A stretch of 64,000 nucleotides of DNA from Bryobacterales bacterium (GCA_963422375.2 OY729428.2:3456001-3520000); one strand, 5' to 3'; shown: positions 1-64,000, numbered from the stretch's first letter. Notes: generated from the sequence alone by a model not told the origin. A program made the numbers and translations.

Positions 1-260
1 CATGTTCGAGCAGGCCGGCGGCGAGGAGCGGGCGACCTCCCTCCGACCAACAGCATACTGCGGCGCGAGACCTCGAGCGCTTCCGCCTACTTGACTAAAT
101 CGGCGCTTCCGCTGGGGACGGTCCGCTGTCGCACGACGCGGTCCGTTCGCGCATCCGGCGCCGAGGCGCAGGGTCTCCCCGCGGGTGCGCAAGAATGGTT
201 CGTTCCGTCAATCGCCCCGGTTGACTCGCGGCAGGCAGCGCTCCCGTCCGAGCACGTCAC

Positions 261-1706
261 GTGACAGGGTTCTCCAGCCTCGACTTCGCCGTCTTGCTGA
301 CCTACCTAGCCGGCATCACGGCTTGGGGCGCGTGGCTGGGCCGAGGCCAGAAGAGCGGGTCCGACTACTTTCTCGGAGGGCGCTCCCTTCCGTGGTGGGC
401 CGTCGCGCTCTCGGTAGTCGCGACCGAGACGAGCACGCTCACCTTCCTGAGCATTCCCGGCGTCGCCTACGCGGGCAGCCTGGTATTCCTGCAGCTCACG
501 CTCGGATATCTCGCAGGCCGGATCCTCGCGGCTCTCGTTCTCCTGCCGGCGTATTACCGTGGCGATCTCTCGACCGCCTACGCGCTCCTCGAATCGCGCT
601 TCGGTCCGGACACACGGCGGGTCGCGTCCGCGATCTTCATGGTGACCCGCCTGCTCGCCGACTCGGTGCGGCTGTTCGCCACGGCGATTCCTCTCGCTCT
701 GATCACCGGCTGGCCCTACGCCGTCTCGATCGCGGTCATCGGCGCTCTGACCCTCGTCTATACCTATTTCGGCGGGATCAGGGCCGTCGTCTGGGTGGAT
801 TCGGTGCAGATGGGACTGTACCTAGCAGGGGCGGGCCTGGCGGCGGCCGCGATTCACCTCGGGGTGCCCGGCGGGTGGGGTGCCGTTCTCGAGTCCGCGC
901 AGCTGGCCGGCAAGTTGAAGGCGCTCGATCTCTCGTGGAGCCTGGACGCGCCCTACACGCTGCTTTCGGGCGTGGTCGGCGGAGCCGTGTTTACGATGGC
1001 CTCGCACGGAACCGACCAGCTCATCGTGCAGCGCCTGCTCACCTGCCGCACCGTGCGCGAATCGCAAAAGGCGCTCGTTGCGAGCGGCGGCGCGGTAGTC
1101 GCGCAGTTCCTCGTATTCCTGCTGGTCGGGACGGGGCTGTGGGCGTTCTACGGCGGCCGGCCGTTCGGGAGCAGCGACGAGATCTTCGCTACGTTCATCG
1201 TCGAGGAGCTTCCGACAGGCGTGACCGGGCTGCTGATCGCCTGCGTGTTCGCCGCTGCCATGTCCTCGCTGTCGTCGTCGATCAACTCCCTAGCGTCGGC
1301 GACGGCATACGACTACTGGGCTCCGGCTGCCGGAGCCGCGAGCGACGGCGCGAGAATCCTGCGGGCCGGCAGGATCTTCACGCTCCTGTGGGCAGCCCTG
1401 CTGATCGCGGGGGCGGTCGCGTTCATCCCGCTCTCACGCGACACATCGGCCGTCGAGATGGCACTCGGCATCGCTGCCGTGGTCTACGGCGGGCTGCTCG
1501 GGGCGTTCGCGCTCGGGGCGCTGACCTCGCGGCCCGGCCAGCGAGCGGCGATCACCGGGATGGCCCTCGGCATCGCCGCGGTGATCTTGGTCCGGAACGA
1601 AGTCGCGTGGCTGTGGTACGTGCCGGTGGGGACCGCCGTGACGCTGGCGACCGGCACCGTGGCGGGCTGTCTCGGGCGGGCGCGGGAGCCCGCGGGCCCG
1701 GCTTGA
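261..1706 (+). CDS. Sodium:solute symporter (SSS) family transporter
   Basis: 481 aa polytopic membrane protein with SSS motifs DYFLGGRSLPWW, SVVATETS, GGIRAVVWVD, DQLIVQRLL and AAMSSLSSSINS; GTG start. Confidence 0.93.
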   Translation: MTGFSSLDFAVLLTYLAGITAWGAWLGRGQKSGSDYFLGGRSLPWWAVALSVVATETSTLTFLSIPGVAYAGSLVFLQLTLGYLAGRILAALVLLPAYYRGDLSTAYALLESRFGPDTRRVASAIFMVTRLLADSVRLFATAIPLALITGWPYAVSIAVIGALTLVYTYFGGIRAVVWVDSVQMGLYLAGAGLAAAAIHLGVPGGWGAVLESAQLAGKLKALDLSWSLDAPYTLLSGVVGGAVFTMASHGTDQLIVQRLLTCRTVRESQKALVASGGAVVAQFLVFLLVGTGLWAFYGGRPFGSSDEIFATFIVEELPTGVTGLLIACVFAAAMSSLSSSINSLASATAYDYWAPAAGAASDGARILRAGRIFTLLWAALLIAGAVAFIPLSRDTSAVEMALGIAAVVYGGLLGAFALGALTSRPGQRAAITGMALGIAAVILVRNEVAWLWYVPVGTAVTLATGTVAGCLGRAREPAGPA

Positions 1707-1959
1707 GGAAGCAGGAGAGCTGGACGGAGGCACCTCTCCATGTTCCGCGCGTTGCCGGCCGGGCCGGCCGACGGGTCGGCGGATCGCGAAGAGCGTACAA
1801 TACGGCCCGGGCGGTCCGCGGGAAGACCGGGCTGAGCATACTAGCCGAGATCCCCTCCCCGGCGAGACCGCGCGCACGGCGGGGGCAGAGACTGCGGCAT
1901 CCTCCCCGCTTCGCCCTGCCGGTCGTATCCTCGGGGTCCCCCGCGAGAGCCTCGCAGCC

Positions 1960-2155
1960 ATGCCGAGCCCCTACACGCTCTCGGATCTGAGCTATCTCGC
2001 CGCGGTCGCGGACGAGGGCCACGTGGGGCGTGCCGCGGCGAAATGCTGCGTCACGCAGCCGACTCTCTCCATGCAGCTGAAGAAGCTCGAGCAATGCCTC
2101 GATGTCGCCCTTTTCGAGAGAGATCGCAAGCGACTTGTTCTCACGGAGGTGGGCG
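1960..2155 (+). pseudogene. oxyR: OxyR-like LysR regulator, N-terminal HTH fragment only
   Basis: TLSDLSYLAAVADEGHVGRAAAKCCVTQPTLSMQLKKLE...LFER...LTEVG is a LysR HTH; similarity ends near 2155 and there is no substrate-binding domain. Confidence 0.8.
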
Positions 2156-2692
2156 GACAACTACTTCGCCGAGGTGGAGCAGGCGGCCTTCTCGCCGGCC
2201 AACGTCGTCCCCGGCATCGGGCACTCGCCGGACAAGATGCTCCAGTTCCGGATATTCGCCTACGCCGACACGCAGCGCTACCGGCTCGGCGTGAACTACG
2301 AGTCTCTCGATGTGAACCGGCCGCGCTGCCCAGCCCACAACTACCATCGCGGCGGATCCATGCGCGCGGAAACAGAAGGCGGCCGCCCCAACTACGAGCC
2401 GAACTCGTTCGGCGGGCCGACCGAGAGCGGCCAGTCGTCTCCGCCCCTGCCGCTTGACGGAGCCGCCGACCGCTACGACCATCGCGAAGGGAACGACGAC
2501 TACTCGCAGGCGGGCAACCTCTTCCGGCTGATGGCTCCGGACGAGCGCCAGCGACTGATCAACGCGATCGTAAGGGCGATGCGACAGGTGCCGGAAACGA
2601 TCCAGCGGCGCCAGATCGAGCACTTCCGCCGGGCGGACCCACGCTACGGCGACGGAGTAGCCCAGGGCCTTGGCCTCGCGGCGGCGGCATAG
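2156..2692 (+). pseudogene. katA: Monofunctional heme catalase, C-terminal fragment
   Basis: DNYFAEVEQAAFSP, SPDKMLQ, proximal heme-ligand motif RIFAYADTQRYRLG, NYEPNS and DDYSQAG; the N-terminal part is missing. Confidence 0.92.
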
Positions 2693-2734
2693 CGCCGCCG
2701 GCGACAGCACCTCGCTCGCGGCGGCACCGCCAAG

Positions 2735-3307
2735 GTGCCGTCGCGAGCCGCGCTCGGCGGGGGCCTTGTCCGCGCTGGGCTAGCGGATATGCCGCCGGAC
2801 AAGGCGCACCGTGCAGTGCAGGGCGTCCGCAAGAAGTCCGGCCAGAGCGTCATCGCGGAAATCCGGCCCTGCCGTTGGTGTGTAGAGACGAGCTACGCAC
2901 CGACGAACCCTTGGTTTCCCGAGGCGATCGCCGAGACGAAGGCCCAACTCCAAAGGCGGATCGCCGACTCCAATGCCACCGTTGACCGGGCCGTCGCCGC
3001 AGCCAAGATCGAAGCCAACGGGACTACCATCGAGATCAAGGCCGCCACCGAGAGGAATTTCGGCGTGGCCAATAGGCAAGCCGAGGTGACGCAATCCCGG
3101 TTGGACTCCCGGCGGTGGATGCTAGGAGTGGCCTATGAATTGCCGGTCGCTCTCCTAGCCATGACCTCGATTTCGGCCATGACTCCACTCAGCCGCCCGC
3201 CTCGGTCCACGCCTATCCCGGCGGCCCCGGGACAGTCAGCGGCTCCGCCGGCATCCTCGCAGCCCGCCACCCGGCCTCCCGTTCCACAGATCTCCGAGAA
3301 CAAGTGA
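2735..3307 (+). pseudogene. Degenerate paralog of the 3890-4474 coiled-coil membrane protein
   Basis: Aligns with 3890-4474 (ADMPPDKAH/ADIPADKAY, EAIAETKA/EAIAETNA, VPQISEN/VPQIPEN); the 5' end and TM segment are degraded. Confidence 0.7.
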
Positions 3308-3889
3308 TCTTGCTCTTCTCAGATTGGCACTGGCCCGCCTAGATTGGATTGCCGATGCGGGGATTCGTCTCCGTGGCGTTGCCGGCGCGTTAAGCGGCGA
3401 CGGGACCGAATTGACCAAGCCCCTCCTGCGAAGTCCCTTTCGGGATGCCTTTATGACGTAACAGCGGCGACGAGGTCGAGTCTCACGATACTCGAGCGGA
3501 GCACGGCCTGCGCAACGGACTCAACGCCAGCGAAACTGACGGTCCTGGCTGAACCGTGCCGTCCGATGCGTGCTTCGGTCGAGGCTTGCATCGCAGATTC
3601 CTCGGAGGAATTGGCTCCGAGCAAGTGTCTAGGCGCACGATCAGGCACCTGAATCCGCTGCCGATCTTCGGTGAGCGGGCAAGCGCAGGACATCCCCGGG
3701 GCCGCCCGCATCGAACGGCCCTTGCGGCCCCTTGGCGGACACTAGCAGACCCAAGACTCTCGCATCCTGCTCATCGCTCGAGCAACCACCGGCAAAGGTG
3801 GAAAATTCGATAATTACTCTTATCTCATTCGCTTTTAGTGCAACGTACCGTGCGGCCCAAGCGTCCGACAAGACATTGGAGGGATTGTC

Positions 3890-4474
3890 ATGCCAGAGAC
3901 AGATCCAGTCGCAGCCGCTATCGACCCCGACGGGCAGCCCTTGATGGAGGCGCTGCTGCAAGCGGACATCCCGGCGGACAAGGCGTACAATGCAGTTCAG
4001 GGCGTCCGCAACATGTCCGGCCAAAACGTAATCGCGGAAATTCGGGCCCACCGTTCGGGCGTAGAGACAAGCTACGCACAGACCAACTCTCGATTCGCCG
4101 AGGCGATCGCCGAGACGAACGCCAGATTCCACAGGAGGATTGCCGACTCCAAGGCCGCCACCGACAAGGCTGTTGCCGCGGCCAATGATCGGATCGCCGC
4201 GGCCAAGATCGAGACCGAGAGGATGATCGCCACGTCCCGGATCGAGACCGAACGCCAGATCGCCGAGGCAAGTAGGCAGGTCGAAGTGACGCAATCCCAA
4301 TTGCAGTCCCTACGGTGGATGATGGGAGTCGTCATCGGATTGCTGGTCGCCCTCCTGGGAACGTTTGCGATGCTGGCCGTGAATTTGCTCAGCCGCCCGC
4401 CTACGGCCACGCCTGTCCCGGCGGCAGCGACCGTCGAGCAGTCAGCGGTTCCGCAGATCCCGGAGAACGAGTGA
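3890..4474 (+). CDS. CCDC90/DUF1640-like protein (head, coiled coil, C-terminal TM helix)
   Basis: GGAGGG RBS upstream; alanine-rich coiled coil, then LRWMMGVVIGLLVALLGTFAMLAV TM helix and a Pro-rich tail. Confidence 0.65.
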   Translation: MPETDPVAAAIDPDGQPLMEALLQADIPADKAYNAVQGVRNMSGQNVIAEIRAHRSGVETSYAQTNSRFAEAIAETNARFHRRIADSKAATDKAVAAANDRIAAAKIETERMIATSRIETERQIAEASRQVEVTQSQLQSLRWMMGVVIGLLVALLGTFAMLAVNLLSRPPTATPVPAAATVEQSAVPQIPENE

Positions 4475-5248
4475 TTCGCTCGTGGCTTGACACCGGCCCG
4501 CCTACGGCGGACTCACGGAACGGGGCTTTGTCGCCGAGGCGTTGCGGGCGCAACAGTCGGCGACGAGGACCGATGTCACCGAGTCCCCGCTCGGGCTGCA
4601 TTGATGACGTGCGGGCGGTGGCTGTGTCGGGCCTCGCGATACTCGAGCGGAGAAGGCGCGCCGGAGCGTACTCAGGGCGAGCGAGAACTGACGGGCCTGA
4701 TTGACACGAGCCGTCCGGTCCTGCGCCCGAGAGGTCGATTCGCTCGGCGCTAGTGTGAGCGGTCTTGCGAAGCAATCGGTTCCGCGCACGTGTTGGGGTC
4801 GCGACCAGCCACCTGAATTGCCCGGCGGATCAGCACAGGACTTCCCCGGACCGCAACCATTCTCATGGTTCTTGTGCTGTGCTAGCAGGCAACAGCGGAC
4901 GCAAGGCTTTCGCCACGTGCTGATCGATCAAGATGGGGCCTATGTCTTCCAACCGATCCGCAACCGGCGGCCTAGTAGCAGATTCCAACGGGCCCAGTTC
5001 TCGGATCTGGCGTCTCGACATCGGGATCACGGAATGGTGGATTGAAGGGCCCTCGCCTACGGCGGCCGGTCCCGCTCAGCGGTGCTCGCTACATCACTGC
5101 CCTCGCATCGTCCGGCACTTCATTCGCGGAGAGACCTCGCCCTGCGAGAGTTCCTGATTCCATCTGGCCGAATCAGAAACGCCCCGGCGTCCCGCAGCAA
5201 GCAGGGTGCCGGGCGGCAAGCGCTTACTCTAGTTGCGGGGCGAGCTGG

Positions 5249-6688
5249 ATGGATCTCGCGTGGCGGCCGAGCATCGCCGAATTGGGCAAGCTGTACAGAT
5301 CTGGAGCTGTCTCGCCGGTCGAGGTCGTGCGCGAGATCCTGGATCGCATCCGGTTGATCGACCCGATACTCAATTCCTACGTCACCGTCACGGAGGACCA
5401 CGCCCTGTCGCGAGCACGTATCGCCGAGGCCGAGATCCGCGCGGGCCGCACGAGAGGCCCGCTTCACGGCATCCCCTACGCCGCCAAGGATCTCCTCGAC
5501 ACCCGGGGCATCAGAACGACGGTCGGGTCGAAGATCATGGCGGATAATCGGCCGCAGAGCGACGCGGCCGTGATCGAGCGGCTCGACGACGCCGGCGCGG
5601 TCCTCGTCGGCAAGACGGGCCTGCACGAATGGGCCTACGGCATCACGAGCACCAACCCGCACTTCGGCCCGGTCCGCAACCCGTGGGATTCCGGGCGGAT
5701 TCCCGGAGGCTCGAGCGGGGGATCGGCAGCCGCCCAGGCCGCGGGCCTGTGCGCGTTCTCGCTCGGGTCGGACACGGGCGGCTCGATCCGGATTCCGGCG
5801 GCCCTTTGCGGGGTGGCAGGGCTGAAGCCGACGTTCGGGCGGATCAGCCGCCGGGGCGCGTTTCCGCTCGGACACACCCTCGACACACTCGGGCCCTTCG
5901 GCACGTGCGTCGAGGACACGGCCCTCGTGTACGCGGCCGCCTCGGGCCCGGACGCGCGTGATCCGGTGTCCACCCGAGAGGCCGTTACGCTCCCAATCTT
6001 CGCGTCCGAGCCTCGCCTTGACGGCACAGTGATCGGGATTCCGGCCAATCACTTCTTCGAGGGCCTTGCCCCGGACGTGTCCGCGGCAGCAGCTTCCGCG
6101 CTGCGAGTCTTCGAAGGCCTCGGTGCGGAACTTCGTCCGATCCAAGCGCCCGACCTCAAGGCGGCCAACTCGCTGCACCGGCTGATCCTGCTCGCCGAGG
6201 CGTCGTCGGTGCATCGTCGGCGCCTCGAGACGCGGCGGGAGGATTTCGGGGACGACGTGCGCTCCCTGCTCGACCAAGGCTGCTTCGTGCTCGCCGCGGA
6301 CTATCTCGACGCCCAGCGGGCGCGGCGGCAGTTCTGTCGCGCATTCGGTGCCTCCATGCGAGAGGCAGCGGTTGTCGTGGCGCCCGCCGTGCCGATCCCC
6401 ACGGCGCGGATCGGCGAACTCGAGGTCGACCTGAACGGAAGGCGCGAGAATGTGAGACTGGCCACGACCCGCAACATCCGGGCCCTCAACCTGACGGGCC
6501 TGCCGGTGCTGTCGGTGCCGTGCGGGTTCCACGCCGACGGGCTGCCGATCGGCCTCCAGATCGTCGGGCCGCCGTTCGGCGAGGATCGCGTACTCGCTGT
6601 CGGGCACGCCTTCGAGCGCGCTACCCGTTGGCACAGGGAACTGCCCGCTATCGCTCCTCCCCCGTCCAGCGACAGCTCTCGAGATTGA
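5249..6688 (+). CDS. Amidase signature family protein (GatA-like)
   Basis: GPLHGIPYAAKD, PGGSSGGSA and GSDTGGSIRIPA (Lys-Ser-Ser triad), GLPIGLQIVG. Confidence 0.93.
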   Translation: MDLAWRPSIAELGKLYRSGAVSPVEVVREILDRIRLIDPILNSYVTVTEDHALSRARIAEAEIRAGRTRGPLHGIPYAAKDLLDTRGIRTTVGSKIMADNRPQSDAAVIERLDDAGAVLVGKTGLHEWAYGITSTNPHFGPVRNPWDSGRIPGGSSGGSAAAQAAGLCAFSLGSDTGGSIRIPAALCGVAGLKPTFGRISRRGAFPLGHTLDTLGPFGTCVEDTALVYAAASGPDARDPVSTREAVTLPIFASEPRLDGTVIGIPANHFFEGLAPDVSAAAASALRVFEGLGAELRPIQAPDLKAANSLHRLILLAEASSVHRRRLETRREDFGDDVRSLLDQGCFVLAADYLDAQRARRQFCRAFGASMREAAVVVAPAVPIPTARIGELEVDLNGRRENVRLATTRNIRALNLTGLPVLSVPCGFHADGLPIGLQIVGPPFGEDRVLAVGHAFERATRWHRELPAIAPPPSSDSSRD

Positions 6689-7004
6689 CCCGGCCGCCGC
6701 GAAACGGAACCCCCTCGGACGCGAGCCGGAGCCGCTGCTCCGCACCGAGTTCGCCGCGCAAGGCGATGCGCCCTCCGGCCCCCAGCACGCGGTGCCATGG
6801 CAGGCGGAGCTCGGGCGGGCACTCGCGCATCGCCCGGCCTACCTGACGGGCGCCTCGCGTGACACCGGCCGACAACGCGACGTCTCCGTAGGTCGCCACC
6901 CGCCCCCGAGGAATCCGCGCCACGATGTCCCAGATGCGCTCGTATCGCGCCACGCGGCGCATCGCGGCGAGACGCAGGCCCGCAACTCCGCCCGATACGG
7001 ACAT
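6648..7004 (-). CDS. Alkyltransferase-like (ATL, MGMT family) O6-alkylguanine-binding protein
   Basis: IPRGRVATYGDVA, ARQVGRAM and PWHRV (Trp replaces the catalytic Cys, as in ATLs); alternative start at 6962. Confidence 0.88.
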   Translation of the reverse strand: MSVSGGVAGLRLAAMRRVARYERIWDIVARIPRGRVATYGDVALSAGVTRGARQVGRAMRECPPELRLPWHRVLGAGGRIALRGELGAEQRLRLASEGVPFRGGRVNLESCRWTGEER

Positions 7005-7084
7005 TGACGCACCCGCCTGCCGTCGGTTCGGACGGCGGTACTCTCCGGAATCAGGCTCGGACGGGCGGCGCCGGGCGCGCGCTC

Positions 7085-7327
7085 TCAGCGATGCCCGAGA
7101 GGCCCCATGTCGCTCAGCACCTCGTCGAAGAGATCCCGCTTGGTCGAGGGCTGCTTCTGGCCGCCCCGGGCACTGCGGTACTTGTGGGCATGGAAGCACG
7201 TCCGGCATTCGGTGCGAGCCGGAGCCCCGTCCACCAAGGACACCACCGAATGGTTCATCACCCCCTTGCAGCGCGCGCAGTAATCGTCGAGAATTGCGCC
7301 GAGGCGGTAACTCGTGGCCATGGTCAC
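7085..7327 (-). CDS. Small zinc-ribbon hypothetical protein
   Basis: Two CxxC pairs (DDYCARCK, ECRTCFHAH); 3 bp downstream of the previous gene on the same strand. Confidence 0.75.
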   Translation of the reverse strand: MTMATSYRLGAILDDYCARCKGVMNHSVVSLVDGAPARTECRTCFHAHKYRSARGGQKQPSTKRDLFDEVLSDMGPLGHR

Positions 7328-7330
7328 TCC

Positions 7331-8623
7331 CTAATTCGGTGCGATGCAGTAGAGGAAGTTCGCCGTGCGCAGGAAAATCTGGCCGTCAACCGCGATCGGG
7401 CTCGCCAATGTATGGTCGTCGAGAATGTTCGTGGCGAGTACCTTGTAGCCGTTCTCGACATCGACGACCGTGGTCGCGCCCTCCTCGTTGGTAGCGTAAA
7501 TCCGGCCGTCCGCGAGCAGGGGCGACGAGGAGTACGTCCCGGGAGCCAAGCGCAGCTCCTCGGCCAGAAGATCCCCGCTCTTGGCGTCGAGCACCCGCAG
7601 GGTGCCCCTGTCCCTCACGACGAAGATGCGCTTGCCGTCCGTCGTCGGCGTAGGCACGTCGGCGCCGCGTTCGTTCTCCCAGATCTTGGCCGTGTCGGTG
7701 ATCCAGCCTTCGCCGCCGGCCTTGAAGGCGATGAACGGCCTGCCTCGAGTGCTCGGCGTGAAGACGGTTCCGCCGATGTTGATCGAGGACGCGATGGTGC
7801 GGTAGAAGCGCTCGTGACCGGGATTGAGCCCGCCCATGCGCCAGAGCTCCTTGCCGCTGTCGAGGTCGTGGCCGGTCACGTAGTCGCCGCCCGACACGAC
7901 CAGCTGCTCGGTGCCGTCCGCGGTCACGATCAGCGGGGTGGAGTAGTCGTCCGGCGATTCGTGCGTCGCGTCTGTCGGGCGGTCCACCTTCCACACCGTC
8001 TCGCCTGTCCCGGGATCGACCGCGAAGACATACGACGGATCGTCCGTCGTCATGCCGTGGAGGACTTGCAGGAAAAGGCGGCCTCGATGCAGGCGCGGCG
8101 TCGACGCGTAGCCGTGGTTGAGCCCGAACGCTCCGTAGTCCTGCTGGATATTGCGCGTCCAGATTTTTCTCCCCGCCATGTCGTAGCACGAGAGCTGGCC
8201 GCCGCCCGTCAGCACCCACACGTGCCGTCCGTCCGTGATCGGCGAGGGCGACGCGAGATTCTGCTTGCGATAGATCCGATTCCCGTCGCCGACCGTGCGC
8301 TGCCAGCGCACGGAACCGTCCGTCCTGTTGAGGGCCAGCAGAAGAAGATCGTCATGCGAACTGGCATCCGCCGAGTCGAAGCCCTCTTCCGCCGACGTGA
8401 CAAACACGGTGTCGCCCCACACGGCGGGCGTAGCGGCGCTCCAGCTGGGTAGCTCGGCTCTCCATGCCACGTTCCGGTCGGTCGACCACTCGACCGCCAA
8501 GCCGGAAGCGTCCGGGCTGCTCCCGTTGAACAAGGGGCCGCGCCACTGCGGCCAGTTGGACTCGGCTGCGGACAGCAGCAGCGCGGACGAAACCAAGATG
8601 GTCAGGACTATACGAAGGCTCAT
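7331..8623 (-). CDS. Secreted PQQ-binding-like beta-propeller protein (BamB-like)
   Basis: Signal peptide, NWPQWRGP, repeated D..TG...W propeller motifs, SSPLLADGRIY. Confidence 0.88.
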   Translation of the reverse strand: MSLRIVLTILVSSALLLSAAESNWPQWRGPLFNGSSPDASGLAVEWSTDRNVAWRAELPSWSAATPAVWGDTVFVTSAEEGFDSADASSHDDLLLLALNRTDGSVRWQRTVGDGNRIYRKQNLASPSPITDGRHVWVLTGGGQLSCYDMAGRKIWTRNIQQDYGAFGLNHGYASTPRLHRGRLFLQVLHGMTTDDPSYVFAVDPGTGETVWKVDRPTDATHESPDDYSTPLIVTADGTEQLVVSGGDYVTGHDLDSGKELWRMGGLNPGHERFYRTIASSINIGGTVFTPSTRGRPFIAFKAGGEGWITDTAKIWENERGADVPTPTTDGKRIFVVRDRGTLRVLDAKSGDLLAEELRLAPGTYSSSPLLADGRIYATNEEGATTVVDVENGYKVLATNILDDHTLASPIAVDGQIFLRTANFLYCIAPN

Positions 8624-8913
8624 CGTTGGACACCAAGGCCTCTCCGGGCGCAAAAGCACCCTACGAGACGGGCCGCCAGTTAACTAGGCGAGCGCCCCTC
8701 GGAGCGGGTTACTGACCGCGGCAAAGGTCGTTTCCGATCTCAACTGCTCCCGGCAGCACACCGGCCAACGCGAAGGCTGGAAGCTGCCGCGGGCAAGCCC
8801 AGAGCCCGCCGGACGTTGACCGCCGCATTGACGTCGGCATCTCCCACGAATCCGCAACGCAGGCGGAGGTAGCTCCTGTCCTTCCGATGGGATGCCCGAG
8901 CCTCCGCGTCGCT

Positions 8914-9171
8914 TCATGCGGCGGGCCGCTGGCGACGGAGGCGTTCTTGGTCGAGGTCGCAGGCTGCACGCAGGCGCATCCAGCAGGAGGCGCCCCGTCA
9001 GTCCGCAGCTTCCAGCTGCAAGGTGATGCCCGGCGACACAGAACGGCGACGCTCCTCGACCCGCGCCGGTTGGTCGGGATCGATCCCAAGCTGGAGCGCG
9101 GCCTCCGCGGGCAGGCGGCCGAGGAGATGGAACTCGTCCAGCAGTTCGCCGGGGTGCGCCGGGTCGTACAC
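8914..9171 (-). pseudogene. higA: HigA-family antitoxin with a premature stop
   Basis: GTG start after GGAGG; VYDPAHPGELL...EAALQLGI...VSPGITLQLEAAD*RGASCWMRLRAACDLDQERL, with in-frame TGA at 8998-9000. Confidence 0.75.
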
Positions 9172-9194
9172 GGGCGTGCCTCCCGTGTTGCAGC

Positions 9195-9480
9195 TAGCTG
9201 TGCAATCGTCCAAGTCGACGTCGCAGCCGCAGCCATCCCCGAAGCGGAAGAGGATCCTCGGATTGGCGCGCACGCGCGCGGACCACCCGCCGCGGCGCTC
9301 GCCCTCCGTCGGGCGCAGCCCGGGTGCCTCGACGGCCCGCGGGTGAGCGGCCTGATCCAGCGCGGTCAGGATGCGCTTGGAGCTAGGGGCAGTCCGAGTC
9401 GGGGCCGGGGCGGCCACGGCAGGTGGTCCCGCCCTCGCCAAGCTGGCAGCCCGCTCTGCTGGACTGGACTGTGGATTGAT
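9195..9480 (-). pseudogene. higB: HigB/RelE-family toxin (plasmid-maintenance killer type), decayed
   Basis: KRILTALDQAAHP...PGL...GERRGGWSARVRANPRILFRFGDG..CDVDLDD matches the HigB C-terminal half; the start is scrambled and the stop lost. Confidence 0.7.
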
Positions 9481-9991
9481 CAGCCGGTGACCACGATGGC
9501 GTCGTGCGTTGACACGCTTGCCCCGCCATATTGCTAGGAGGCTCCGCGGCTTGCAGCCCTCCCCGCTCTGCAGGGCCGCCAGATCGTGCCCGCTGCGCGA
9601 GAGCCAGATCGACCGAGAGGCTTGGACCATCTGCTGCACCATGCGCATCCTGCCTGATGCACGTCGCATCGCCGGCGACGTGCTCAAGGAAATCCGGACC
9701 CGCGCGCTGATGCATGGTTGCGGATGCCGGGGCGGCCTTCCGGCCTGCGCTCGGGCCGCACGATTGCGCGCAACTGCGCGCGGGGCCTCCGGCGGCAACA
9801 CCGCCGCCGTGCCGGGGCAAGAGCACCATTCGCAGGCTATCCGGGATCCTCCCGGCGAGACGATTCCCAATTGCTCTTGAGGCGGTTCGTGCGAACGCGC
9901 CGTCCGACCGAGGGAACCGGTCGGAAGCCGGCTCCCGATCTCGACAATAATGGTTTTTCTGCCCGCCTCGCGAGGGCGGCAACTTATTTCG

Positions 9992-11251
9992 ATGCAAGCC
10001 ATGCAAATCGAGGGCGGTCGGCGCCTGTCCGGCCGCGTCCCGATCAGCGGCGCGAAGAACGCTGCGCTCCCCGCGCTTGCGGCCACCCTGCTGACCGAGG
10101 ATACCGTCACCCTGCGCAGACTGCCGAACGTCGTCGACGTACGCACGATGTCAAGGCTGATCGAGAACATCGGATCCTCCGTCGAGAGGGGCTCCGAGGC
10201 ATGCTCGCTAACGGCCCGCGGCACCCTCGACCCCACCGCTCCCTACGAGTTGGTCAAGACGATGCGCGCGTCCAGCCTGGTGCTCGGCCCCTTGGCGGCG
10301 CGGTGCGGCCGCGCGCGCGTCTCCATGCCGGGAGGCTGCGCGATCGGCACGCGGCCTATCGACATGCATCTTGCCGGCCTGGAAGAGCTGGGCGCGACAA
10401 TCCGCCACGACCACGGCTACATCGAGGCGGTAGCGCCTCCCGGCGGCCTGACCGGAAACCGGATCCATTTCCGCCGCCCGACGGTCACCGGGACGGAAGA
10501 CCTGATGATGGCCGCAGCGCTGGCCCGGGGCGAGAGCGTCCTCGTGAACGCCGCCTGCGAGCCCGAAGTCACGGATTTGGCGGCGCTGCTGTCCAAGATG
10601 GGGGCCCGCATCGAGGGAGCGGGCACCTCCACGATCCGGGTGCAGGGCGTTTCGGAGCTGGGCGGGACGGACCACGCGATCATCCCGGACCGCATCGAGA
10701 CGGGAACCTACCTAGTCGCGGGCGCGATGACCGGCGGCGAACTCGTTCTCGAGGGCGCGCAGCCCGACCACCTGCGGGCCGTGATCTCGAAGATGAGGCA
10801 AGCGGGCTGCGAGATCGAGATCCCAGACGCCACGACCTTGGTGGTGCGGCACCGAAGCCCGCTCGCGGCCGTCGACGTGACCACCCGCGAGCATCCGGGC
10901 TTCCCGACGGACATGCAGGCTCAGTTCATGGCGCTGATGACCCAGTCCGAGGGCACGTCGAACGTTCACGAGACGGTATTCGAGAACCGCTTCATGCACG
11001 CCCTCGAATTGCAGCGCATGGGAGCAGAGATCGCGATTGACGGGAACCGCGCAACGGTGCGGGGCAAGACCCCGCTGAGCGGGACGGACGTGATGGCTTC
11101 GGACTTGAGGGCGAGCGCCTGCCTGGTTCTAGCTGGTCTCGCGGCGGAGGGCCGCACGGTGGTTCACCGCATCTATCACCTCCAGCGAGGCTACGAACGC
11201 CTGGCGGACAAGCTGTCCTCTGTCGGCGCCATGATTCAGATTTCGGCCTAG
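9992..11251 (+). CDS. murA: UDP-N-acetylglucosamine 1-carboxyvinyltransferase
   Basis: SGAKNAALP, MRASSLVLGPL, PGGCAIGTRP (active-site Cys), PDRIETGT, PGFPTDMQ, FENRFMH and DLRA. Confidence 0.97.
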   Translation: MQAMQIEGGRRLSGRVPISGAKNAALPALAATLLTEDTVTLRRLPNVVDVRTMSRLIENIGSSVERGSEACSLTARGTLDPTAPYELVKTMRASSLVLGPLAARCGRARVSMPGGCAIGTRPIDMHLAGLEELGATIRHDHGYIEAVAPPGGLTGNRIHFRRPTVTGTEDLMMAAALARGESVLVNAACEPEVTDLAALLSKMGARIEGAGTSTIRVQGVSELGGTDHAIIPDRIETGTYLVAGAMTGGELVLEGAQPDHLRAVISKMRQAGCEIEIPDATTLVVRHRSPLAAVDVTTREHPGFPTDMQAQFMALMTQSEGTSNVHETVFENRFMHALELQRMGAEIAIDGNRATVRGKTPLSGTDVMASDLRASACLVLAGLAAEGRTVVHRIYHLQRGYERLADKLSSVGAMIQISA

Positions 11252-11695
11252 CGCCGTATCGAGCGGGTCATTGACGACCGCTCCACTGCATCAGCCGGCG
11301 ACCGCTCCCGAGTCCCGCCGGTCTCGGGTCCGGCCTGCCCGGGCGCGGCGACCACCCGCCGAATCCCGTTGCGGCATCGGGATCCAACCGACCGGCGAAC
11401 GATAGCAGCGTCATCAAGGGAATGCGTCTGGCGGTAGAGCGCCGGTTAGCCGTCGACCACTGGCCGGCGCGGAAGTCGGCAGCGCCCAGCAACCTCAAGC
11501 GGTCGGGGAACCGAGGCGGGGCCGAAGGCACGGAAGCCGACCCGCGAGCGGATTCGACAAGGCGGGGAATACCGCCAAGCCCGCGCGATTCTTCCGCCAC
11601 GCCGGCTTCCGTAATGCTGGCTACATCACGACCCGGCTCCGCCTTTTCGTTCCGTACGGCCTTCACAGCAATACCCCGGCCCGCTGGGACGCGGT

Positions 11696-12120
11696 TCACT
11701 TGGCTGGCAACTCTGGCAAATCTCGCAACGCGTCGTCGGGTTTGGGGGGAGGCGGCTCCGGTTGTCCGTCCCGAATCGCCTGCAGCCGCCTCGCGTTCCA
11801 GTCCGCCCAGCTCTTGTTCGTCTTCGCGATGCCCCTGGCCTCGCCCTCGGCGCGACCCCTCTCAAGCCGCCGGGCATACCATCGCCTCTTGTACGCCTCT
11901 GACAACACGTGCCTCACCTCCACTAGGACTATGCTCCAAGCGGCGAAGCCTCCGACATCGCCGCGACATCTCGGCAAATCGCGTTGAGCAGCCCGATCGG
12001 ATCTGAACCGTCCCGTTGCGACACATGGCGATAGACCGTCGCGATGGTTTCGGAAACAAGCAAGAAGTAGAAGATCTTGGAGTAAGAGTCCCTCTATTCG
12101 GACGGAACGCTCCAAGTTGA
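11696..12120 (-). pseudogene. Decayed small membrane protein with a GRAEGEARG coiled-coil tail
   Basis: The 3' part reads SIVLVEV..LSEAYKRR..ERGRAEGEARGIAKTNKSWADWNARR..PPPP; the 5' hydrophobic part (WSVPSE*RDSYSKIFYFLLV) lies in another frame with a stop. Confidence 0.5.
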
Positions 12121-12583
12121 CTGGCGCTCTTCCTTGCCGTCGCGATCTTCACGATCCGAGCCGTCGACATCCATCAACTTGCTCCACTATTGCAATGGTC
12201 ATCTCTCCAGTGCCAAGCGATTCGGTGCAGGCGATGCACGCTCGCCTGAAATTGTCCCCGCGGATCCCGCGCACGCCAGCCGTCCGTATAGACTCGACCC
12301 AATCGGCCAGCTCGACCTTATTCGGACTCTCGGTATCCGCCTTCGGCGTTCGCACGGCATCCGCCGCCTAGGCGACCAGGCGATGGGCCGCGACGCGACA
12401 TCGGCCGACCGCGTATGACTGCTCTTCGGCGGGCCACAGCAGCAGGGGCCGGCGAGGCCCGTGGCGTCGACTGGCCCTGGGGGTACGTTGGGGCGCTACC
12501 GAATAACGCCCTACCTACCGAGCGGAGCGACGCGCGCAATCGAGGTCGCTGCGGTCGAGGCTCGCTCCCCTCGGCGAGGCGAC

Positions 12584-13876
12584 TCAGCGCTCCAGCGAAA
12601 AGCGCACAATCTCCTCATCGTTCCGGATGATCACGTGCCGGTTCGCGTAGGCGGGGTGGGTCCAGTGGACAGCGCCGAACTCGCGCCTCCGGCGCAGCGG
12701 ATTCGTCGGTCGCATGAGCGTGGCGCGATCCAGCTCCTCGTAGCCCGCAGGCGTGAACCTCGCGATCACCAGCTCGCCACGATCATTGTTAATGAAGTAC
12801 CGGTCCTCATGGCGCACGATCTGGCCCGAAGCCCAGCGTGCGTTCTCCTTGGTCAGGTCCAAGGTTTCCCAGACCCGGGCGCCGGTCCGAGCGTCGAGGC
12901 AGCGGAGGTGTCCGTAGCTGCCGATCCCGTAAACGTGGTTTCCGTCCACAACGGGAGTAGTGACTAGGGAATGCAGCCCATCCGTATCGATCTCGCTGTC
13001 GCTGCCGCCCTTCCAGACCAGCTCCGCCGCCGGACGGTCGGACAGGAGGCGGTACATGCGCGATCCGTTGTAGAACGACGAGACCAGCAGACCGTGGCTG
13101 CTCAGGACCGGCGTCGCCACGGTCAGGCCCGCTTGGATCTTGAAAGGCTCGTGCCAGTAGATCTCGCCCGTCTCCGGGTTCAGCGACGACACCGCGGACG
13201 GATGCCACACGATGAGCTGCCGAGCTCCGCCCGCCTCGACGATGATGGGCGGGTCGTATCCGGGCTCCGACGTGGCCTCGATCGCGCGCCAGATCTCCCG
13301 CCCCGTCAGCTTGTCGAATGCGACGACCTTGGCGTCCGGAGACCCGCCAACCAAAGCGACCAGGCGCTCCCCGTCCACGAGCGGGGCTCCGACGAAACCC
13401 CAGGTGGGCAGCTCGGCAGCGAAGTCGGCCCGGTAGTTCCGGTGCCATATCTCCTCCCCGCTGTCCGCTCGGATGCAGAATAGATCGCCCATAGACCCGA
13501 GCACGTAGACGCGCTCCCTGTCCGCGGTCGGAGTCGCGCGCGGCCCGAGCGGATACTGCAGGCCGGCGTAGTCGACCGGCCATTCCTTCTCCCAGAGAAG
13601 CTCGCCGGTCGCCTCGTCTAGGCACAGAGCTCGCTCGATGCCCTTGCGGTTGTCGGTGGAACGGTAGTCCGTGACGAAAACGCGCCCGTCCGCGACGGCC
13701 GGGCCCGCGTAGCCGTTGGCGATCGGCTTGGACCAAGCGCGCTTCGGCCCGCCGGGCGGGAAGCGGTCCAAAATACCGGTCTCGCTCCAGACGCCGAGGC
13801 GGTCCTTCCCGCGCCACTGGGGCCAGTCCTCGGCGACCAGCAAGGGCGAGGCAAGCAGGAACAGCAACAGCAGCAT
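12584..13876 (-). CDS. Secreted PQQ-binding-like beta-propeller protein
   Basis: MLLLLFLLASPLLVA signal peptide, DWPQWRG, GYAGPAVADGRVF, WTHPAYAN. Confidence 0.88.
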   Translation of the reverse strand: MLLLLFLLASPLLVAEDWPQWRGKDRLGVWSETGILDRFPPGGPKRAWSKPIANGYAGPAVADGRVFVTDYRSTDNRKGIERALCLDEATGELLWEKEWPVDYAGLQYPLGPRATPTADRERVYVLGSMGDLFCIRADSGEEIWHRNYRADFAAELPTWGFVGAPLVDGERLVALVGGSPDAKVVAFDKLTGREIWRAIEATSEPGYDPPIIVEAGGARQLIVWHPSAVSSLNPETGEIYWHEPFKIQAGLTVATPVLSSHGLLVSSFYNGSRMYRLLSDRPAAELVWKGGSDSEIDTDGLHSLVTTPVVDGNHVYGIGSYGHLRCLDARTGARVWETLDLTKENARWASGQIVRHEDRYFINNDRGELVIARFTPAGYEELDRATLMRPTNPLRRRREFGAVHWTHPAYANRHVIIRNDEEIVRFSLER

Positions 13877-14279
13877 GTCTCGCCATTGTACGGGGCGCGC
13901 CAAGGTTATTTCCGACTTCGACGAATGCTGGCAGCCCGCCCGAAACCACTGGCGGAGCGCCTGCCCGGGCGTCCGCTCGCCCTCTCGATGGCGATCCTCT
14001 GGACGCCGACCTGAGTAGGGCAGTCTGAAGAGTCTCTCCTCGGTCAGCCAAAGAGCATGAACCTGACTACGGCGGCTCCTCGGAGCCCCTGGGAGAATCC
14101 ACCGGACCTGGTCTCTTGCGAAGCCGCCGATCCGGCCGTCCGGAGCCTGGCGGTCCGGACGTTGACCCTCGATGCGAACTCGGAGCGCCCAGCCCGGTCC
14201 CGGCTGCGGTCCCGCGCGCTCGCTAGCATGACTGCAGACGCGGGGCCGCGGTTGCGCTCGCCCTCGGACCGAAGCGGTC

Positions 14280-15170
14280 ATGGAATCCAGTCGACATCGA
14301 ATCGGCGCGCACACCTCCGCCGCGGGCGGCGTGCATCGCGCGGCAGAGGAAGCCGTCAGGATCGGCTGCAACGCCTTGCAGGTGTTCACGCGCAGCCCGC
14401 GGATGTGGCGCGGCTCGGCCCCCTCGCCGCGCAGTGTCGAGCGCCTTGCGGAACTGCGGCGCGAGCACGACATTCGCCCGGTCGCCGTGCATGGGTGCTA
14501 CCTCACCAACCTCGCCGCCGCGGACGGAACCGTTCAGAGCAAGTCCCGTCTGTCGTTTCGACTCGAGATCGACAACGCCAGGGCGATCGGGGCGGACTAC
14601 CTCGTGATTCACCCGGGCAGCGCGCGAGGCCAGTCCAAGGAGCGCGCGATCGCAGTCTTCGCGACCGCCGTGGCCGAGGTCCAGGACGGGTTCGATTGGG
14701 GATCGCTGCGGCTGCTGCTCGAGAACACCGCCGGGGGCGGAGCGACGCTCGGAAGGTCCTTCGAGGAGCTGGCCGCGCTACGCGCGGCCGTGGAGGCGCG
14801 CTGCGACGCGCCGCTCGGCTTCTGCATCGACACGGCGCACTGTTTCGCAGCCGGCTACGATGTCTCGACCGCGGCGGGCCTGGAGGACACGGCGGCCCGC
14901 ATCCGGCAGCGCCTCGGCATGGAGAGCCTGCACCTGATCCACGCCAACGATTCGAAGACGCCGCTGGGCTCCAACAGCGACCGGCACGAATCCATCGCGG
15001 ACGGGCACATCGGCGCGAAGGCCTTCGCCCGGATCCTGGGGCACGCCGAGCTGGCGGACAAGCCCTTCATCCTCGAGACGCCCTTCATCGACGAGAGCCA
15101 TCGCGAGAACGTGCGCAGGCTCCGCGCCCTGGCCGAGGGCCGGATCGCGGACCTGCGGGCCGGCAGCTAG
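14280..15170 (+). CDS. nfo: Endonuclease IV (AP endonuclease)
   Basis: IGAHTS, QVFTRSPRMW, HGCYLTNLA, HPGS, LENTAG, CIDTAH, HANDSK, DRHE and ILETP zinc-ligand motifs. Confidence 0.95.
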   Translation: MESSRHRIGAHTSAAGGVHRAAEEAVRIGCNALQVFTRSPRMWRGSAPSPRSVERLAELRREHDIRPVAVHGCYLTNLAAADGTVQSKSRLSFRLEIDNARAIGADYLVIHPGSARGQSKERAIAVFATAVAEVQDGFDWGSLRLLLENTAGGGATLGRSFEELAALRAAVEARCDAPLGFCIDTAHCFAAGYDVSTAAGLEDTAARIRQRLGMESLHLIHANDSKTPLGSNSDRHESIADGHIGAKAFARILGHAELADKPFILETPFIDESHRENVRRLRALAEGRIADLRAGS

Positions 15171-15289
15171 TCGTCGCTTCTGCCTCCGGCTAGCGGGCAC
15201 GGGCTCCCGCCCGAGCCGACTCCCATCAGTTTAGTCCACCGCGTCCCGCATCGGCCCCGACGGCCCTCCGACCGCGCAGCACGACTCGC

Positions 15290-16102
15290 TCAGGCGACGG
15301 GCAGCGCGGACGCCGCGAGTTTCCTGTAGGCCTGCCGCACCGCGGGGAGGCGGGCCCCTCGCGCGTCGCCGAACGGCACGAGAGCGTCCGGCTCCGGCGG
15401 CTGCCTCACGCCCCCGGCTAGGATCCAATCGCGCGTCCGCGGGACGGGAGCCGCGGGGCTCACGGGCGAGTAAAGCCATCCGGCCGGCCGGCCGGCCGCG
15501 GCGAACTTCGCCGCGATCGGCTGGATCTCGCCGTCCGGCAGGGACCCGAACGCCCGGAACCACGCCTCCGGGGCGGCATCGGCGATCAGCTGAACCAGCG
15601 GCATGCAGTCGACTCGCCCCAGCCAGTCCGCGTTCACGAGCAAGTCGGCCACCACGAAATCGTACGAGGTTCCCGCGCGCGCCAAGTAGTCCTCGGCATC
15701 GGCCACGTGCAGGCGCAGCCGGCCGGCCCGCTCGTAGTGGCGCACCAGCGGGTGAAACTCCCGCGCCATGCCCGCCATGGCCGGATCCGCGTCCACCGCG
15801 TCCATCTCCAAGCCCGCGAACTGGTGCAGCAAGCCGACCGTCCCGCAGCCCCCGCCGAATCCGAGCATCAGGCCGCGCCCGCCGGGGTGTCTCTGCCCCG
15901 CCAGCAGCCAAGCGAGCTGGTACCGCGTCTCCATCACGGGTCCGGGTCCGGCGGGCAGCGCCGGGTCCGCCCAGGCCGCGCCCGGTTGCAGCAGCGAGGC
16001 GCCCTGCAGCACGCCGCCGATCGTGAAGCGGCGCGCGTCGGCCGTGTCCACGACGCCCACGCGCCCGAACAGGCCCTCGCGTTCGAGCCTGACCGCGGGC
16101 AC
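15290..16102 (-). CDS. Class I SAM-dependent methyltransferase, spermidine-synthase-like
   Basis: LMLGFGGG, DAVDADP, LHVADAEDYL and YDFVVAD motifs; 5 bp downstream of lptB. Confidence 0.75.
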   Translation of the reverse strand: MPAVRLEREGLFGRVGVVDTADARRFTIGGVLQGASLLQPGAAWADPALPAGPGPVMETRYQLAWLLAGQRHPGGRGLMLGFGGGCGTVGLLHQFAGLEMDAVDADPAMAGMAREFHPLVRHYERAGRLRLHVADAEDYLARAGTSYDFVVADLLVNADWLGRVDCMPLVQLIADAAPEAWFRAFGSLPDGEIQPIAAKFAAAGRPAGWLYSPVSPAAPVPRTRDWILAGGVRQPPEPDALVPFGDARGARLPAVRQAYRKLAASALPVA

Positions 16103-16107
16103 CGCGG

Positions 16108-16854
16108 TCAGCTCCGCTTCCCAGCGCGCACGGCCATCTCGAAGTGCTCGCCGAGGTAGACCCGCCGCACCTCGGGGTCGGCTTGCAGTTCCCGCGGCTG
16201 CCCGGCCCGGAAGACGGATCCGTTGTGGATGATCAGCGCCCGGTCGGTCACGGCCAGCGTCTCGCGGACGTTGTGGTCGGTGATCACTATGCCGATTCCC
16301 TCCCGACTCAGTCTACCGAGGACGCCTTGCAGCTCGAGCACCTGCTTCGGGTCGATCCCGGAGAACGGCTCGTCCAGCAGCAGGAAGCTGGGCGACAGCA
16401 CGAGCGAGCGCGCGATCTCGACGCGCCGGCGCTCGCCCCCCGAGAGCTGGTACCCCCGGCTGCCGCGCACCTTGTCCAGCCCGAGCAGGGCGATCAGGTC
16501 GTCCAGCCGCTCGCGGCGCTCCGCGCGGACCAAGGGCAGCGTCTGCAGGATCGCCAGGATGTTCTCGTCCGCGGTGAGCCTGCGGAAGACCGACGCCTCC
16601 TGCGGCAGGTAACTGATGCCCAGGCGGGCCCGCTGATACATCGGCGTGTCGGTGATGTCGCTGTCGTCGACGAACACCCTGCCCGCATCGGGGCGGACCA
16701 GACCCGCGATCATGTTGAACGAAGTCGTCTTCCCCGCCCCGTTCGGCCCCAGCAGGCCGACGATCTCGCCCCGGCGGACCTCCAGCGTGAAGTCGCTGAC
16801 GACCTGGCGGCCCCCGTAGCTCTTGGAGAGCCCCTCGGTGCGCAGCGCTTCCAT
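16108..16854 (-). CDS. lptB: LPS export ABC transporter ATP-binding protein
   Basis: [45 protein letters not shown] and [10 protein letters not shown]. Confidence 0.96.
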
Positions 16855-16874
16855 CGGGCGGACGCTCCGGGCGG

Positions 16875-19094
16875 CTACCGCGACGCCGGGCTGTAGGTGT
16901 AGGCACGCTGCGCCCCGCCGCCCCGCGCGAGCAGGCTGTCGCCGTCCATGCGGAAAGTCAGGCGAGCGCCGCGCGTCTCGGTGCCGTCCGGCGAGAGCAG
17001 CCGCGCCGGCCTGCCCGCCAGACGGACTTCCGAGTCGGCCGGGAGGAACTCCGCGGTGTCGGCGAACCCGCGGATCCCCGTGCCGTCGGCGAATTCGGCG
17101 ATCCGCACGCTACCGCTGGCCACCGCCGTGCCGGACGGTGACTCGCCCGCTTCGCCCAGAGCCGCGCGCAACTGCTCGCACAGCGCTCGGAAGCCGCTCC
17201 GGCGGAAGTCCACCGACTCCCGGAACCAAGCCTCCCCGGTCCCCTCGTCGTAGGCCATGCGCGCGGCCAGCACGGAGACGGAGCCGCCGGAATCCGCGGA
17301 GTCGGACCACCGCGCCGAGACGGCCCCCTCGGCGCGGAGCGCCGCCGCCGCCCGGTCGAGGACGATCGCATCCGCGTCGATGCGGTTCCGGCCCTGCCAG
17401 AGCCGGGCCTCGCCCCGATACTCCAGCGCGCTGCCGCCAGGCGCCGCAACCAGCGAGTCCGCAGCGGCGAAGACCGCCTGCTGGCTCCCGAATAACCCGG
17501 ACGGCAGGCCCGCGCCGTCGCCGCCCGGCGCGACGGACACGGTCACGCCGCCGCGGGCCTCCAGCCGGCCCGACTCCCGGTCGAGTTCGATGCGACTTGC
17601 GGAAACGACGCTCCCTCCGTCGGACACGCTGGCCGCGCCGACGAGCGTCAGCGCGCCGCCTTCCAGCTCGAAGCGCGCCTCTTCGGACTCGCCTCGCCTC
17701 GCCTCCCCGCCGTCGGGGCGCCGCTCTTCGAAACGGAAGCCTCCCTCCTGGCGGATGCCCGAGATCGCGGCCGTCGCCGGATCGAACGCAGCCGTCAGGC
17801 TCTCGCTCCAGGTCCGCAGGCCGGGCCCGCCCGCCTCGCCGGCCGCCTGGAACATGCGCGCGTCGCCCGCAGCGTCCAAGGCCTCGACCCGGTTCCCGCC
17901 GCCGTAGCGCAAGCTGATCCGATCAGCCTCCAATGTTCGGGAGGCCGCCCGCGGGTCGGGCGACACCTGCTCCAGGCGCCCCCTGCGCAGAGTCTGGACG
18001 CGCTCGACCTCGCTCGACGCGGCGCGCATCTCCAGCAGCAGCTCCTCCGACCGAATCGTGTTGCGCGAGCCGTCCGGCAGCAGGTCCATGCGGGCTCGCG
18101 CGTCGCCGCCCGCCTCGACCCGCTTCAGGAAGCTGCGGCCCGCGACCGGCCCCGGATCGTACAGCAGGTCCACGGACCGGCCTCGCACGCTGACGCCGCT
18201 GCCGGGGCCCGACGCAACGAAGCGCGTCTCGCCGCGACCGCGCAGTTGCAGCAGCTCGCCTGCCTGCCCGAAGTCGGCCCGCATCTCCGGCGTAGCGAAG
18301 CGGGACTCGCCGCCTGCGGAAGCCTCGCCGCCGTTCGCCGCGTCAGCATCCAGGCGGCTGAGCCGTCCGCCGGCCAGCCACAGCGTTCCGCGGGCGCAGT
18401 CCATCCAGCGCGGGCCCTGGCGGACGCTGGCCCCGCCGGTCAAGTCGATCCGCCCGCGCGCTTCGCGATACAGCAGGCCGCCCGCCCGAATCGTCGTCCG
18501 GGATCGCACGTCGCCGTCTCCCGCCGTTTCGATCCAGACGTCCGCAAGCATCCGCAGCGTCCCGGACCCGGCCTGGTACTCGGCCCCCGCGGAGCGCCCG
18601 CGGCCTCCCTCAAACTCGTAGCGCACCAGCCGGTCGGTGCGCGCGCTATTGGCCGCGGGCCGGAACGTGACCCCGGACGTGGACGCCACGACCGGCCGGT
18701 CGGGGTCTCCCTCGGAGATGCCCAGCGTAAACACGGTCTCGCCCTCGCTGTACAGGTCGCCCCCGTCGGCCAAGCGCATCGCGGCGCTCTCGACTCGGTC
18801 GTGCGTGTCCGAGCCGCCACGAAAGATCTTCAGCACCACGCCCCGCAGGTCGGTCTGCACGCCGTCCGCGCCCTGAACGAAATCCTCGGCGCTGACCTCG
18901 ATGCGGGTCGAGTCCCCGGTGGTCTGCGTCCAGCGCCAGCTCTGCGATTGGGCTCCGATGCGTTCCGGCAGGACGGGCAGCGTGTCGGGCAGGAATCCCG
19001 CACCGGCACCTCGCGATTCCATGTAATCGCGCGCGACAAAGGCCATCAGGCCCACTGCTAACAGAACGAGCAGGGATCGCAGTGATTTCTGCAA
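16875..19094 (-). CDS. Large LptC/LptA (OstA) beta-jellyroll periplasmic LPS-bridge protein
   Basis: N-terminal TM anchor, then repeated OstA-like strands ([19 protein letters not shown]); directly upstream of lptB; TTG start inferred. Confidence 0.8.
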
Positions 19095-19108
19095 ACGATC
19101 TGATGGTA

Positions 19109-21247
19109 TCAGGGGCCGTGCTCGAACTGACCCGCCGCCGTGCGCGGCAGCGCGAACGCCACGTAGCTGCCTCCCGACTCCGCGCCGGTCTTGCCGCCGC
19201 CGGCGGCGATCACGACGAACTGGCGGCCGTCCGCCGCGTAAGTCGAGGGCGTCGCGTTGCCGCCGGCCGGCAGCGTCGTCTCCCAGAGCAGTTCGCCCGT
19301 CAGCTTGTCGAATGCCCGGAACTTCTTGTCGCGGGCGGTCGCGCCGATGAACAGCAGGCCGCTCGCGGTGACCACCGGGCCGCCGTAGTTCTCGGTACCT
19401 GTCACGGGCATACCTTGAGCGGTCAGCTCGGGATACTCGCCCAGGAGCACGGTCCAGTCGATCCGGCCGGTGTCGAGATTGACGGCGTTGAGCGTGCCCC
19501 ATGGCGGCTCGATAGCCGGATACCCGTCGGGATCCAGGAAGCGGTTGTACCCGTCGTGGGTGTACGGCGACTCGGAGGCGCCGGCGGCCGGTATTTCGAC
19601 CTGCGCGGTCGAGTCCCCCTCCAGGACGAATCGCGCGATCACCTTCGCCGCTGCCTCGCTCAGGCCGGGAAACGCCGGCATGCGGCCCGAGCCGCCGCGG
19701 ACGATCCGGACGAACTCGCCGACAGCCAGCGGCAGGTCCAGCAATGAGGGGAAGGCCGGAGGAGTCCCGCTCAAGTCGTCCTGATGGCAGGCCGCGCAGT
19801 GCCGCTGGTAGAGACGCTTTCCGTTTGCCGGTCCGCCAGCGGCCCCCCTGGGCAAGAGCCGGTGGATCCACGCCATCTCGTTGACGTTCACGTACAGCAG
19901 CCCCGTTTCCGGATCGAAGGCCTGGCCGCCCCATTCGGCACCGCCGTCGAAGCCGGGGAACACGATCGATCCCTGCAGGCTCATCGGCGTGAACATGCCC
20001 TCGCTCCGCACCCGCCGGAACCGCTTCAGCACGGCCTCGCGGGCCTCGGGCGTGCGGGTCGTCAGGTCGCTTTCCGTGAGGCGCTGCCGTCCCAGGGGCG
20101 GCGGGGCCGCGGGCACGAGCTGGCTCCGCGCCAGCCGCTCCCCGGGAACGTTCGAAGGAATCATCTCGAGCTCCCTGAGCGGGAACAGGGGCTCCCCGGT
20201 CTCGCGATCGAAGACGTAGACCATGCTCATCTTCGTCGACACCGCCACCGCGTCGACCAGCCGTCCTCCGCGCATCGCGGTCACGAGCACCGGAGGGGCG
20301 GGCACGTCCATGTCCCAGACGTCGTGCCGTACGAGCTGGTGGTGCCACACCAGCTCGCCGGTCCGCGCGCGCAGGCAGAGGAGCGAATTGGCGTACAGGT
20401 TGTCGCCGTGGCGGTTGCCTCCCCAGAAGTCGAACGCGCCCGAGCCCGTGCCCGCGTAGACCAGCCCGCGACGCTCATCGAGCGCCATGCCGGCCCAGGA
20501 GTTCGCTCCCCCGAGAGTCTTCCAAGCGTCTTCCGGCCAGGTCTCGTAGCCCGGCTCGCCCGGGTGGGGGATCGTGTGGAAGGCCCAGCGGAGCTGCCCC
20601 GTCGCGGCGTCGTAGGCGCGGATGTCGCCCGGCGCGCTCGGCAGGCCCTCGCTGACCACGCTCCCGACGACGAGCAGGTCCTCGTAGACTACACCGGGCG
20701 TCCGGAGGCTGACCGAGAGCTCCATCGAGCGGGGCTGGAGATGCTCCCGCAGGTCGATCGCGCCGCCCTCGCCGAATCCGGGGACGGGCTCGCCCGTGCG
20801 GGCGTCCAAGGCGTACAGCAGATGCCGCGCGCCGGTGTAGATCCGGGAATCTTCGCCGTTCCGCCAGTGCATGAAGCCCCGGTTCTGCGTGCGGCCCTTG
20901 AAGGGCGCGCCGTCCACTTCGAGCCGCCGCGTCCAAGCCTCTTCCCCGGTCGCGGCGTCAAGGGCGAAGACGCGGCCGTCGGGGCTGAGGCCGTACAGGA
21001 GTCCGCCGGCGACCAGAGGGTTGACCTGGATCTGAGAGCCGGGCGACTCGTCCCCCGCTTCGTACCGCCACGCGACTTCCAGCTGGGAGACATTGCCGGG
21101 ATGGATCTGGCTCAGGCGCGAGTACCGCCGCTGCTCCGGCCCGCCGCCGTAAACGTCCCAACCCTCGTACCCGCTCGAGGGCGCCCGACGGGAGTCGACG
21201 CACCCTGCGGAGACCAGGCAGGCCAGTACCGGCGCGAACCAACGCAT
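19109..21247 (-). CDS. PQQ-dependent (glucose-type) dehydrogenase with an inserted cytochrome c domain
   Basis: Lipoprotein-like signal, [39 protein letters not shown] heme motif, PPWGTL and GTENYGG. Confidence 0.92.
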
Positions 21248-21339
21248 AAAGCGGTCATTCTAGCGCCCGGCGGCGCGCCCAAGGGCTGCGCGCGGCCGTC
21301 GACCGGGCCCCGCAATCGCGGTGCTATGGTGAGTCGTTC

Positions 21340-23067
21340 ATGCGCGACCCAGCGACCTACCGCAGCAGCAAGTGGTTCCAAGGGGACCAGTACGAGCATC
21401 TCGCCCGGCGCGCGTGGCTCCGCTCGGAAGGCTTCACGGACGCCGCGTTCGACGGTCGGCCCGTGATCGGCATCTGCAATTCGTGGTCCGAGCTCACGAA
21501 CTGCAACGCCCACCTGAGGCAGGTCGCGGAGGCGGTCAAGCGGGGCGTGTGGGCGGCGGGCGGCGTGCCGCTGGAGTTCCCGACCATCTCGCTCGGCGAG
21601 ATGTTCATGAAGCCGACGACGATGCTGTTCCGCAACCTGATGTCGATGGACGTGGAGGAATCGATCACCGCGAATCCCATCGACGGGGTGGTGCTGCTGT
21701 GCGGTTGCGACAAGACGACTCCCGCGCAGCTGATGGGGGCGGCCTCGGCCAACATCCCGTCGATCATGGTGACCGGCGGCCCCATGCTGTCGGGCCGCTG
21801 GCACGGCGAGCCGCTCGGCTCCGGCACCGACGGCCGCAGGCTCTTCGAAGAGCTCCGCGCGGGGCGCATCGGCGAGGAGCAGTGGGCGGAAGTCGAGGGC
21901 TGCATTTCCCGCAGCGCGGGTCACTGCACGGTCATGGGCACGGCCTCGACCATGGCCTCCATGGCGGAGGCGCTCGGCATGATGCTCTCGGGAGGCGCGG
22001 CGATTCCCGCGGTCGATTCTAGGCGCTACCAGCTGGCCGAGGCCAGCGGCAGGCGCATCGTCGAGATGGTCGCCGAGGACCTGACCCCGTCCAAGATCCT
22101 GACGCGTCAGGCATTCGAGAACGCAGTTCGCGCCGACATGGCGATCGGAGGATCGACCAATGCCGTGGTCCACCTGCTGGCGATCGCCGGGCGCGCCGGC
22201 GTCAGCCTGACTCTGGACGAGTTCGACCGGCTCTCGCGCGAGACGCCCTATATCGCCAACGTCAAGCCATCCGGGCGGCACTTGATGGAGGACCTGTATT
22301 ACGCGGGCGGCCTTCCCTGCGTCCTGAAGGAGCTCCTGCCTCTGCTGCACGGGGACGCCCTCACGGTCAGCGGGCGCACGCTGAGCGAGGAAGTCGCCCA
22401 TGTCGAAGTCCGCAACCGGGACCTCGTGCGGCCGCTGGACGCGCCTCTCCACGCGGAAGGAGGCACCGCCATCCTGCACGGCAACCTCGCGCCCGACGGA
22501 GCCGTGATCAAGCAGACGGCCGCCTCGCCGCACCTGCTCCGGCACCGCGGCAAGGCGCTCGTATTCCAGCGGTACGAGACGCTCCGCGCCTGCATCGACG
22601 ACGACCTCGACGTCGACGGCAACACGGTCCTAGTCCTGCAGAACGCCGGGCCGCACGGCGGGCCGGGATTCCCGGAATGGGGGCACCTGCCAATTCCGGG
22701 CAAGCTGCTGAGGGCGGGAGTGAAGGACATCGTCCGCGTTTCGGACGCCCGCATGAGCGGCACGAGCTTCGGTACGGACGTCCTCCACGTCTCCCCCGAA
22801 GCGGCGGTCGGCGGGCCTCTGGCCGCGGCGCGGACCGGCGACGAGATCGAGCTCGACGTGCCAGCCCGCAGGATCGACCTGCGCGTCGAAGAGAACGAGA
22901 TCCGCCGCCGGCTCGCGGAGCGCATGCCCCGGCCGCCGCCCTACCGGCGCGGCTACGGAAAGCTCTTCCTCGACCAAGTGACCCAGGCCCACGAAGGCTG
23001 CGACTTCCGATTCCTCATGCGCGAGACGGAGATCGGCCCGGGCGTGTCGACGCCGCCTCAAGCCTGA
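21340..23067 (+). CDS. IlvD/Edd-family dehydratase (sugar-acid dehydratase type)
   Basis: NCNAHL, CGCDKTTP, GHCTVMGTASTM, GGSTNAVVH and SDARMSGT. Confidence 0.93.
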   Translation: MRDPATYRSSKWFQGDQYEHLARRAWLRSEGFTDAAFDGRPVIGICNSWSELTNCNAHLRQVAEAVKRGVWAAGGVPLEFPTISLGEMFMKPTTMLFRNLMSMDVEESITANPIDGVVLLCGCDKTTPAQLMGAASANIPSIMVTGGPMLSGRWHGEPLGSGTDGRRLFEELRAGRIGEEQWAEVEGCISRSAGHCTVMGTASTMASMAEALGMMLSGGAAIPAVDSRRYQLAEASGRRIVEMVAEDLTPSKILTRQAFENAVRADMAIGGSTNAVVHLLAIAGRAGVSLTLDEFDRLSRETPYIANVKPSGRHLMEDLYYAGGLPCVLKELLPLLHGDALTVSGRTLSEEVAHVEVRNRDLVRPLDAPLHAEGGTAILHGNLAPDGAVIKQTAASPHLLRHRGKALVFQRYETLRACIDDDLDVDGNTVLVLQNAGPHGGPGFPEWGHLPIPGKLLRAGVKDIVRVSDARMSGTSFGTDVLHVSPEAAVGGPLAAARTGDEIELDVPARRIDLRVEENEIRRRLAERMPRPPPYRRGYGKLFLDQVTQAHEGCDFRFLMRETEIGPGVSTPPQA

Positions 23068-23719
23068 CTCCCCGACGCCACCGAGCCTCGCACGAGGGGC
23101 GTGGAGATCGGGTCGGCGCGTACGAGGCAGCACGACCGCGCGCCTCGGCGGGAATCGAGCCCGAACGCCCGCTCGCCCGGCAAGTCACGGGATCTCCAAG
23201 CCACGGTGATTCACGCATGAGGTGCGACGGCCGGAAGCCGTCCCCAGCGCGGCCGGCAAGGACGGCTGGACTCGGACGGTCCGGCAACGAATGTCCCGCA
23301 GGACAGCCGAACCGACACGCGATTCCATGGCTCCGTGAATGATTCGGGCGAGGCCGGGCCTGACAGCCCAGGTCGGCTTGCCGGAGGATTGCTGAATCGC
23401 CTTGACTGACCAAGGTCAGTGTCGCTGAGTGGATATCATGGACAATCTGCACCGGATTCTACACGAATCCGAGTAATCGGACCTCTGTCGAGGCACCAGC
23501 TAGCCTCCAATGATTGAGAACACTTGACCGCCTTCGCAGCGCTCCGTTTCCAGCGCAATGAACCGGTCGTATTGGCAATTGGAATCGATCCGCATCGGGC
23601 ATCCGCACACTCGTCCGACTGCCTGCGGCGCAATGCGCCGCACCGAAGGGGCATGAACCTCGGGACGGGTTTACGACAGCGCGACCGAGCGCGGCCCGGG
23701 GCCTTGTCGAACCATCACC

Positions 23720-26098
23720 CTAGTTGAACCACACCGGGCTGGCCCAGCCCTTGTTGGTGTCTAGCTGCTCCATGCGGAGGTAATAGTAGTCCCCCGGACT
23801 AGGCGCCTCGCGGTCCTCGAACTCGAACTCGAAGTCCATCGGTCCGTCGGCGTTCACCAGCTCGCATTCCAGTTCGAAGAACACCTCGCGGCCCATCATC
23901 CTGAGATACCTGTGCTCTCGGGGCTTCTCGCCCCGCCCGGTCCAGCGAAAGTACCCGTCCCGGCGCAGGACGTCCAGCGGAATCGCCACTTCGATCATCC
24001 CCAGGTCGGGGTCCTGCAGCTTGAACTGCAGAGGCCCCTCCACGCCATCAACGCGCACCAGCATGCCGTCGCGGTCGTTCGACGTAGCGGCCGTCGTCCA
24101 GCGCACGGCGGCGCCGTCCTGCCGCATCGACTCGAATTCCTGGTCCCGGTGCAGGTGCCGCTGCAACCGCAAGGGGCCGGACTTGGCCGAGAGCTCGCCT
24201 TCCCCGAGTCCCACGTTGGCGCGGCGCTGGTAGATGTTGTCGCCCCACACGATCCGGGCCAGGGAGCCGCGGTTGCGGGCGGGATGGGCCGCGTGAATGA
24301 CCCGCCCGTTCTTGAGGAGTTCCACGCGCGTCAGAGGCTGCGTGCCGGACACGCGCCCGTGGATCCGCGGGGTCTCGTGGTGAGCCGACGGAATCTCGCC
24401 TCCCATCGCCTCTCCGTCGACGGCGAATTCCATCAGGATGCGCTCGTTCCCGGTCACCCCGAACGTGCGCCGCTGGTACAGGCCGTCCCAGATCGCGTCC
24501 CGCGACCGGTCATGCGAAAACACGCCCGTCAGGGGGTTCGTCATCGTGTAGATCAGGCCGGGATAAGAGTTCCCGAAGCCGACCGTGTGGTTGTCGCTGG
24601 AGGCCGTGGCGGCGAGCCGGAGCCCGGATTCCAGGTGCTTCTGCCACGATTCCTCGAAGACTCCATGCACCGACGCGATCTCGAAGCTGCGCTCGATGCG
24701 CGGGTCCGTCCGATGATTCCAATTCGGCGGGCCGCCGCCCACGTGCGGGATCACCATGGCAGGCACTCCGGAACGCTCGAGGACGTCCATCATGCGGCCG
24801 ACGTCGGCGCGGTTCTGCGACGGGTCGAGCTGCATGGTCGTCGGGGCGTCGTCGGAGTTGTAGAAGACGTTGTGATGCCCTCCCAAGGCCGTTCCGACGC
24901 TGTATTCGTAACCGAGGATCGTAACGAAGTCGTTCCAGCCGTTCATGCGCTTGTTGGCTCGAATCAGGTCGGGCCAATTGTCGCGAGGGTCCCGGTACTT
25001 CTCGAAGTGGTATGCCGGGCCGGTCACTCCCAGCGGCATGTGGTGAGGAGTGAGGGAGCCGAAGTCGAGCATTCCGTAGCGCCGCGCATGCAGGTACAGC
25101 TCCTCGTAGACGCCGCGGCCGTCGTGCAGGTACGTGTGCTGGTGCAGATCCCCGAAGTACACGCGACGCTTGGGGTGCCTCTCCACGCGGATGGGGTTGC
25201 TGGTACCGCGTAGCATTCCGTCGCCCGTCCTGACCTCGAGGCGGTACACGCCGGGCTGGTTCGCAAGAACGCCCGCGGCAACGTAGTGCAGCAGGTCCGG
25301 GTCATACTCGAACCGCGTCGCGCCCAGCGTCGGGTCGACGAACTCGAGCTCAAGGCCTTGGTAATCGGCAGCCAGGCATCCCCAGTCGTCGCTCGGAACC
25401 ACCTCGACGCTGAATCGCTCTCCGACAGCGGCGAAGGCGGGAGCGTACACGCGCAGCTTGGAAGCGGGGCCGCCGACCACCTTGAGGAATGCGTCCCCGC
25501 CATAGTCGCGGGGCTTCTTGTCCGGGCCGACGATCACGATGCGGAAGTTGAACAGATTCTCGGCATAGTGCTGCATGCGAACGCCTCTGGCGCCTCCGAG
25601 GTCCAGATATACCTTGTCCCCCGGACGCAGGGCGCCGGATTCCAAGGTCGCGCCGACGGTCCTGCGATAGGGAAAGACGCTGGGGGTGTTGCGCTGAACG
25701 TAGTTCGTGAAGACGTGGGGAGTGAGCACGACGCCGGGAGCGCTGGTCTGCACGGCGAAGTGGGCCGGGGCGCTCTCGCGGTCCACCTGAAAGCCTTCCG
25801 CGTCGCTTGTGAAATGCTTCCAGGCCTCAATCGACTCGCCTCGGGCAACGCCGGCCTCTCCGACTTCGTATTCGATCCGAATCCGATGCCTCTCCCCAGC
25901 CTGGACGACCGGCGAGCTGAGGAGCTTCACCTGTCCCTGCAGCGGGAATCCCGGCGGCATGTACCCGCCCGGACGGTACTCCATCCTCAGGCTGGCCGGA
26001 TCTTCGGCCCCCGGCCCCGCCCGCGCGGCACGGTCCGCCGCTACGTACCAAAGGGAGATCGCGGCGACCAGCGCGGCTAGCAGGACGTGGGCTTTCAT
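23720..26098 (-). CDS. DUF3604/CehA-McbA-like PHP-fold secreted metallohydrolase
   Basis: Signal peptide, YFGDLHQHT, TPH, LGYE, GHHNV, EIASVHG, SSDNH and C-terminal YYYLRMEQ...WASPVW. Confidence 0.8.
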   Translation of the reverse strand: MKAHVLLAALVAAISLWYVAADRAARAGPGAEDPASLRMEYRPGGYMPPGFPLQGQVKLLSSPVVQAGERHRIRIEYEVGEAGVARGESIEAWKHFTSDAEGFQVDRESAPAHFAVQTSAPGVVLTPHVFTNYVQRNTPSVFPYRRTVGATLESGALRPGDKVYLDLGGARGVRMQHYAENLFNFRIVIVGPDKKPRDYGGDAFLKVVGGPASKLRVYAPAFAAVGERFSVEVVPSDDWGCLAADYQGLELEFVDPTLGATRFEYDPDLLHYVAAGVLANQPGVYRLEVRTGDGMLRGTSNPIRVERHPKRRVYFGDLHQHTYLHDGRGVYEELYLHARRYGMLDFGSLTPHHMPLGVTGPAYHFEKYRDPRDNWPDLIRANKRMNGWNDFVTILGYEYSVGTALGGHHNVFYNSDDAPTTMQLDPSQNRADVGRMMDVLERSGVPAMVIPHVGGGPPNWNHRTDPRIERSFEIASVHGVFEESWQKHLESGLRLAATASSDNHTVGFGNSYPGLIYTMTNPLTGVFSHDRSRDAIWDGLYQRRTFGVTGNERILMEFAVDGEAMGGEIPSAHHETPRIHGRVSGTQPLTRVELLKNGRVIHAAHPARNRGSLARIVWGDNIYQRRANVGLGEGELSAKSGPLRLQRHLHRDQEFESMRQDGAAVRWTTAATSNDRDGMLVRVDGVEGPLQFKLQDPDLGMIEVAIPLDVLRRDGYFRWTGRGEKPREHRYLRMMGREVFFELECELVNADGPMDFEFEFEDREAPSPGDYYYLRMEQLDTNKGWASPVWFN

Positions 26099-26344
26099 GT
26101 CCGGCCGATTGTACTGAATCGCAGGTCGTACCGCCCCCCGGGTGGCGGACCTCTGATATGCTGGCATCGGACGAGCGAAATGCATCTCGCCGATATCGCC
26201 GACAGACCGGGGGGATCCCGTCAGTCCTTGGCCGGCATGCCCGAGCGTCGGAGGAGTCGGGCGGCGACGGACCCGGGCGGGCGCAAGCAACTGCTTGCCG
26301 CCAGCCGGAGCAGCGGCGAAGTCGGAGGCCCGCAGCATCCCGGC

Positions 26345-27378
26345 ATGGCTAGCAAGGCCGGGCCACGGCGAAACCTGATCGCAACGGTCGCCGCGATCAC
26401 GCTGCTGGCCTGCGTTCCATCTCTCGAGGCGCAAGCGACCTTTACCAAGCGCGCCCCCCGGAACGCGCTTGAGGACGTTGATCGGATAGGCGACCGCAAC
26501 GTGACGGGGATTCTCAACCTCTTCTCGATGCGACAGGAGACTCGTCTTGGCCGGAACGTCCACCAACGCGTGATGCGTGGGATGAAGATGATCGACGATC
26601 CCGTTATCACCGAATATGTGAACCGCATCGGTCAGAACCTAGCGAGGAACTCGGACATCAAGGTGCCTCTCGTCATCCAAGTTGCCCACGACGAGTCGAT
26701 TAACGCCGCCGCAATGCCCGGAGGGTATTTCTACGTGAATTCCGGGCTGATCCAGTTCGCGTCGGACGAGGCCGAGTTGGCCGGCGTCATGGGGCACGAG
26801 ATCGTCCATATCGCGGGGCGACACACTACGCGGCAGATCAGCCGGACTAAATTGATCAACATGACCGCGGAGACGCTCTTGCGAAGCTTCGGCGGGGACA
26901 ACTGGGGCACGGCCGTGGCGGTCATCGCCGCCAACGTCGCCCTGCCTCTCACCTACCTGTCTCGCGCGACTTCGGGAAGAAAGCCGACTTCCTAGGCCTG
27001 CAGTACCTCTACAAGACCGGCTACGACCCGCTCGCGATGGTGCGGTTCTTCGAGAAACTCACCACTCGCGAGAAGCGCAAGAAGGGCTTCGTCACAGCGG
27101 CCTTCCGCTCCCACCCGATGTCGAGAAAGCGCGCTGCGCGGGTGCAGAAGGCCATAGGGGAGCTTCTGCCAGACCGGCCGGAGTACAAGGTATCCAACAG
27201 CGAGTTCGAAGCGGTCAAGGCTCGTATCGGCAGACTCTACGGAGAGGCGAGCTGGGATCGCGAGGAGACGGACCGGCCCGTCATCCTGAGGCGGCGGCCC
27301 GGCCCCTCCGACGAGGAACAAGACGACGCCGGCGACGAGCGTCCCAAGATCACCCGACGTCGGCCAAAGAAGACCTAG
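26345..27378 (+). pseudogene. M48 (BepA-like) metallopeptidase, frameshifted
   Basis: INAAAMPGG and ELAGVMGHEIVH (HExxH); the frame shifts near 26960 and continues SRDFGKKADFLGLQYLYKTGYDP...RSHP. Confidence 0.88.
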
Positions 27379-27426
27379 CGGAAGGTCTTCGGGTCGTGCC
27401 GGCGTGACCGGGGTATAGTCGATGGA

Positions 27427-28062
27427 ATGAAGCGCTGGGTCATAGCAGCGTGGCTTGCGGGAGCGGCCTTGCTAGCCTCCGACGTGGGCATGGCTCCGCT
27501 GGTGTTCCGCGAGGACTGGACCGCGACTCCTCCCTCGCTGCCGCTGACGCAACGGGACGTGGCAAACCCCGCATTGAAGCTGGCCGTCCACGGCAAGGGC
27601 GGTCCGTTGCTCAAGAAGAGCTTCCACTCCGCAAGGCACTGGGATCCCCACTATGTCTGGTCGGGCCTCTCAAGCGTGCCTTGGGCAGCGAGTCTCTCCT
27701 TGGCGGACGGCAGCCTGATGGACCTGACCGGCACCGCGACGGTGCGCTGGCGGAGCCGCCAATCGGGCTTCCGGGCGCTGCGCGCCGTGATCGAACTGGA
27801 CGGAGGCGAGTGGCTGGTGAGCGAGGCATCCGATCCCGAATCCGCGCAATGGCACGTCCACGAGTTCGCGTTCTCGGCTACCCGCTGGCGACGCCTAACC
27901 GTCGAAACGGTCACCGAGGGCGGCTGGGAACCGCGCCCGGACCTGAGCCGAGTCCGATCCGTCGGATTCACCGACCTGATGCCAGGAGGGCGCAGCGGTG
28001 CCTGCTCGCGGCTAGACTGGATCGAGGTGTACGGTCGGCAAGTTCCCACGAGTCAGCGGTAG
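27427..28062 (+). CDS. Secreted hypothetical protein (possible beta-sandwich)
   Basis: Signal peptide, Trp-rich 211 aa ORF, C-terminal SRLDWIEVYG. Confidence 0.7.
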   Translation: MKRWVIAAWLAGAALLASDVGMAPLVFREDWTATPPSLPLTQRDVANPALKLAVHGKGGPLLKKSFHSARHWDPHYVWSGLSSVPWAASLSLADGSLMDLTGTATVRWRSRQSGFRALRAVIELDGGEWLVSEASDPESAQWHVHEFAFSATRWRRLTVETVTEGGWEPRPDLSRVRSVGFTDLMPGGRSGACSRLDWIEVYGRQVPTSQR

Positions 28063-28213
28063 GGCGGGAGCGTGCCGGGTGTGCGCGAAGAAAGACCCCG
28101 GCCGCCGGCAAGGCGCGGGCGGGACCATTCAAGTCCGATGAGCGCTCGGCGGCCAACGAGGCGTCCGGCGGCTTTTCAATCGCAGCTCGGCAAGTCGCGA
28201 ATCGGGTAGCTGG

Positions 28214-29933
28214 CAGCAATTCTCAATTTTGGGATTTCCAGAGTGTCTGAGAAGGCTGTCGAAGGCCGTCTGGCGCAGGCAGGCACTTGTACTCTTGCGC
28301 GCGGATTTTCTGAGTTGAGATGTAGGCCCCATGTCCTGGACTCGCTCCCGAGCGCCTTCCGCGAGACGGCCGCCGGCCGGCCAGACTGTCGCACGGGTAG
28401 CCACACGCGCTACGCGGTGAGCGACGCCGCCGGTTGCGCCCCGGCCTGCTGCTGCACCCAGTGCGAGTCGTTCCTCGCGTTCCAGCGGCGCATGGAGCGG
28501 GACGGCTCCCGCTCCAACTGCCGGACCCCATTCGGCGTGGGCCGCAGCCCCTGCGACAACCGGATCCGCAACTTGCTCGACGGCCACGACCCGGCTGCGT
28601 TCGACTCGCTGTTCCGGCTGTGCCTCGAAACCGTGGCCGCGCAGGGCGCGCTCGCGCCCTTCCAGCGCCTCGACGAGCGCCTGCCGGCGGCTCCGGACGG
28701 CGTCCGGTTCCAGCGCTCCGACAAGGTGCATTGCCCGCAGTGCTCGGTGCCGCACGTCGGCAGCGAGCGCCGGCCGCATCACTTCCACACCATGGCCGCG
28801 GCCGTCGCGGTGGCCAACGGCCACGGCACCGTCCTGCCGCCGATGCCCGAGTTCGCGTGCCCGCAGCAGGACGCGGCCGCGACCCGCGCCGACATGAGCG
28901 AGGACGAGCGCAAGCGGGACTGCGAGCGCAACGCCGCCAAGCGCTGGATTGCCGCTCACGGCGCCTAGCTGCAGGCCTGCCGCCCCGTGCTGCCGGGCGA
29001 CGACCTGTACTGCTGCCAGCCGCGCTGCGCGGCCGCCGAAGCCGCCGGCATTGACTACATCCTGGCATGCAAGCCCGGATCCCACAAGAAATTGTACGAG
29101 GGGCTGAAGAGCCGGCAGGCGAAGGGCCCAGTGCAATCGACCGGCTGGCTGCGGCGCCCCGGGCAGGGCAAGCGGTCCGAGCGGCACCGCTTCCGCTGGA
29201 CGGACGCGGTGCCCCTGCGCAAGGGCCGCGAGGCCCTGCAGGGCACTTGGATCGAGTACGCCGTGGAGCGCGGCGGCAAGCGCACCTGCACCAACAGCTT
29301 CTTCGCCCATCTCGCGGTCGCCGCGGACAACGCGGAGCGGATCGCGCGGGCCGGCCGGGCGCGCTGGAAGATCGAGAACGAGGACTTCAATTGCCTGGCG
29401 CGGCACGGCGACAACTTCAAGCGCAACTTCGGGCACGGCAAGGCCGCGCCGGCCAACGTGCCGGCCGTGCTGAACCTGTTCGCTTTCGCGCTCCATGCCA
29501 TGCTGCAGTGCGTCTGCGCGCTGTGGCAGCAGTGCCGGCGCAAGCGCGTAACCCGCCGCGCCCTGTTCCGGCAGCTGCAGATCGCACCGAGCTGCTACTG
29601 CTTCCCCGACTGGCCGACCCTGCCGGCGGCGGTGCGCGACGGACGCGCGCCGCCGGGCTGGCAGCCGGCCCCGGCCGGGGCCTGGACTCCGCGCAAGTTC
29701 GTGCCGGCAGCGTCCGGCGAGCGGTCGGCCTTGGCAGCCGGCTACCGCCGGAGTGCGTCCAGCCGCGGGCCGTCACTAGGCAGACCCGCTGCGGGGGCCG
29801 CGCCACGGCCCTGCCTGCCGTCCGACGCCCCCGCGGGGCGGCCTCAGTAGCGCGACCTCTCGGTCAAGTGGATCATCTCATCCTCCTGAACAACGTTCAC
29901 GCACCATCTTGATGGCCAACTTTAGAATCGCTC
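28214..29933 (+). mobile_element. ISNCY-like insertion sequence with a degenerate transposase
   Basis: 9-bp direct repeat GGTAGCTGG (28205-28213, 29934-29942); imperfect terminal IRs; DDE-like motifs DG..HCPQC, DCERNAAKRW, GDDLY and RARWKIENE; TAG at 28966-28968. Confidence 0.85.
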
Positions 29934-30286
29934 GGTAGCTGGTGACTCGCACGGCGGCGGGCTCTCACCGTAGGATCGGCTGAGTACCGTGGCGGACGCT
30001 TGCGAGCCCGCCCCTTGCGACTAGGCGGTGTAGTCCCTCAACGGACCGCGGGGGCCGGTCCGGTCCGGCCGCGCCGCGCGCTCCCGGCGATTCCCGTAGG
30101 AGCCGCGCCGCGAGCGAGATCCGGGACCAACTCGGTCGGCAGATAAGGCGCGCCGAAGACCGCGCCGGCCTCGCTGCGCCCGACATCGCCAGAGGCAAGG
30201 GCATCGGGTCGCGCCACCCCTGGCTTTCGAGTAGAATTGCTTGCGACGGGACCTGAAATGAATCCCCGCGCCCGCGCAACCGGAAC

Positions 30287-31471
30287 ATGACACAAACCGA
30301 GGCACGCTGGCAGAGCAGCGTTAGCCGAAGGAACGCCCTCGGCTCCCTAGGCGCCTTCATGGCAGGGGCCCGCCTAGCATGCGCCCAGAGGGATCCCTTT
30401 CGCGACCACAGCCGGGTAGCCGGTCTCGAAGAGATGCGAGATGTTTTCGACTTCGAGGCCGCCGCCTACGAGCGGCTCGACCGCGCCAATTACAACTACA
30501 CCGCGCGAGGCGGCGGCAGCGAGTTCACCGCACGGCGCAACCGAGACGCCTTCGACTGGGTCAGCCTCGTCCCGCGCGTGGCAGGCGCGAACGGGGCACT
30601 GAAGACCTCCGCCGAGATTCTCGGCACCCAGATGCGCTACCCGATCATGGCCGCGCCCTCGTCCGGGCACGCGGCGCTGCATCCCGACAAGGAAGAGGGG
30701 ACATACGAGGGTTGCACGACGGCGTCCGAAACGCCGATGATCCTGAGCCACGCAGCGAGCATGACGTTCACGGACCTAGCCAAGAACAAAGGCGGGCCGC
30801 TCTGGTTCCAGTTGTACGCGAGGCGCGAGTTGGAGCAGAATCGCGAGCCGTGCGTATCCGCCCAGATTGCCGGTGCAGGCGCCATCGTCGTCACGGTCGA
30901 CCAGCAAGCCTCCTTCTACGATCGTGCATCCCACGACCGCAACCTATCGCTGCGGCCGCGGCGCCCGGCGCGCCTGAGCGGCAACACGGCCCGGTATCGA
31001 TTCTCGGAGGGCAGGATCTGGTACGAGTGGGCTCTGTTCGAGGCTCTCCGTTCGATGGTGGAGGTGCCGTTGCTTGCCAAGGGCCTGCTGACGGCGGAAG
31101 ACGCGGCGCTAGCCGTCGAGTTCGGTCTCGACGGCATCGTGGTCTCGAACCACGGCGGGCGCACGCTGGACTACACCCCGTCTACCCTCGAGGTTCTTCC
31201 CGAAATCGTCGAAGCCGTAGCGGGACGCATTCCCGTCTTGATCGACAGCGGTTTCCGGCGCGGGAGCGACGTGCTAAAGGCGCTGGCCCTCGGAGCCGAC
31301 GCCGTGTGCTTGGGACGCGTGCCCCGGTGGGGCTTGGGCTCGTTCGGCGCTCCGGGAGTGACACGCGTGCTCCGGATGGTTCAGGAAGGCTTGGAGGACG
31401 CCATGAGACTGTGCGGAGTGCGCAGCCTGGCCTCGCTCGACAGGAACATAGTGAAGGTCGACTTTCCGTGA
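30287..31471 (+). CDS. FMN-dependent alpha-hydroxy acid oxidase with Tat signal
   Basis: SRRNAL, WFQLY, VTVD, KG, VVSNHGGR and IDSGFRRGSDVLKALALGA. Confidence 0.92.
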   Translation: MTQTEARWQSSVSRRNALGSLGAFMAGARLACAQRDPFRDHSRVAGLEEMRDVFDFEAAAYERLDRANYNYTARGGGSEFTARRNRDAFDWVSLVPRVAGANGALKTSAEILGTQMRYPIMAAPSSGHAALHPDKEEGTYEGCTTASETPMILSHAASMTFTDLAKNKGGPLWFQLYARRELEQNREPCVSAQIAGAGAIVVTVDQQASFYDRASHDRNLSLRPRRPARLSGNTARYRFSEGRIWYEWALFEALRSMVEVPLLAKGLLTAEDAALAVEFGLDGIVVSNHGGRTLDYTPSTLEVLPEIVEAVAGRIPVLIDSGFRRGSDVLKALALGADAVCLGRVPRWGLGSFGAPGVTRVLRMVQEGLEDAMRLCGVRSLASLDRNIVKVDFP

Positions 31472-32520
31472 GACGCTTCGGTCGCAGCCGACGACGGGCC
31501 CTCGCGAGCTTCGCGGGCCTGCTCGCGGCTTCCCCCAGCGTGCGGGCCCAGCACGCTCCACTGCAAGCGGTCGAGGCTCCGGGCCGCAGGACTCCACTCG
31601 ACGAGTTCGCCAACGTCCCGGAGTTCGAGGCCATGGCCCGACGGTCGCTAAGCGACCAGGCGTTCGCGAGCATCGCCGACGGAGAGCGCGACCTGCTCGA
31701 GCGCATCACTTTCCGGCCGCGCCTGCTGGTCAGCACGCTGGATCTCGACCTGTCGCTCGAGCTCTTCGGACAGGACATGTTCGCGCCCATCCTGGTCGGC
31801 CCGGCGTCCGGGCAGCAGCGCTTTCACGAGGAGGGCGAAGTGGCGACGGCCAAGGGAGCCGCAGCTGCGAAGGCGACCATCGTGACAGCGGAGGAGAGCG
31901 GCGCGACCCTTGAGAAGACCGCCGCCCTAGCCCCGGGTTCATGGCGACAGGTTTATCCGGACCCCGACGTGGGCGCCCTGGCGGAGCGCGGGCGCCAGGC
32001 CGAGCAGGCGGGCTGCCGCGCCCTGTGCCTGACGCTGGGCGACAGCCGGGGCGATGCGGGCCCTCGGCGCTACGGATGGGACAAGATCGAACAGCTCCGG
32101 GACTCGACCGGGCTGCCTCTGGTACTGAAAGGCATCATGCATCCGGCCGATGCGTCATCGGCTGTCGAGCGGGGTGTCGCTGCGATTGTCGTGTCAACGC
32201 ACGGCGCGGGCCGCGCTAGCGGGGCGAGCGAGCCGCTAGCGGCGCTTCCGGCCGTGACGGAAGAAATCGCGGGACGCATTCCGGTTCTCTTGGACGGCGG
32301 CATCCGTCGTGGCAGCGACGTGCTGAAGGCGCTGGCACTCGGCGCGACGGCGGCGTTGGTCTGCCGCCCCGCGCTCTGGGGTCTGGCCGCCTACGGCGTC
32401 GCGGGCGTGCAAAAGGTAGTCGAAATGTTACAGACCGAGCTGGCCCGAGACATGGCCCAGCTCGGCACCGCTAGCCTCCGTGCCATCCGGAGGGAGCACA
32501 TCCGGATCCACCGTCGCTAG
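31468..32520 (+). CDS. Second FMN alpha-hydroxy acid oxidase-like protein with a divergent active site
   Basis: GTGA overlap with the upstream gene; SRRRAL Tat-like signal; LKGI and DGGIRRGSDVLKALALGA; STHGAGR replaces SNHGGR. Confidence 0.88.
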   Translation: MRRFGRSRRRALASFAGLLAASPSVRAQHAPLQAVEAPGRRTPLDEFANVPEFEAMARRSLSDQAFASIADGERDLLERITFRPRLLVSTLDLDLSLELFGQDMFAPILVGPASGQQRFHEEGEVATAKGAAAAKATIVTAEESGATLEKTAALAPGSWRQVYPDPDVGALAERGRQAEQAGCRALCLTLGDSRGDAGPRRYGWDKIEQLRDSTGLPLVLKGIMHPADASSAVERGVAAIVVSTHGAGRASGASEPLAALPAVTEEIAGRIPVLLDGGIRRGSDVLKALALGATAALVCRPALWGLAAYGVAGVQKVVEMLQTELARDMAQLGTASLRAIRREHIRIHRR

Positions 32521-32661
32521 CGTCGGCTTCCTCAAGCCCGGCGGCCTTGACGAGCGACGCACGAGAATTCGAGCTGGATCGCAGTGGGTCAACCGACGCC
32601 GCCAGGGCCGGTCTCGGCTCGTCCTTGGTCGCTCCCGTCGAATTCAACGCGCCTAGGAAGA

Positions 32662-33363
32662 CTACCCAGCTACCGAACGAGCAATCGTCGCGCCGGGTGG
32701 CCACGGTCCCGGGCCGGCATCGGATTGGGCCTTCGCTGCGCTCCGTTGGCTGTTGTTATCGTACGTGTCCCATGTAATCTCGTAATCCTCGGCTTGGTTG
32801 CCCCAGCCCACCCAATTCTTGCGAGTGCTTCGTGCGAACAACTCGATGAACGGTCCTCGGCTGCAGCTTTCGATCAGATCGTACAGTTCGTCCGGTTTGC
32901 GGCTGTGCTCGCGTTTCCTCGAGGCGATCATGTTGACCTGCCTCCTGCCGGGGGCGAGCGTCCGTGCATTCTTGCCCCGGACGCCGAACAGGACGAGCTC
33001 GGTCACGTTGCGAAAATAGAACCCGACACCCCGCCCGTCGGACCCGCCATCTCTTCGGACCTTGTGCCAGACGATGTTCGCCTTGTACTGAAAGCCCCAC
33101 GCGGTCAGGACGCGCAACCCGTCGGGCAGCAGCGCGTTAGGCACCCACAGATAGAGGTGCGCGGGCTCAGAGACGACCCGAGCGACGGGAAGTTCCATTA
33201 TCTCGCCAAGTCCCATGGTGGCGTACCGGCTCAGCCGACGGTGCTCGGGGGCCACCTTTCCGGTTCGGTTTGCAAACCGCCAAGGCGGGTCCGCCAGAAC
33301 AGTACGGAACCTAGTTCCATTCGCTAGGGACAGCAAGTCCTGTCCCGGGTCGGTCGCATCCAT
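32662..33363 (-). CDS. MT-A70-family adenine methyltransferase
   Basis: LADPPW catalytic motif, HLYLWVPNAL, WGFQYK, GVGFYFRNVTE, REHSRKPDE and IELFAR. Confidence 0.93.
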   Translation of the reverse strand: MDATDPGQDLLSLANGTRFRTVLADPPWRFANRTGKVAPEHRRLSRYATMGLGEIMELPVARVVSEPAHLYLWVPNALLPDGLRVLTAWGFQYKANIVWHKVRRDGGSDGRGVGFYFRNVTELVLFGVRGKNARTLAPGRRQVNMIASRKREHSRKPDELYDLIESCSRGPFIELFARSTRKNWVGWGNQAEDYEITWDTYDNNSQRSAAKAQSDAGPGPWPPGATIARSVAG

Positions 33364-33710
33364 GCTTCGAACCAATACCTTAGCATGTCCGCACGCACGG
33401 CACCTAGTCCGGTCGCCGAGCCAGCGATGACTGGATGACGTAGTTCAGTTGCGACTCGAACCAACGTGCTTCGGCATCTCCCCGCTCTCCAAGTGTCAGT
33501 CGATCCTGAGGAAAATTCGGGATCCCTAGCTACGTACCATACTGGAGACCCCAATACATCGGCCATTGACATGTTTGTATAATAGACGAAGTACATAGGA
33601 GTGAACTTCAATTCAACAGTAGAATACTATCTTTGTATTGGTGCTAGGTTTCGATTGGAATCTTTCTGATGACTCGATTGAGATTCTCTGATGGTCCAAG
33701 AGGATCGATC

Positions 33711-35161
33711 CGCCCATTCAACTCCGAAGTGCGACACGCGGGTAAGGGGCGGTGGGCTGGGATACTAGGACCACAGTAGCAGATCCAGCGGCGCCGGACA
33801 AGCCGCTGCCGGGCCGAAGCGGGGGGCCGCGTCCCGGGCAGGCGGGCATGCGTGCCCCGTTTCCGGAACGGGGACCCTCCGGGCCTTGCGCAGGGAGCGG
33901 AGCGACCGCAGCAAGGCCCGGAGGGTCGAATCCGCGCCTGTCCGGGCGCAGCTCCCCCGCGCCTCTGTCCCCGCGGCGGGCTGCCAGCCCTGCCTCAGCC
34001 CCGCGGCACCCGCTCCCGCTCCGCCGGGAAGACTTCCTCCGGCGTGCGCCCGCCCGGCACCTTCCGCGGACGCCGGTTCAGGCGGTCCCGCGCCTCCCGC
34101 ACCCGGGCCGGGTCCACCCGCCGCAGGTCCGTCCCCTGCGGGAAGTACTGCCGCGGCAGCCCGTTGGCATGCTCGTTCAGCCCGCGCTCCCAGGAGTGGC
34201 AGGGCCGCGCGAAGTAGAAGCCCGCCCCCAGCCGCTGCGCCACCTCCCGGTGCCTCCCGGTGCCCCGCGAACTCCTTGCCGCGAACTCCTTGCCGTTGTC
34301 GGCCGTGAGCGTGTGCGTCACGGCCCCGCTCCCTGCGAGCATGGCCGTCATCGCCGCCCCGACCAGCTGCGCCGTGCGCCGGCTAACCGGCTGCACTAGC
34401 AGGTACTTAGAGAACCGATCCACCAGCGTCACCAGCGCCCCGCGGCGCTGCCCGCCGATCACGCTGTCGGCCTCCCGGTCGCCGACGCGCGCCTGCGCTC
34501 GCGCCTCCGCCGGGCGCTCCGCGATGTCCGCGCGCCCCGGGATCAGGCCGCGGCCCGCCGTCCGGCCGACCCGCCGGACGCGCTTGCGGCCGCCCTGCCT
34601 CGGGTGCCGGTACAGCCGGCCCCCCTGCCGCCGCTCCGCGCGCACCCGCTGGTAGATCCGTTCGGGGCTGATCTCCAGCGCCCCTTCCCGCTTCAGCCGC
34701 GCCGCGACCTGCTCCGGGCTCCTGCTCCGGGCTCCAGTCCTGCCGCAGGCAGTCCTCGCTCCGCGTCCGCAGCGCCGACGTCAGCTGGCGCGGCCGGCAC
34801 GACGCCGCGCGCCGCCGCCGCTCCGCGCGCTCCTGCGCGCTCCCCAAGCTGTAGCTCGCCGCGCGCTCGCCCTCCGCCGGTCGGCCGTTGCGGCCCACTT
34901 CCCGGTAGATCGTGGCCCGCTTGCGGCCCGGCTGCCCGGCGATCCTGTCCGCTCCCCAGCCCGCCCAGCCCGCGGCCCGCAGCGTCTCGCTCCGGCAGCG
35001 CTCCTCCTGCGTCACGTGCGTGTAGCTCTTCCGCATCTGCCTCCCTGCTCCTTCCAGCACCTACCAGCCTACTGCCGCGACACCACCGCTCGCTGCCCCC
35101 CCTCTCCCCTCCCTGCCATCTTGTGGCTCGGCGCCTGTCGCACTTCGGAGTTGAATGGGCG
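33711..35161 (-). mobile_element. IS30-family element with a frameshifted transposase (about 35036 to 33995)
   Basis: Perfect 26-bp IR CGCCCATTCAACTCCGAAGTGCGACA (33711-33736, 35136-35161); flanking CGATC repeat; WSPEQ, TADNGKEF, SWERGLNE and LNRRPRK motifs. Confidence 0.95.
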
Positions 35162-35523
35162 CGATCCAGCATGAATTGGATTGTCATCTACGCGTGCATG
35201 AGGTACGGATGAATCTCAATCAACCGAACTATAGTGTGGACAGAATCTCTAATAGGATTCTTGTTGTGAGATTTGTGAATCTGCCTTTCTCTCTCGAAAT
35301 CCATGGAAATGATCCACAGATAATCTGCCTTCTTGTGCAAGACTCATGACGGAATTTGTATCGAATTCACTGTTGACCGATCATTCAATTTCGCGTTAGA
35401 AAATCAAGAATCAATATTCCAAAACACGAGATCGCAAAGATTTCTCTTTCGTCATCAGGGCGGAAAGGGACTCGAAATCCTTCGCAATCAGATGTCCTGC
35501 CGCCGCGCCTCGGCGTGTCGACG

Positions 35524-36957
35524 CTACTTCGCGTCCGGGTTCGGAACCGGATCCTGCGCTCCGACCGCGGCGCGCCATGCGTCCAGCGCGCCGAGCAGCT
35601 CTTCGGCCTTTTCGGGAAGTTCGCCGGCGAGGTCACTCGCCTCGCCTACGTCCTCGGCTAGGTTGTACAGCTCGACGCGGCCGTCCTCGTAGAAATGCAC
35701 GAGGCGCCAGTCCCCCTGCCGGATCGCCGAGTACGGGGTGGCCCCGCCCGGGTGGTAGTGCGGATAGTGCCAGTAGAGCGCGTCGCGATCCGGCACGGCG
35801 CTCGGGTCGCGCAAGTGAGCGGCCAAGCTCACGCCGTCCACCAGCTGGTTGTGCTCGACTTCCCCGGGGGCATCGGCGATTTCCAGGACCGTCGGATAGA
35901 TATCCATCGTGATCACCGGCACCTCGCTGACCGTGCCCGCTGTCGTGACACCGGGCCAGTAGTAGATCGTCGGGGTGCGCACGCCGCCCTCGTAGGGCGA
36001 TCCCTTTCCGGCCCGCAGCGGGGCGTTCTCCGTCGGGTTGCCCATTCGGCCGTCCCGGCCCTTGCGATCGAGCCCGCCGTTATCGCCGGTCAGAACGATC
36101 ACGGTCTCGTCCGCGATCCCCAGTTCTCCCAGCTTGGCGCGGACGCGCCCGACGCTGCGGTCCAAGGCCGCCAGCATGCCCGCGTAGGCCGGGTTGCGAT
36201 GGCGCTTCGCCGGATCGACCCGGCCCTCGAATCGCGCGAGGTCCTCGGGCTTGGCCTGGATGGGAGTGTGGACCGTGTAGAACGGGAAGTAGAGCAGGAA
36301 CGGCTCCTCGCGATAGCTCTCGAGGATGCCCAGCGCCTCGTCAGTCAGCCTGTCGGTCAGGTAGTCCCCCTCGGCCCCGCCCTCGGGCAGGGGGTACACG
36401 CGCCGCCCGGCTCGCTCGTACGGATGGAAGTAGCTGCCGGGCGCCCCCCATTCGTTGCCCGCCACGTTGATCTCGAAGCCGTGCCGGTCGGGAGCGAATT
36501 CGAGCATCTCGTCGGAGTCCAGCCGCGGCATGAGGTGCCACTTCCCCACGTGGGCGGTCCGGTATCCCTCGGCCCCGAGTGCCTCGGCCAGGGTCGTGTA
36601 GCGATGCTCGAGCCGCATGGTCCACTCCGGCGGCCGCAGCTTCGCGTCGGGCCGGCGGTGGCCCGGAATCCAATCCGTGACGTTCGTCCGCCCGGGGTAG
36701 AGCCCGGTGAGCAGGGCCGCCCGCGTGGGCGAGCACACGGTGCAGGCGGCGTAGCCGTGGGTGAACCGCACGCCGTCGGCCGCCAGCCGGTCGATATTGG
36801 GCGTCTCGAAAAAGTCGCTCCCGTAGCAGGCGAAATCCGTCCAGCCCAAGTCGTCGACCAGGAAGATCAGGAAGTTCGGCCGCTCGGGGGCGCCCTCCGG
36901 CGCGACGGCGCAACCTGCCAGCAGTAGGGCGGCGGCGAGTCCGTGCAGGATTCTCAT
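35524..36957 (-). CDS. Sulfatase (formylglycine-dependent, S1 family), likely lipoprotein
   Basis: LAGC lipobox, PNFLIFLVDDLG, CSPTRAALLTG, GKWHL, GDNG and YEGGVR. Confidence 0.95.
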   Translation of the reverse strand: MRILHGLAAALLLAGCAVAPEGAPERPNFLIFLVDDLGWTDFACYGSDFFETPNIDRLAADGVRFTHGYAACTVCSPTRAALLTGLYPGRTNVTDWIPGHRRPDAKLRPPEWTMRLEHRYTTLAEALGAEGYRTAHVGKWHLMPRLDSDEMLEFAPDRHGFEINVAGNEWGAPGSYFHPYERAGRRVYPLPEGGAEGDYLTDRLTDEALGILESYREEPFLLYFPFYTVHTPIQAKPEDLARFEGRVDPAKRHRNPAYAGMLAALDRSVGRVRAKLGELGIADETVIVLTGDNGGLDRKGRDGRMGNPTENAPLRAGKGSPYEGGVRTPTIYYWPGVTTAGTVSEVPVITMDIYPTVLEIADAPGEVEHNQLVDGVSLAAHLRDPSAVPDRDALYWHYPHYHPGGATPYSAIRQGDWRLVHFYEDGRVELYNLAEDVGEASDLAGELPEKAEELLGALDAWRAAVGAQDPVPNPDAK

Positions 36958-37043
36958 GGCACGATTCTACCGTCGCGACGCCGCGTCTTTGCGACAATAC
37001 GAAGCAGGAGAATTTGGCGGACACTCGGCCGCCCGTCCCGGCG

Positions 37044-37745
37044 ATGCGCTTCCTTTCCCGCAGGACTCTCGCTGCCGGTGCCGCAGCCGCGGGGATCTCG
37101 GCCGTCGCCGCAGCCGCGTCGGTCTGGATGGTCAGCGTTCACGTCGATGACATCGCGAGCACGCGCCTCTACGACGACATCGCGAGCCTGCCGCGGAGGG
37201 AGGTCGCCTTGGTACTCGGCACGTCGCCCAACGCAAGAGGCGGAGCGGACAACGCCTTCTACGAGGCTCGGATCGACGCCGCTGCCGAACTGTTCCACAG
37301 CGGCAAGGTAGGGCACATCATCGTGAGCGGGTCCAATCCCAGCCGCTACTACAACGAGCCGTTCGTCATGAAGCGCGACCTCGTCCAGCGCGCCATCCCG
37401 GCCGGTTCGATCACCGAGGACCAGGCCGGTTTCCGCACGTTCGACTCAATCGTGCGCGCGGACAAGGTCATGGGCCAGCGCTCCTTCACGGTCGTCACGC
37501 AGCGCTCCCATGCGGCCCGCGCCCTATACCTAGCCATGCACTTCGATCTGGACGCGGTAGCTTACTGCGCCAAGGATCCGACGGGCGCGCCGACGTACAC
37601 GGCGCAGCTGCGCGAACTGGGCGCACGCTTCAAGGCGCTGCTGGACGTCAACGTGCTCGACACGCAGCCCCGCTTCCTCGGCGAACCGGTCGAGATCAGG
37701 CTGCGGCCTTCGGAGCGTCAGGGACCCGTCGGCGCGCTGGACTGA
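37044..37745 (+). CDS. sanA: SanA/ElyC (DUF218) family protein
   Basis: LVLGTS, RIDAAAELF, SG.N...YNEP, DQAGFRTFDS, VTQRSHAARA and RE; alternative start at 37014. Confidence 0.88.
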   Translation: MRFLSRRTLAAGAAAAGISAVAAAASVWMVSVHVDDIASTRLYDDIASLPRREVALVLGTSPNARGGADNAFYEARIDAAAELFHSGKVGHIIVSGSNPSRYYNEPFVMKRDLVQRAIPAGSITEDQAGFRTFDSIVRADKVMGQRSFTVVTQRSHAARALYLAMHFDLDAVAYCAKDPTGAPTYTAQLRELGARFKALLDVNVLDTQPRFLGEPVEIRLRPSERQGPVGALD

Positions 37746-37760
37746 CCCCTCGCGCCGGGG

Positions 37761-40544
37761 TCAGGGCGCGGCGAATTCGGACAGCCAGTTCAGCACGATG
37801 CGGATGCCCGGGTGCGACGGGCCACTCACCCACTCCGCGATCACGAAGCGGTCGCCGGGCCCGACGTCGTAGGTCGCGAATCGCCGTGGACCACTCAGCC
37901 TCTCGTGCGAGAAGAGCCGGAGCGGGTCTTCCATGCGAAAGCCTTCCTGCGTTCCAACCGGCACGGCGAACAGCGTATCGTCCCGGACGAAGTACAGAGC
38001 CCGGCCGTCGCTCCCCCAGCGGGCGAGCCGCCCGCCCTCGGTCGACACCTGCCAGTGCCGGTCGCCGGCCGGGAACGGCCTGACGTAGATGTTGAACTCC
38101 CCGGACTCGTTGCTCTCGTAGGCGACATACCTGCCGTTCGGCGAAAAGGCCGCGTTATCGACCGTGAAGGGGCCCTCCGGGAGGAAGTCCCCCATTTCCC
38201 AGTCCTCTCCGACCCGCTCCAGGTACGCGATCCGAGGGGACGCCCCCGGGACGACCCGCCTGCCCGGCCCGCTTCCGGCCGAGTCGGACGAGCTCCTGTC
38301 CCCCGAGCGGCGGCGCATCTGCACCAGAATATAGCGGCCGTCCCGCGACCAATCCAGAGGCTTGACCGCGCCGCCCGGCCCGGGGTACAGGGACCGCGCC
38401 GGGCTGTTCTCGTCGACGTCAACGACCGCGACCCCCGGCGTGCCGCGGTGCGAGAACGCGACCTGGCGGCCATCCGGCGACCAGACCGCGCCCGGCTCGA
38501 CCCGGTCGTCGAACGTCCGCCGCCTGATCACTTCGCGGCTCGACTCGTGCAGCCACAGTTCGACGGCACTCCCGCTGACTCCCGCGACGATTACCCGGTC
38601 GCCGGACGGCGACACGCGCGGCCCCAGAATCCGCGGCTGGGGGCGTCCCGCCGCCCCGAGCCGCCCGCCCCGACGGTCAAACCAGGAGAGGCGCATCTGC
38701 AGCGTCTCGGGAGTGTCGATGTACACCAGCGTGCCGTCCCTCGAGACCGACGGTTCCGTCGCGTCCCGAGCGATCACGAACGGCTCGCCCAAGGGCTCCA
38801 GGCCGTCCGGCGAGAACGGGAGCGCCGACAGCGCCGGCGTGAGGGCCGAGGGCTGGTACACAATGTGGCCGGACTCGGAGTAGACCGGGTCCGTGCCCTC
38901 GACCACGCGGACAGCGTCACCCGCCGCTTCGCTCGCCAAGCGGCGGGCCATGACGAAGTCTCCGTCGACGGTCCGCTCGGAATAGAGCAGCACCTGCTCG
39001 CCGTCGCTCGCGCCCACCAAGGCGAGGCTAGTGACGCTCGAACGGCGTCGCTGGGATCCCTCGAAGACGGGCTTGGGAATGCCTCCCAGCGCCGACACCG
39101 ACATCAGGGGCGCGCCCACGCGGCTGAAGACGATGGACTTCCCGTCGGGTGTCCAGGCTGCGCTGACGTGGCCAATGCCGGAATCCTCGACCAGCATCGT
39201 CGCCACCAAGCCCTCCACGGACACCCTGCCGATGCCTTGGCCGGTCACGAAGCCCACGAAACGGCTGTCGGGCGACCAGAAGACCTCCCGCGCCCCATCG
39301 GTCCCGTCGACGCGAAGGAGTTCGAGCCGGTCGAGCGGCTGCAGCCACAGGCTCCCTCCCGATCCGGTGGTGCTGAAGGCAATGAATCGCCCGTTCGGGG
39401 AGATCGCGAGCGACCCTATGCGGCGATCCGACATGCCGGCCTCGATCGGGCGCAGGGTGAAGCGTCGCAGCTGGCCGGGCCGGGCGCCGCCCCCGGTCGG
39501 AACCGCCAGGCCGGCGACGAAGGCGAGACCCACCGCGAACGCGAGACCGAGGCGCACCATCCAGCGGCGGGGCGCCACCGGGCCGCGCGCCGTAGCGGCC
39601 GGCGCCGGCGTCTCGGGCTTGCGGGCCGATGCGGAAAGGCTCCCCCCGGAAGGGACGGAGGGACGGTCCGCTTCCTCGCCTTCCCCGTCGATGAGCTGCA
39701 CGGACGTGCGCCCGCTCGCCGATCGGCGCTGCAGCAACTCGAGGTCGGCCACGAGCTCGCCGGCTTCCCGGTAGCGGTCCGCGGGCGACTTCGCAAGGCA
39801 TTTCTCGATGATCCACTCGAGCTCCATCGGCACCCGCGAGCGGAGCGAGGTGAGCGGGGCCGGAGCCTCGTTCAGGATCGAATACAGCACTGCCTGGTCG
39901 TAATGGCCCCGGAACGGCGGGTCGCCCGCCACCATTTCGTACGTCACCACGCCGAGCGACCACAGGTCGCTGCGGGGGCCGACATCCTCGCCCAGCGACT
40001 GCTCAGGAGACATGTAGGCGACCGTGCCCATGCGAGCGTCCGCCCGGGTCAGCTTGGACGCGCCCGAGATCTTGGCCAGGCCGAAGTCCATCAGCTTCAC
40101 GACGGGCCGCCCCGAGCCGTCCTGGCCGAGCATGATGTTGGACGGCTTGATGTCGCGATGCACGACGCCTGCCGCGTGGGCGGCCGCCAGGCCCTCCGCG
40201 GCCTGCCGGGCGATCTCGTAGGCTAGGTCCAGCGGCAGCGGCCCGCGCTGAATCCGCCGGTCGAGGGACTCGCCCTCCAGGTAGGCCATGGCGAGGAACG
40301 TCTCGCCGTCCTGCTCGTCGATCTCGTACACCGTGCAGATGTTGGGATGGTCGAGCGACGCGGCCGCCTGGGCTTCGCGCAGGAAGCGTTCGGCGTCGAC
40401 CCCAACGCCGGTGACTTCCTTGGAGAGGAATTTCAGCGCGACAGCGCGCTTGAGCCTCGTGTCCTCGGCCTTGTAGACGACTCCCATGCCGCCCTCACCG
40501 AGCGGCTCGAGAATCCGGTAGCGGGAGATTCGCCGGTCTCTCAT
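37761..40544 (-). CDS. Ser/Thr protein kinase with a TM helix and TolB/PD40-like beta-propeller
   Basis: LGEGGMGVVY, VALK, HRDIKPSN, DFG and GTVAYMSPEQ; TM helix; repeated SPDG motifs. Confidence 0.95.
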   Translation of the reverse strand: MRDRRISRYRILEPLGEGGMGVVYKAEDTRLKRAVALKFLSKEVTGVGVDAERFLREAQAAASLDHPNICTVYEIDEQDGETFLAMAYLEGESLDRRIQRGPLPLDLAYEIARQAAEGLAAAHAAGVVHRDIKPSNIMLGQDGSGRPVVKLMDFGLAKISGASKLTRADARMGTVAYMSPEQSLGEDVGPRSDLWSLGVVTYEMVAGDPPFRGHYDQAVLYSILNEAPAPLTSLRSRVPMELEWIIEKCLAKSPADRYREAGELVADLELLQRRSASGRTSVQLIDGEGEEADRPSVPSGGSLSASARKPETPAPAATARGPVAPRRWMVRLGLAFAVGLAFVAGLAVPTGGGARPGQLRRFTLRPIEAGMSDRRIGSLAISPNGRFIAFSTTGSGGSLWLQPLDRLELLRVDGTDGAREVFWSPDSRFVGFVTGQGIGRVSVEGLVATMLVEDSGIGHVSAAWTPDGKSIVFSRVGAPLMSVSALGGIPKPVFEGSQRRRSSVTSLALVGASDGEQVLLYSERTVDGDFVMARRLASEAAGDAVRVVEGTDPVYSESGHIVYQPSALTPALSALPFSPDGLEPLGEPFVIARDATEPSVSRDGTLVYIDTPETLQMRLSWFDRRGGRLGAAGRPQPRILGPRVSPSGDRVIVAGVSGSAVELWLHESSREVIRRRTFDDRVEPGAVWSPDGRQVAFSHRGTPGVAVVDVDENSPARSLYPGPGGAVKPLDWSRDGRYILVQMRRRSGDRSSSDSAGSGPGRRVVPGASPRIAYLERVGEDWEMGDFLPEGPFTVDNAAFSPNGRYVAYESNESGEFNIYVRPFPAGDRHWQVSTEGGRLARWGSDGRALYFVRDDTLFAVPVGTQEGFRMEDPLRLFSHERLSGPRRFATYDVGPGDRFVIAEWVSGPSHPGIRIVLNWLSEFAAP

Positions 40545-40644
40545 GCCGCGACGGGCCTCAACTCATTCTGGCGCGTGGGCCGCGAGCCGCGTTACGCTGG
40601 ACGGCATCCCGGCAGCGAGGAGGGCGGGCGGCGACAATGAATCC

Positions 40645-41045
40645 ATGGCCGCGCTCAAGACGAAGCCCACCGAGGCGAGCCCGCAGACCTTCATCGACGC
40701 GATCACGGACCGCGCGCGCCGCGCGGACTGCCTCGCCCTCTTCGAAACGATGCGCCGGACCGCCGGGGAAACGCGCATGTGGGGCAGCAGCATCGTCGGG
40801 TTCGGGTCGTACGACTACCGGTACCCGAGCGGGCGGACCGGCACGTGGTTCCGCACGGGATTCTCGCCGCGCAAGCGCGCCTGACAGTCTACCTCATGCT
40901 GGATCTCGACTCCCAGGCGGACCGGCTGGCATCCTTAGGCGACCACCGGCGCGGTCGCGGCTGCCTGTACATCAAGAGGCTGTCCGACATCGACATGGGC
41001 GTGCTGGAGGACCTGATACGGGCGTCGTGCGGCGGTTCCAGGTAG
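40645..41045 (+). pseudogene. DUF1801 (YdhG-like) protein, frameshifted
   Basis: KTKPT..S, MWGSSIVGFGSY.YRY.SGR.G.W..TGFSPRK, then LTVY..LG.H..G.GCLYIKRLSDID in another frame from about 40876. Confidence 0.85.
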
Positions 41046-41126
41046 TCGCGGCCATGCGGCCAGCTCCGCAGGACCTGCCTCCTGCCGTCGCGAGATCGGC
41101 GGGCAGTCCGCCAGCGAGGTCCTTCG

Positions 41127-42923
41127 ATGCGGGTCGGGGTTGACAGCGGCGGCACGTTCACCGACTTCGTCGCGTGGGACGGGTCGCGCCTGCGAAGCCT
41201 CAAGCTGCGGTCGACGCCGCGCGACCCGTCCAAGGCGATCCTCCACGGGCTGCGAGCGCTCGCGGTCGCGGAGGTGGTCCACGGCTCGACCGTGGCGACC
41301 AACGCGCTGCTGGAACGCAGCGGCGCACGCACCGCCTTGGTCGCCACGAGCGGCTTCGAGGACCTACTGGACCTGGCCCGGCAGAATCGCCCCGCGCTGT
41401 ACGACTTGCGGCCGCCGCCGCGACAGGCCCTCGTGGCCGAGCGGGACAAGCACGGCGTCCGCGAGCGGGTGCTGCACGACGGATCGGTCCTGTGCCCCTT
41501 GGACGAGAGCGAGGTCCGCTCGCTGGCCGCCCGCATCGGGGACGCGGACTCGGTGGCGGTCTGCCTGCTGCACAGCTACGCCAACCCGGATCACGAGCGG
41601 CGGGTCGGGCGGGCGCTGCGCGCGGCCGGGCACACGGTCTCCCTGTCCTGCGAGATCCTGCCCGAGTACCGCGAGTACGAGCGGGCCGCCACCACGGTGG
41701 TAAACGCCTACGTCTCCCCGCTCATGCGCCGCTACATCCACTCGCTGGAGCGCAGCCTCCCGGGCGCGCGCCTGCGCGTCTTCCAGTCGAACGGCGGCTC
41801 GATGTCCGCCGCGGAGGCCTCCGAGCAGGCGGTCCGCACAGTGCTGTCGGGGCCGGCCGGGGGTCTGGTCGGGGCGGCAGCCGTCGCCCGGCTGCTGGGG
41901 ATCGAGCGATTCGTGAGCTTCGACATGGGAGGGACATCGACAGACGTGGCCCTGTACAACGGCGAGCCCGGCCACACGACGGAAGGCGCGGCGGCGGGCC
42001 TGCCGGTGCGCGTTCCCATGCTCGACATCCAGACCATCGGAGCCGGCGGAGGCTCGGTGGCGTACTTCGACGAAGGCGCCGCGCTGCGCGTCGGCCCGCG
42101 CTCGGCGGGCGCCGCTCCCGGCCCGGCCTGCTACGGCATCGGGGAGGAGCTCACCGTCACCGACGCGGACCTCCTGCTGGGGCGCATCGACCAGGCGGCG
42201 TTCCTCGAGGGCACGATCCGCCTCGACGCCGACCGGACCCGCGAGTTCGCGGCGCGCGCCGCCGCCCAAGCCGGCATCGGCGTCAGGGAGCTGGCGGCCG
42301 CCATCGTGCGCGCCGCCAACGCCAAGATGGAGCGAGCCGTCCGGGCGGTCTCGGTCGAGCGGGGCCACGACCCGCGCGACTACGCCATGATCTGCTTCGG
42401 CGGCGCAGGGCCCCTGCACGCCTGCGAACTGGCCGAATCTCTGGGGATCCCCCGAGTGGTCGTGCCGGCGCGCGCGGGCGTGCTGTCCGCCCTCGGCATG
42501 CTGGTGGCCGACTGCGTCCGCGACTACTCGGAAAGCGTGCTCGGCGGAGAGGCGGGCGCGGCCTTCGAGCGCCTCGCCCGAACAGCCAGGCGGGACATGC
42601 GGGCCCAGGGCTTCGAGACCGTCGAGCTGGTCGGCACCCTGGACATGCGCTACGCGGGCCAGTCCTACGAAATCAACGTGCCCGCGGACCGCGCCGCCGA
42701 GTTCGAGCGGATCCACGAGCGCCGCTACGGCTACCGCCATGCGGGCCGCGCCGCCGAGGCGGTGACCGCCCGGATCCAAGCCATCGGGCGCACGGCGGGC
42801 AACGACAAGCCCGACCTGGCGGAAGCGACCGGGGAACCGCGCTTTGCCAGCATGCACGTGCCCGACGGCTGGCGGTGCCGCGAGGCACCCGGCTCGAACA
42901 TCATTCTCGAGCGGGCCGGCTAG
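41127..42923 (+). CDS. Hydantoinase/5-oxoprolinase subunit A family protein
   Basis: GVDSGGTFTD, HGSTVATNALLE, REYER, SGPAGG, DMGGTSTDV, GAGGGS and GPACY; short C-terminus. Confidence 0.92.
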   Translation: MRVGVDSGGTFTDFVAWDGSRLRSLKLRSTPRDPSKAILHGLRALAVAEVVHGSTVATNALLERSGARTALVATSGFEDLLDLARQNRPALYDLRPPPRQALVAERDKHGVRERVLHDGSVLCPLDESEVRSLAARIGDADSVAVCLLHSYANPDHERRVGRALRAAGHTVSLSCEILPEYREYERAATTVVNAYVSPLMRRYIHSLERSLPGARLRVFQSNGGSMSAAEASEQAVRTVLSGPAGGLVGAAAVARLLGIERFVSFDMGGTSTDVALYNGEPGHTTEGAAAGLPVRVPMLDIQTIGAGGGSVAYFDEGAALRVGPRSAGAAPGPACYGIGEELTVTDADLLLGRIDQAAFLEGTIRLDADRTREFAARAAAQAGIGVRELAAAIVRAANAKMERAVRAVSVERGHDPRDYAMICFGGAGPLHACELAESLGIPRVVVPARAGVLSALGMLVADCVRDYSESVLGGEAGAAFERLARTARRDMRAQGFETVELVGTLDMRYAGQSYEINVPADRAAEFERIHERRYGYRHAGRAAEAVTARIQAIGRTAGNDKPDLAEATGEPRFASMHVPDGWRCREAPGSNIILERAG

Positions 42924-43486
42924 CCCCGACGGCGCTGGAGAGCGAGGGATTCCAGCTCGCTCAACGCCGCCTCGAGGTCGGGGAGCAGGGGGCTGCCGCC
43001 CGCCCGCCCGAGCGCGTCCGCCATGGCCCGGTAGTACCAGAGCGAACCGTCCCGCCCGCCGGTGAAGCGGTCCCAGATCCCGTCCCCGTGCCGGCGGAGA
43101 TCGACAAGAATCGAGCGCGCGTTGTGCAGCTTGTCGGCCGAGAGGACGAGCCGGGCCGACGCCCCGCAGCGCTCAGTGCGGCGCACGGCCGCCAGCTTGC
43201 GCTCGAGCCAGTCGAGAGCCTTGTCCTCGGAGCAGGCGGCGACGATCTCCGCGACCTCGCGGCCGAAGCGCCGACGGATTTCCGCCGCCGTGCGCGAGCC
43301 GCCCTGGTCCTCGACCGCGTCGTGCAGCAGGGCGGCGATGGACTCGTCCTCGCTGCCGCCGGCCTCCATGACAAGGGACGCCACCGCCATCAAGTGAGCT
43401 AGGTACGGGCAGCCGCTGCCCTTCCGGCGCTGCCGCCGGTGCAGGGACTCGGCGTAAGCCAGCGCCTCGACGAAACGGTCGCTCAT
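42920..43486 (-). CDS. HD-domain small alarmone hydrolase-like protein (Mesh1/SpoT HD)
   Basis: H..QRRKG..PY..H, ALLHDAVED and ADKLHNARS. Confidence 0.88.
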   Translation of the reverse strand: MSDRFVEALAYAESLHRRQRRKGSGCPYLAHLMAVASLVMEAGGSEDESIAALLHDAVEDQGGSRTAAEIRRRFGREVAEIVAACSEDKALDWLERKLAAVRRTERCGASARLVLSADKLHNARSILVDLRRHGDGIWDRFTGGRDGSLWYYRAMADALGRAGGSPLLPDLEAALSELESLALQRRRG

Positions 43487-43511
43487 GGGACGCGAACAGT
43501 ACAATCCCAGT
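43487..43511. promoter_or_regulatory. 25-bp spacer between divergent genes with overlapping -10 boxes (leaderless)
   Basis: TACAAT at 43500-43505 is 6 nt before ATG 43512; TACTGT on the minus strand (43496-43501) is 9 nt before ATG 43486; no room for an SD. Confidence 0.55.
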
Positions 43512-44693
43512 ATGGACATCACGCGCCGGCGCTGGGCCGTCGGTATGGCGGTCGCGGGCCTGGGCTGCGGCGCGAGCCGCGACGGCGGCTCCGAACCCGG
43601 GACGCCGGGCGACCGGGAGCGCGCCGGCGCGCTCCGCCCGGTGATCGACCTGCACTGCGACACGCCAATGCTCTTCCGCGACGGGGGCTACGACCTCGGC
43701 GCGCGGAACGAGCGCGGGCAGGTCGACATCCCGCGCATGCGCGAGGGCGGCGTGAACGCGGCGTTCTTCTCCGTCTACACCAGCGCCGCCCGGCGCAGCG
43801 AGCCGGAAGCCCTCCGCGAGGCACTCGAGATCATCGACTCGATCTATCGCGAGGCCGAGCGCTTTCCCGCCGACCTGGCCGTCGCGACGTCGACCGCCGG
43901 GATCGAGGCCGCGGTCCGCGAGGGCCGTATCGCCGTGCTGCTCGGGATCGAGGGCGGGCACATGATCGACAGCTCCCTAGCCGCGCTGCGCACGCTCTAC
44001 CGCCTGGGCGGGCGCTACCTGACGCTCACGCATAGCAAGGACACCGCCTGGGCGGGCTCCTCCGGCAGCGACGCCAACGCCGGCCTGTCGGAGTTCGGAC
44101 GCGAGGTCGTGGCGGAAATGAACCGCCTCGGGATGATGGTCGACATCTCTCACGTGTCCGACAGGACATTCTGGGACGCCTTGGCAGCGTCCGTCGCGCC
44201 GGTGATCGCGTCGCATTCCTCGGTGCGCGCCATCGCGGCGCACAAGCGGAACATGTCGGACGAGATGATCCGCGCCACCGCCGAACGGGGCGGGGTGGTC
44301 CACATCAACTACTACAACGCCTTCCTAGACGACGACTACGCTCGGCGGAGCCGGGAGTGGAACTCGGAGAACCCCCGGGCGGGCACGAGCGGCGTAGCCC
44401 GATTGCAAGCCAAGCTGGCCGCGATCGGCCGGCCCGCCATCGACGTGCTCCTCGATCACCTCGAGCACGCCGTCCGCGTCGGCGGGATCGAAGCCGTGGG
44501 CCTGGGATCGGACTTCGACGGCGTGGACGGCGAGTTGCCGGCCGGAATGGAGGACATCTCGAAAGTCCCGAATATCGCCGCGGGCCTGTCCGCGAGAGGC
44601 TTCAGCGACACGCAGGTCGAGAAGGTGCTGGGCGGGAACTCGCTGCGAGTCTTCCGGGACGTGGAGGCCGCGGCCCGGGCGGCAGCGGCCTAG
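43512..44693 (+). CDS. Membrane dipeptidase (M19) with Tat-like signal
   Basis: TRRRW, DLHCD, GIEGGH, LTLTH, DISH, SHS and GLGSDFDG. Confidence 0.93.
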   Translation: MDITRRRWAVGMAVAGLGCGASRDGGSEPGTPGDRERAGALRPVIDLHCDTPMLFRDGGYDLGARNERGQVDIPRMREGGVNAAFFSVYTSAARRSEPEALREALEIIDSIYREAERFPADLAVATSTAGIEAAVREGRIAVLLGIEGGHMIDSSLAALRTLYRLGGRYLTLTHSKDTAWAGSSGSDANAGLSEFGREVVAEMNRLGMMVDISHVSDRTFWDALAASVAPVIASHSSVRAIAAHKRNMSDEMIRATAERGGVVHINYYNAFLDDDYARRSREWNSENPRAGTSGVARLQAKLAAIGRPAIDVLLDHLEHAVRVGGIEAVGLGSDFDGVDGELPAGMEDISKVPNIAAGLSARGFSDTQVEKVLGGNSLRVFRDVEAAARAAAA

Positions 44694-45535
44694 ACGAGAC
44701 CCGCCGGATTCGACAGCGTGCCGATTTCCGGCACCCGGATGGAGCAGACGTCGCCGGGCTGCAGCGCGGCCTCCTGCCCGACGATGATCCCCGTGCCGGT
44801 CAGCACGACCGTGGGGGTCGGCAGGGCGTTGCTGCGTCGGAGGTAGCCGATCAACTCCTCGAAAGTACGGCGCAGCTTGTCCGTCGAGACGCTGCCCTCG
44901 AACGTGGACCGGCCGTTGCGGCTGATCGTGCAGGACATGCTCAGAGAGTAGGGATCGGGGACGTCGCCCGGCGTGACGAGCGCGGGACCGAGAGCGCAGC
45001 AGGCGGTGTAGACCTTCGACTGGGGCAGGTACAGGGCGTTTTCGCGCTCGATGTCCCACGCCGAGACGTCATTGCCCAGCGTGTAGCCCAAGATCGCGCC
45101 GGTGGATCCGATGACGACGGCCAGTTCGGGCTCCGGCGCGGTGAACGTGGAGTCCCGGCGAATGCCGATCATCTCGCCCGGGCCCACGCAGACGCGGGCG
45201 GTTCCCTTGAAGAAGATCTCGGGACGGTGGCCCTGCTTGTGGACGTAGGAGTACATGCCGTCTGTCGTCCCGAGCTCGCCGTCCCGGAAATCTGCGCTGG
45301 GGGCGTAGGTACAGCCGCAAGCCCACACTTCGGCGGGCCGCAGGGGCAGCAGCGCCGCGCCCTGCACGAGCTCGCCCGTGGCGCGACCCGCCACCAAGCT
45401 CTCCACGGTCCGGCCGCTCGCGTCGGCCTCCTCCAGCAGCGCGTTCACGGTCGTGCCCGGCAAGGTCAGGTATCCGCCCTCCCGCTGCAGGGCCGCAAGG
45501 GTCTCGCCCCCATGCGAGACTTGCGCCAGCTTCAT
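44690..45535 (-). CDS. Fumarylacetoacetate hydrolase family protein (2-keto-3-deoxy-pentonate dehydratase-like)
   Basis: EVWACGCTY, RPEIFFKG, PEPEL, GNDVSAWDIERENALYLPQSK and LTGTG. Confidence 0.9.
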   Translation of the reverse strand: MKLAQVSHGGETLAALQREGGYLTLPGTTVNALLEEADASGRTVESLVAGRATGELVQGAALLPLRPAEVWACGCTYAPSADFRDGELGTTDGMYSYVHKQGHRPEIFFKGTARVCVGPGEMIGIRRDSTFTAPEPELAVVIGSTGAILGYTLGNDVSAWDIERENALYLPQSKVYTACCALGPALVTPGDVPDPYSLSMSCTISRNGRSTFEGSVSTDKLRRTFEELIGYLRRSNALPTPTVVLTGTGIIVGQEAALQPGDVCSIRVPEIGTLSNPAGLV

Positions 45536-45633
45536 CGAACCACCCTCCAGATTACATGGTGGCACAGGCCCGCCGGCCGCCGCGGGACCGGCGACCAGCG
45601 GAGCGGACGCAGCGGACGGGCCGGCCAAGCACC

Positions 45634-47913
45634 CTAGGCCGAGCCCAAATCGAGCCGGTAGGCACTCTTCCCGATCCGCACTACGTCGCCGCTCCCCGCC
45701 CGCAAGGGCCTGTACGGCTCCGCGTCGAGCGCGCCGAGGCGCGTGCCGCAGGTGGAATCCAAGTCCTCGATCCAGATCGCCCCGTTCTCGAGCCGGAGTC
45801 TAAGGTGGCGCCGCGATACATTCAGGTCCCGGAGACTCACGTCGCACCGATTCCTTCCCCGCCCGACCACAAGCCCCTCGGGCGACATCAAGAGACGCGG
45901 GTCCAAGGGAATTCGGCCCGAGCCGTCGAGCGGGACGAGCGCGGCGGCCACCGCGGGAGCGGCCCGCCCGATCGGAACCAAGGCCGGGCCCTGGCGGTTC
46001 ACCGGCGCGGGGACCGGCGGCGGGGAGGCGGACGCCCGGCGCCGCGCCTGCATCGGGGATGAGAGCGCCCAGCCGGCTAGGGCCGCGACCACCAGCAGGG
46101 CGAGCGCCGCGCCGATCCACGCGCTTGCCCTCGAGTCGCCCGGGGGCCTGCCCGGCCCGCCGGGCGAGTCCTCCGGCGGTTCCGCGTGCGGGGGCGCGGG
46201 GCCGGGCACGGTCGGAGGCGCTCCCCCTCCGGCAACAGGGTCGCGGGGCGGCGCCGAGGCTCCCCTGCCGCCACCGCTCCGGGAGACGGTCTCCCCTTCC
46301 TCCGGATCCGATATGCCGTCCGGATCGGGAGCCGCCGGGAGAACCCACGTGCCCGGCACGCCGACCGCGTCCATCGCCTGGTGGGTCGAAACCCATTCCC
46401 GCGAGCCTTCGCCGTGCAAGAGCTCCGCAGCGAGGGCGAAACCGAAGCGAGCGTCGCCGAAGCTGGAGTTCGGCGTCAGGAGGTGAACGGCCGCGCGCCC
46501 GACTATCTCCAGAGCCTTGGCCATGCCAATACCGACGACCGCGGGGCCCGATCGCCGGTCAGGGTGCCGCCCGCCCGCCGCGAGCAAGTAAAGGCCTTGG
46601 TTCATGATCGAAGAGTTGACATGCACGCCGCCGTGGTCCTCGTGCATCCACCGGTAATCGCTGTAGTGGTTGGGCATGCGGCCGACCCGGCGGGGATTCT
46701 GCAAGTCGCGGAGCGGCCCGGCGGGCGACCGCAGGCGCCAGATCTCGTCCGGTATATCCAAGTCCAAGCGCCCTCGCGTCTCCAGCCACGCTCGAAATCC
46801 CGCGCCAAGCACATCGGAGATCGATTCGCCAAGCGCGCCGGGCTCGTCCCTTCCGATGAGACCGCTCCCGCTTTCGACGATCCCGTGGCCGAGCTCGTGG
46901 CCGATGACTTCGGGAAACTTCGAGCCTTCGTCGGTGACCGCCAGCAGCCGCTGGCCGCTGTACCAAACCGCATTGAACTGGTCTCCGTCGCATTGGGGCC
47001 ACGTGTAGGGATTGTGGAACTTCACGCCTACCAGCCCCTGCAAGGTCCCGCCGCGTCCGTCGAAGCTGTCCATTTGCAGCGTCGTGCGGAGATACCCGTG
47101 AAACTCGCCGAACAAGTCGAAGACGGCGTTGACGGGGGCGCGAGACGACCGGCCGGTGGACTCGCTCCTCCCGAGATGCCCCGAGATCGCCCTCATGACC
47201 AGGCGAGTCGAATCGCCAATGTCCAGCGGACGACCTCTTCCGTATCCCCTGCAGGCGTCCTCAAAGTCGTAGATCCGCCGGTCAACCGCCGTGAATTCCA
47301 TGGGAAGGCGCTCGATGACGCGGCCCGAGCGGGCGTCGAGGTAGACCCGCTCGAAACGCGCGCCCGACGGGTTCGCGAACGCACCTTCGACCTCGTAGGC
47401 GAGCACGAGATCGCTGCCCGCCGGCCAGAACACCAGCCTCTGCCCGAGAACGCGTTGCGCGGGCGAGCCGGAGGCCCGGATCGCCGCGGCGAGTCCGAGC
47501 CGCGGCTCGGACCGAGGGAGGCCCAGAAACGGGTCATGCCGGCCGAGCAGGCGCGCCTCGGGGCGGTCGTCCGCCGCAACCAGGCGGGACTCCCGATTGA
47601 TCACCGGCAGGCCGCCGGCGAACTGCCTGAGAGTGAAGACGGTGCCGCGCCCGAGGCGCGCGGGTTCCGGCTCGACCAGCAGGCGGTCGGTCCGCTCCAG
47701 TCCGAGCAGGCGATGCAGCTCCCGGTTCGCCCAGCGCTGCACGGCTGCCGCATCCGCGAGGCCCGGAGGGGCCGGGACAGACAGGACCTCGGCCTCCCGC
47801 GCGACGGCGCCGCCCTCCTGGCCGCGCGCCCGGTCCGCCCCGGCCGCGAAGGCGAGCATCGTGCCCAGCCCGATGCCGGCGACGCACCGGCCCCGCCGAC
47901 TCCGGGAAGCCAT
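45634..47913 (-). CDS. M4 (thermolysin-like) metalloprotease fused to a TM helix and FHA domain
   Basis: Signal peptide; FTP/PepSY propeptide; NAVW, HELGH, GALGESISD and GGVHVNS; Pro linker; TM AWIGAALALLVVAALAGW; FHA VGR..D..VSRRH..EDLDSTCGT. Confidence 0.88.
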   Translation of the reverse strand: MASRSRRGRCVAGIGLGTMLAFAAGADRARGQEGGAVAREAEVLSVPAPPGLADAAAVQRWANRELHRLLGLERTDRLLVEPEPARLGRGTVFTLRQFAGGLPVINRESRLVAADDRPEARLLGRHDPFLGLPRSEPRLGLAAAIRASGSPAQRVLGQRLVFWPAGSDLVLAYEVEGAFANPSGARFERVYLDARSGRVIERLPMEFTAVDRRIYDFEDACRGYGRGRPLDIGDSTRLVMRAISGHLGRSESTGRSSRAPVNAVFDLFGEFHGYLRTTLQMDSFDGRGGTLQGLVGVKFHNPYTWPQCDGDQFNAVWYSGQRLLAVTDEGSKFPEVIGHELGHGIVESGSGLIGRDEPGALGESISDVLGAGFRAWLETRGRLDLDIPDEIWRLRSPAGPLRDLQNPRRVGRMPNHYSDYRWMHEDHGGVHVNSSIMNQGLYLLAAGGRHPDRRSGPAVVGIGMAKALEIVGRAAVHLLTPNSSFGDARFGFALAAELLHGEGSREWVSTHQAMDAVGVPGTWVLPAAPDPDGISDPEEGETVSRSGGGRGASAPPRDPVAGGGAPPTVPGPAPPHAEPPEDSPGGPGRPPGDSRASAWIGAALALLVVAALAGWALSSPMQARRRASASPPPVPAPVNRQGPALVPIGRAAPAVAAALVPLDGSGRIPLDPRLLMSPEGLVVGRGRNRCDVSLRDLNVSRRHLRLRLENGAIWIEDLDSTCGTRLGALDAEPYRPLRAGSGDVVRIGKSAYRLDLGSA

Positions 47914-47917
47914 GCAC

Positions 47918-49468
47918 TCAGCGAACTGCCGGGCGACCGGTCTGGAGCACCAGCGGCTCGCGGAACAGGACCGCACCAGTTGCAGGATCCAGGATCACGC
48001 GCTCGGAGCCACGCCCCGTAGCGACACTACCCGACCAAGCGACGACGTCCGTTCGCCCGTCCATCCGGACGACCACGAGCGAACCCTCGTCGAGCGGATC
48101 GATGTCCTCTCCGCTCGCCCGTTCCGCCAGGGCCACCGTCTCCGGGTAATCCCTCGCGGGCGGGCCGTCAACCTCAATCCGGGACGCAAGATGGCCGTCC
48201 ACGCGAATCACGCGGCTCCCCTCGGTCGTGGCAACCACTTCCGCGGCGAACACCGGCATTCCCTCGTGAGTCTGGCCGAAGCGTGAAACGGTCGTCCCGC
48301 CGATGCGGCCCGGACTGCCCTTCGGCGCGAGCGTGTCCGCGGGGCCGATCCGGCCCGCCTGCCGCAATTCGTCCTCAATCGCGCTCGCGAGGGATTCCCC
48401 GGTCTTCAGCCTCCTGTCCAGACTGACGTGCAGGCTGTCGATCGGCACGGGAGAGCCCGGCCCGCCGCCGGACTCGCTGCGCCCGCCCGATTCCGACGCC
48501 CCCTCGGCGGGGGAGGCGCCGCCCTCCCGACTACCGCCCTCCCTTGCTCCGGCCCCCTCCCGGCCCTCGGCTTGGGCCGCCAGGGAGTAGCTCGGGCCCG
48601 CCCCGCCGGCGAAGAGCGCGGTCGCGCGGCCCGCGGCCGAGGTCGCCTGGCCGCGGGCGTCCCGACCGGCCGGCAGGAGCGCCGCGGCGAGGCCCGCGCC
48701 AACGAGAGCGGCCAGCGAGAGCCAGTACCACGCGACGCGGGGCCCCGGATCGATCACCGCGAGAATCGCCGTGGTGTTGTCATGTCGCTCGAGCTCGGCC
48801 AGCTTGCCCTCGTAGGCCGCGGCGACGGCAGTCCCCGGATCGGCGGATTCGAACAGCGCGACGATCTCGCCGTCGGAAAAAATCTCCCAGAAACCGTCGC
48901 TGCAAATGACGAAGCGAGTGCCGCGCGCAAGGCGCCACCGCTTGAATTCCGCGTCCGGAGGGGCCTCGCCTCCGACGTGGGTCAGCAAGTGCGTCTGGCT
49001 CGGGTGCGTGGCCAGCTCGGCCTCCGAGATCGCGCCGCGCAGCACGTTCAGCTGCGCCATGGAGTGGTCCAGGGTGCGCACGGCGAGGCCGGCCCGCGAA
49101 TACTGCATGACGCGGCTGTCCCCGGCATGGACCGAAACGGCCTCGGAGCCCCGCACCAGCAGGGCGGCGAGCGTGGAGCGCGGATCGAGACCCGCCGCCC
49201 TGCCCGCAGCGTTGACCCGCTCGTGGCACTGGCTCACCAAGGATCGCAGGAAGTCCTCCGACCGCCAGTCGCGTCCGCGCCGGGCCCAGAGATCGGCGGC
49301 GGTGTCCACGACAGTCTGCGCGGCAAGCGAGCCGCCGCGATGACCGCCCAGCCCGTCGGCAACCAGGAACAGGGATCCGTCGCCATCGCCGGACCGCAGA
49401 ACCGTCAACCGATCCTGGTTCTCCTGCCTCTGCCCGACGTGGGTGAAGGCATGGGCGGTTGCGTTCAC
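47918..49468 (-). CDS. PP2C Ser/Thr phosphatase fused to a TM helix and FTP/PepSY propeptide-like domain
   Basis: RQENQD, VADGLGGH, HAGDSR, DHS, CSDG and DNTT; TM WYWLSLAALVGAGLAAALL; C-terminal RFGQTHEGMPVF and RVILDPATGAVL. Confidence 0.85.
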   Translation of the reverse strand: MNATAHAFTHVGQRQENQDRLTVLRSGDGDGSLFLVADGLGGHRGGSLAAQTVVDTAADLWARRGRDWRSEDFLRSLVSQCHERVNAAGRAAGLDPRSTLAALLVRGSEAVSVHAGDSRVMQYSRAGLAVRTLDHSMAQLNVLRGAISEAELATHPSQTHLLTHVGGEAPPDAEFKRWRLARGTRFVICSDGFWEIFSDGEIVALFESADPGTAVAAAYEGKLAELERHDNTTAILAVIDPGPRVAWYWLSLAALVGAGLAAALLPAGRDARGQATSAAGRATALFAGGAGPSYSLAAQAEGREGAGAREGGSREGGASPAEGASESGGRSESGGGPGSPVPIDSLHVSLDRRLKTGESLASAIEDELRQAGRIGPADTLAPKGSPGRIGGTTVSRFGQTHEGMPVFAAEVVATTEGSRVIRVDGHLASRIEVDGPPARDYPETVALAERASGEDIDPLDEGSLVVVRMDGRTDVVAWSGSVATGRGSERVILDPATGAVLFREPLVLQTGRPAVR

Positions 49469-49508
49469 CGGCGTTCCCCTCGCATTCTTGCAAACCCGCC
49501 GCGATCCC

Positions 49509-50621
49509 TCAGATCCCGAGAATGGCGAGCAGCACGCTGCCAGTGAAGGATTCCCCGCCCGCGGCGTCGACGAATTGGCCTTTGCCTACCTGCGCAAGCT
49601 GACGCAGGAACAAGTCGGCCTTCCGGCGATCTCGGTTGTTGTCGTTCAGGTTCGCCCTGACTGTGGAGACGAATTGGCCCGGGCTTGATGCGAACAGCTG
49701 GGCTGCCCGAATCGCGGCCGCCTCCCTGTCCGGATACGCCGCGTTGTCCGTGATCGCGATGACGTAGCGGCGCTCGCTCTCGGGTCTCCAGTTGGAGTTG
49801 ATCGCCATCTCCACGGCCGTCGCAACCATCTCGGGTCCGTCCCTGTTGAGTCTGTTCCTAGTTCGGTCCATTTCCGGCCTGAGCGTGGAGACGAACGAGC
49901 GGACCTCGGCAAGACGGGACGTCGGGACAATCCTTCTCTCGTAGATCGGCGGGACCCATGTGCGGTCACCGAACGCGATGACCCCGATGCCTACGGACGG
50001 GGCCAAGCTGTCCAGGAGCTGTGCCAGCGTCCCGATTTCATTCTTCAGGCCCGCGATCTGGTCGGTCATGCTGGAGGTCACGTCGAGGCAGATCACGAGG
50101 TCCATGTCGGGAATCCGGGCTTTTGCGAGAGCGGCCTCCAGTTCGCTCACATTCTTCCGCGATTCCGCGAGGCTGGCCTTGATCTCGTCGACTTCCCGCT
50201 CGAGGGCCCGTTCCCTAGCGAGGTTGCCTGCCTCCTTCTTCCTGCCCGCCTCTGCGGCCTTCCTGCTCGCCTCTGCCGCGGCCAGGACCTCCTGAAGTTC
50301 CGCGATCTTCTGCTGGGCTTGCTCGACTTGGGCGAGAGCTTCGTCCAGGGCTCCGGCCAGCGCATCGCTGTCTTCGGCGTCGCTCCGCACTTGCGCCAGC
50401 ACGGCCTCAAGGCTGCGCGCCCTCTCCGCGACACGGTCGCGGTCCCGGATCGCTTGGGCCAGCTCCGCCTGCACGGCCTCGACCTGGTCGCGCGAGTCAC
50501 CGGTATTCGGGAAGAACGGCAAGGCCATGATCGACAGCAGGATGAACGCGCCCATGCCTGAGGCGAACAGGTCCAGCGCTGAGATGGAGAAGACGTTGAG
50601 TTCTCGCCGACGAAATGTCAT
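49509..50621 (-). CDS. Membrane-anchored coiled-coil vWA domain protein
   Basis: RRRELNVFSISALDLFASGMGAFILL TM anchor; about 130 aa coiled coil; MIDAS-like DLVICLDVTSSM, DGPE and ITD. Confidence 0.85.
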   Translation of the reverse strand: MTFRRRELNVFSISALDLFASGMGAFILLSIMALPFFPNTGDSRDQVEAVQAELAQAIRDRDRVAERARSLEAVLAQVRSDAEDSDALAGALDEALAQVEQAQQKIAELQEVLAAAEASRKAAEAGRKKEAGNLARERALEREVDEIKASLAESRKNVSELEAALAKARIPDMDLVICLDVTSSMTDQIAGLKNEIGTLAQLLDSLAPSVGIGVIAFGDRTWVPPIYERRIVPTSRLAEVRSFVSTLRPEMDRTRNRLNRDGPEMVATAVEMAINSNWRPESERRYVIAITDNAAYPDREAAAIRAAQLFASSPGQFVSTVRANLNDNNRDRRKADLFLRQLAQVGKGQFVDAAGGESFTGSVLLAILGI

Positions 50622-51284
50622 GGCCCCGTGCCGGGTTGCAACCGCCTCGTCATCTAGCGCCCCCGTCGAAGTCACGCCCGGGAGGGCGCGACGCCAAGCC
50701 GCGACTGCCTGCTCGACCAGCCAAGCGCCGAGCCTTGAGCTCGGTCGAGCAGGCGGGACGCACCGGTTTCCGAGTTTCCGCTTGGCACCATTGTGCGCAC
50801 CAGGACCGGGTCCCGCTGATTCGGCTCGCGGAACCGGCAGACGCCCGCATGGACCCGAAGCCGGAGCGCGTCGCCGCCAGGGGACCGGACCGGAATTCCG
50901 CGAATGGCGAGTCGAGCCCGCCTCGAAGGGGCCCGGCTACTTCGCCGGCAGTGCAAGCAGCGGGTCTCCTCCGCATGGAGGCGGCCGCGCGACGGCTCCG
51001 CCTGAACTGACACAGCGCCATCGCGACCTTTACGCTGCCACGCAGATCTCTGGCTCGGCCCGGCACTCGACCATCCCCCTTCAAGACGCACCGCACTGCG
51101 AGACGGTTTCTCAAGGGACTGCCCTGGCTTGGGACCTCGGACAGTCTGGGCTGGCGGCAGCAAGACGGACTCGAACGACCAACGCCGGCCCGGCGAGGAT
51201 CCAGTCGGCCTCTCGCGAAGCGGCGCTAGAAAGGATGTGTACGCAGAATCGGCGGCCGGTGCGTCTGATGGCACCGAGACCGGA

Positions 51285-53942
51285 ATGTCGCAGACGGGCC
51301 CCGAAGAACGCGGTCATCGCGCCGCCCCGCTCCCAACCGGACCGGATGCTCCGGAATCCGGCGCGGCGGAGGACTCCGGCCCGCCGACAGACGCCTACCG
51401 GCGCGGGCCGTACCTGCCCCCCGGCACGGTACTGAACCGGGCGTACGCCACTCGGTCCGTAGTGGGACAGGGTGGCTTCGGCGTCGTCTACGAAGCCACG
51501 CACTTGCAGCTGGAGCATCCGGTAGCGATCAAGGAGTACTTCCCGGAGGAATTCTGCGTCCGCGTGGGCGATGCCGTCCATGCCAAGAGCACGGTTGCCA
51601 AGGCTTGTTTCGACGACGGCATGAAGCGCTTCCGCGAGGAAGCGAAACGCCTGATCGAACTCAGGGGCTCGCCCAACGTCGTGGCGTATCGAGAGTTCTT
51701 CCTTGAGAACGGCACAGCCTACATCGTCATGGACTTCGAGGACGGCATGCCGCTGTCGGAACTTCTCGCGAGGCGGGAGGCGGCGGGCCGGGGATTCGAG
51801 GAGCGCGACCTAGTCGCGGTCATGGTTCCCGTGCTGAGAGGCCTGCAGAGGCTACACCAAGCCGGCATTTTCCACCGCGATGTCAAGCCCGGGAACATCC
51901 TGATCCGACGCAGAACCGAGCAGGCCGAGGAGGTTCCTGTCCTGATCGATTTCGGCGCGGCGAAGCAAGCGTTCGCCGAGCACTCCAGGACGAACGCACC
52001 GCACACCCCCGGGTACGCGGCCCTCGAGCAGGTCGGGGAAGGGGATCTCGGACCTTGGACAGACGTGTACGCGGCGGGGGCCGTCATGTGGCGAATGGTC
52101 GCTTGCGGGAGCTCCGCAAGCGGCTCCGATGGTCCCGTGCGTGTGGAGAGCCGGGTGATGGCGAGGTTGCGCGGGCGACCCGATCCGATGCCTAGGGCAG
52201 TCGAACTCGGGCGAGGGCGATTCTCTCCGAGACTTCTCGAATTGATTGAACAGTGCTTGGAGTTGAGGGAGTCCGACCGCGTAAAAGATTGCACTAAAGT
52301 CCTGCAAGTGCTCCAATCTATTCACAGAAATAGAGGTCCAGATTCCGGTTTAATAGATCTGAATATTCGTAACGATTGGACTGCTAAATCGGCAGTCTAC
52401 AATATGGATATGGACACCAAGTCAAGCGGAATATGGCGGTCAAAAATAATGGCATTAGCGCTTGTATTTGCAGTGATAGGATGCGTAGAATCAGCGGTTA
52501 TAATCAAGAATTCATGGCACGACTCGACCCGGACTGAGGCAGCCGACTCGACACCTTCCACGGTGGGGAGCGGAAACAAAGCAACGGACCTGCCGACTTC
52601 CTTGCCAGCGAAGTCCCAGGGAAAATCCTCGTCTGCGCCGAGCATCCCAAGCTTTAGAGTCGAAGTCGAACCTTCGGATGCCGCTGTGTTCTTCTCCAAC
52701 GAGGCTCAACCGTACACGGCGGGAATACCTCTGGCCCTAGGGACGTACGAGCTCGATTTCCGAGCCGTCGGGCACCAGCCTCTGAGTACGTCAATCCAGC
52801 ACGACGGGTCGGGCACGGTGCCGAGAGTCGCATTGCAGTCTCTGGAAGTGCCGCCGCTCACGCCAAGGGCTCGGAGCCCCTTCAAGCCGACTGTTCAGCC
52901 TCGCCCCGCAGAGGCCGCGCAGCGGCCGAAGCCCGGACAGGATCCCGAGCAGTCCAGACCGGCTTCCACGGACATACTCGGCACCGGCCCATCCAATGCG
53001 TCGACAGCTCCGAACACGCAGGCGATTCATGCCGGGCCAAGCCCGTCCGCTCTCCCGCCCGAGGTCGATCCGGCACCTGCCGCGCACGTCGTGCCGCCGA
53101 CCGTCGCCGAGCCGGACCTCGGCGAACTGGCGAAGGACGCATGGCAAGAAGCGAGGGATTCAGACAGCCCGGAAGTCCTGGGAGCTTTCATTGACACATT
53201 CGATGGCAGGCGAGGTGCCAGTCTCTGGGTCACACTGGCAAAGGACCGCCTAGCTAAGCTGCCGGCGTCGCCGGTGGCTCCGACGAACGCGCCGGTGCCC
53301 CCGAAGCAGCCGATTCGCATCGGAGGGAACATCGCAAGGGCCCGACTCACGCACCAGATCCGGCCGCGCTATCCTCCGCACGCCCGGCAGGCTCGTGTCG
53401 AAGGCACAGTCAAACTGTCGGCAATCATTGCACGGGACGGGACGGTCCAGAGTCCTCAAGCTACCTCCGGCCACCCGCTCTTGATCCCAGCGGCGTTGGC
53501 CGCCGTCAAGCAGTGGCGCTATCGGCCGACCCTGCTGAACGGAGTGCCCGTCGAGGTTCTCACAAGCATCGAATTGAATTTCACGTTGGGGGACAGGCCT
53601 GATACAACGACCCCGGACAAGAGGCAGTCTCCAAGTCCAAGGCCCGCTCCGAGGCTCGATCAGCCCAAGCGAGACTTCACCAAGCCGCAGCTAGCGGTTC
53701 AGGTCAAACCGTCGTACCCAATGACCGCTCGCCGGGCGCGAGTGGAGGGCACGGTTAGACTCCGCGTGACCATTGCAAAGGACGGAACAATCAAGGAGGC
53801 TAGGGCCATGTCAGGTCATCCTATTCTGGTGCAATCTGCGGTCAATGCAATGAAGAAATGGCGTTACTTTCCGACAATAAAAAACGGAATTTCCGTCGAT
53901 ATTGTCACGAATATAGACGTTAAATTCGAACTGAATCCATGA
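51285..53942 (+). CDS. Ser/Thr kinase with a TM helix, PEGA-like segment and two TonB C-terminal domains
   Basis: GQGGFGVVY, AIKE, HRDVKPGN, DFG and TPGYAALEQ; TM IMALALVFAVIG; two P.YP..AR.ARVEGTV...SGHP.L...A.K.WRY.P repeats; start inferred. Confidence 0.9.
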   Translation: MSQTGPEERGHRAAPLPTGPDAPESGAAEDSGPPTDAYRRGPYLPPGTVLNRAYATRSVVGQGGFGVVYEATHLQLEHPVAIKEYFPEEFCVRVGDAVHAKSTVAKACFDDGMKRFREEAKRLIELRGSPNVVAYREFFLENGTAYIVMDFEDGMPLSELLARREAAGRGFEERDLVAVMVPVLRGLQRLHQAGIFHRDVKPGNILIRRRTEQAEEVPVLIDFGAAKQAFAEHSRTNAPHTPGYAALEQVGEGDLGPWTDVYAAGAVMWRMVACGSSASGSDGPVRVESRVMARLRGRPDPMPRAVELGRGRFSPRLLELIEQCLELRESDRVKDCTKVLQVLQSIHRNRGPDSGLIDLNIRNDWTAKSAVYNMDMDTKSSGIWRSKIMALALVFAVIGCVESAVIIKNSWHDSTRTEAADSTPSTVGSGNKATDLPTSLPAKSQGKSSSAPSIPSFRVEVEPSDAAVFFSNEAQPYTAGIPLALGTYELDFRAVGHQPLSTSIQHDGSGTVPRVALQSLEVPPLTPRARSPFKPTVQPRPAEAAQRPKPGQDPEQSRPASTDILGTGPSNASTAPNTQAIHAGPSPSALPPEVDPAPAAHVVPPTVAEPDLGELAKDAWQEARDSDSPEVLGAFIDTFDGRRGASLWVTLAKDRLAKLPASPVAPTNAPVPPKQPIRIGGNIARARLTHQIRPRYPPHARQARVEGTVKLSAIIARDGTVQSPQATSGHPLLIPAALAAVKQWRYRPTLLNGVPVEVLTSIELNFTLGDRPDTTTPDKRQSPSPRPAPRLDQPKRDFTKPQLAVQVKPSYPMTARRARVEGTVRLRVTIAKDGTIKEARAMSGHPILVQSAVNAMKKWRYFPTIKNGISVDIVTNIDVKFELNP

Positions 53943-54090
53943 GATAGTCTCTTTCATATGCTTTATATAGTTCTTGTGACAGAACGCACAAGCCCTTAGT
54001 TTCCGGGCAGTTGCAGCAAGTCCGTGGGACGAAGATCGGGCCGATCCGGGTCGGCTTGCGCGTTTCCGGGGGTTGTGCGACAATCTTCGT

Positions 54091-54217
54091 CCTGATTACC
54101 CACAAGACTCAGCCAAGGTTAGGAGGCGGTAAGGCATGGGTGGGGTGCGCACGGAGGCGTGGAGCAGGCGGGGGACCAGCGCCTCCAGATCGTGGCGGCG
54201 TCTTGTGGGTAATCGGG
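54091..54217. mobile_element. 127-bp MITE-like derivative of the IS1595 at 56148-57180
   Basis: Starts CCTGATTACCCACAAGAC (as at 56148), carries the transposase 3' end (PRLLHASVRTPPMPYRLL) and ends in an inverted copy GTCTTGTGGGTAATCGGG. Confidence 0.75.
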
Positions 54218-54565
54218 AAGATTGCCGCGCTTTGGGCCCTCGCACAAGGGCGGCAGTTGCACGATGCCGAGGCCCTCGAGCGCCGCCAGCAGGCGCAGGG
54301 CCAGCTGGACGCGGCTGTTGCCCCCGGGCGTCTGCCAGCGTAACTGCTCGCGGATCGTATGGCGCAGCTCGGTGCGTCTGAGGGCCGGGAACGTCTCCAC
54401 GGTTTCCTAGACGCCGGCGATCTGCTTGCGCGTCAGGCGGCACCCGAAGAAGGTGGTCGACTGAGCTTCTCGATGCGTGGGTCCATGCGATCCTGCTGCC
54501 GGGCTCGGCCATAGAATAGGCTGGCGAACGGCTCCGAAGAAGTCAGGTCCGTGTCGAGAAATTGT
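54218..54565 (-). pseudogene. N-terminal remnant of a DUF4338-type (IS4-like) transposase
   Basis: QSTTFFGCRLTRKQIAGV*ETVETFPALRRTEL..TI.EQL.W.TP.G.....L.LL..LE.LG...LP. Confidence 0.6.
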
Positions 54566-54628
54566 GGGAATCTTATACCCGAGTTCCGAGGCAACCGATT
54601 TGGCAAATTATCAATCCATAAATGAATT

Positions 54629-56139
54629 GGGAATTATATATCTGAGTGCCGACAACGCCATATCCGACTAGAACTGCTGTGAGCAGGGAGGTGGGTGTCG
54701 AGCTGGGGTCATGCGAGTGCGGCCGCGGCGGGCACAGAGGGGGGGTGGGGGGTGGGATCGTATCTGAATCGAGCCTGCCAGCGGATTGGACGAGGAAGGG
54801 ACTAGAGAGGCCGCCTCGCATGCCCCGGTGAAACCCGGTTGGCGGTGGCAGGGCACCCCTTGCAAGCCGCTTGCAGGCCCTGCGAGGGCCGAAGACAGCG
54901 GATCCCCGGCGCTCGACGGCCTGCATGGACGGTCCGGGCCGGACCGGGGTCGCGCCGGGGCATTCCGGATCCGGTGCGACCCTCGTACCGAGCGTGCAGC
55001 GCGCGCCCGCAGCGGGCTGCCGCGCTCGGCGCGGCGGGCGCCGCTCAGGCCGCGACCGCGGCCTTGCCGGTCAGCTGCCGGTAGGTCAGCGTCCGGCCGA
55101 CCAAGCCCCGCGCCATGCGCCGCATCCGTTCCGCCGTGTCGCAGTCGCGGTCGTTGCGCCGTCCCGCGAACTCCGTGAGGTAGCGGCCGAGATGACGGAC
55201 GCTCATCCGGTGATAGGTTCCGTACAGGCCGCGCTCGAACAGGGACCGGAACGACTCGATGCCGTTCGTATGCGCTGCCCCGCGCACGTACTCGCCGCCG
55301 GAGTGCCTGACGGCTTCGTGCGCGAACTCCGCCATGCCGGCGCAGGCCGCCGCCTCGTCGGAGCGGACCTGCGCGCCCGGCGCGACCCGGCCGCGCACGA
55401 AGCCCTGCAGGTCGCCCTTGGCGGTGGCCGGCAGCGGCCGCGCAGCCACTGCGTTCGTGGCGCGGTCCCGCGCCCCCGCCACGGGCGTCTTGCCGACGGG
55501 CCCGCGCCCGGCGCGGGCCTTCTTCCTCTCGTGCTTGTTGCGTTCCTTGCCGCCGACGCAGGTCTCGTCCACCTCCACCGGGCCGGCGAACAGGCCCTGA
55601 TCCCGCTCCCGGCACGCGCGGATGCGGTGCGCCAGGTGCCAGGCCGACTTCCGGCTGATGCCCGGGTCGCGGTGCAGCTTCATGCTCGAGACGCCCTTGA
55701 TGCCGGTGGTCGGCAGGAACAGGGCGACGGCCCGGGTGCGGTAGCCGAGCTTGGTGTCGGCCATCACGCTGCCGGTGCGCACCGAAAAGCGCTTGCCGCA
55801 GCCGCGGCAACGGTACGGCATCGAAGGGTGGGCCGCGTCGGACTGCACGCTGGAGCCGCGGCAGCGGGGGCACGCGGGACCGTCCGGCCAGCGCATGGAG
55901 GCGAACCACTTTTCCGCGGATTCGTCATCGGGGAACATGGCGATCACTTCGATCAATGTGATGCCTTTACGGAACCACTTTCCGGGACCTGATTTCTTCA
56001 TTTACGGTATCCCCTACTGGAACTATTCTACCAAGAAATACCACAGAATTTCAACGGAAAATCGGAAGAAATATGAAATCTTATAATGGCTTGATAATTT
56101 GCCGACTTGATTCCCTCGGCACTCAGATATATAATTCCC
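54629..56139 (-). mobile_element. IS1595-family element; transposase at 55045-56001
   Basis: Perfect IR GGGAATTATATATCTGAGTGCCGA; 8-bp TSD AATGAATT (54621-54628, 56140-56147); zinc ribbon, EVDET, SDE and HTNGIES. Confidence 0.93.
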
Positions 56140-56147
56140 AATGAATT

Positions 56148-57180
56148 CCTGATTACCCACAAGACTCAGCCAAGGTTAGGAGACGGTAAGGCATGGGCGG
56201 GGTGCGCACGGAGGCGTGGAGCAGGCGGGGGATCAGCACCGCCAGATCGTAGCGGCGGTTGAAGCGGTAGCAGAACTCGGCGAGGTAGCGCGGCAGGTGC
56301 TTGCCGTCGAGTGCATGGCAGGTTCCCGCCAGGGACTGCTTGACGTTCGCCAGCATCGTGTTGACCCGGACGAAGCGGGAATCCCCGCAGCTCCGCTGCC
56401 CACCTGCGGTGACGGTCGGCACGTGCTCGCAGCCGGCGTCGGCCACGCCCCGCAAGCAGGCCAAGCCGTCGGAATGCACCTCCGTGCCGGGCTGCAGGTG
56501 CCGCCCGGCCCATGCTGCCAGCGTCTTCTTGCGGAAGCCCGCCACGCTGCTCAGGCGCATCCTTGCCGGCTGGCCGGCGGCGCTGACCTGCACGGCGGCC
56601 ACGAACGGCGTCTTGCCCGCCGCGCCGCGCCCGCGCTTGTCGCCGCTCCGCTCCCCGCCCCGGTAGGCGTCGTCCACCTGCACGATGCCGCCCGGCGGCA
56701 CGCGCTCGTCGCGCTCCTTCATCACTTGCAGGAGCTTGTGCTTCATCTTCCAAGCCGTGTTCCGGCTCACGCCCAGCTGCCGCGCCAGTTCCAGCGACGA
56801 AACGCCGTGCTAGCCCTGCGTCAGCAGGTGGAGCGCCAGGAACCAGACGGTCAGCGGCAGCTTGGTGGCGGCCAAGATCGTGCCGGCGACGAGGGAGGTC
56901 CGGCGGTGGCAGGCGTTGCACTGCCAGAGCTTGCGGGAGCGGATGCGGCAGTGCCGGCGGGAGCCGCACTCCGGGCAGCGGAAGCCGTCCGGCCAGCGGG
57001 CGTTGCAGACGGCCTGCTCGCATGGCCCCTCGCTGCCGTAGCGCTGCAGGAACTTGCCCAGGCTGAGTCCCTTCTGGAATTGCACGCGATTGCGTTTCAT
57101 CTGCTATCCCCTTTCCTAGCAGAGATTTCCGACCTCCTTCAGTATAGCATATCCTCGGCTGACGTTCGTTGGTAATCAGG
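56148..57180 (-). mobile_element. IS1595-family element of a different subgroup; transposase 57100 to 56153 with a premature stop
   Basis: IR CCTGATTACC; TSD AATGAATT (56140-56147, 57181-57188); NRVQFQKGLS, RWPDGFRCP, QVDDAY, HSDG and YLAEFCYRFNRR; stop at 56810-56812. Confidence 0.93.
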
Positions 57181-58488
57181 AATGAATTTGATATTTATTC
57201 CGGAGATCTGTTGACAGTCAGTGGATATTCTTGATGGAATAGTTCCAATATAGGAGGTCTTCGTTGAAGACTTCGAAGCAGAACGGTCCCGGGAAGTGGT
57301 TTCGTAAAGGCATCACCTTGATCGCAGTGATTGCCATGTTCCCCGATGACGAATTCGCGGAAGAGTGGTCCGCCTCTATGCGCTGGCCGGACGGTCCGGC
57401 ATGCCCCCGCTGCCGCGGCTCCAGCGTGCAGTCCGGCGCGGCCCACCCTTCGATGCCGTACCGTTGCCGCGGTTGCGGCAAGCGCTTTTCCGTGCGCACC
57501 GGCAGCGTGATGGCCGACACCAAGCTCGGCTACCGCGTCCGGGCCGTCGCCATGGTCCTGCTGACCGCCGGCCTCAAGGGCGTCTCCGGCATGAAGCTCC
57601 ACCGCGACCCGGGCATCAGCCGGAAGTCGGCCCGGTGGAAGTGGACGAGACCTACGTCGGCGGCAAGGAGCGCGACAAGCACGAGAGCAAGAAGGGCCGG
57701 GCGCGGGCCGGCCGGCAAGACCCCCGTGGCGGGTGCGCGGGACCGCGCCACGAACGAAGTGGCCGCCCGGCCGCTGCCGGGCACGACCGAGGGCGACCTG
57801 CAGGGCTTCGTGCGCAGCCGGGTCGCGCCGGGCGCGCAAGTCCGCTCCGACGAGGCGGCGGCATACGCCGGCATGGCGGAGTTCCCGCGCGAGGGCGTCA
57901 AGCACTCCGGCGGCGAGTACGTGCGGGGGACCGCGCATACGAACGGCATCGAGTCATCTTGGTCCCTGTTCAAGCGCGGCCTCTACGAAACCTATCACCG
58001 GATGAGCGTCCGTCACTTGGGCCGCTACCTCGCGGAGTTCGCGGGACAGCGAAACGCCCCCAACTGCGACACGGCGGAACGGATGCGGCGCAAGGCGCGG
58101 GGCTTGCTCGGCAAGACGCTGACCTACCGGCAACTGGTCGGCAAGGCCGCGGTCGCGGCCTGAGCACGGCCTTGCCGGTCCGCTGCGGCCTCTCTTCACG
58201 CTCAGCGCGAAGGGCGCTCCGGATCCGGAATCCCGCGCCGCGACCGCAGTCCAGCCCGGACAATTCCTACAGGCAGCCGGCCTGGAAGGGGAGCCTCTCC
58301 ACGGCAAACCGGGTTCCACCGGGGCGTCCGAGGCGGCCCCTCTAGTCCGTGCGCCTAGCCGGATATGGCGTCGTCGGCAATCAGATACATAATTCCCCTA
58401 GGAAACTGGTGCCCTAGCCCGCTCCATCCGCATCCCGGCGGTCTACCGCCCCGGGGATGCCGCGACGCTTCCCGTCGGGCGGCTCGGC

Positions 58489-59829
58489 CTACGGAGCAAG
58501 CGTGCAGGCGGCGCTCGGCTGGCTCGCAAGGACTCTGCTTCCCGGCACTCCGCCGTACGACAGTGGCTGCGGCACGCTCGCGAACTCGCCCACCGCCTTG
58601 AACAGCGGTCGGAAGTCCCGGTCCAAGTTGCCAATGAGACAGTCCGTCACGTCCCCGCGCAGATCCGGGTAGCGCCTCAGAAGGGCCCCGAAACTGAACG
58701 TCTCGTCGTAGAAGGCGTAGACCAGCTTGCGCATCGCCTCGATCCCCCTGCAGAGATCCGCGCCGTACTCCTTGAACCGGGACGCGCTAACGTCGCCCGC
58801 ACGGAGAGCCGCGTCGGCGGCGTGGGCGGCCCGCTCGCCGCCGAGCAGAGCAAGCAGGACGCCGGACGAGAAGACGGGGTCGAGGAAAGTGAAGGCGTCC
58901 CCCGCCAGCACGAGCCCGTGCCCTGCGCAGTAGCGCGACCGGTACGAGTACTCGGCCGTCACGCGGATCGGCTCGCAGCGATTCCCTTGCGCGAGGTGCT
59001 CCTTGATCCACTCGTTCGCCTGAATCTCGCGGCACCAGACCCGCTCCAAGTCCTTGCCCTCGCGGTACAGGTAGTCGCGTTCGGCAACCACGCCGACGCT
59101 GACCAAGTTGTCAGGGAGCGGGATGTACCAGAACCAGCCCTTCTCCGGCAGGTAGGCGACCGTAGTCGCACCCTCCCTGAGCCCCTCGTCCCGCATCGCT
59201 CCGTGGTAGTAAGTCCAGATGGCGACCTTGTTCAGCTCCGGGTCGGGCACGATCCAGCCCAGCTGCGTCGCGGCGAATCCGTGGCGGCCACCGCAGTCGA
59301 TGGTGACGGGCGCCCGCAAGGGGAAGGCTTCGCCGTCACGCTCGACCAGAAGGCCCTCGCACGCGTCACCGTTCATAAGGAGCCGCCTGGCCTTGGCCCC
59401 CATCATGGTGCGCGCGCCCTTCCTGACGGCGTTCTCGAGCATCATTCGGTCGAACTCGCTGCGCACCACTTGCCACGTCTGCGAGGCGGGATGGTCGAAG
59501 TGCTGGTGGAAATAGAAGGGCGCCGAAACCCTGCCGTCGATCAGCACGAACTGCACGCTGTACTTCTTCACGAAGCTCGAGGCGCGCAGCTTCTCGATCA
59601 TCCCGATGCGCTCCAAGGGGAAGTAACAGTAGGGCAGCAGAGACTCGCCGACCTTGTAGCGCGGAAAGCGCTCGCGCTCGACGACCAGTACCCGCCTGCC
59701 CTTGTCCGCCAGCACGGCCGCCGCCGTGGCACCGGCCGGGCCGCCGCCGAGGATCAGGACGTCGCAATCCGCCGGGGAGGATCGAGCTCCGCGCTCTCCC
59801 GCCGCCCCTTCGGCGCTGCCGTCACGCAT
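58489..59829 (-). CDS. Flavin-dependent halogenase-like FAD oxidoreductase
   Basis: GGGPAG, FPRYKVGESL, VKKY (candidate catalytic Lys), GWFWYIP (WxWxIP) and GDAFTFLDPVFSSG. Confidence 0.87.
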   Translation of the reverse strand: MRDGSAEGAAGERGARSSPADCDVLILGGGPAGATAAAVLADKGRRVLVVERERFPRYKVGESLLPYCYFPLERIGMIEKLRASSFVKKYSVQFVLIDGRVSAPFYFHQHFDHPASQTWQVVRSEFDRMMLENAVRKGARTMMGAKARRLLMNGDACEGLLVERDGEAFPLRAPVTIDCGGRHGFAATQLGWIVPDPELNKVAIWTYYHGAMRDEGLREGATTVAYLPEKGWFWYIPLPDNLVSVGVVAERDYLYREGKDLERVWCREIQANEWIKEHLAQGNRCEPIRVTAEYSYRSRYCAGHGLVLAGDAFTFLDPVFSSGVLLALLGGERAAHAADAALRAGDVSASRFKEYGADLCRGIEAMRKLVYAFYDETFSFGALLRRYPDLRGDVTDCLIGNLDRDFRPLFKAVGEFASVPQPLSYGGVPGSRVLASQPSAACTLAP

Positions 59830-61159
59830 ATCGGATGTTCGTGTGCTCGGGCAGGAAAAAGGCGTGCAGCAGGCGGTCGACCTGCAGCAGGCCCTCGCGG
59901 GTGAGGTCTATGCGGTCGCTGTCGAAATCGAGCATGCCGTGCCTTTGGAACAGCGCCAGTTCCTCGCCCCAGCGCTCGGTCACGTTCACGCCGAAGCGCT
60001 CCGAGAACTGTCGCGTGTCGAGGTGCCCGAGCTTCAATTTCAGAACGAACTGCCGGATCATCGCCTCCTGCGCGGTGACCGGCAGGGCCCGCGAAACCGG
60101 CAGCGCACCCGACGCGAGCCTGTCCAGATAAGGCTGCATGTGAGGCTCGTTCTGGTAGTGAACGCCATCTAGGTAGCCGAAGGCGGAAACGCCCAGCGCC
60201 AGCATGTCCGCTCCGTCCCACAGCTTGTCGCGATACACTAAGCGGATCGTCGACGAGTCGCGCACCGCGGTATAGGCGCTGCCTACCGCATAGCCTTGCG
60301 CCTCCAGCGCGTCGAACGCCTCGCGCGTCCAGCGCCGCTTGGTCGGCCAGTCGGCCACGGGCGCGGCCGCCGCGCCCCGCTCCCGCATGCCCTTGTAGAT
60401 GGTGGTGTTCAAGGGGATCTCCATCTGATAGACGGTGACCGCGTCCGGCGCGAGGCGCACCGTCTCCCCGACCGTGCGCGCCCACTTGGCGTCCGTCTCG
60501 CCCACCATGCCGGCGATCAGGTCGAGATTGACCTGATCGAACCCGGTCCGACGCAGCCAGTCCCAGGCGCGATAGATCTCCATGGAGCGATGCGCCCTGT
60601 TGTTCGCCGCCAGGATTTCGTCGTCGAAGTTCTCCACCCCAAGGCTGAGCCGGTTCACTCCGAAGCTGCGGATCGTCCGCAGCTTGCGCTCGGTCAGCGT
60701 CCCCGGCTCGCACTCGAAAGCCACTTCGCTGGGCTCGTGCCATGGCAGAGCCGCGCGCAGCCCTTCCATCAGCCGCGAGAGCTGCTTGCCGGAAAGGTAC
60801 GACGGCGTGCCTCCGCCGAAATAGATGAAATCGAGCTGCCGCCCAGATAGGAAAGGCTGGCGGGCAGCCAGCCGCGCCTCCCGCAGCAGCGCGTCCAAGT
60901 AAGCCTCGATCTCCGCGTGGTTCTTGTCCGTATAGACGCGGAAGTAGCAGAAATCGCAGCGCTTGCGACAAAACGGCAGGTGGATGTACAGGCCGAGCGG
61001 CGTCTCGGGCCGCCCAGGCCGCCCGAGCCGCTCCACGGCGCTGGAGGTCTTCTCCCGCCGCCAGACCGAGAACGGCGGGTAGTTGGAGACGAAGTAGTTC
61101 CCTGCCTGCGTGAGGTCCTGGCCGGACAGCACCGCCAGCGAATCAGATGCCTGTGCCAT
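59822..61159 (-). CDS. HemN-like (class C) radical SAM enzyme
   Basis: YFVSNYPP, LYIHLPFCRKRCDFCYF (CxxxCxxC), YFGGGTPS, RLSLGVE and NLDLIAG; overlaps the halogenase start by 8 bp. Confidence 0.92.
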   Translation of the reverse strand: MAQASDSLAVLSGQDLTQAGNYFVSNYPPFSVWRREKTSSAVERLGRPGRPETPLGLYIHLPFCRKRCDFCYFRVYTDKNHAEIEAYLDALLREARLAARQPFLSGRQLDFIYFGGGTPSYLSGKQLSRLMEGLRAALPWHEPSEVAFECEPGTLTERKLRTIRSFGVNRLSLGVENFDDEILAANNRAHRSMEIYRAWDWLRRTGFDQVNLDLIAGMVGETDAKWARTVGETVRLAPDAVTVYQMEIPLNTTIYKGMRERGAAAAPVADWPTKRRWTREAFDALEAQGYAVGSAYTAVRDSSTIRLVYRDKLWDGADMLALGVSAFGYLDGVHYQNEPHMQPYLDRLASGALPVSRALPVTAQEAMIRQFVLKLKLGHLDTRQFSERFGVNVTERWGEELALFQRHGMLDFDSDRIDLTREGLLQVDRLLHAFFLPEHTNIRYA

Positions 61160-61224
61160 GCGCGAGAGTGCCCGACTGGGATCCCACCCTATTCTGACAC
61201 GCCATCCAGACTTGGACGGGACGG

Positions 61225-62979
61225 CTACTCGAGGTCCCCGAGCGAACTGTCGGGACAGCCACCCGGCTGCGAGGGATCCGCCATGGCGATGTACGCGCCG
61301 ACCTCCTCCGCAAGCATGTCGAGGGGCAAGGGACCGTGTCGCAGCACGGCCTCGTGGAAATCCCGGACGTCGAACGCGGCCCCGTACGCCTCGCACGCGG
61401 CGGACCTGAGCTCGAGGATCTTGAGCTGGCCCATCTTGTACGCGAGAGCCTGTCCGGGCCACGCGATGTAACGGTCCACCTCGCTTTCGTCGCCGAGGTA
61501 GTCAATCGCCTGCTGCCGCGTCCAGCCCTTGGCGTGGAGCCCGGTGTCCACGACCAGCCTGCGCGCCCGGAAGCGCTCGCTCTCGAGGGCACCGAAGCGG
61601 CTGGGCGGGTCGTCGTAAATGCCAAGGTCGCCGCCTAGCGTCTCGGCGTAGAGAGCCCAGCCCTCGACATACGACGTGGAATGGTAGATCTTGCGGAATT
61701 CGGGCAGCCCCTCGAGCTCCAGCTGGGACGCAATCTGCAGGTGATGCCCGGGGTTGGTCTCGTGCAGCACCAGGGCCGGCTTGTCGAAGCGCGACTGCCG
61801 CTCGGCCCGGTAGGCCTTCAGATTGAACCAGCCTGGCCGCGAGCCGTCGGCCGCGGGCGCGTTGTAGTTGGACGCCGAAGCCGCCTCTCGGTCAGGCGGG
61901 ATGGCGCGAATCCCGACCGGGTGCCGCGGCAGCTTGCGGAACAGGCGCGGCAGCTCTGGCGCAACCCGCATCGCGAGGTCGCGATGATAGGCCAGCATCT
62001 GCTGCTTGCTCTCGAACAGATACCGGGGATCGGTCATCAGGTGGCGTTCGTACTCCCGCGAGGTGCCGTCGAAGCCGGCGTCGCGCGCGATCTTCCCCAT
62101 TGCCCGGTCGATCCGCTCGACCTCGCGCAGGCCGATCTCGTGGATCTCGTCCGGGGTCAGGTCGAGCGAGGTGTGATGCCGGACGAAGAACCGGTAGATC
62201 TCCCGGCCGTCCGGCAGGCCCGTCACCGCGACCATCGGGCGAGCCGCCGGCGCGTACTCGTGCGCGAGGAAGTCGCGCAGCCTTTTCCAAGCGGGCTGAA
62301 ACGCCTCGCGATAGGCGTGCTCCGCCTGGCTGGCCAGCTCCCGGCGGCGGGCTTCCGGAATCTCGGGCGGAAGTCGGCGGAACGGCTCTATCAGCGGAGC
62401 CTGCTCCGGGCCGGGCCGGGCCTGCGCCTCGAGCTGTTGCACCACGATGTCCGTGACGAGCCTCGGCTGGACAACTCCGCTGGCGATCGCATCCCTCAGC
62501 GTGCCGATGCTCCGGTCAATGTAGGCCGGGACGGCGCGCAGGCGGGCGAGCATGTTCTCGTAATCCGCCTCGGTCCGAGCGGGCATCTCGCGCATCGTGA
62601 GGAGCACGTTAGTGTGAAGGCCGAATAGCTGGTTGAGTCGGACCAGGCGCGCTTCGTAGACGAGGCCTTCCCGTTCCGCTTCGAGCTGGCGCCGCAGGAG
62701 CTTCAGACCTATGCGGTCGTCAGCGCCCAAGTCCGCGGACTCGAATGCGGACAATTCGGCGAGATAGCCCTCGACCCTCCCGCTCCATGCCTCCAGCGCC
62801 GGGCGCGACCAGTCGCGCCAGCGCGTGTCGTGGTCGGTGCGCCCCAGCGAGGTCGCGACTTCCGGGTTTTCCCGAAGGTAGTCTTCGAAGTACCGGTGGA
62901 AGAGATTGGACAGCCCGGCGTCGGGCTGTTGGCAGCCGACGGCCATGCACAGCAGGGCTAGAGCGAGGCTGACGCGCAT
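61225..62979 (-). CDS. DUF885 family lipoprotein (putative metallopeptidase)
   Basis: AVGC lipobox, HETNPGHHLQ, EGWALYAE, RLVVDTGLH and RYIAWPGQALAYK. Confidence 0.92.
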   Translation of the reverse strand: MRVSLALALLCMAVGCQQPDAGLSNLFHRYFEDYLRENPEVATSLGRTDHDTRWRDWSRPALEAWSGRVEGYLAELSAFESADLGADDRIGLKLLRRQLEAEREGLVYEARLVRLNQLFGLHTNVLLTMREMPARTEADYENMLARLRAVPAYIDRSIGTLRDAIASGVVQPRLVTDIVVQQLEAQARPGPEQAPLIEPFRRLPPEIPEARRRELASQAEHAYREAFQPAWKRLRDFLAHEYAPAARPMVAVTGLPDGREIYRFFVRHHTSLDLTPDEIHEIGLREVERIDRAMGKIARDAGFDGTSREYERHLMTDPRYLFESKQQMLAYHRDLAMRVAPELPRLFRKLPRHPVGIRAIPPDREAASASNYNAPAADGSRPGWFNLKAYRAERQSRFDKPALVLHETNPGHHLQIASQLELEGLPEFRKIYHSTSYVEGWALYAETLGGDLGIYDDPPSRFGALESERFRARRLVVDTGLHAKGWTRQQAIDYLGDESEVDRYIAWPGQALAYKMGQLKILELRSAACEAYGAAFDVRDFHEAVLRHGPLPLDMLAEEVGAYIAMADPSQPGGCPDSSLGDLE

Positions 62980-63601
62980 ACGTTCCTATCTTGCGTTATC
63001 GCCCGGTCATCGACGAATGCAGTGCAAGCGCCAAGGAGGTTGAAAACTGTCGGATCATGTCCGAAGGCCGGCCCGGGCCAGCCCGTGTCCGATCTTCGCA
63101 CCGAGCCCCCGTGCGGAAGGACCGGTCCGCGATCGACGACCTCGCCGTCTGGTGCCCCGAGGAGGTGCAGCCCCCGCTGCATGCATTCCGTCGACTTGCC
63201 GGCTTCTGCCCGCGATGCCAGCGGAGGCAGCGCAGGTCCGACTCCGCCGAGGACGGCGCGAGGCACTCGCCTTCCGTGCATCCGCGGCGGGCCCTGGCCG
63301 GGAGGCCCGCCCCTAATGGCTGCCTCCGGGTGCCGCGTCCGCTCGGTGTGGTCGCGCGTCCGGCATCGCGGGCCTGCGTCGCGGCAGTGCCTAGGCGAGA
63401 GATCATCCGGAACGCTCCGTTCCCGTGGTTCGCACACTCCTCGGCCGGGAGCTCTTGTCATAGGTCCCGCCGGGACGGGGCGGAATACCGACTTGCAGCA
63501 GGCAGCGCGCTCGCACCACGCGCCAGCATCTACGGAACCCGGCGGAGTCTTCGGTACACTCGGGGATTCGGCCGTCTGGAGCGGACGGACCGAGCGAGAC
63601 C

Positions 63602-64000
63602 ATGGCGGCTAGGCTGGACGGCAGGGTCGCTATCGTCACAGGCGGGGCGAAGGGGCTTGGCGCTGCCTACGCGAAGGCACTGGCGGCGCAAGGCGCGACA
63701 TGCGTAATCGCCGACATCGCGGACGGAGCCGGGGTGGTCGACGCGATCCGGAATGCAGGCGGGAACGCCTGCGCGATCCCGACGGACGTGACCGACGAGG
63801 CCGCTGTACAGCGGCTGGTCTCGGAAGTGCTGGGCCGTTTCGGGCGGATCGACGTGCTCATCAACAACGCCGCAGTCTACGCGTCCCTCGCTCCCGTCGC
63901 ATTCCAGGAGATCGAAGCCGACCTTTGGGACCGCGTCATGGCTGTCAATGTCAGGGGCAGCTTCTTGATGGCCAAGCACGTCGCCCCTGCAATGATCGGG
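63602..64000 (+). CDS. Short-chain dehydrogenase/reductase (partial, runs off the window)
   Basis: MAARLDGRVAIVTGGAKGLG, TDVTD and DVLINNAA. Confidence 0.92.
   Translation, partial: MAARLDGRVAIVTGGAKGLGAAYAKALAAQGATCVIADIADGAGVVDAIRNAGGNACAIPTDVTDEAAVQRLVSEVLGRFGRIDVLINNAAVYASLAPVAFQEIEADLWDRVMAVNVRGSFLMAKHVAPAMIG

Follow-up and report, generated by a model that had tools for sequence, protein, structure and literature searches.

Four adjacent genes (F, H, I and G) of a Bryobacterales bacterium, found in the 64,000-nucleotide stretch of DNA analysed here (the window), are half of a conserved nine-gene bacterial inner-membrane system. We lean slightly towards an account in which a trans-membrane latch links the activity of a protease to local dephosphorylation, and the most likely role of the system is the regulated sensing and destruction or remodelling of cell-envelope proteins. 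An earlier, sequence-only reading had proposed that a kinase/PP2C/FHA system spans the envelope and is coupled to a tethered M4 protease and to TonB domains. The first part of this proposal is upheld by the recurrence of the gene set and by the charge bias around the membrane segments, whereas TonB as the defining input is not, as it occurs in only 4 of 40 kinase tails.

The locus in the window

45634-47913, minus strand: gene I (759 aa from ATG; 780 aa from GTG 47976), signal peptide, own FTP/PepSY propeptide, thermolysin-family M4 domain, Pro-rich linker, TM segment, cytoplasmic FHA domain
45670-45870, minus strand: FHA domain of I (PF00498, E 2e-11)
46060-46116, minus strand: C-terminal TM anchor of I (hydropathy 2.21)
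46885-46899, minus strand: HEXXH zinc motif of the M4 domain
47918-49468, minus strand: gene H (516 aa), PP2C-TM-propeptide protein
47921-48451, minus strand: periplasmic FTP/PepSY propeptide of H (residues 340-516), predicted in-trans clamp
49509-50621, minus strand: gene F (370 aa; 388 aa from GTG 50675), trans-pore helix with Asp17, coiled-coil stalk of ~120 residues, vWA domain with MIDAS
50622-51284: divergent intergenic region, no channel gene or remnant detected
51285-53942, plus strand: gene G (ATG 51285 preferred; TTG 51129 as alternative, 937 aa), Hanks Ser/Thr kinase, TM segment, Pro-rich linker, two TonB_C domains
54050-58300: cluster of multi-copy IS elements, IS1595/ISXO2-like (Pfam DDE_Tnp_IS1595), at the kinase 3' end; right limit from the ORF list

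ORF and Pfam analysis recovered all four genes described earlier, with the divergent kinase and the domains as stated, and the minus-strand operon is indeed tight, its gaps measuring 4 bp (47914-47917) and 40 bp (49469-49508) with ATG starts. Hydropathy placed one strong TM segment in each product, in agreement with the proposed membrane anchoring. Correct as to the genes, the earlier description was nevertheless incomplete, since it missed the motor-type Asp helix of the vWA protein, the protease's own propeptide and five distant partner genes.

Peptidase_M4_C, FHA, PP2C_2, VWA_2, Pkinase and two TonB_C domains scored above the Pfam cut-offs across the four proteins; FTP in H fell just under (20.7 vs. 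21). No curated NCBIfam family exceeded its cut-off for F, H, I or for the partner proteins B and E introduced below. The intergenic region 50622-51284 is present once in the genome, and neither six-frame translation nor Pfam (blank for three overlapping ORFs) revealed a channel gene or its remnant there. Positions 44500-54049 are covered, with zero differences, by a single contig of sequencing run X3, which may be the source data, and are matched piecewise, again with zero differences, by run X5 from a separate study.

Judged from the charges that flank the TM segments, the kinase, PP2C and FHA domains lie inside, as had been claimed for a cytoplasmic writer/eraser/reader set, H being the weaker case. 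In I, the K/R excess lies on the C-terminal side in 40 of 44 homologues and on the opposite side in none, which places FHA inside; the same bias puts the N-termini of F and of the kinase inside. For H, 37 of 59 homologues were charged as predicted and 12 in the opposite sense, including the copy in the window. H-I fusions fix the PP2C of H and the FHA of I to one side of the membrane, with two TM segments between them.

A recurring set of nine genes

Loci of named genomes, metagenomes and relatives defined nine recurring genes:

Gene A: small FHA protein
Gene B: MotA/TolQ/ExbB-like channel
Gene C: FHA protein
Gene D: soluble PP2C
Gene E: trypsin-like-coil-TM-FHA protein, trypsin domain catalytically dead
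Gene F: Asp-helix-coil-vWA protein
Gene G: receptor kinase
Gene H: PP2C-TM-propeptide protein
Gene I: M4-TM-FHA protein

Homologue searches yielded a family of full-length PP2C-TM-propeptide proteins and 45 proteins of the M4-TM-FHA family, 11 of them PP2C fusions. At 18 other loci of I (not counting the fragment L171 and an identical duplicate in G062), B lay within 32 kb in every case and at ~13 kb or less in 17; F was present in 17, all of A-F, H and I in 16, and a full kinase domain in 15. The locus profiles were built partly from the same loci, but these had been discovered with H or I alone. The earlier concern that the genes might not co-occur elsewhere is answered by this recurrence. 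As to the samples, 20 of the 80 loci from the named-genome search were mapped, 3 were set aside as the same contigs as G001, G007 and G027, and the remaining 57, which matched the PP2C domain only, stand outside the counts; the metagenome search gave 50 loci, of which 5 full-length ones were used and 45, matching mainly the catalytic domain, were not counted.

When 61 related genomes were searched, the same nine matched B, F and full-length I; these nine are kin and not independent. Presence is patchy (9 of 31 genomes of the genus vs. 0 of 30 others). The named carriers span Bryobacterales and Gammaproteobacteria, and include Bryobacterales MAGs, Alishewanella tabrizica, a SAR86 MAG, Ca. Azophilus and an 'Enterobacteriaceae' MAG; H occurs additionally in Thioalkalivibrio. 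Counter-examples are H without I or B (L017/G065) and the broken copies of G020, L011, L012, L089 and L171. At three further sites (L176, L177 and L178, in G004, G002 and a second site of G007) gene A adjoins a TM-FHA gene, the rest of the system being absent.

A single M4 protein used as the query against genome contigs gave no match. The propeptide profile, when run against longer proteins, retrieved three known H proteins only and missed the fusions already known, so that this search is uninformative. Over 301 Alishewanella-family genomes, the profile gave weak matches in 15 (E 1e-8 to 1e-12, open frames of 507-1888 aa), probably ordinary pro-M4 proteins, and missed Alishewanella's own divergent H (21 bits unfiltered).

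The split copy

In the genome under study, A-E are intact at G000:C2:2,789,340-2,793,674 (= L001:5343-9674), ~714 kb from F-H-I-G. A 2-kb multi-copy IS lies ~290 bp upstream of gene A. The IS cluster at 54050-58300 is the probable breakpoint of the split; parts of 53941-55100 have more than 100 copies in the genome, with a jump of depth in the reads, and in the relatives G007 and G027 the position at the kinase 3' end is occupied by A-E. As the divergent layout of the kinase and F-H-I is common to G007, G015 and G027, with A-E nearby, the split seen here would be a later rearrangement. At L001:11914-16819, the place that H-I takes in other loci, a second gene I is represented by an orphan TM-FHA tail, and another kinase-PEGA-2xTonB_C gene is present.

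Owing to the 714-kb split, the IS elements at both sites, a long branch and two active-site substitutions unique to this protease (see below), the copy may be decaying. These features, except the branch, together with the orphan tail, also speak for the reading that the four genes are a non-working remnant of an IS-driven rearrangement, which would concern this copy only and is compatible with our main account. We consider it doubtful, as none of the nine ORFs is interrupted or truncated in the genome, the zinc ligands and the catalytic Glu and His are retained, and the kinase-F-H-I block has the same divergent layout in the three relatives.

Two further observations were made in the window: an unrelated kinase with a PD40 beta-propeller tail lies 5 kb from the locus (37761-40544), and, judged by eye, a flavin-halogenase-like ORF overlaps a HemN-like radical-SAM ORF (58489-61462).

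A putative motor formed by B and F

The membrane helix of F carries an Asp of the ExbD/MotB type, which is kept in 123 of 123 motif-bearing homologues among 150 representatives; MIDAS is kept in 142 of the 150. As this trans-pore Asp is invariant, F is predicted to be the inner subunit of a TolQ-type motor. Its structural model consists of a helix of ~120 residues followed by a vWA fold (top fold match BatB, E 6e-9), so that the 'stalked vWA' described earlier was right about stalk and fold and overlooked the motor-type helix.

B, whose gene lies outside the window, has 269 aa and three TM segments, with PF01618 above cut-off, and its Thr residues T178, T184, T224 and T225 are invariant in 12 of 12 sequences. 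The nearest folds to its model (pLDDT 74) are TolQ/ExbB (TM-score 0.41-0.55), the best at E 2e-3 and all above E 0.001; the sequence itself had 0 matches in the PDB at E 1. No tolR or exbD gene occurs among the annotated genes of L159, L018, L016 and L001. Most loci contain one F gene, and two near-paralogous copies are present in G007, G017 and G027. Taken at the level of sequence and fold, these data strongly suggest that B and F form a motor, predicted to be a proton-driven 5:2 assembly, the vWA head of which would reach across the periplasm.

Putative 5:2 motors made of a TolQ-like channel and transpore-helix vWA proteins (TPH-vWA) have been predicted by Williams-Jones et al. 2025 (PMC12204202). 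As far as the consulted parts of that paper go, they share with B and F a TolQ-like channel with a Thr ring, no tolR/exbD neighbour and a vWA protein with an Asp-bearing transpore helix. They differ in that heterologous vWA pairs predominate, though they are not obligatory, whereas one vWA gene is usual here. In the available main text 'kinase' and 'protease' have 0 matches and the sole 'fha' is FhaC, the supplement at hand holding nothing relevant. The motor class is thus already known, as a prediction only, and the new part is the phosphatase-borne propeptide. The worry that the locus is a fragment of a described system therefore applies in part: it is half a system, of which the motor class alone had been predicted in the text consulted (PMC12204202). 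Our literature search, in which most subscription papers were outside coverage, returned this motor prediction only; neither the complete system nor any PP2C-propeptide protein was described there. For this predicted class of ion motors, the M4 variant offers an assayable output, a zinc protease.

A sister cluster in Gammaproteobacteria (L221:8611-13582, L237:5894-12892) comprises a PEGA/FGE protein, a TolQ-like channel and two vWA genes, without kinase or FHA, and in Ca. Azophilus a second B-F pair (L216:11929-13985) has a stalk of Cys/Pro repeats and lacks phospho genes in its vicinity.

The tethered protease

The PDB search with I returned thermolysin (E 5e-48) and the MCP-02 propeptide, and PF02868 scored 110 bits; the signal peptide was judged by eye and from homologue hydropathy. 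The M4 domain, TM segment and FHA of the tethered thermolysin-like protease described earlier were thus all found. Every one of the 32 aligned rows keeps H339, E340, H343, E363, D367, R402, D426 and H431, which comprise the zinc ligands and the catalytic Glu, His, Asp and Arg. The protein in the window is the sole copy among these rows with Gly at two sites, which we take, by thermolysin numbering, to be the equivalents of Tyr157 and Asn165; the other 31 rows keep the Tyr. In the consulted part of PMC7851659, Tyr157/158 of M4 enzymes is the transition-state Tyr. The FHA domain retains G-R and S-x-x-H in 29-31 of the 32 rows, and the Asn of its N-G-T motif is kept in 11 of 44 homologues only and is absent here.

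There is strong reason to think that I autoprocesses to a membrane-anchored zinc protease. As I possesses its own signal peptide and propeptide, the propeptide borne by the PP2C protein is a second one.

A propeptide on the phosphatase

The PP2C metal-site residues Asp38, Asp117, Asp191 and Asp230 of H are invariant (39 of 39). A homologue profile of its outer domain matched, in the PDB, only M4 propeptides (6 sequences, best E 1e-9), which bears out the M4-propeptide-like domain noted earlier. In M4 pro-enzymes, the terminal residue of the propeptide coordinates the zinc. By the alignment, the last residue of the MCP-02 propeptide chain after processing falls four positions beyond the conserved Pro of H. 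Among the 61 motif matches in 88 proteins examined, 10 tails end on this processing site and 49 within 7 residues after it, none earlier. The PepSY motif printed in PMC7851659, so far as that source was available, stops at the same place as the MCP-02 chain.

The model of the H propeptide in complex with M4 scored 0.91, against 0.24 for the best control, at a mark that 116 of 157 solved pairs reached vs. 2 of 215 mismatched pairs; the runs agree in at least 85% of contacts, the partner pLDDT is 91, and the interface contains H 504-512 and the zinc and catalytic residues of M4. As it resembles the solved pro-enzymes 3nqy, 8cr3 and 5a3y, the model may show likeness only and is no proof of binding. 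Common to these pro-enzymes (MCP-02, pro-elastase and thermolysin, respectively) and to H and I are the propeptide and catalytic domains, the zinc motif and the position of the propeptide C-terminus. Unlike them, I is anchored by a C-terminal TM segment to a cytoplasmic FHA domain, and a second propeptide is carried by a separate phosphatase.

In H-I fusions, 13 of 13 propeptides are of the H type (131-204 vs. 40-56 bits with the H and I profiles). A quick version of the propeptide tree separated the H and I types into two clades (SH-aLRT 99), the fused ones being nested in H with at least two origins. On this evidence, the H propeptide appears to have been repeatedly taken over by evolution as I's own in-cis propeptide. 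We rejected the idea that H and I are a single gene split by a frameshift, since each carries its own propeptide, in separate clades.

From the model, with independent support from the fusions, we find it likely that the H propeptide clamps the active site of I in trans. It could be instead that the propeptide is a folding chaperone or docking module for I, not an inhibitor, and that H merely positions its phosphatase, given that M4 propeptides both fold and inhibit (PMC7851659, in the part consulted) and that many H tails extend beyond the processing site and could be cut; this is improbable, because I retains its own propeptide in split loci, the modelled interface takes in the H tail and the catalytic residues, and every tail reaches at least as far as the processing position.

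Which protease fills the slot

B was matched in 26 of 400 genomes sampled from the class of Alishewanella, in 8 strongly (one genome was unscored, and the unpublished G104 is counted only among the 26). The M4-FHA gene is absent from all 7 new genomes with a strong match. Five of them encode a trypsin-TM-FHA protein with intact His and Ser motifs, in two cases beside a dead paralogue; in the other two the contigs are too short to tell. Conversely, all examined M4 loci with an E gene contain the dead trypsin form only. The constant element would thus be an active periplasmic protease joined to an FHA domain in the cytoplasm, with M4 plus H as one filling. One trypsin-type locus contains a vWA-FHA fusion gene (L232:4070-5515), and its F-like gene is without a recognisable vWA.

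The kinase and its exchangeable tails

G possesses every catalytic motif. The loci contain 47 family kinases, 40 tails of which were scanned (6 were too short and 1 lay across a boundary); FGE-like (FGE-sulfatase-like) domains were found in 12, Sel1 in 6, TonB_C in 4, PEGA only in 3, ankyrin in 2, RDD in 2 and no domain in 11. The claim that TonB C-domains are the defining input thus fails, FGE-like and Sel1 tails being commoner: TonB is one exchangeable sensor, outside the core of the system. The Ton system (TonB-ExbBD) was likewise dismissed as core input. A separate, resident tonB-exbB-exbD cluster exists (L008:11541-13729, C2:3.53 Mb).

The first TonB_C of G shares 72% identity with the TonB_C of the resident TonB, which is encoded 24 kb away, and GC3 of the kinase gene drops from ~0.8 to 0.36 around the TM segment (52300-52520) and to 0.42 at 53830-53942, suggesting that these two stretches are swapped segments; identity and GC3 both fit domain swapping in G. 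More kinases of the family are scattered in this genome (L002-L006), two with FGE-like tails, and one ORF in L002 has, by eye, the same tail behind a different, caspase-like N-terminal domain.

Comparison with known systems

The threonine-phosphorylation pathway of T6SS consists of PpkA, PppA and Fha, with TagR. The system described here has a membrane kinase, PP2C and FHA in common with it, and the FGE-like domain on 12 of 40 kinases presumably echoes TagR. The suggested link did not hold: PF05943 (TssC/VipB) was found in 0 of 37 family genomes, including this one, and in 10 of 24 others, the E. coli control being positive. A T6SS regulator was therefore rejected, the motor and proteases not being T6SS parts.

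Adjacent vWA, PP2C and kinase genes are also shared with the triads that we take to be those named TerY-P, but F has a membrane anchor, a motor helix and a stalk, and the PP2C is fused to a propeptide. The parallel drawn earlier falls because F is not a stand-alone cytoplasmic vWA protein and PADLOC gave no match to a TerY-P model. In such triads the genes stand side by side (PMC7159879, as far as consulted).

The Agl-Glt motor of Myxococcus, in the consulted part of PMC11761067, combines a TolQR-type motor, FHA-TM proteins, TonB-like C-domains and a vWA protein, all of them features of the present system. Identity was rejected since the loci lack the GltA-K outer-membrane set; furthermore, vWA is here the predicted inner subunit of the motor itself, and kinase, phosphatases and proteases are co-encoded.

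Proposed mechanism and alternatives

We suggest that the clamp of H holds the protease off and, by the same contact, parks the H phosphatase beside the FHA tail of I. The other steps are drawn more loosely. A ligand on the exchangeable outer domain of the kinase might raise phosphothreonine, and A, C, E and I might then, through their FHA domains, assemble the parts at the motor. Release of the clamp, or cutting of its tail, would turn on periplasmic proteolysis; the protease might cut envelope proteins held by vWA or by the pseudo-trypsin E, and loss of the nearby phosphatase might sustain the on-state.

A more specific version, which we put forward only tentatively, is a force-gated zymogen switch, in which kinase input assembles the complex and the M4 protease is freed when the proton motor pulls away the propeptide carried by the phosphatase. 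If true, a single act would start periplasmic proteolysis and remove the phosphatase from the FHA scaffold, amounting to a new bistable trans-membrane signalling with ion flux, Thr phosphorylation and proteolysis mechanically coupled, and with both the kinase sensors and the protease modules (M4 or trypsin) being interchangeable.

The same complex might serve as a Zorya-like defence against phages or competitors, the motor sensing envelope damage and the protease destroying incoming proteins. Zorya comprises ZorA with a long tail, ZorB with a peptidoglycan-binding domain and cytoplasmic effectors. The patchy presence among related genomes, the kinase arrays with swapped Sel1, ankyrin, FGE and TonB tails, the IS neighbours and weak ZorA matches for B are in line with defence. 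However, PADLOC gave only generic kinase, PP2C and coiled-coil matches, F has vWA in place of a peptidoglycan-binding domain, B is without a long cytoplasmic tail, and the cluster has no recurring nuclease or helicase gene; we regard a defence role as rather unlikely. Membership of Zorya itself was rejected on the length of B (269 aa), its ZorA score (18.7 vs. a cut-off of 500), the vWA end of F and the absence of effector genes.

Energised protein scavenging, with the motor pulling polypeptides through outer-membrane pores, the protease digesting them as food and phosphorylation as nutrient control, would suit the TolQ/ExbB-type fold, TonB_C on four kinases and broad-specificity protease families in the periplasm, but is improbable, as the loci have no recurring gene for an outer-membrane receptor or a peptide transporter, TonB_C is rare, and four FHA readers and two phosphatases would seem to exceed the control needs of uptake.

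Returning to the latch, a protease propeptide made as a separate membrane protein with a phosphatase is a control element absent from the literature searched. The repeated H-I fusions and the M4/trypsin swap show which parts are essential, and the complete, colinear locus in cultured Alishewanella tabrizica (L018) makes the system testable.
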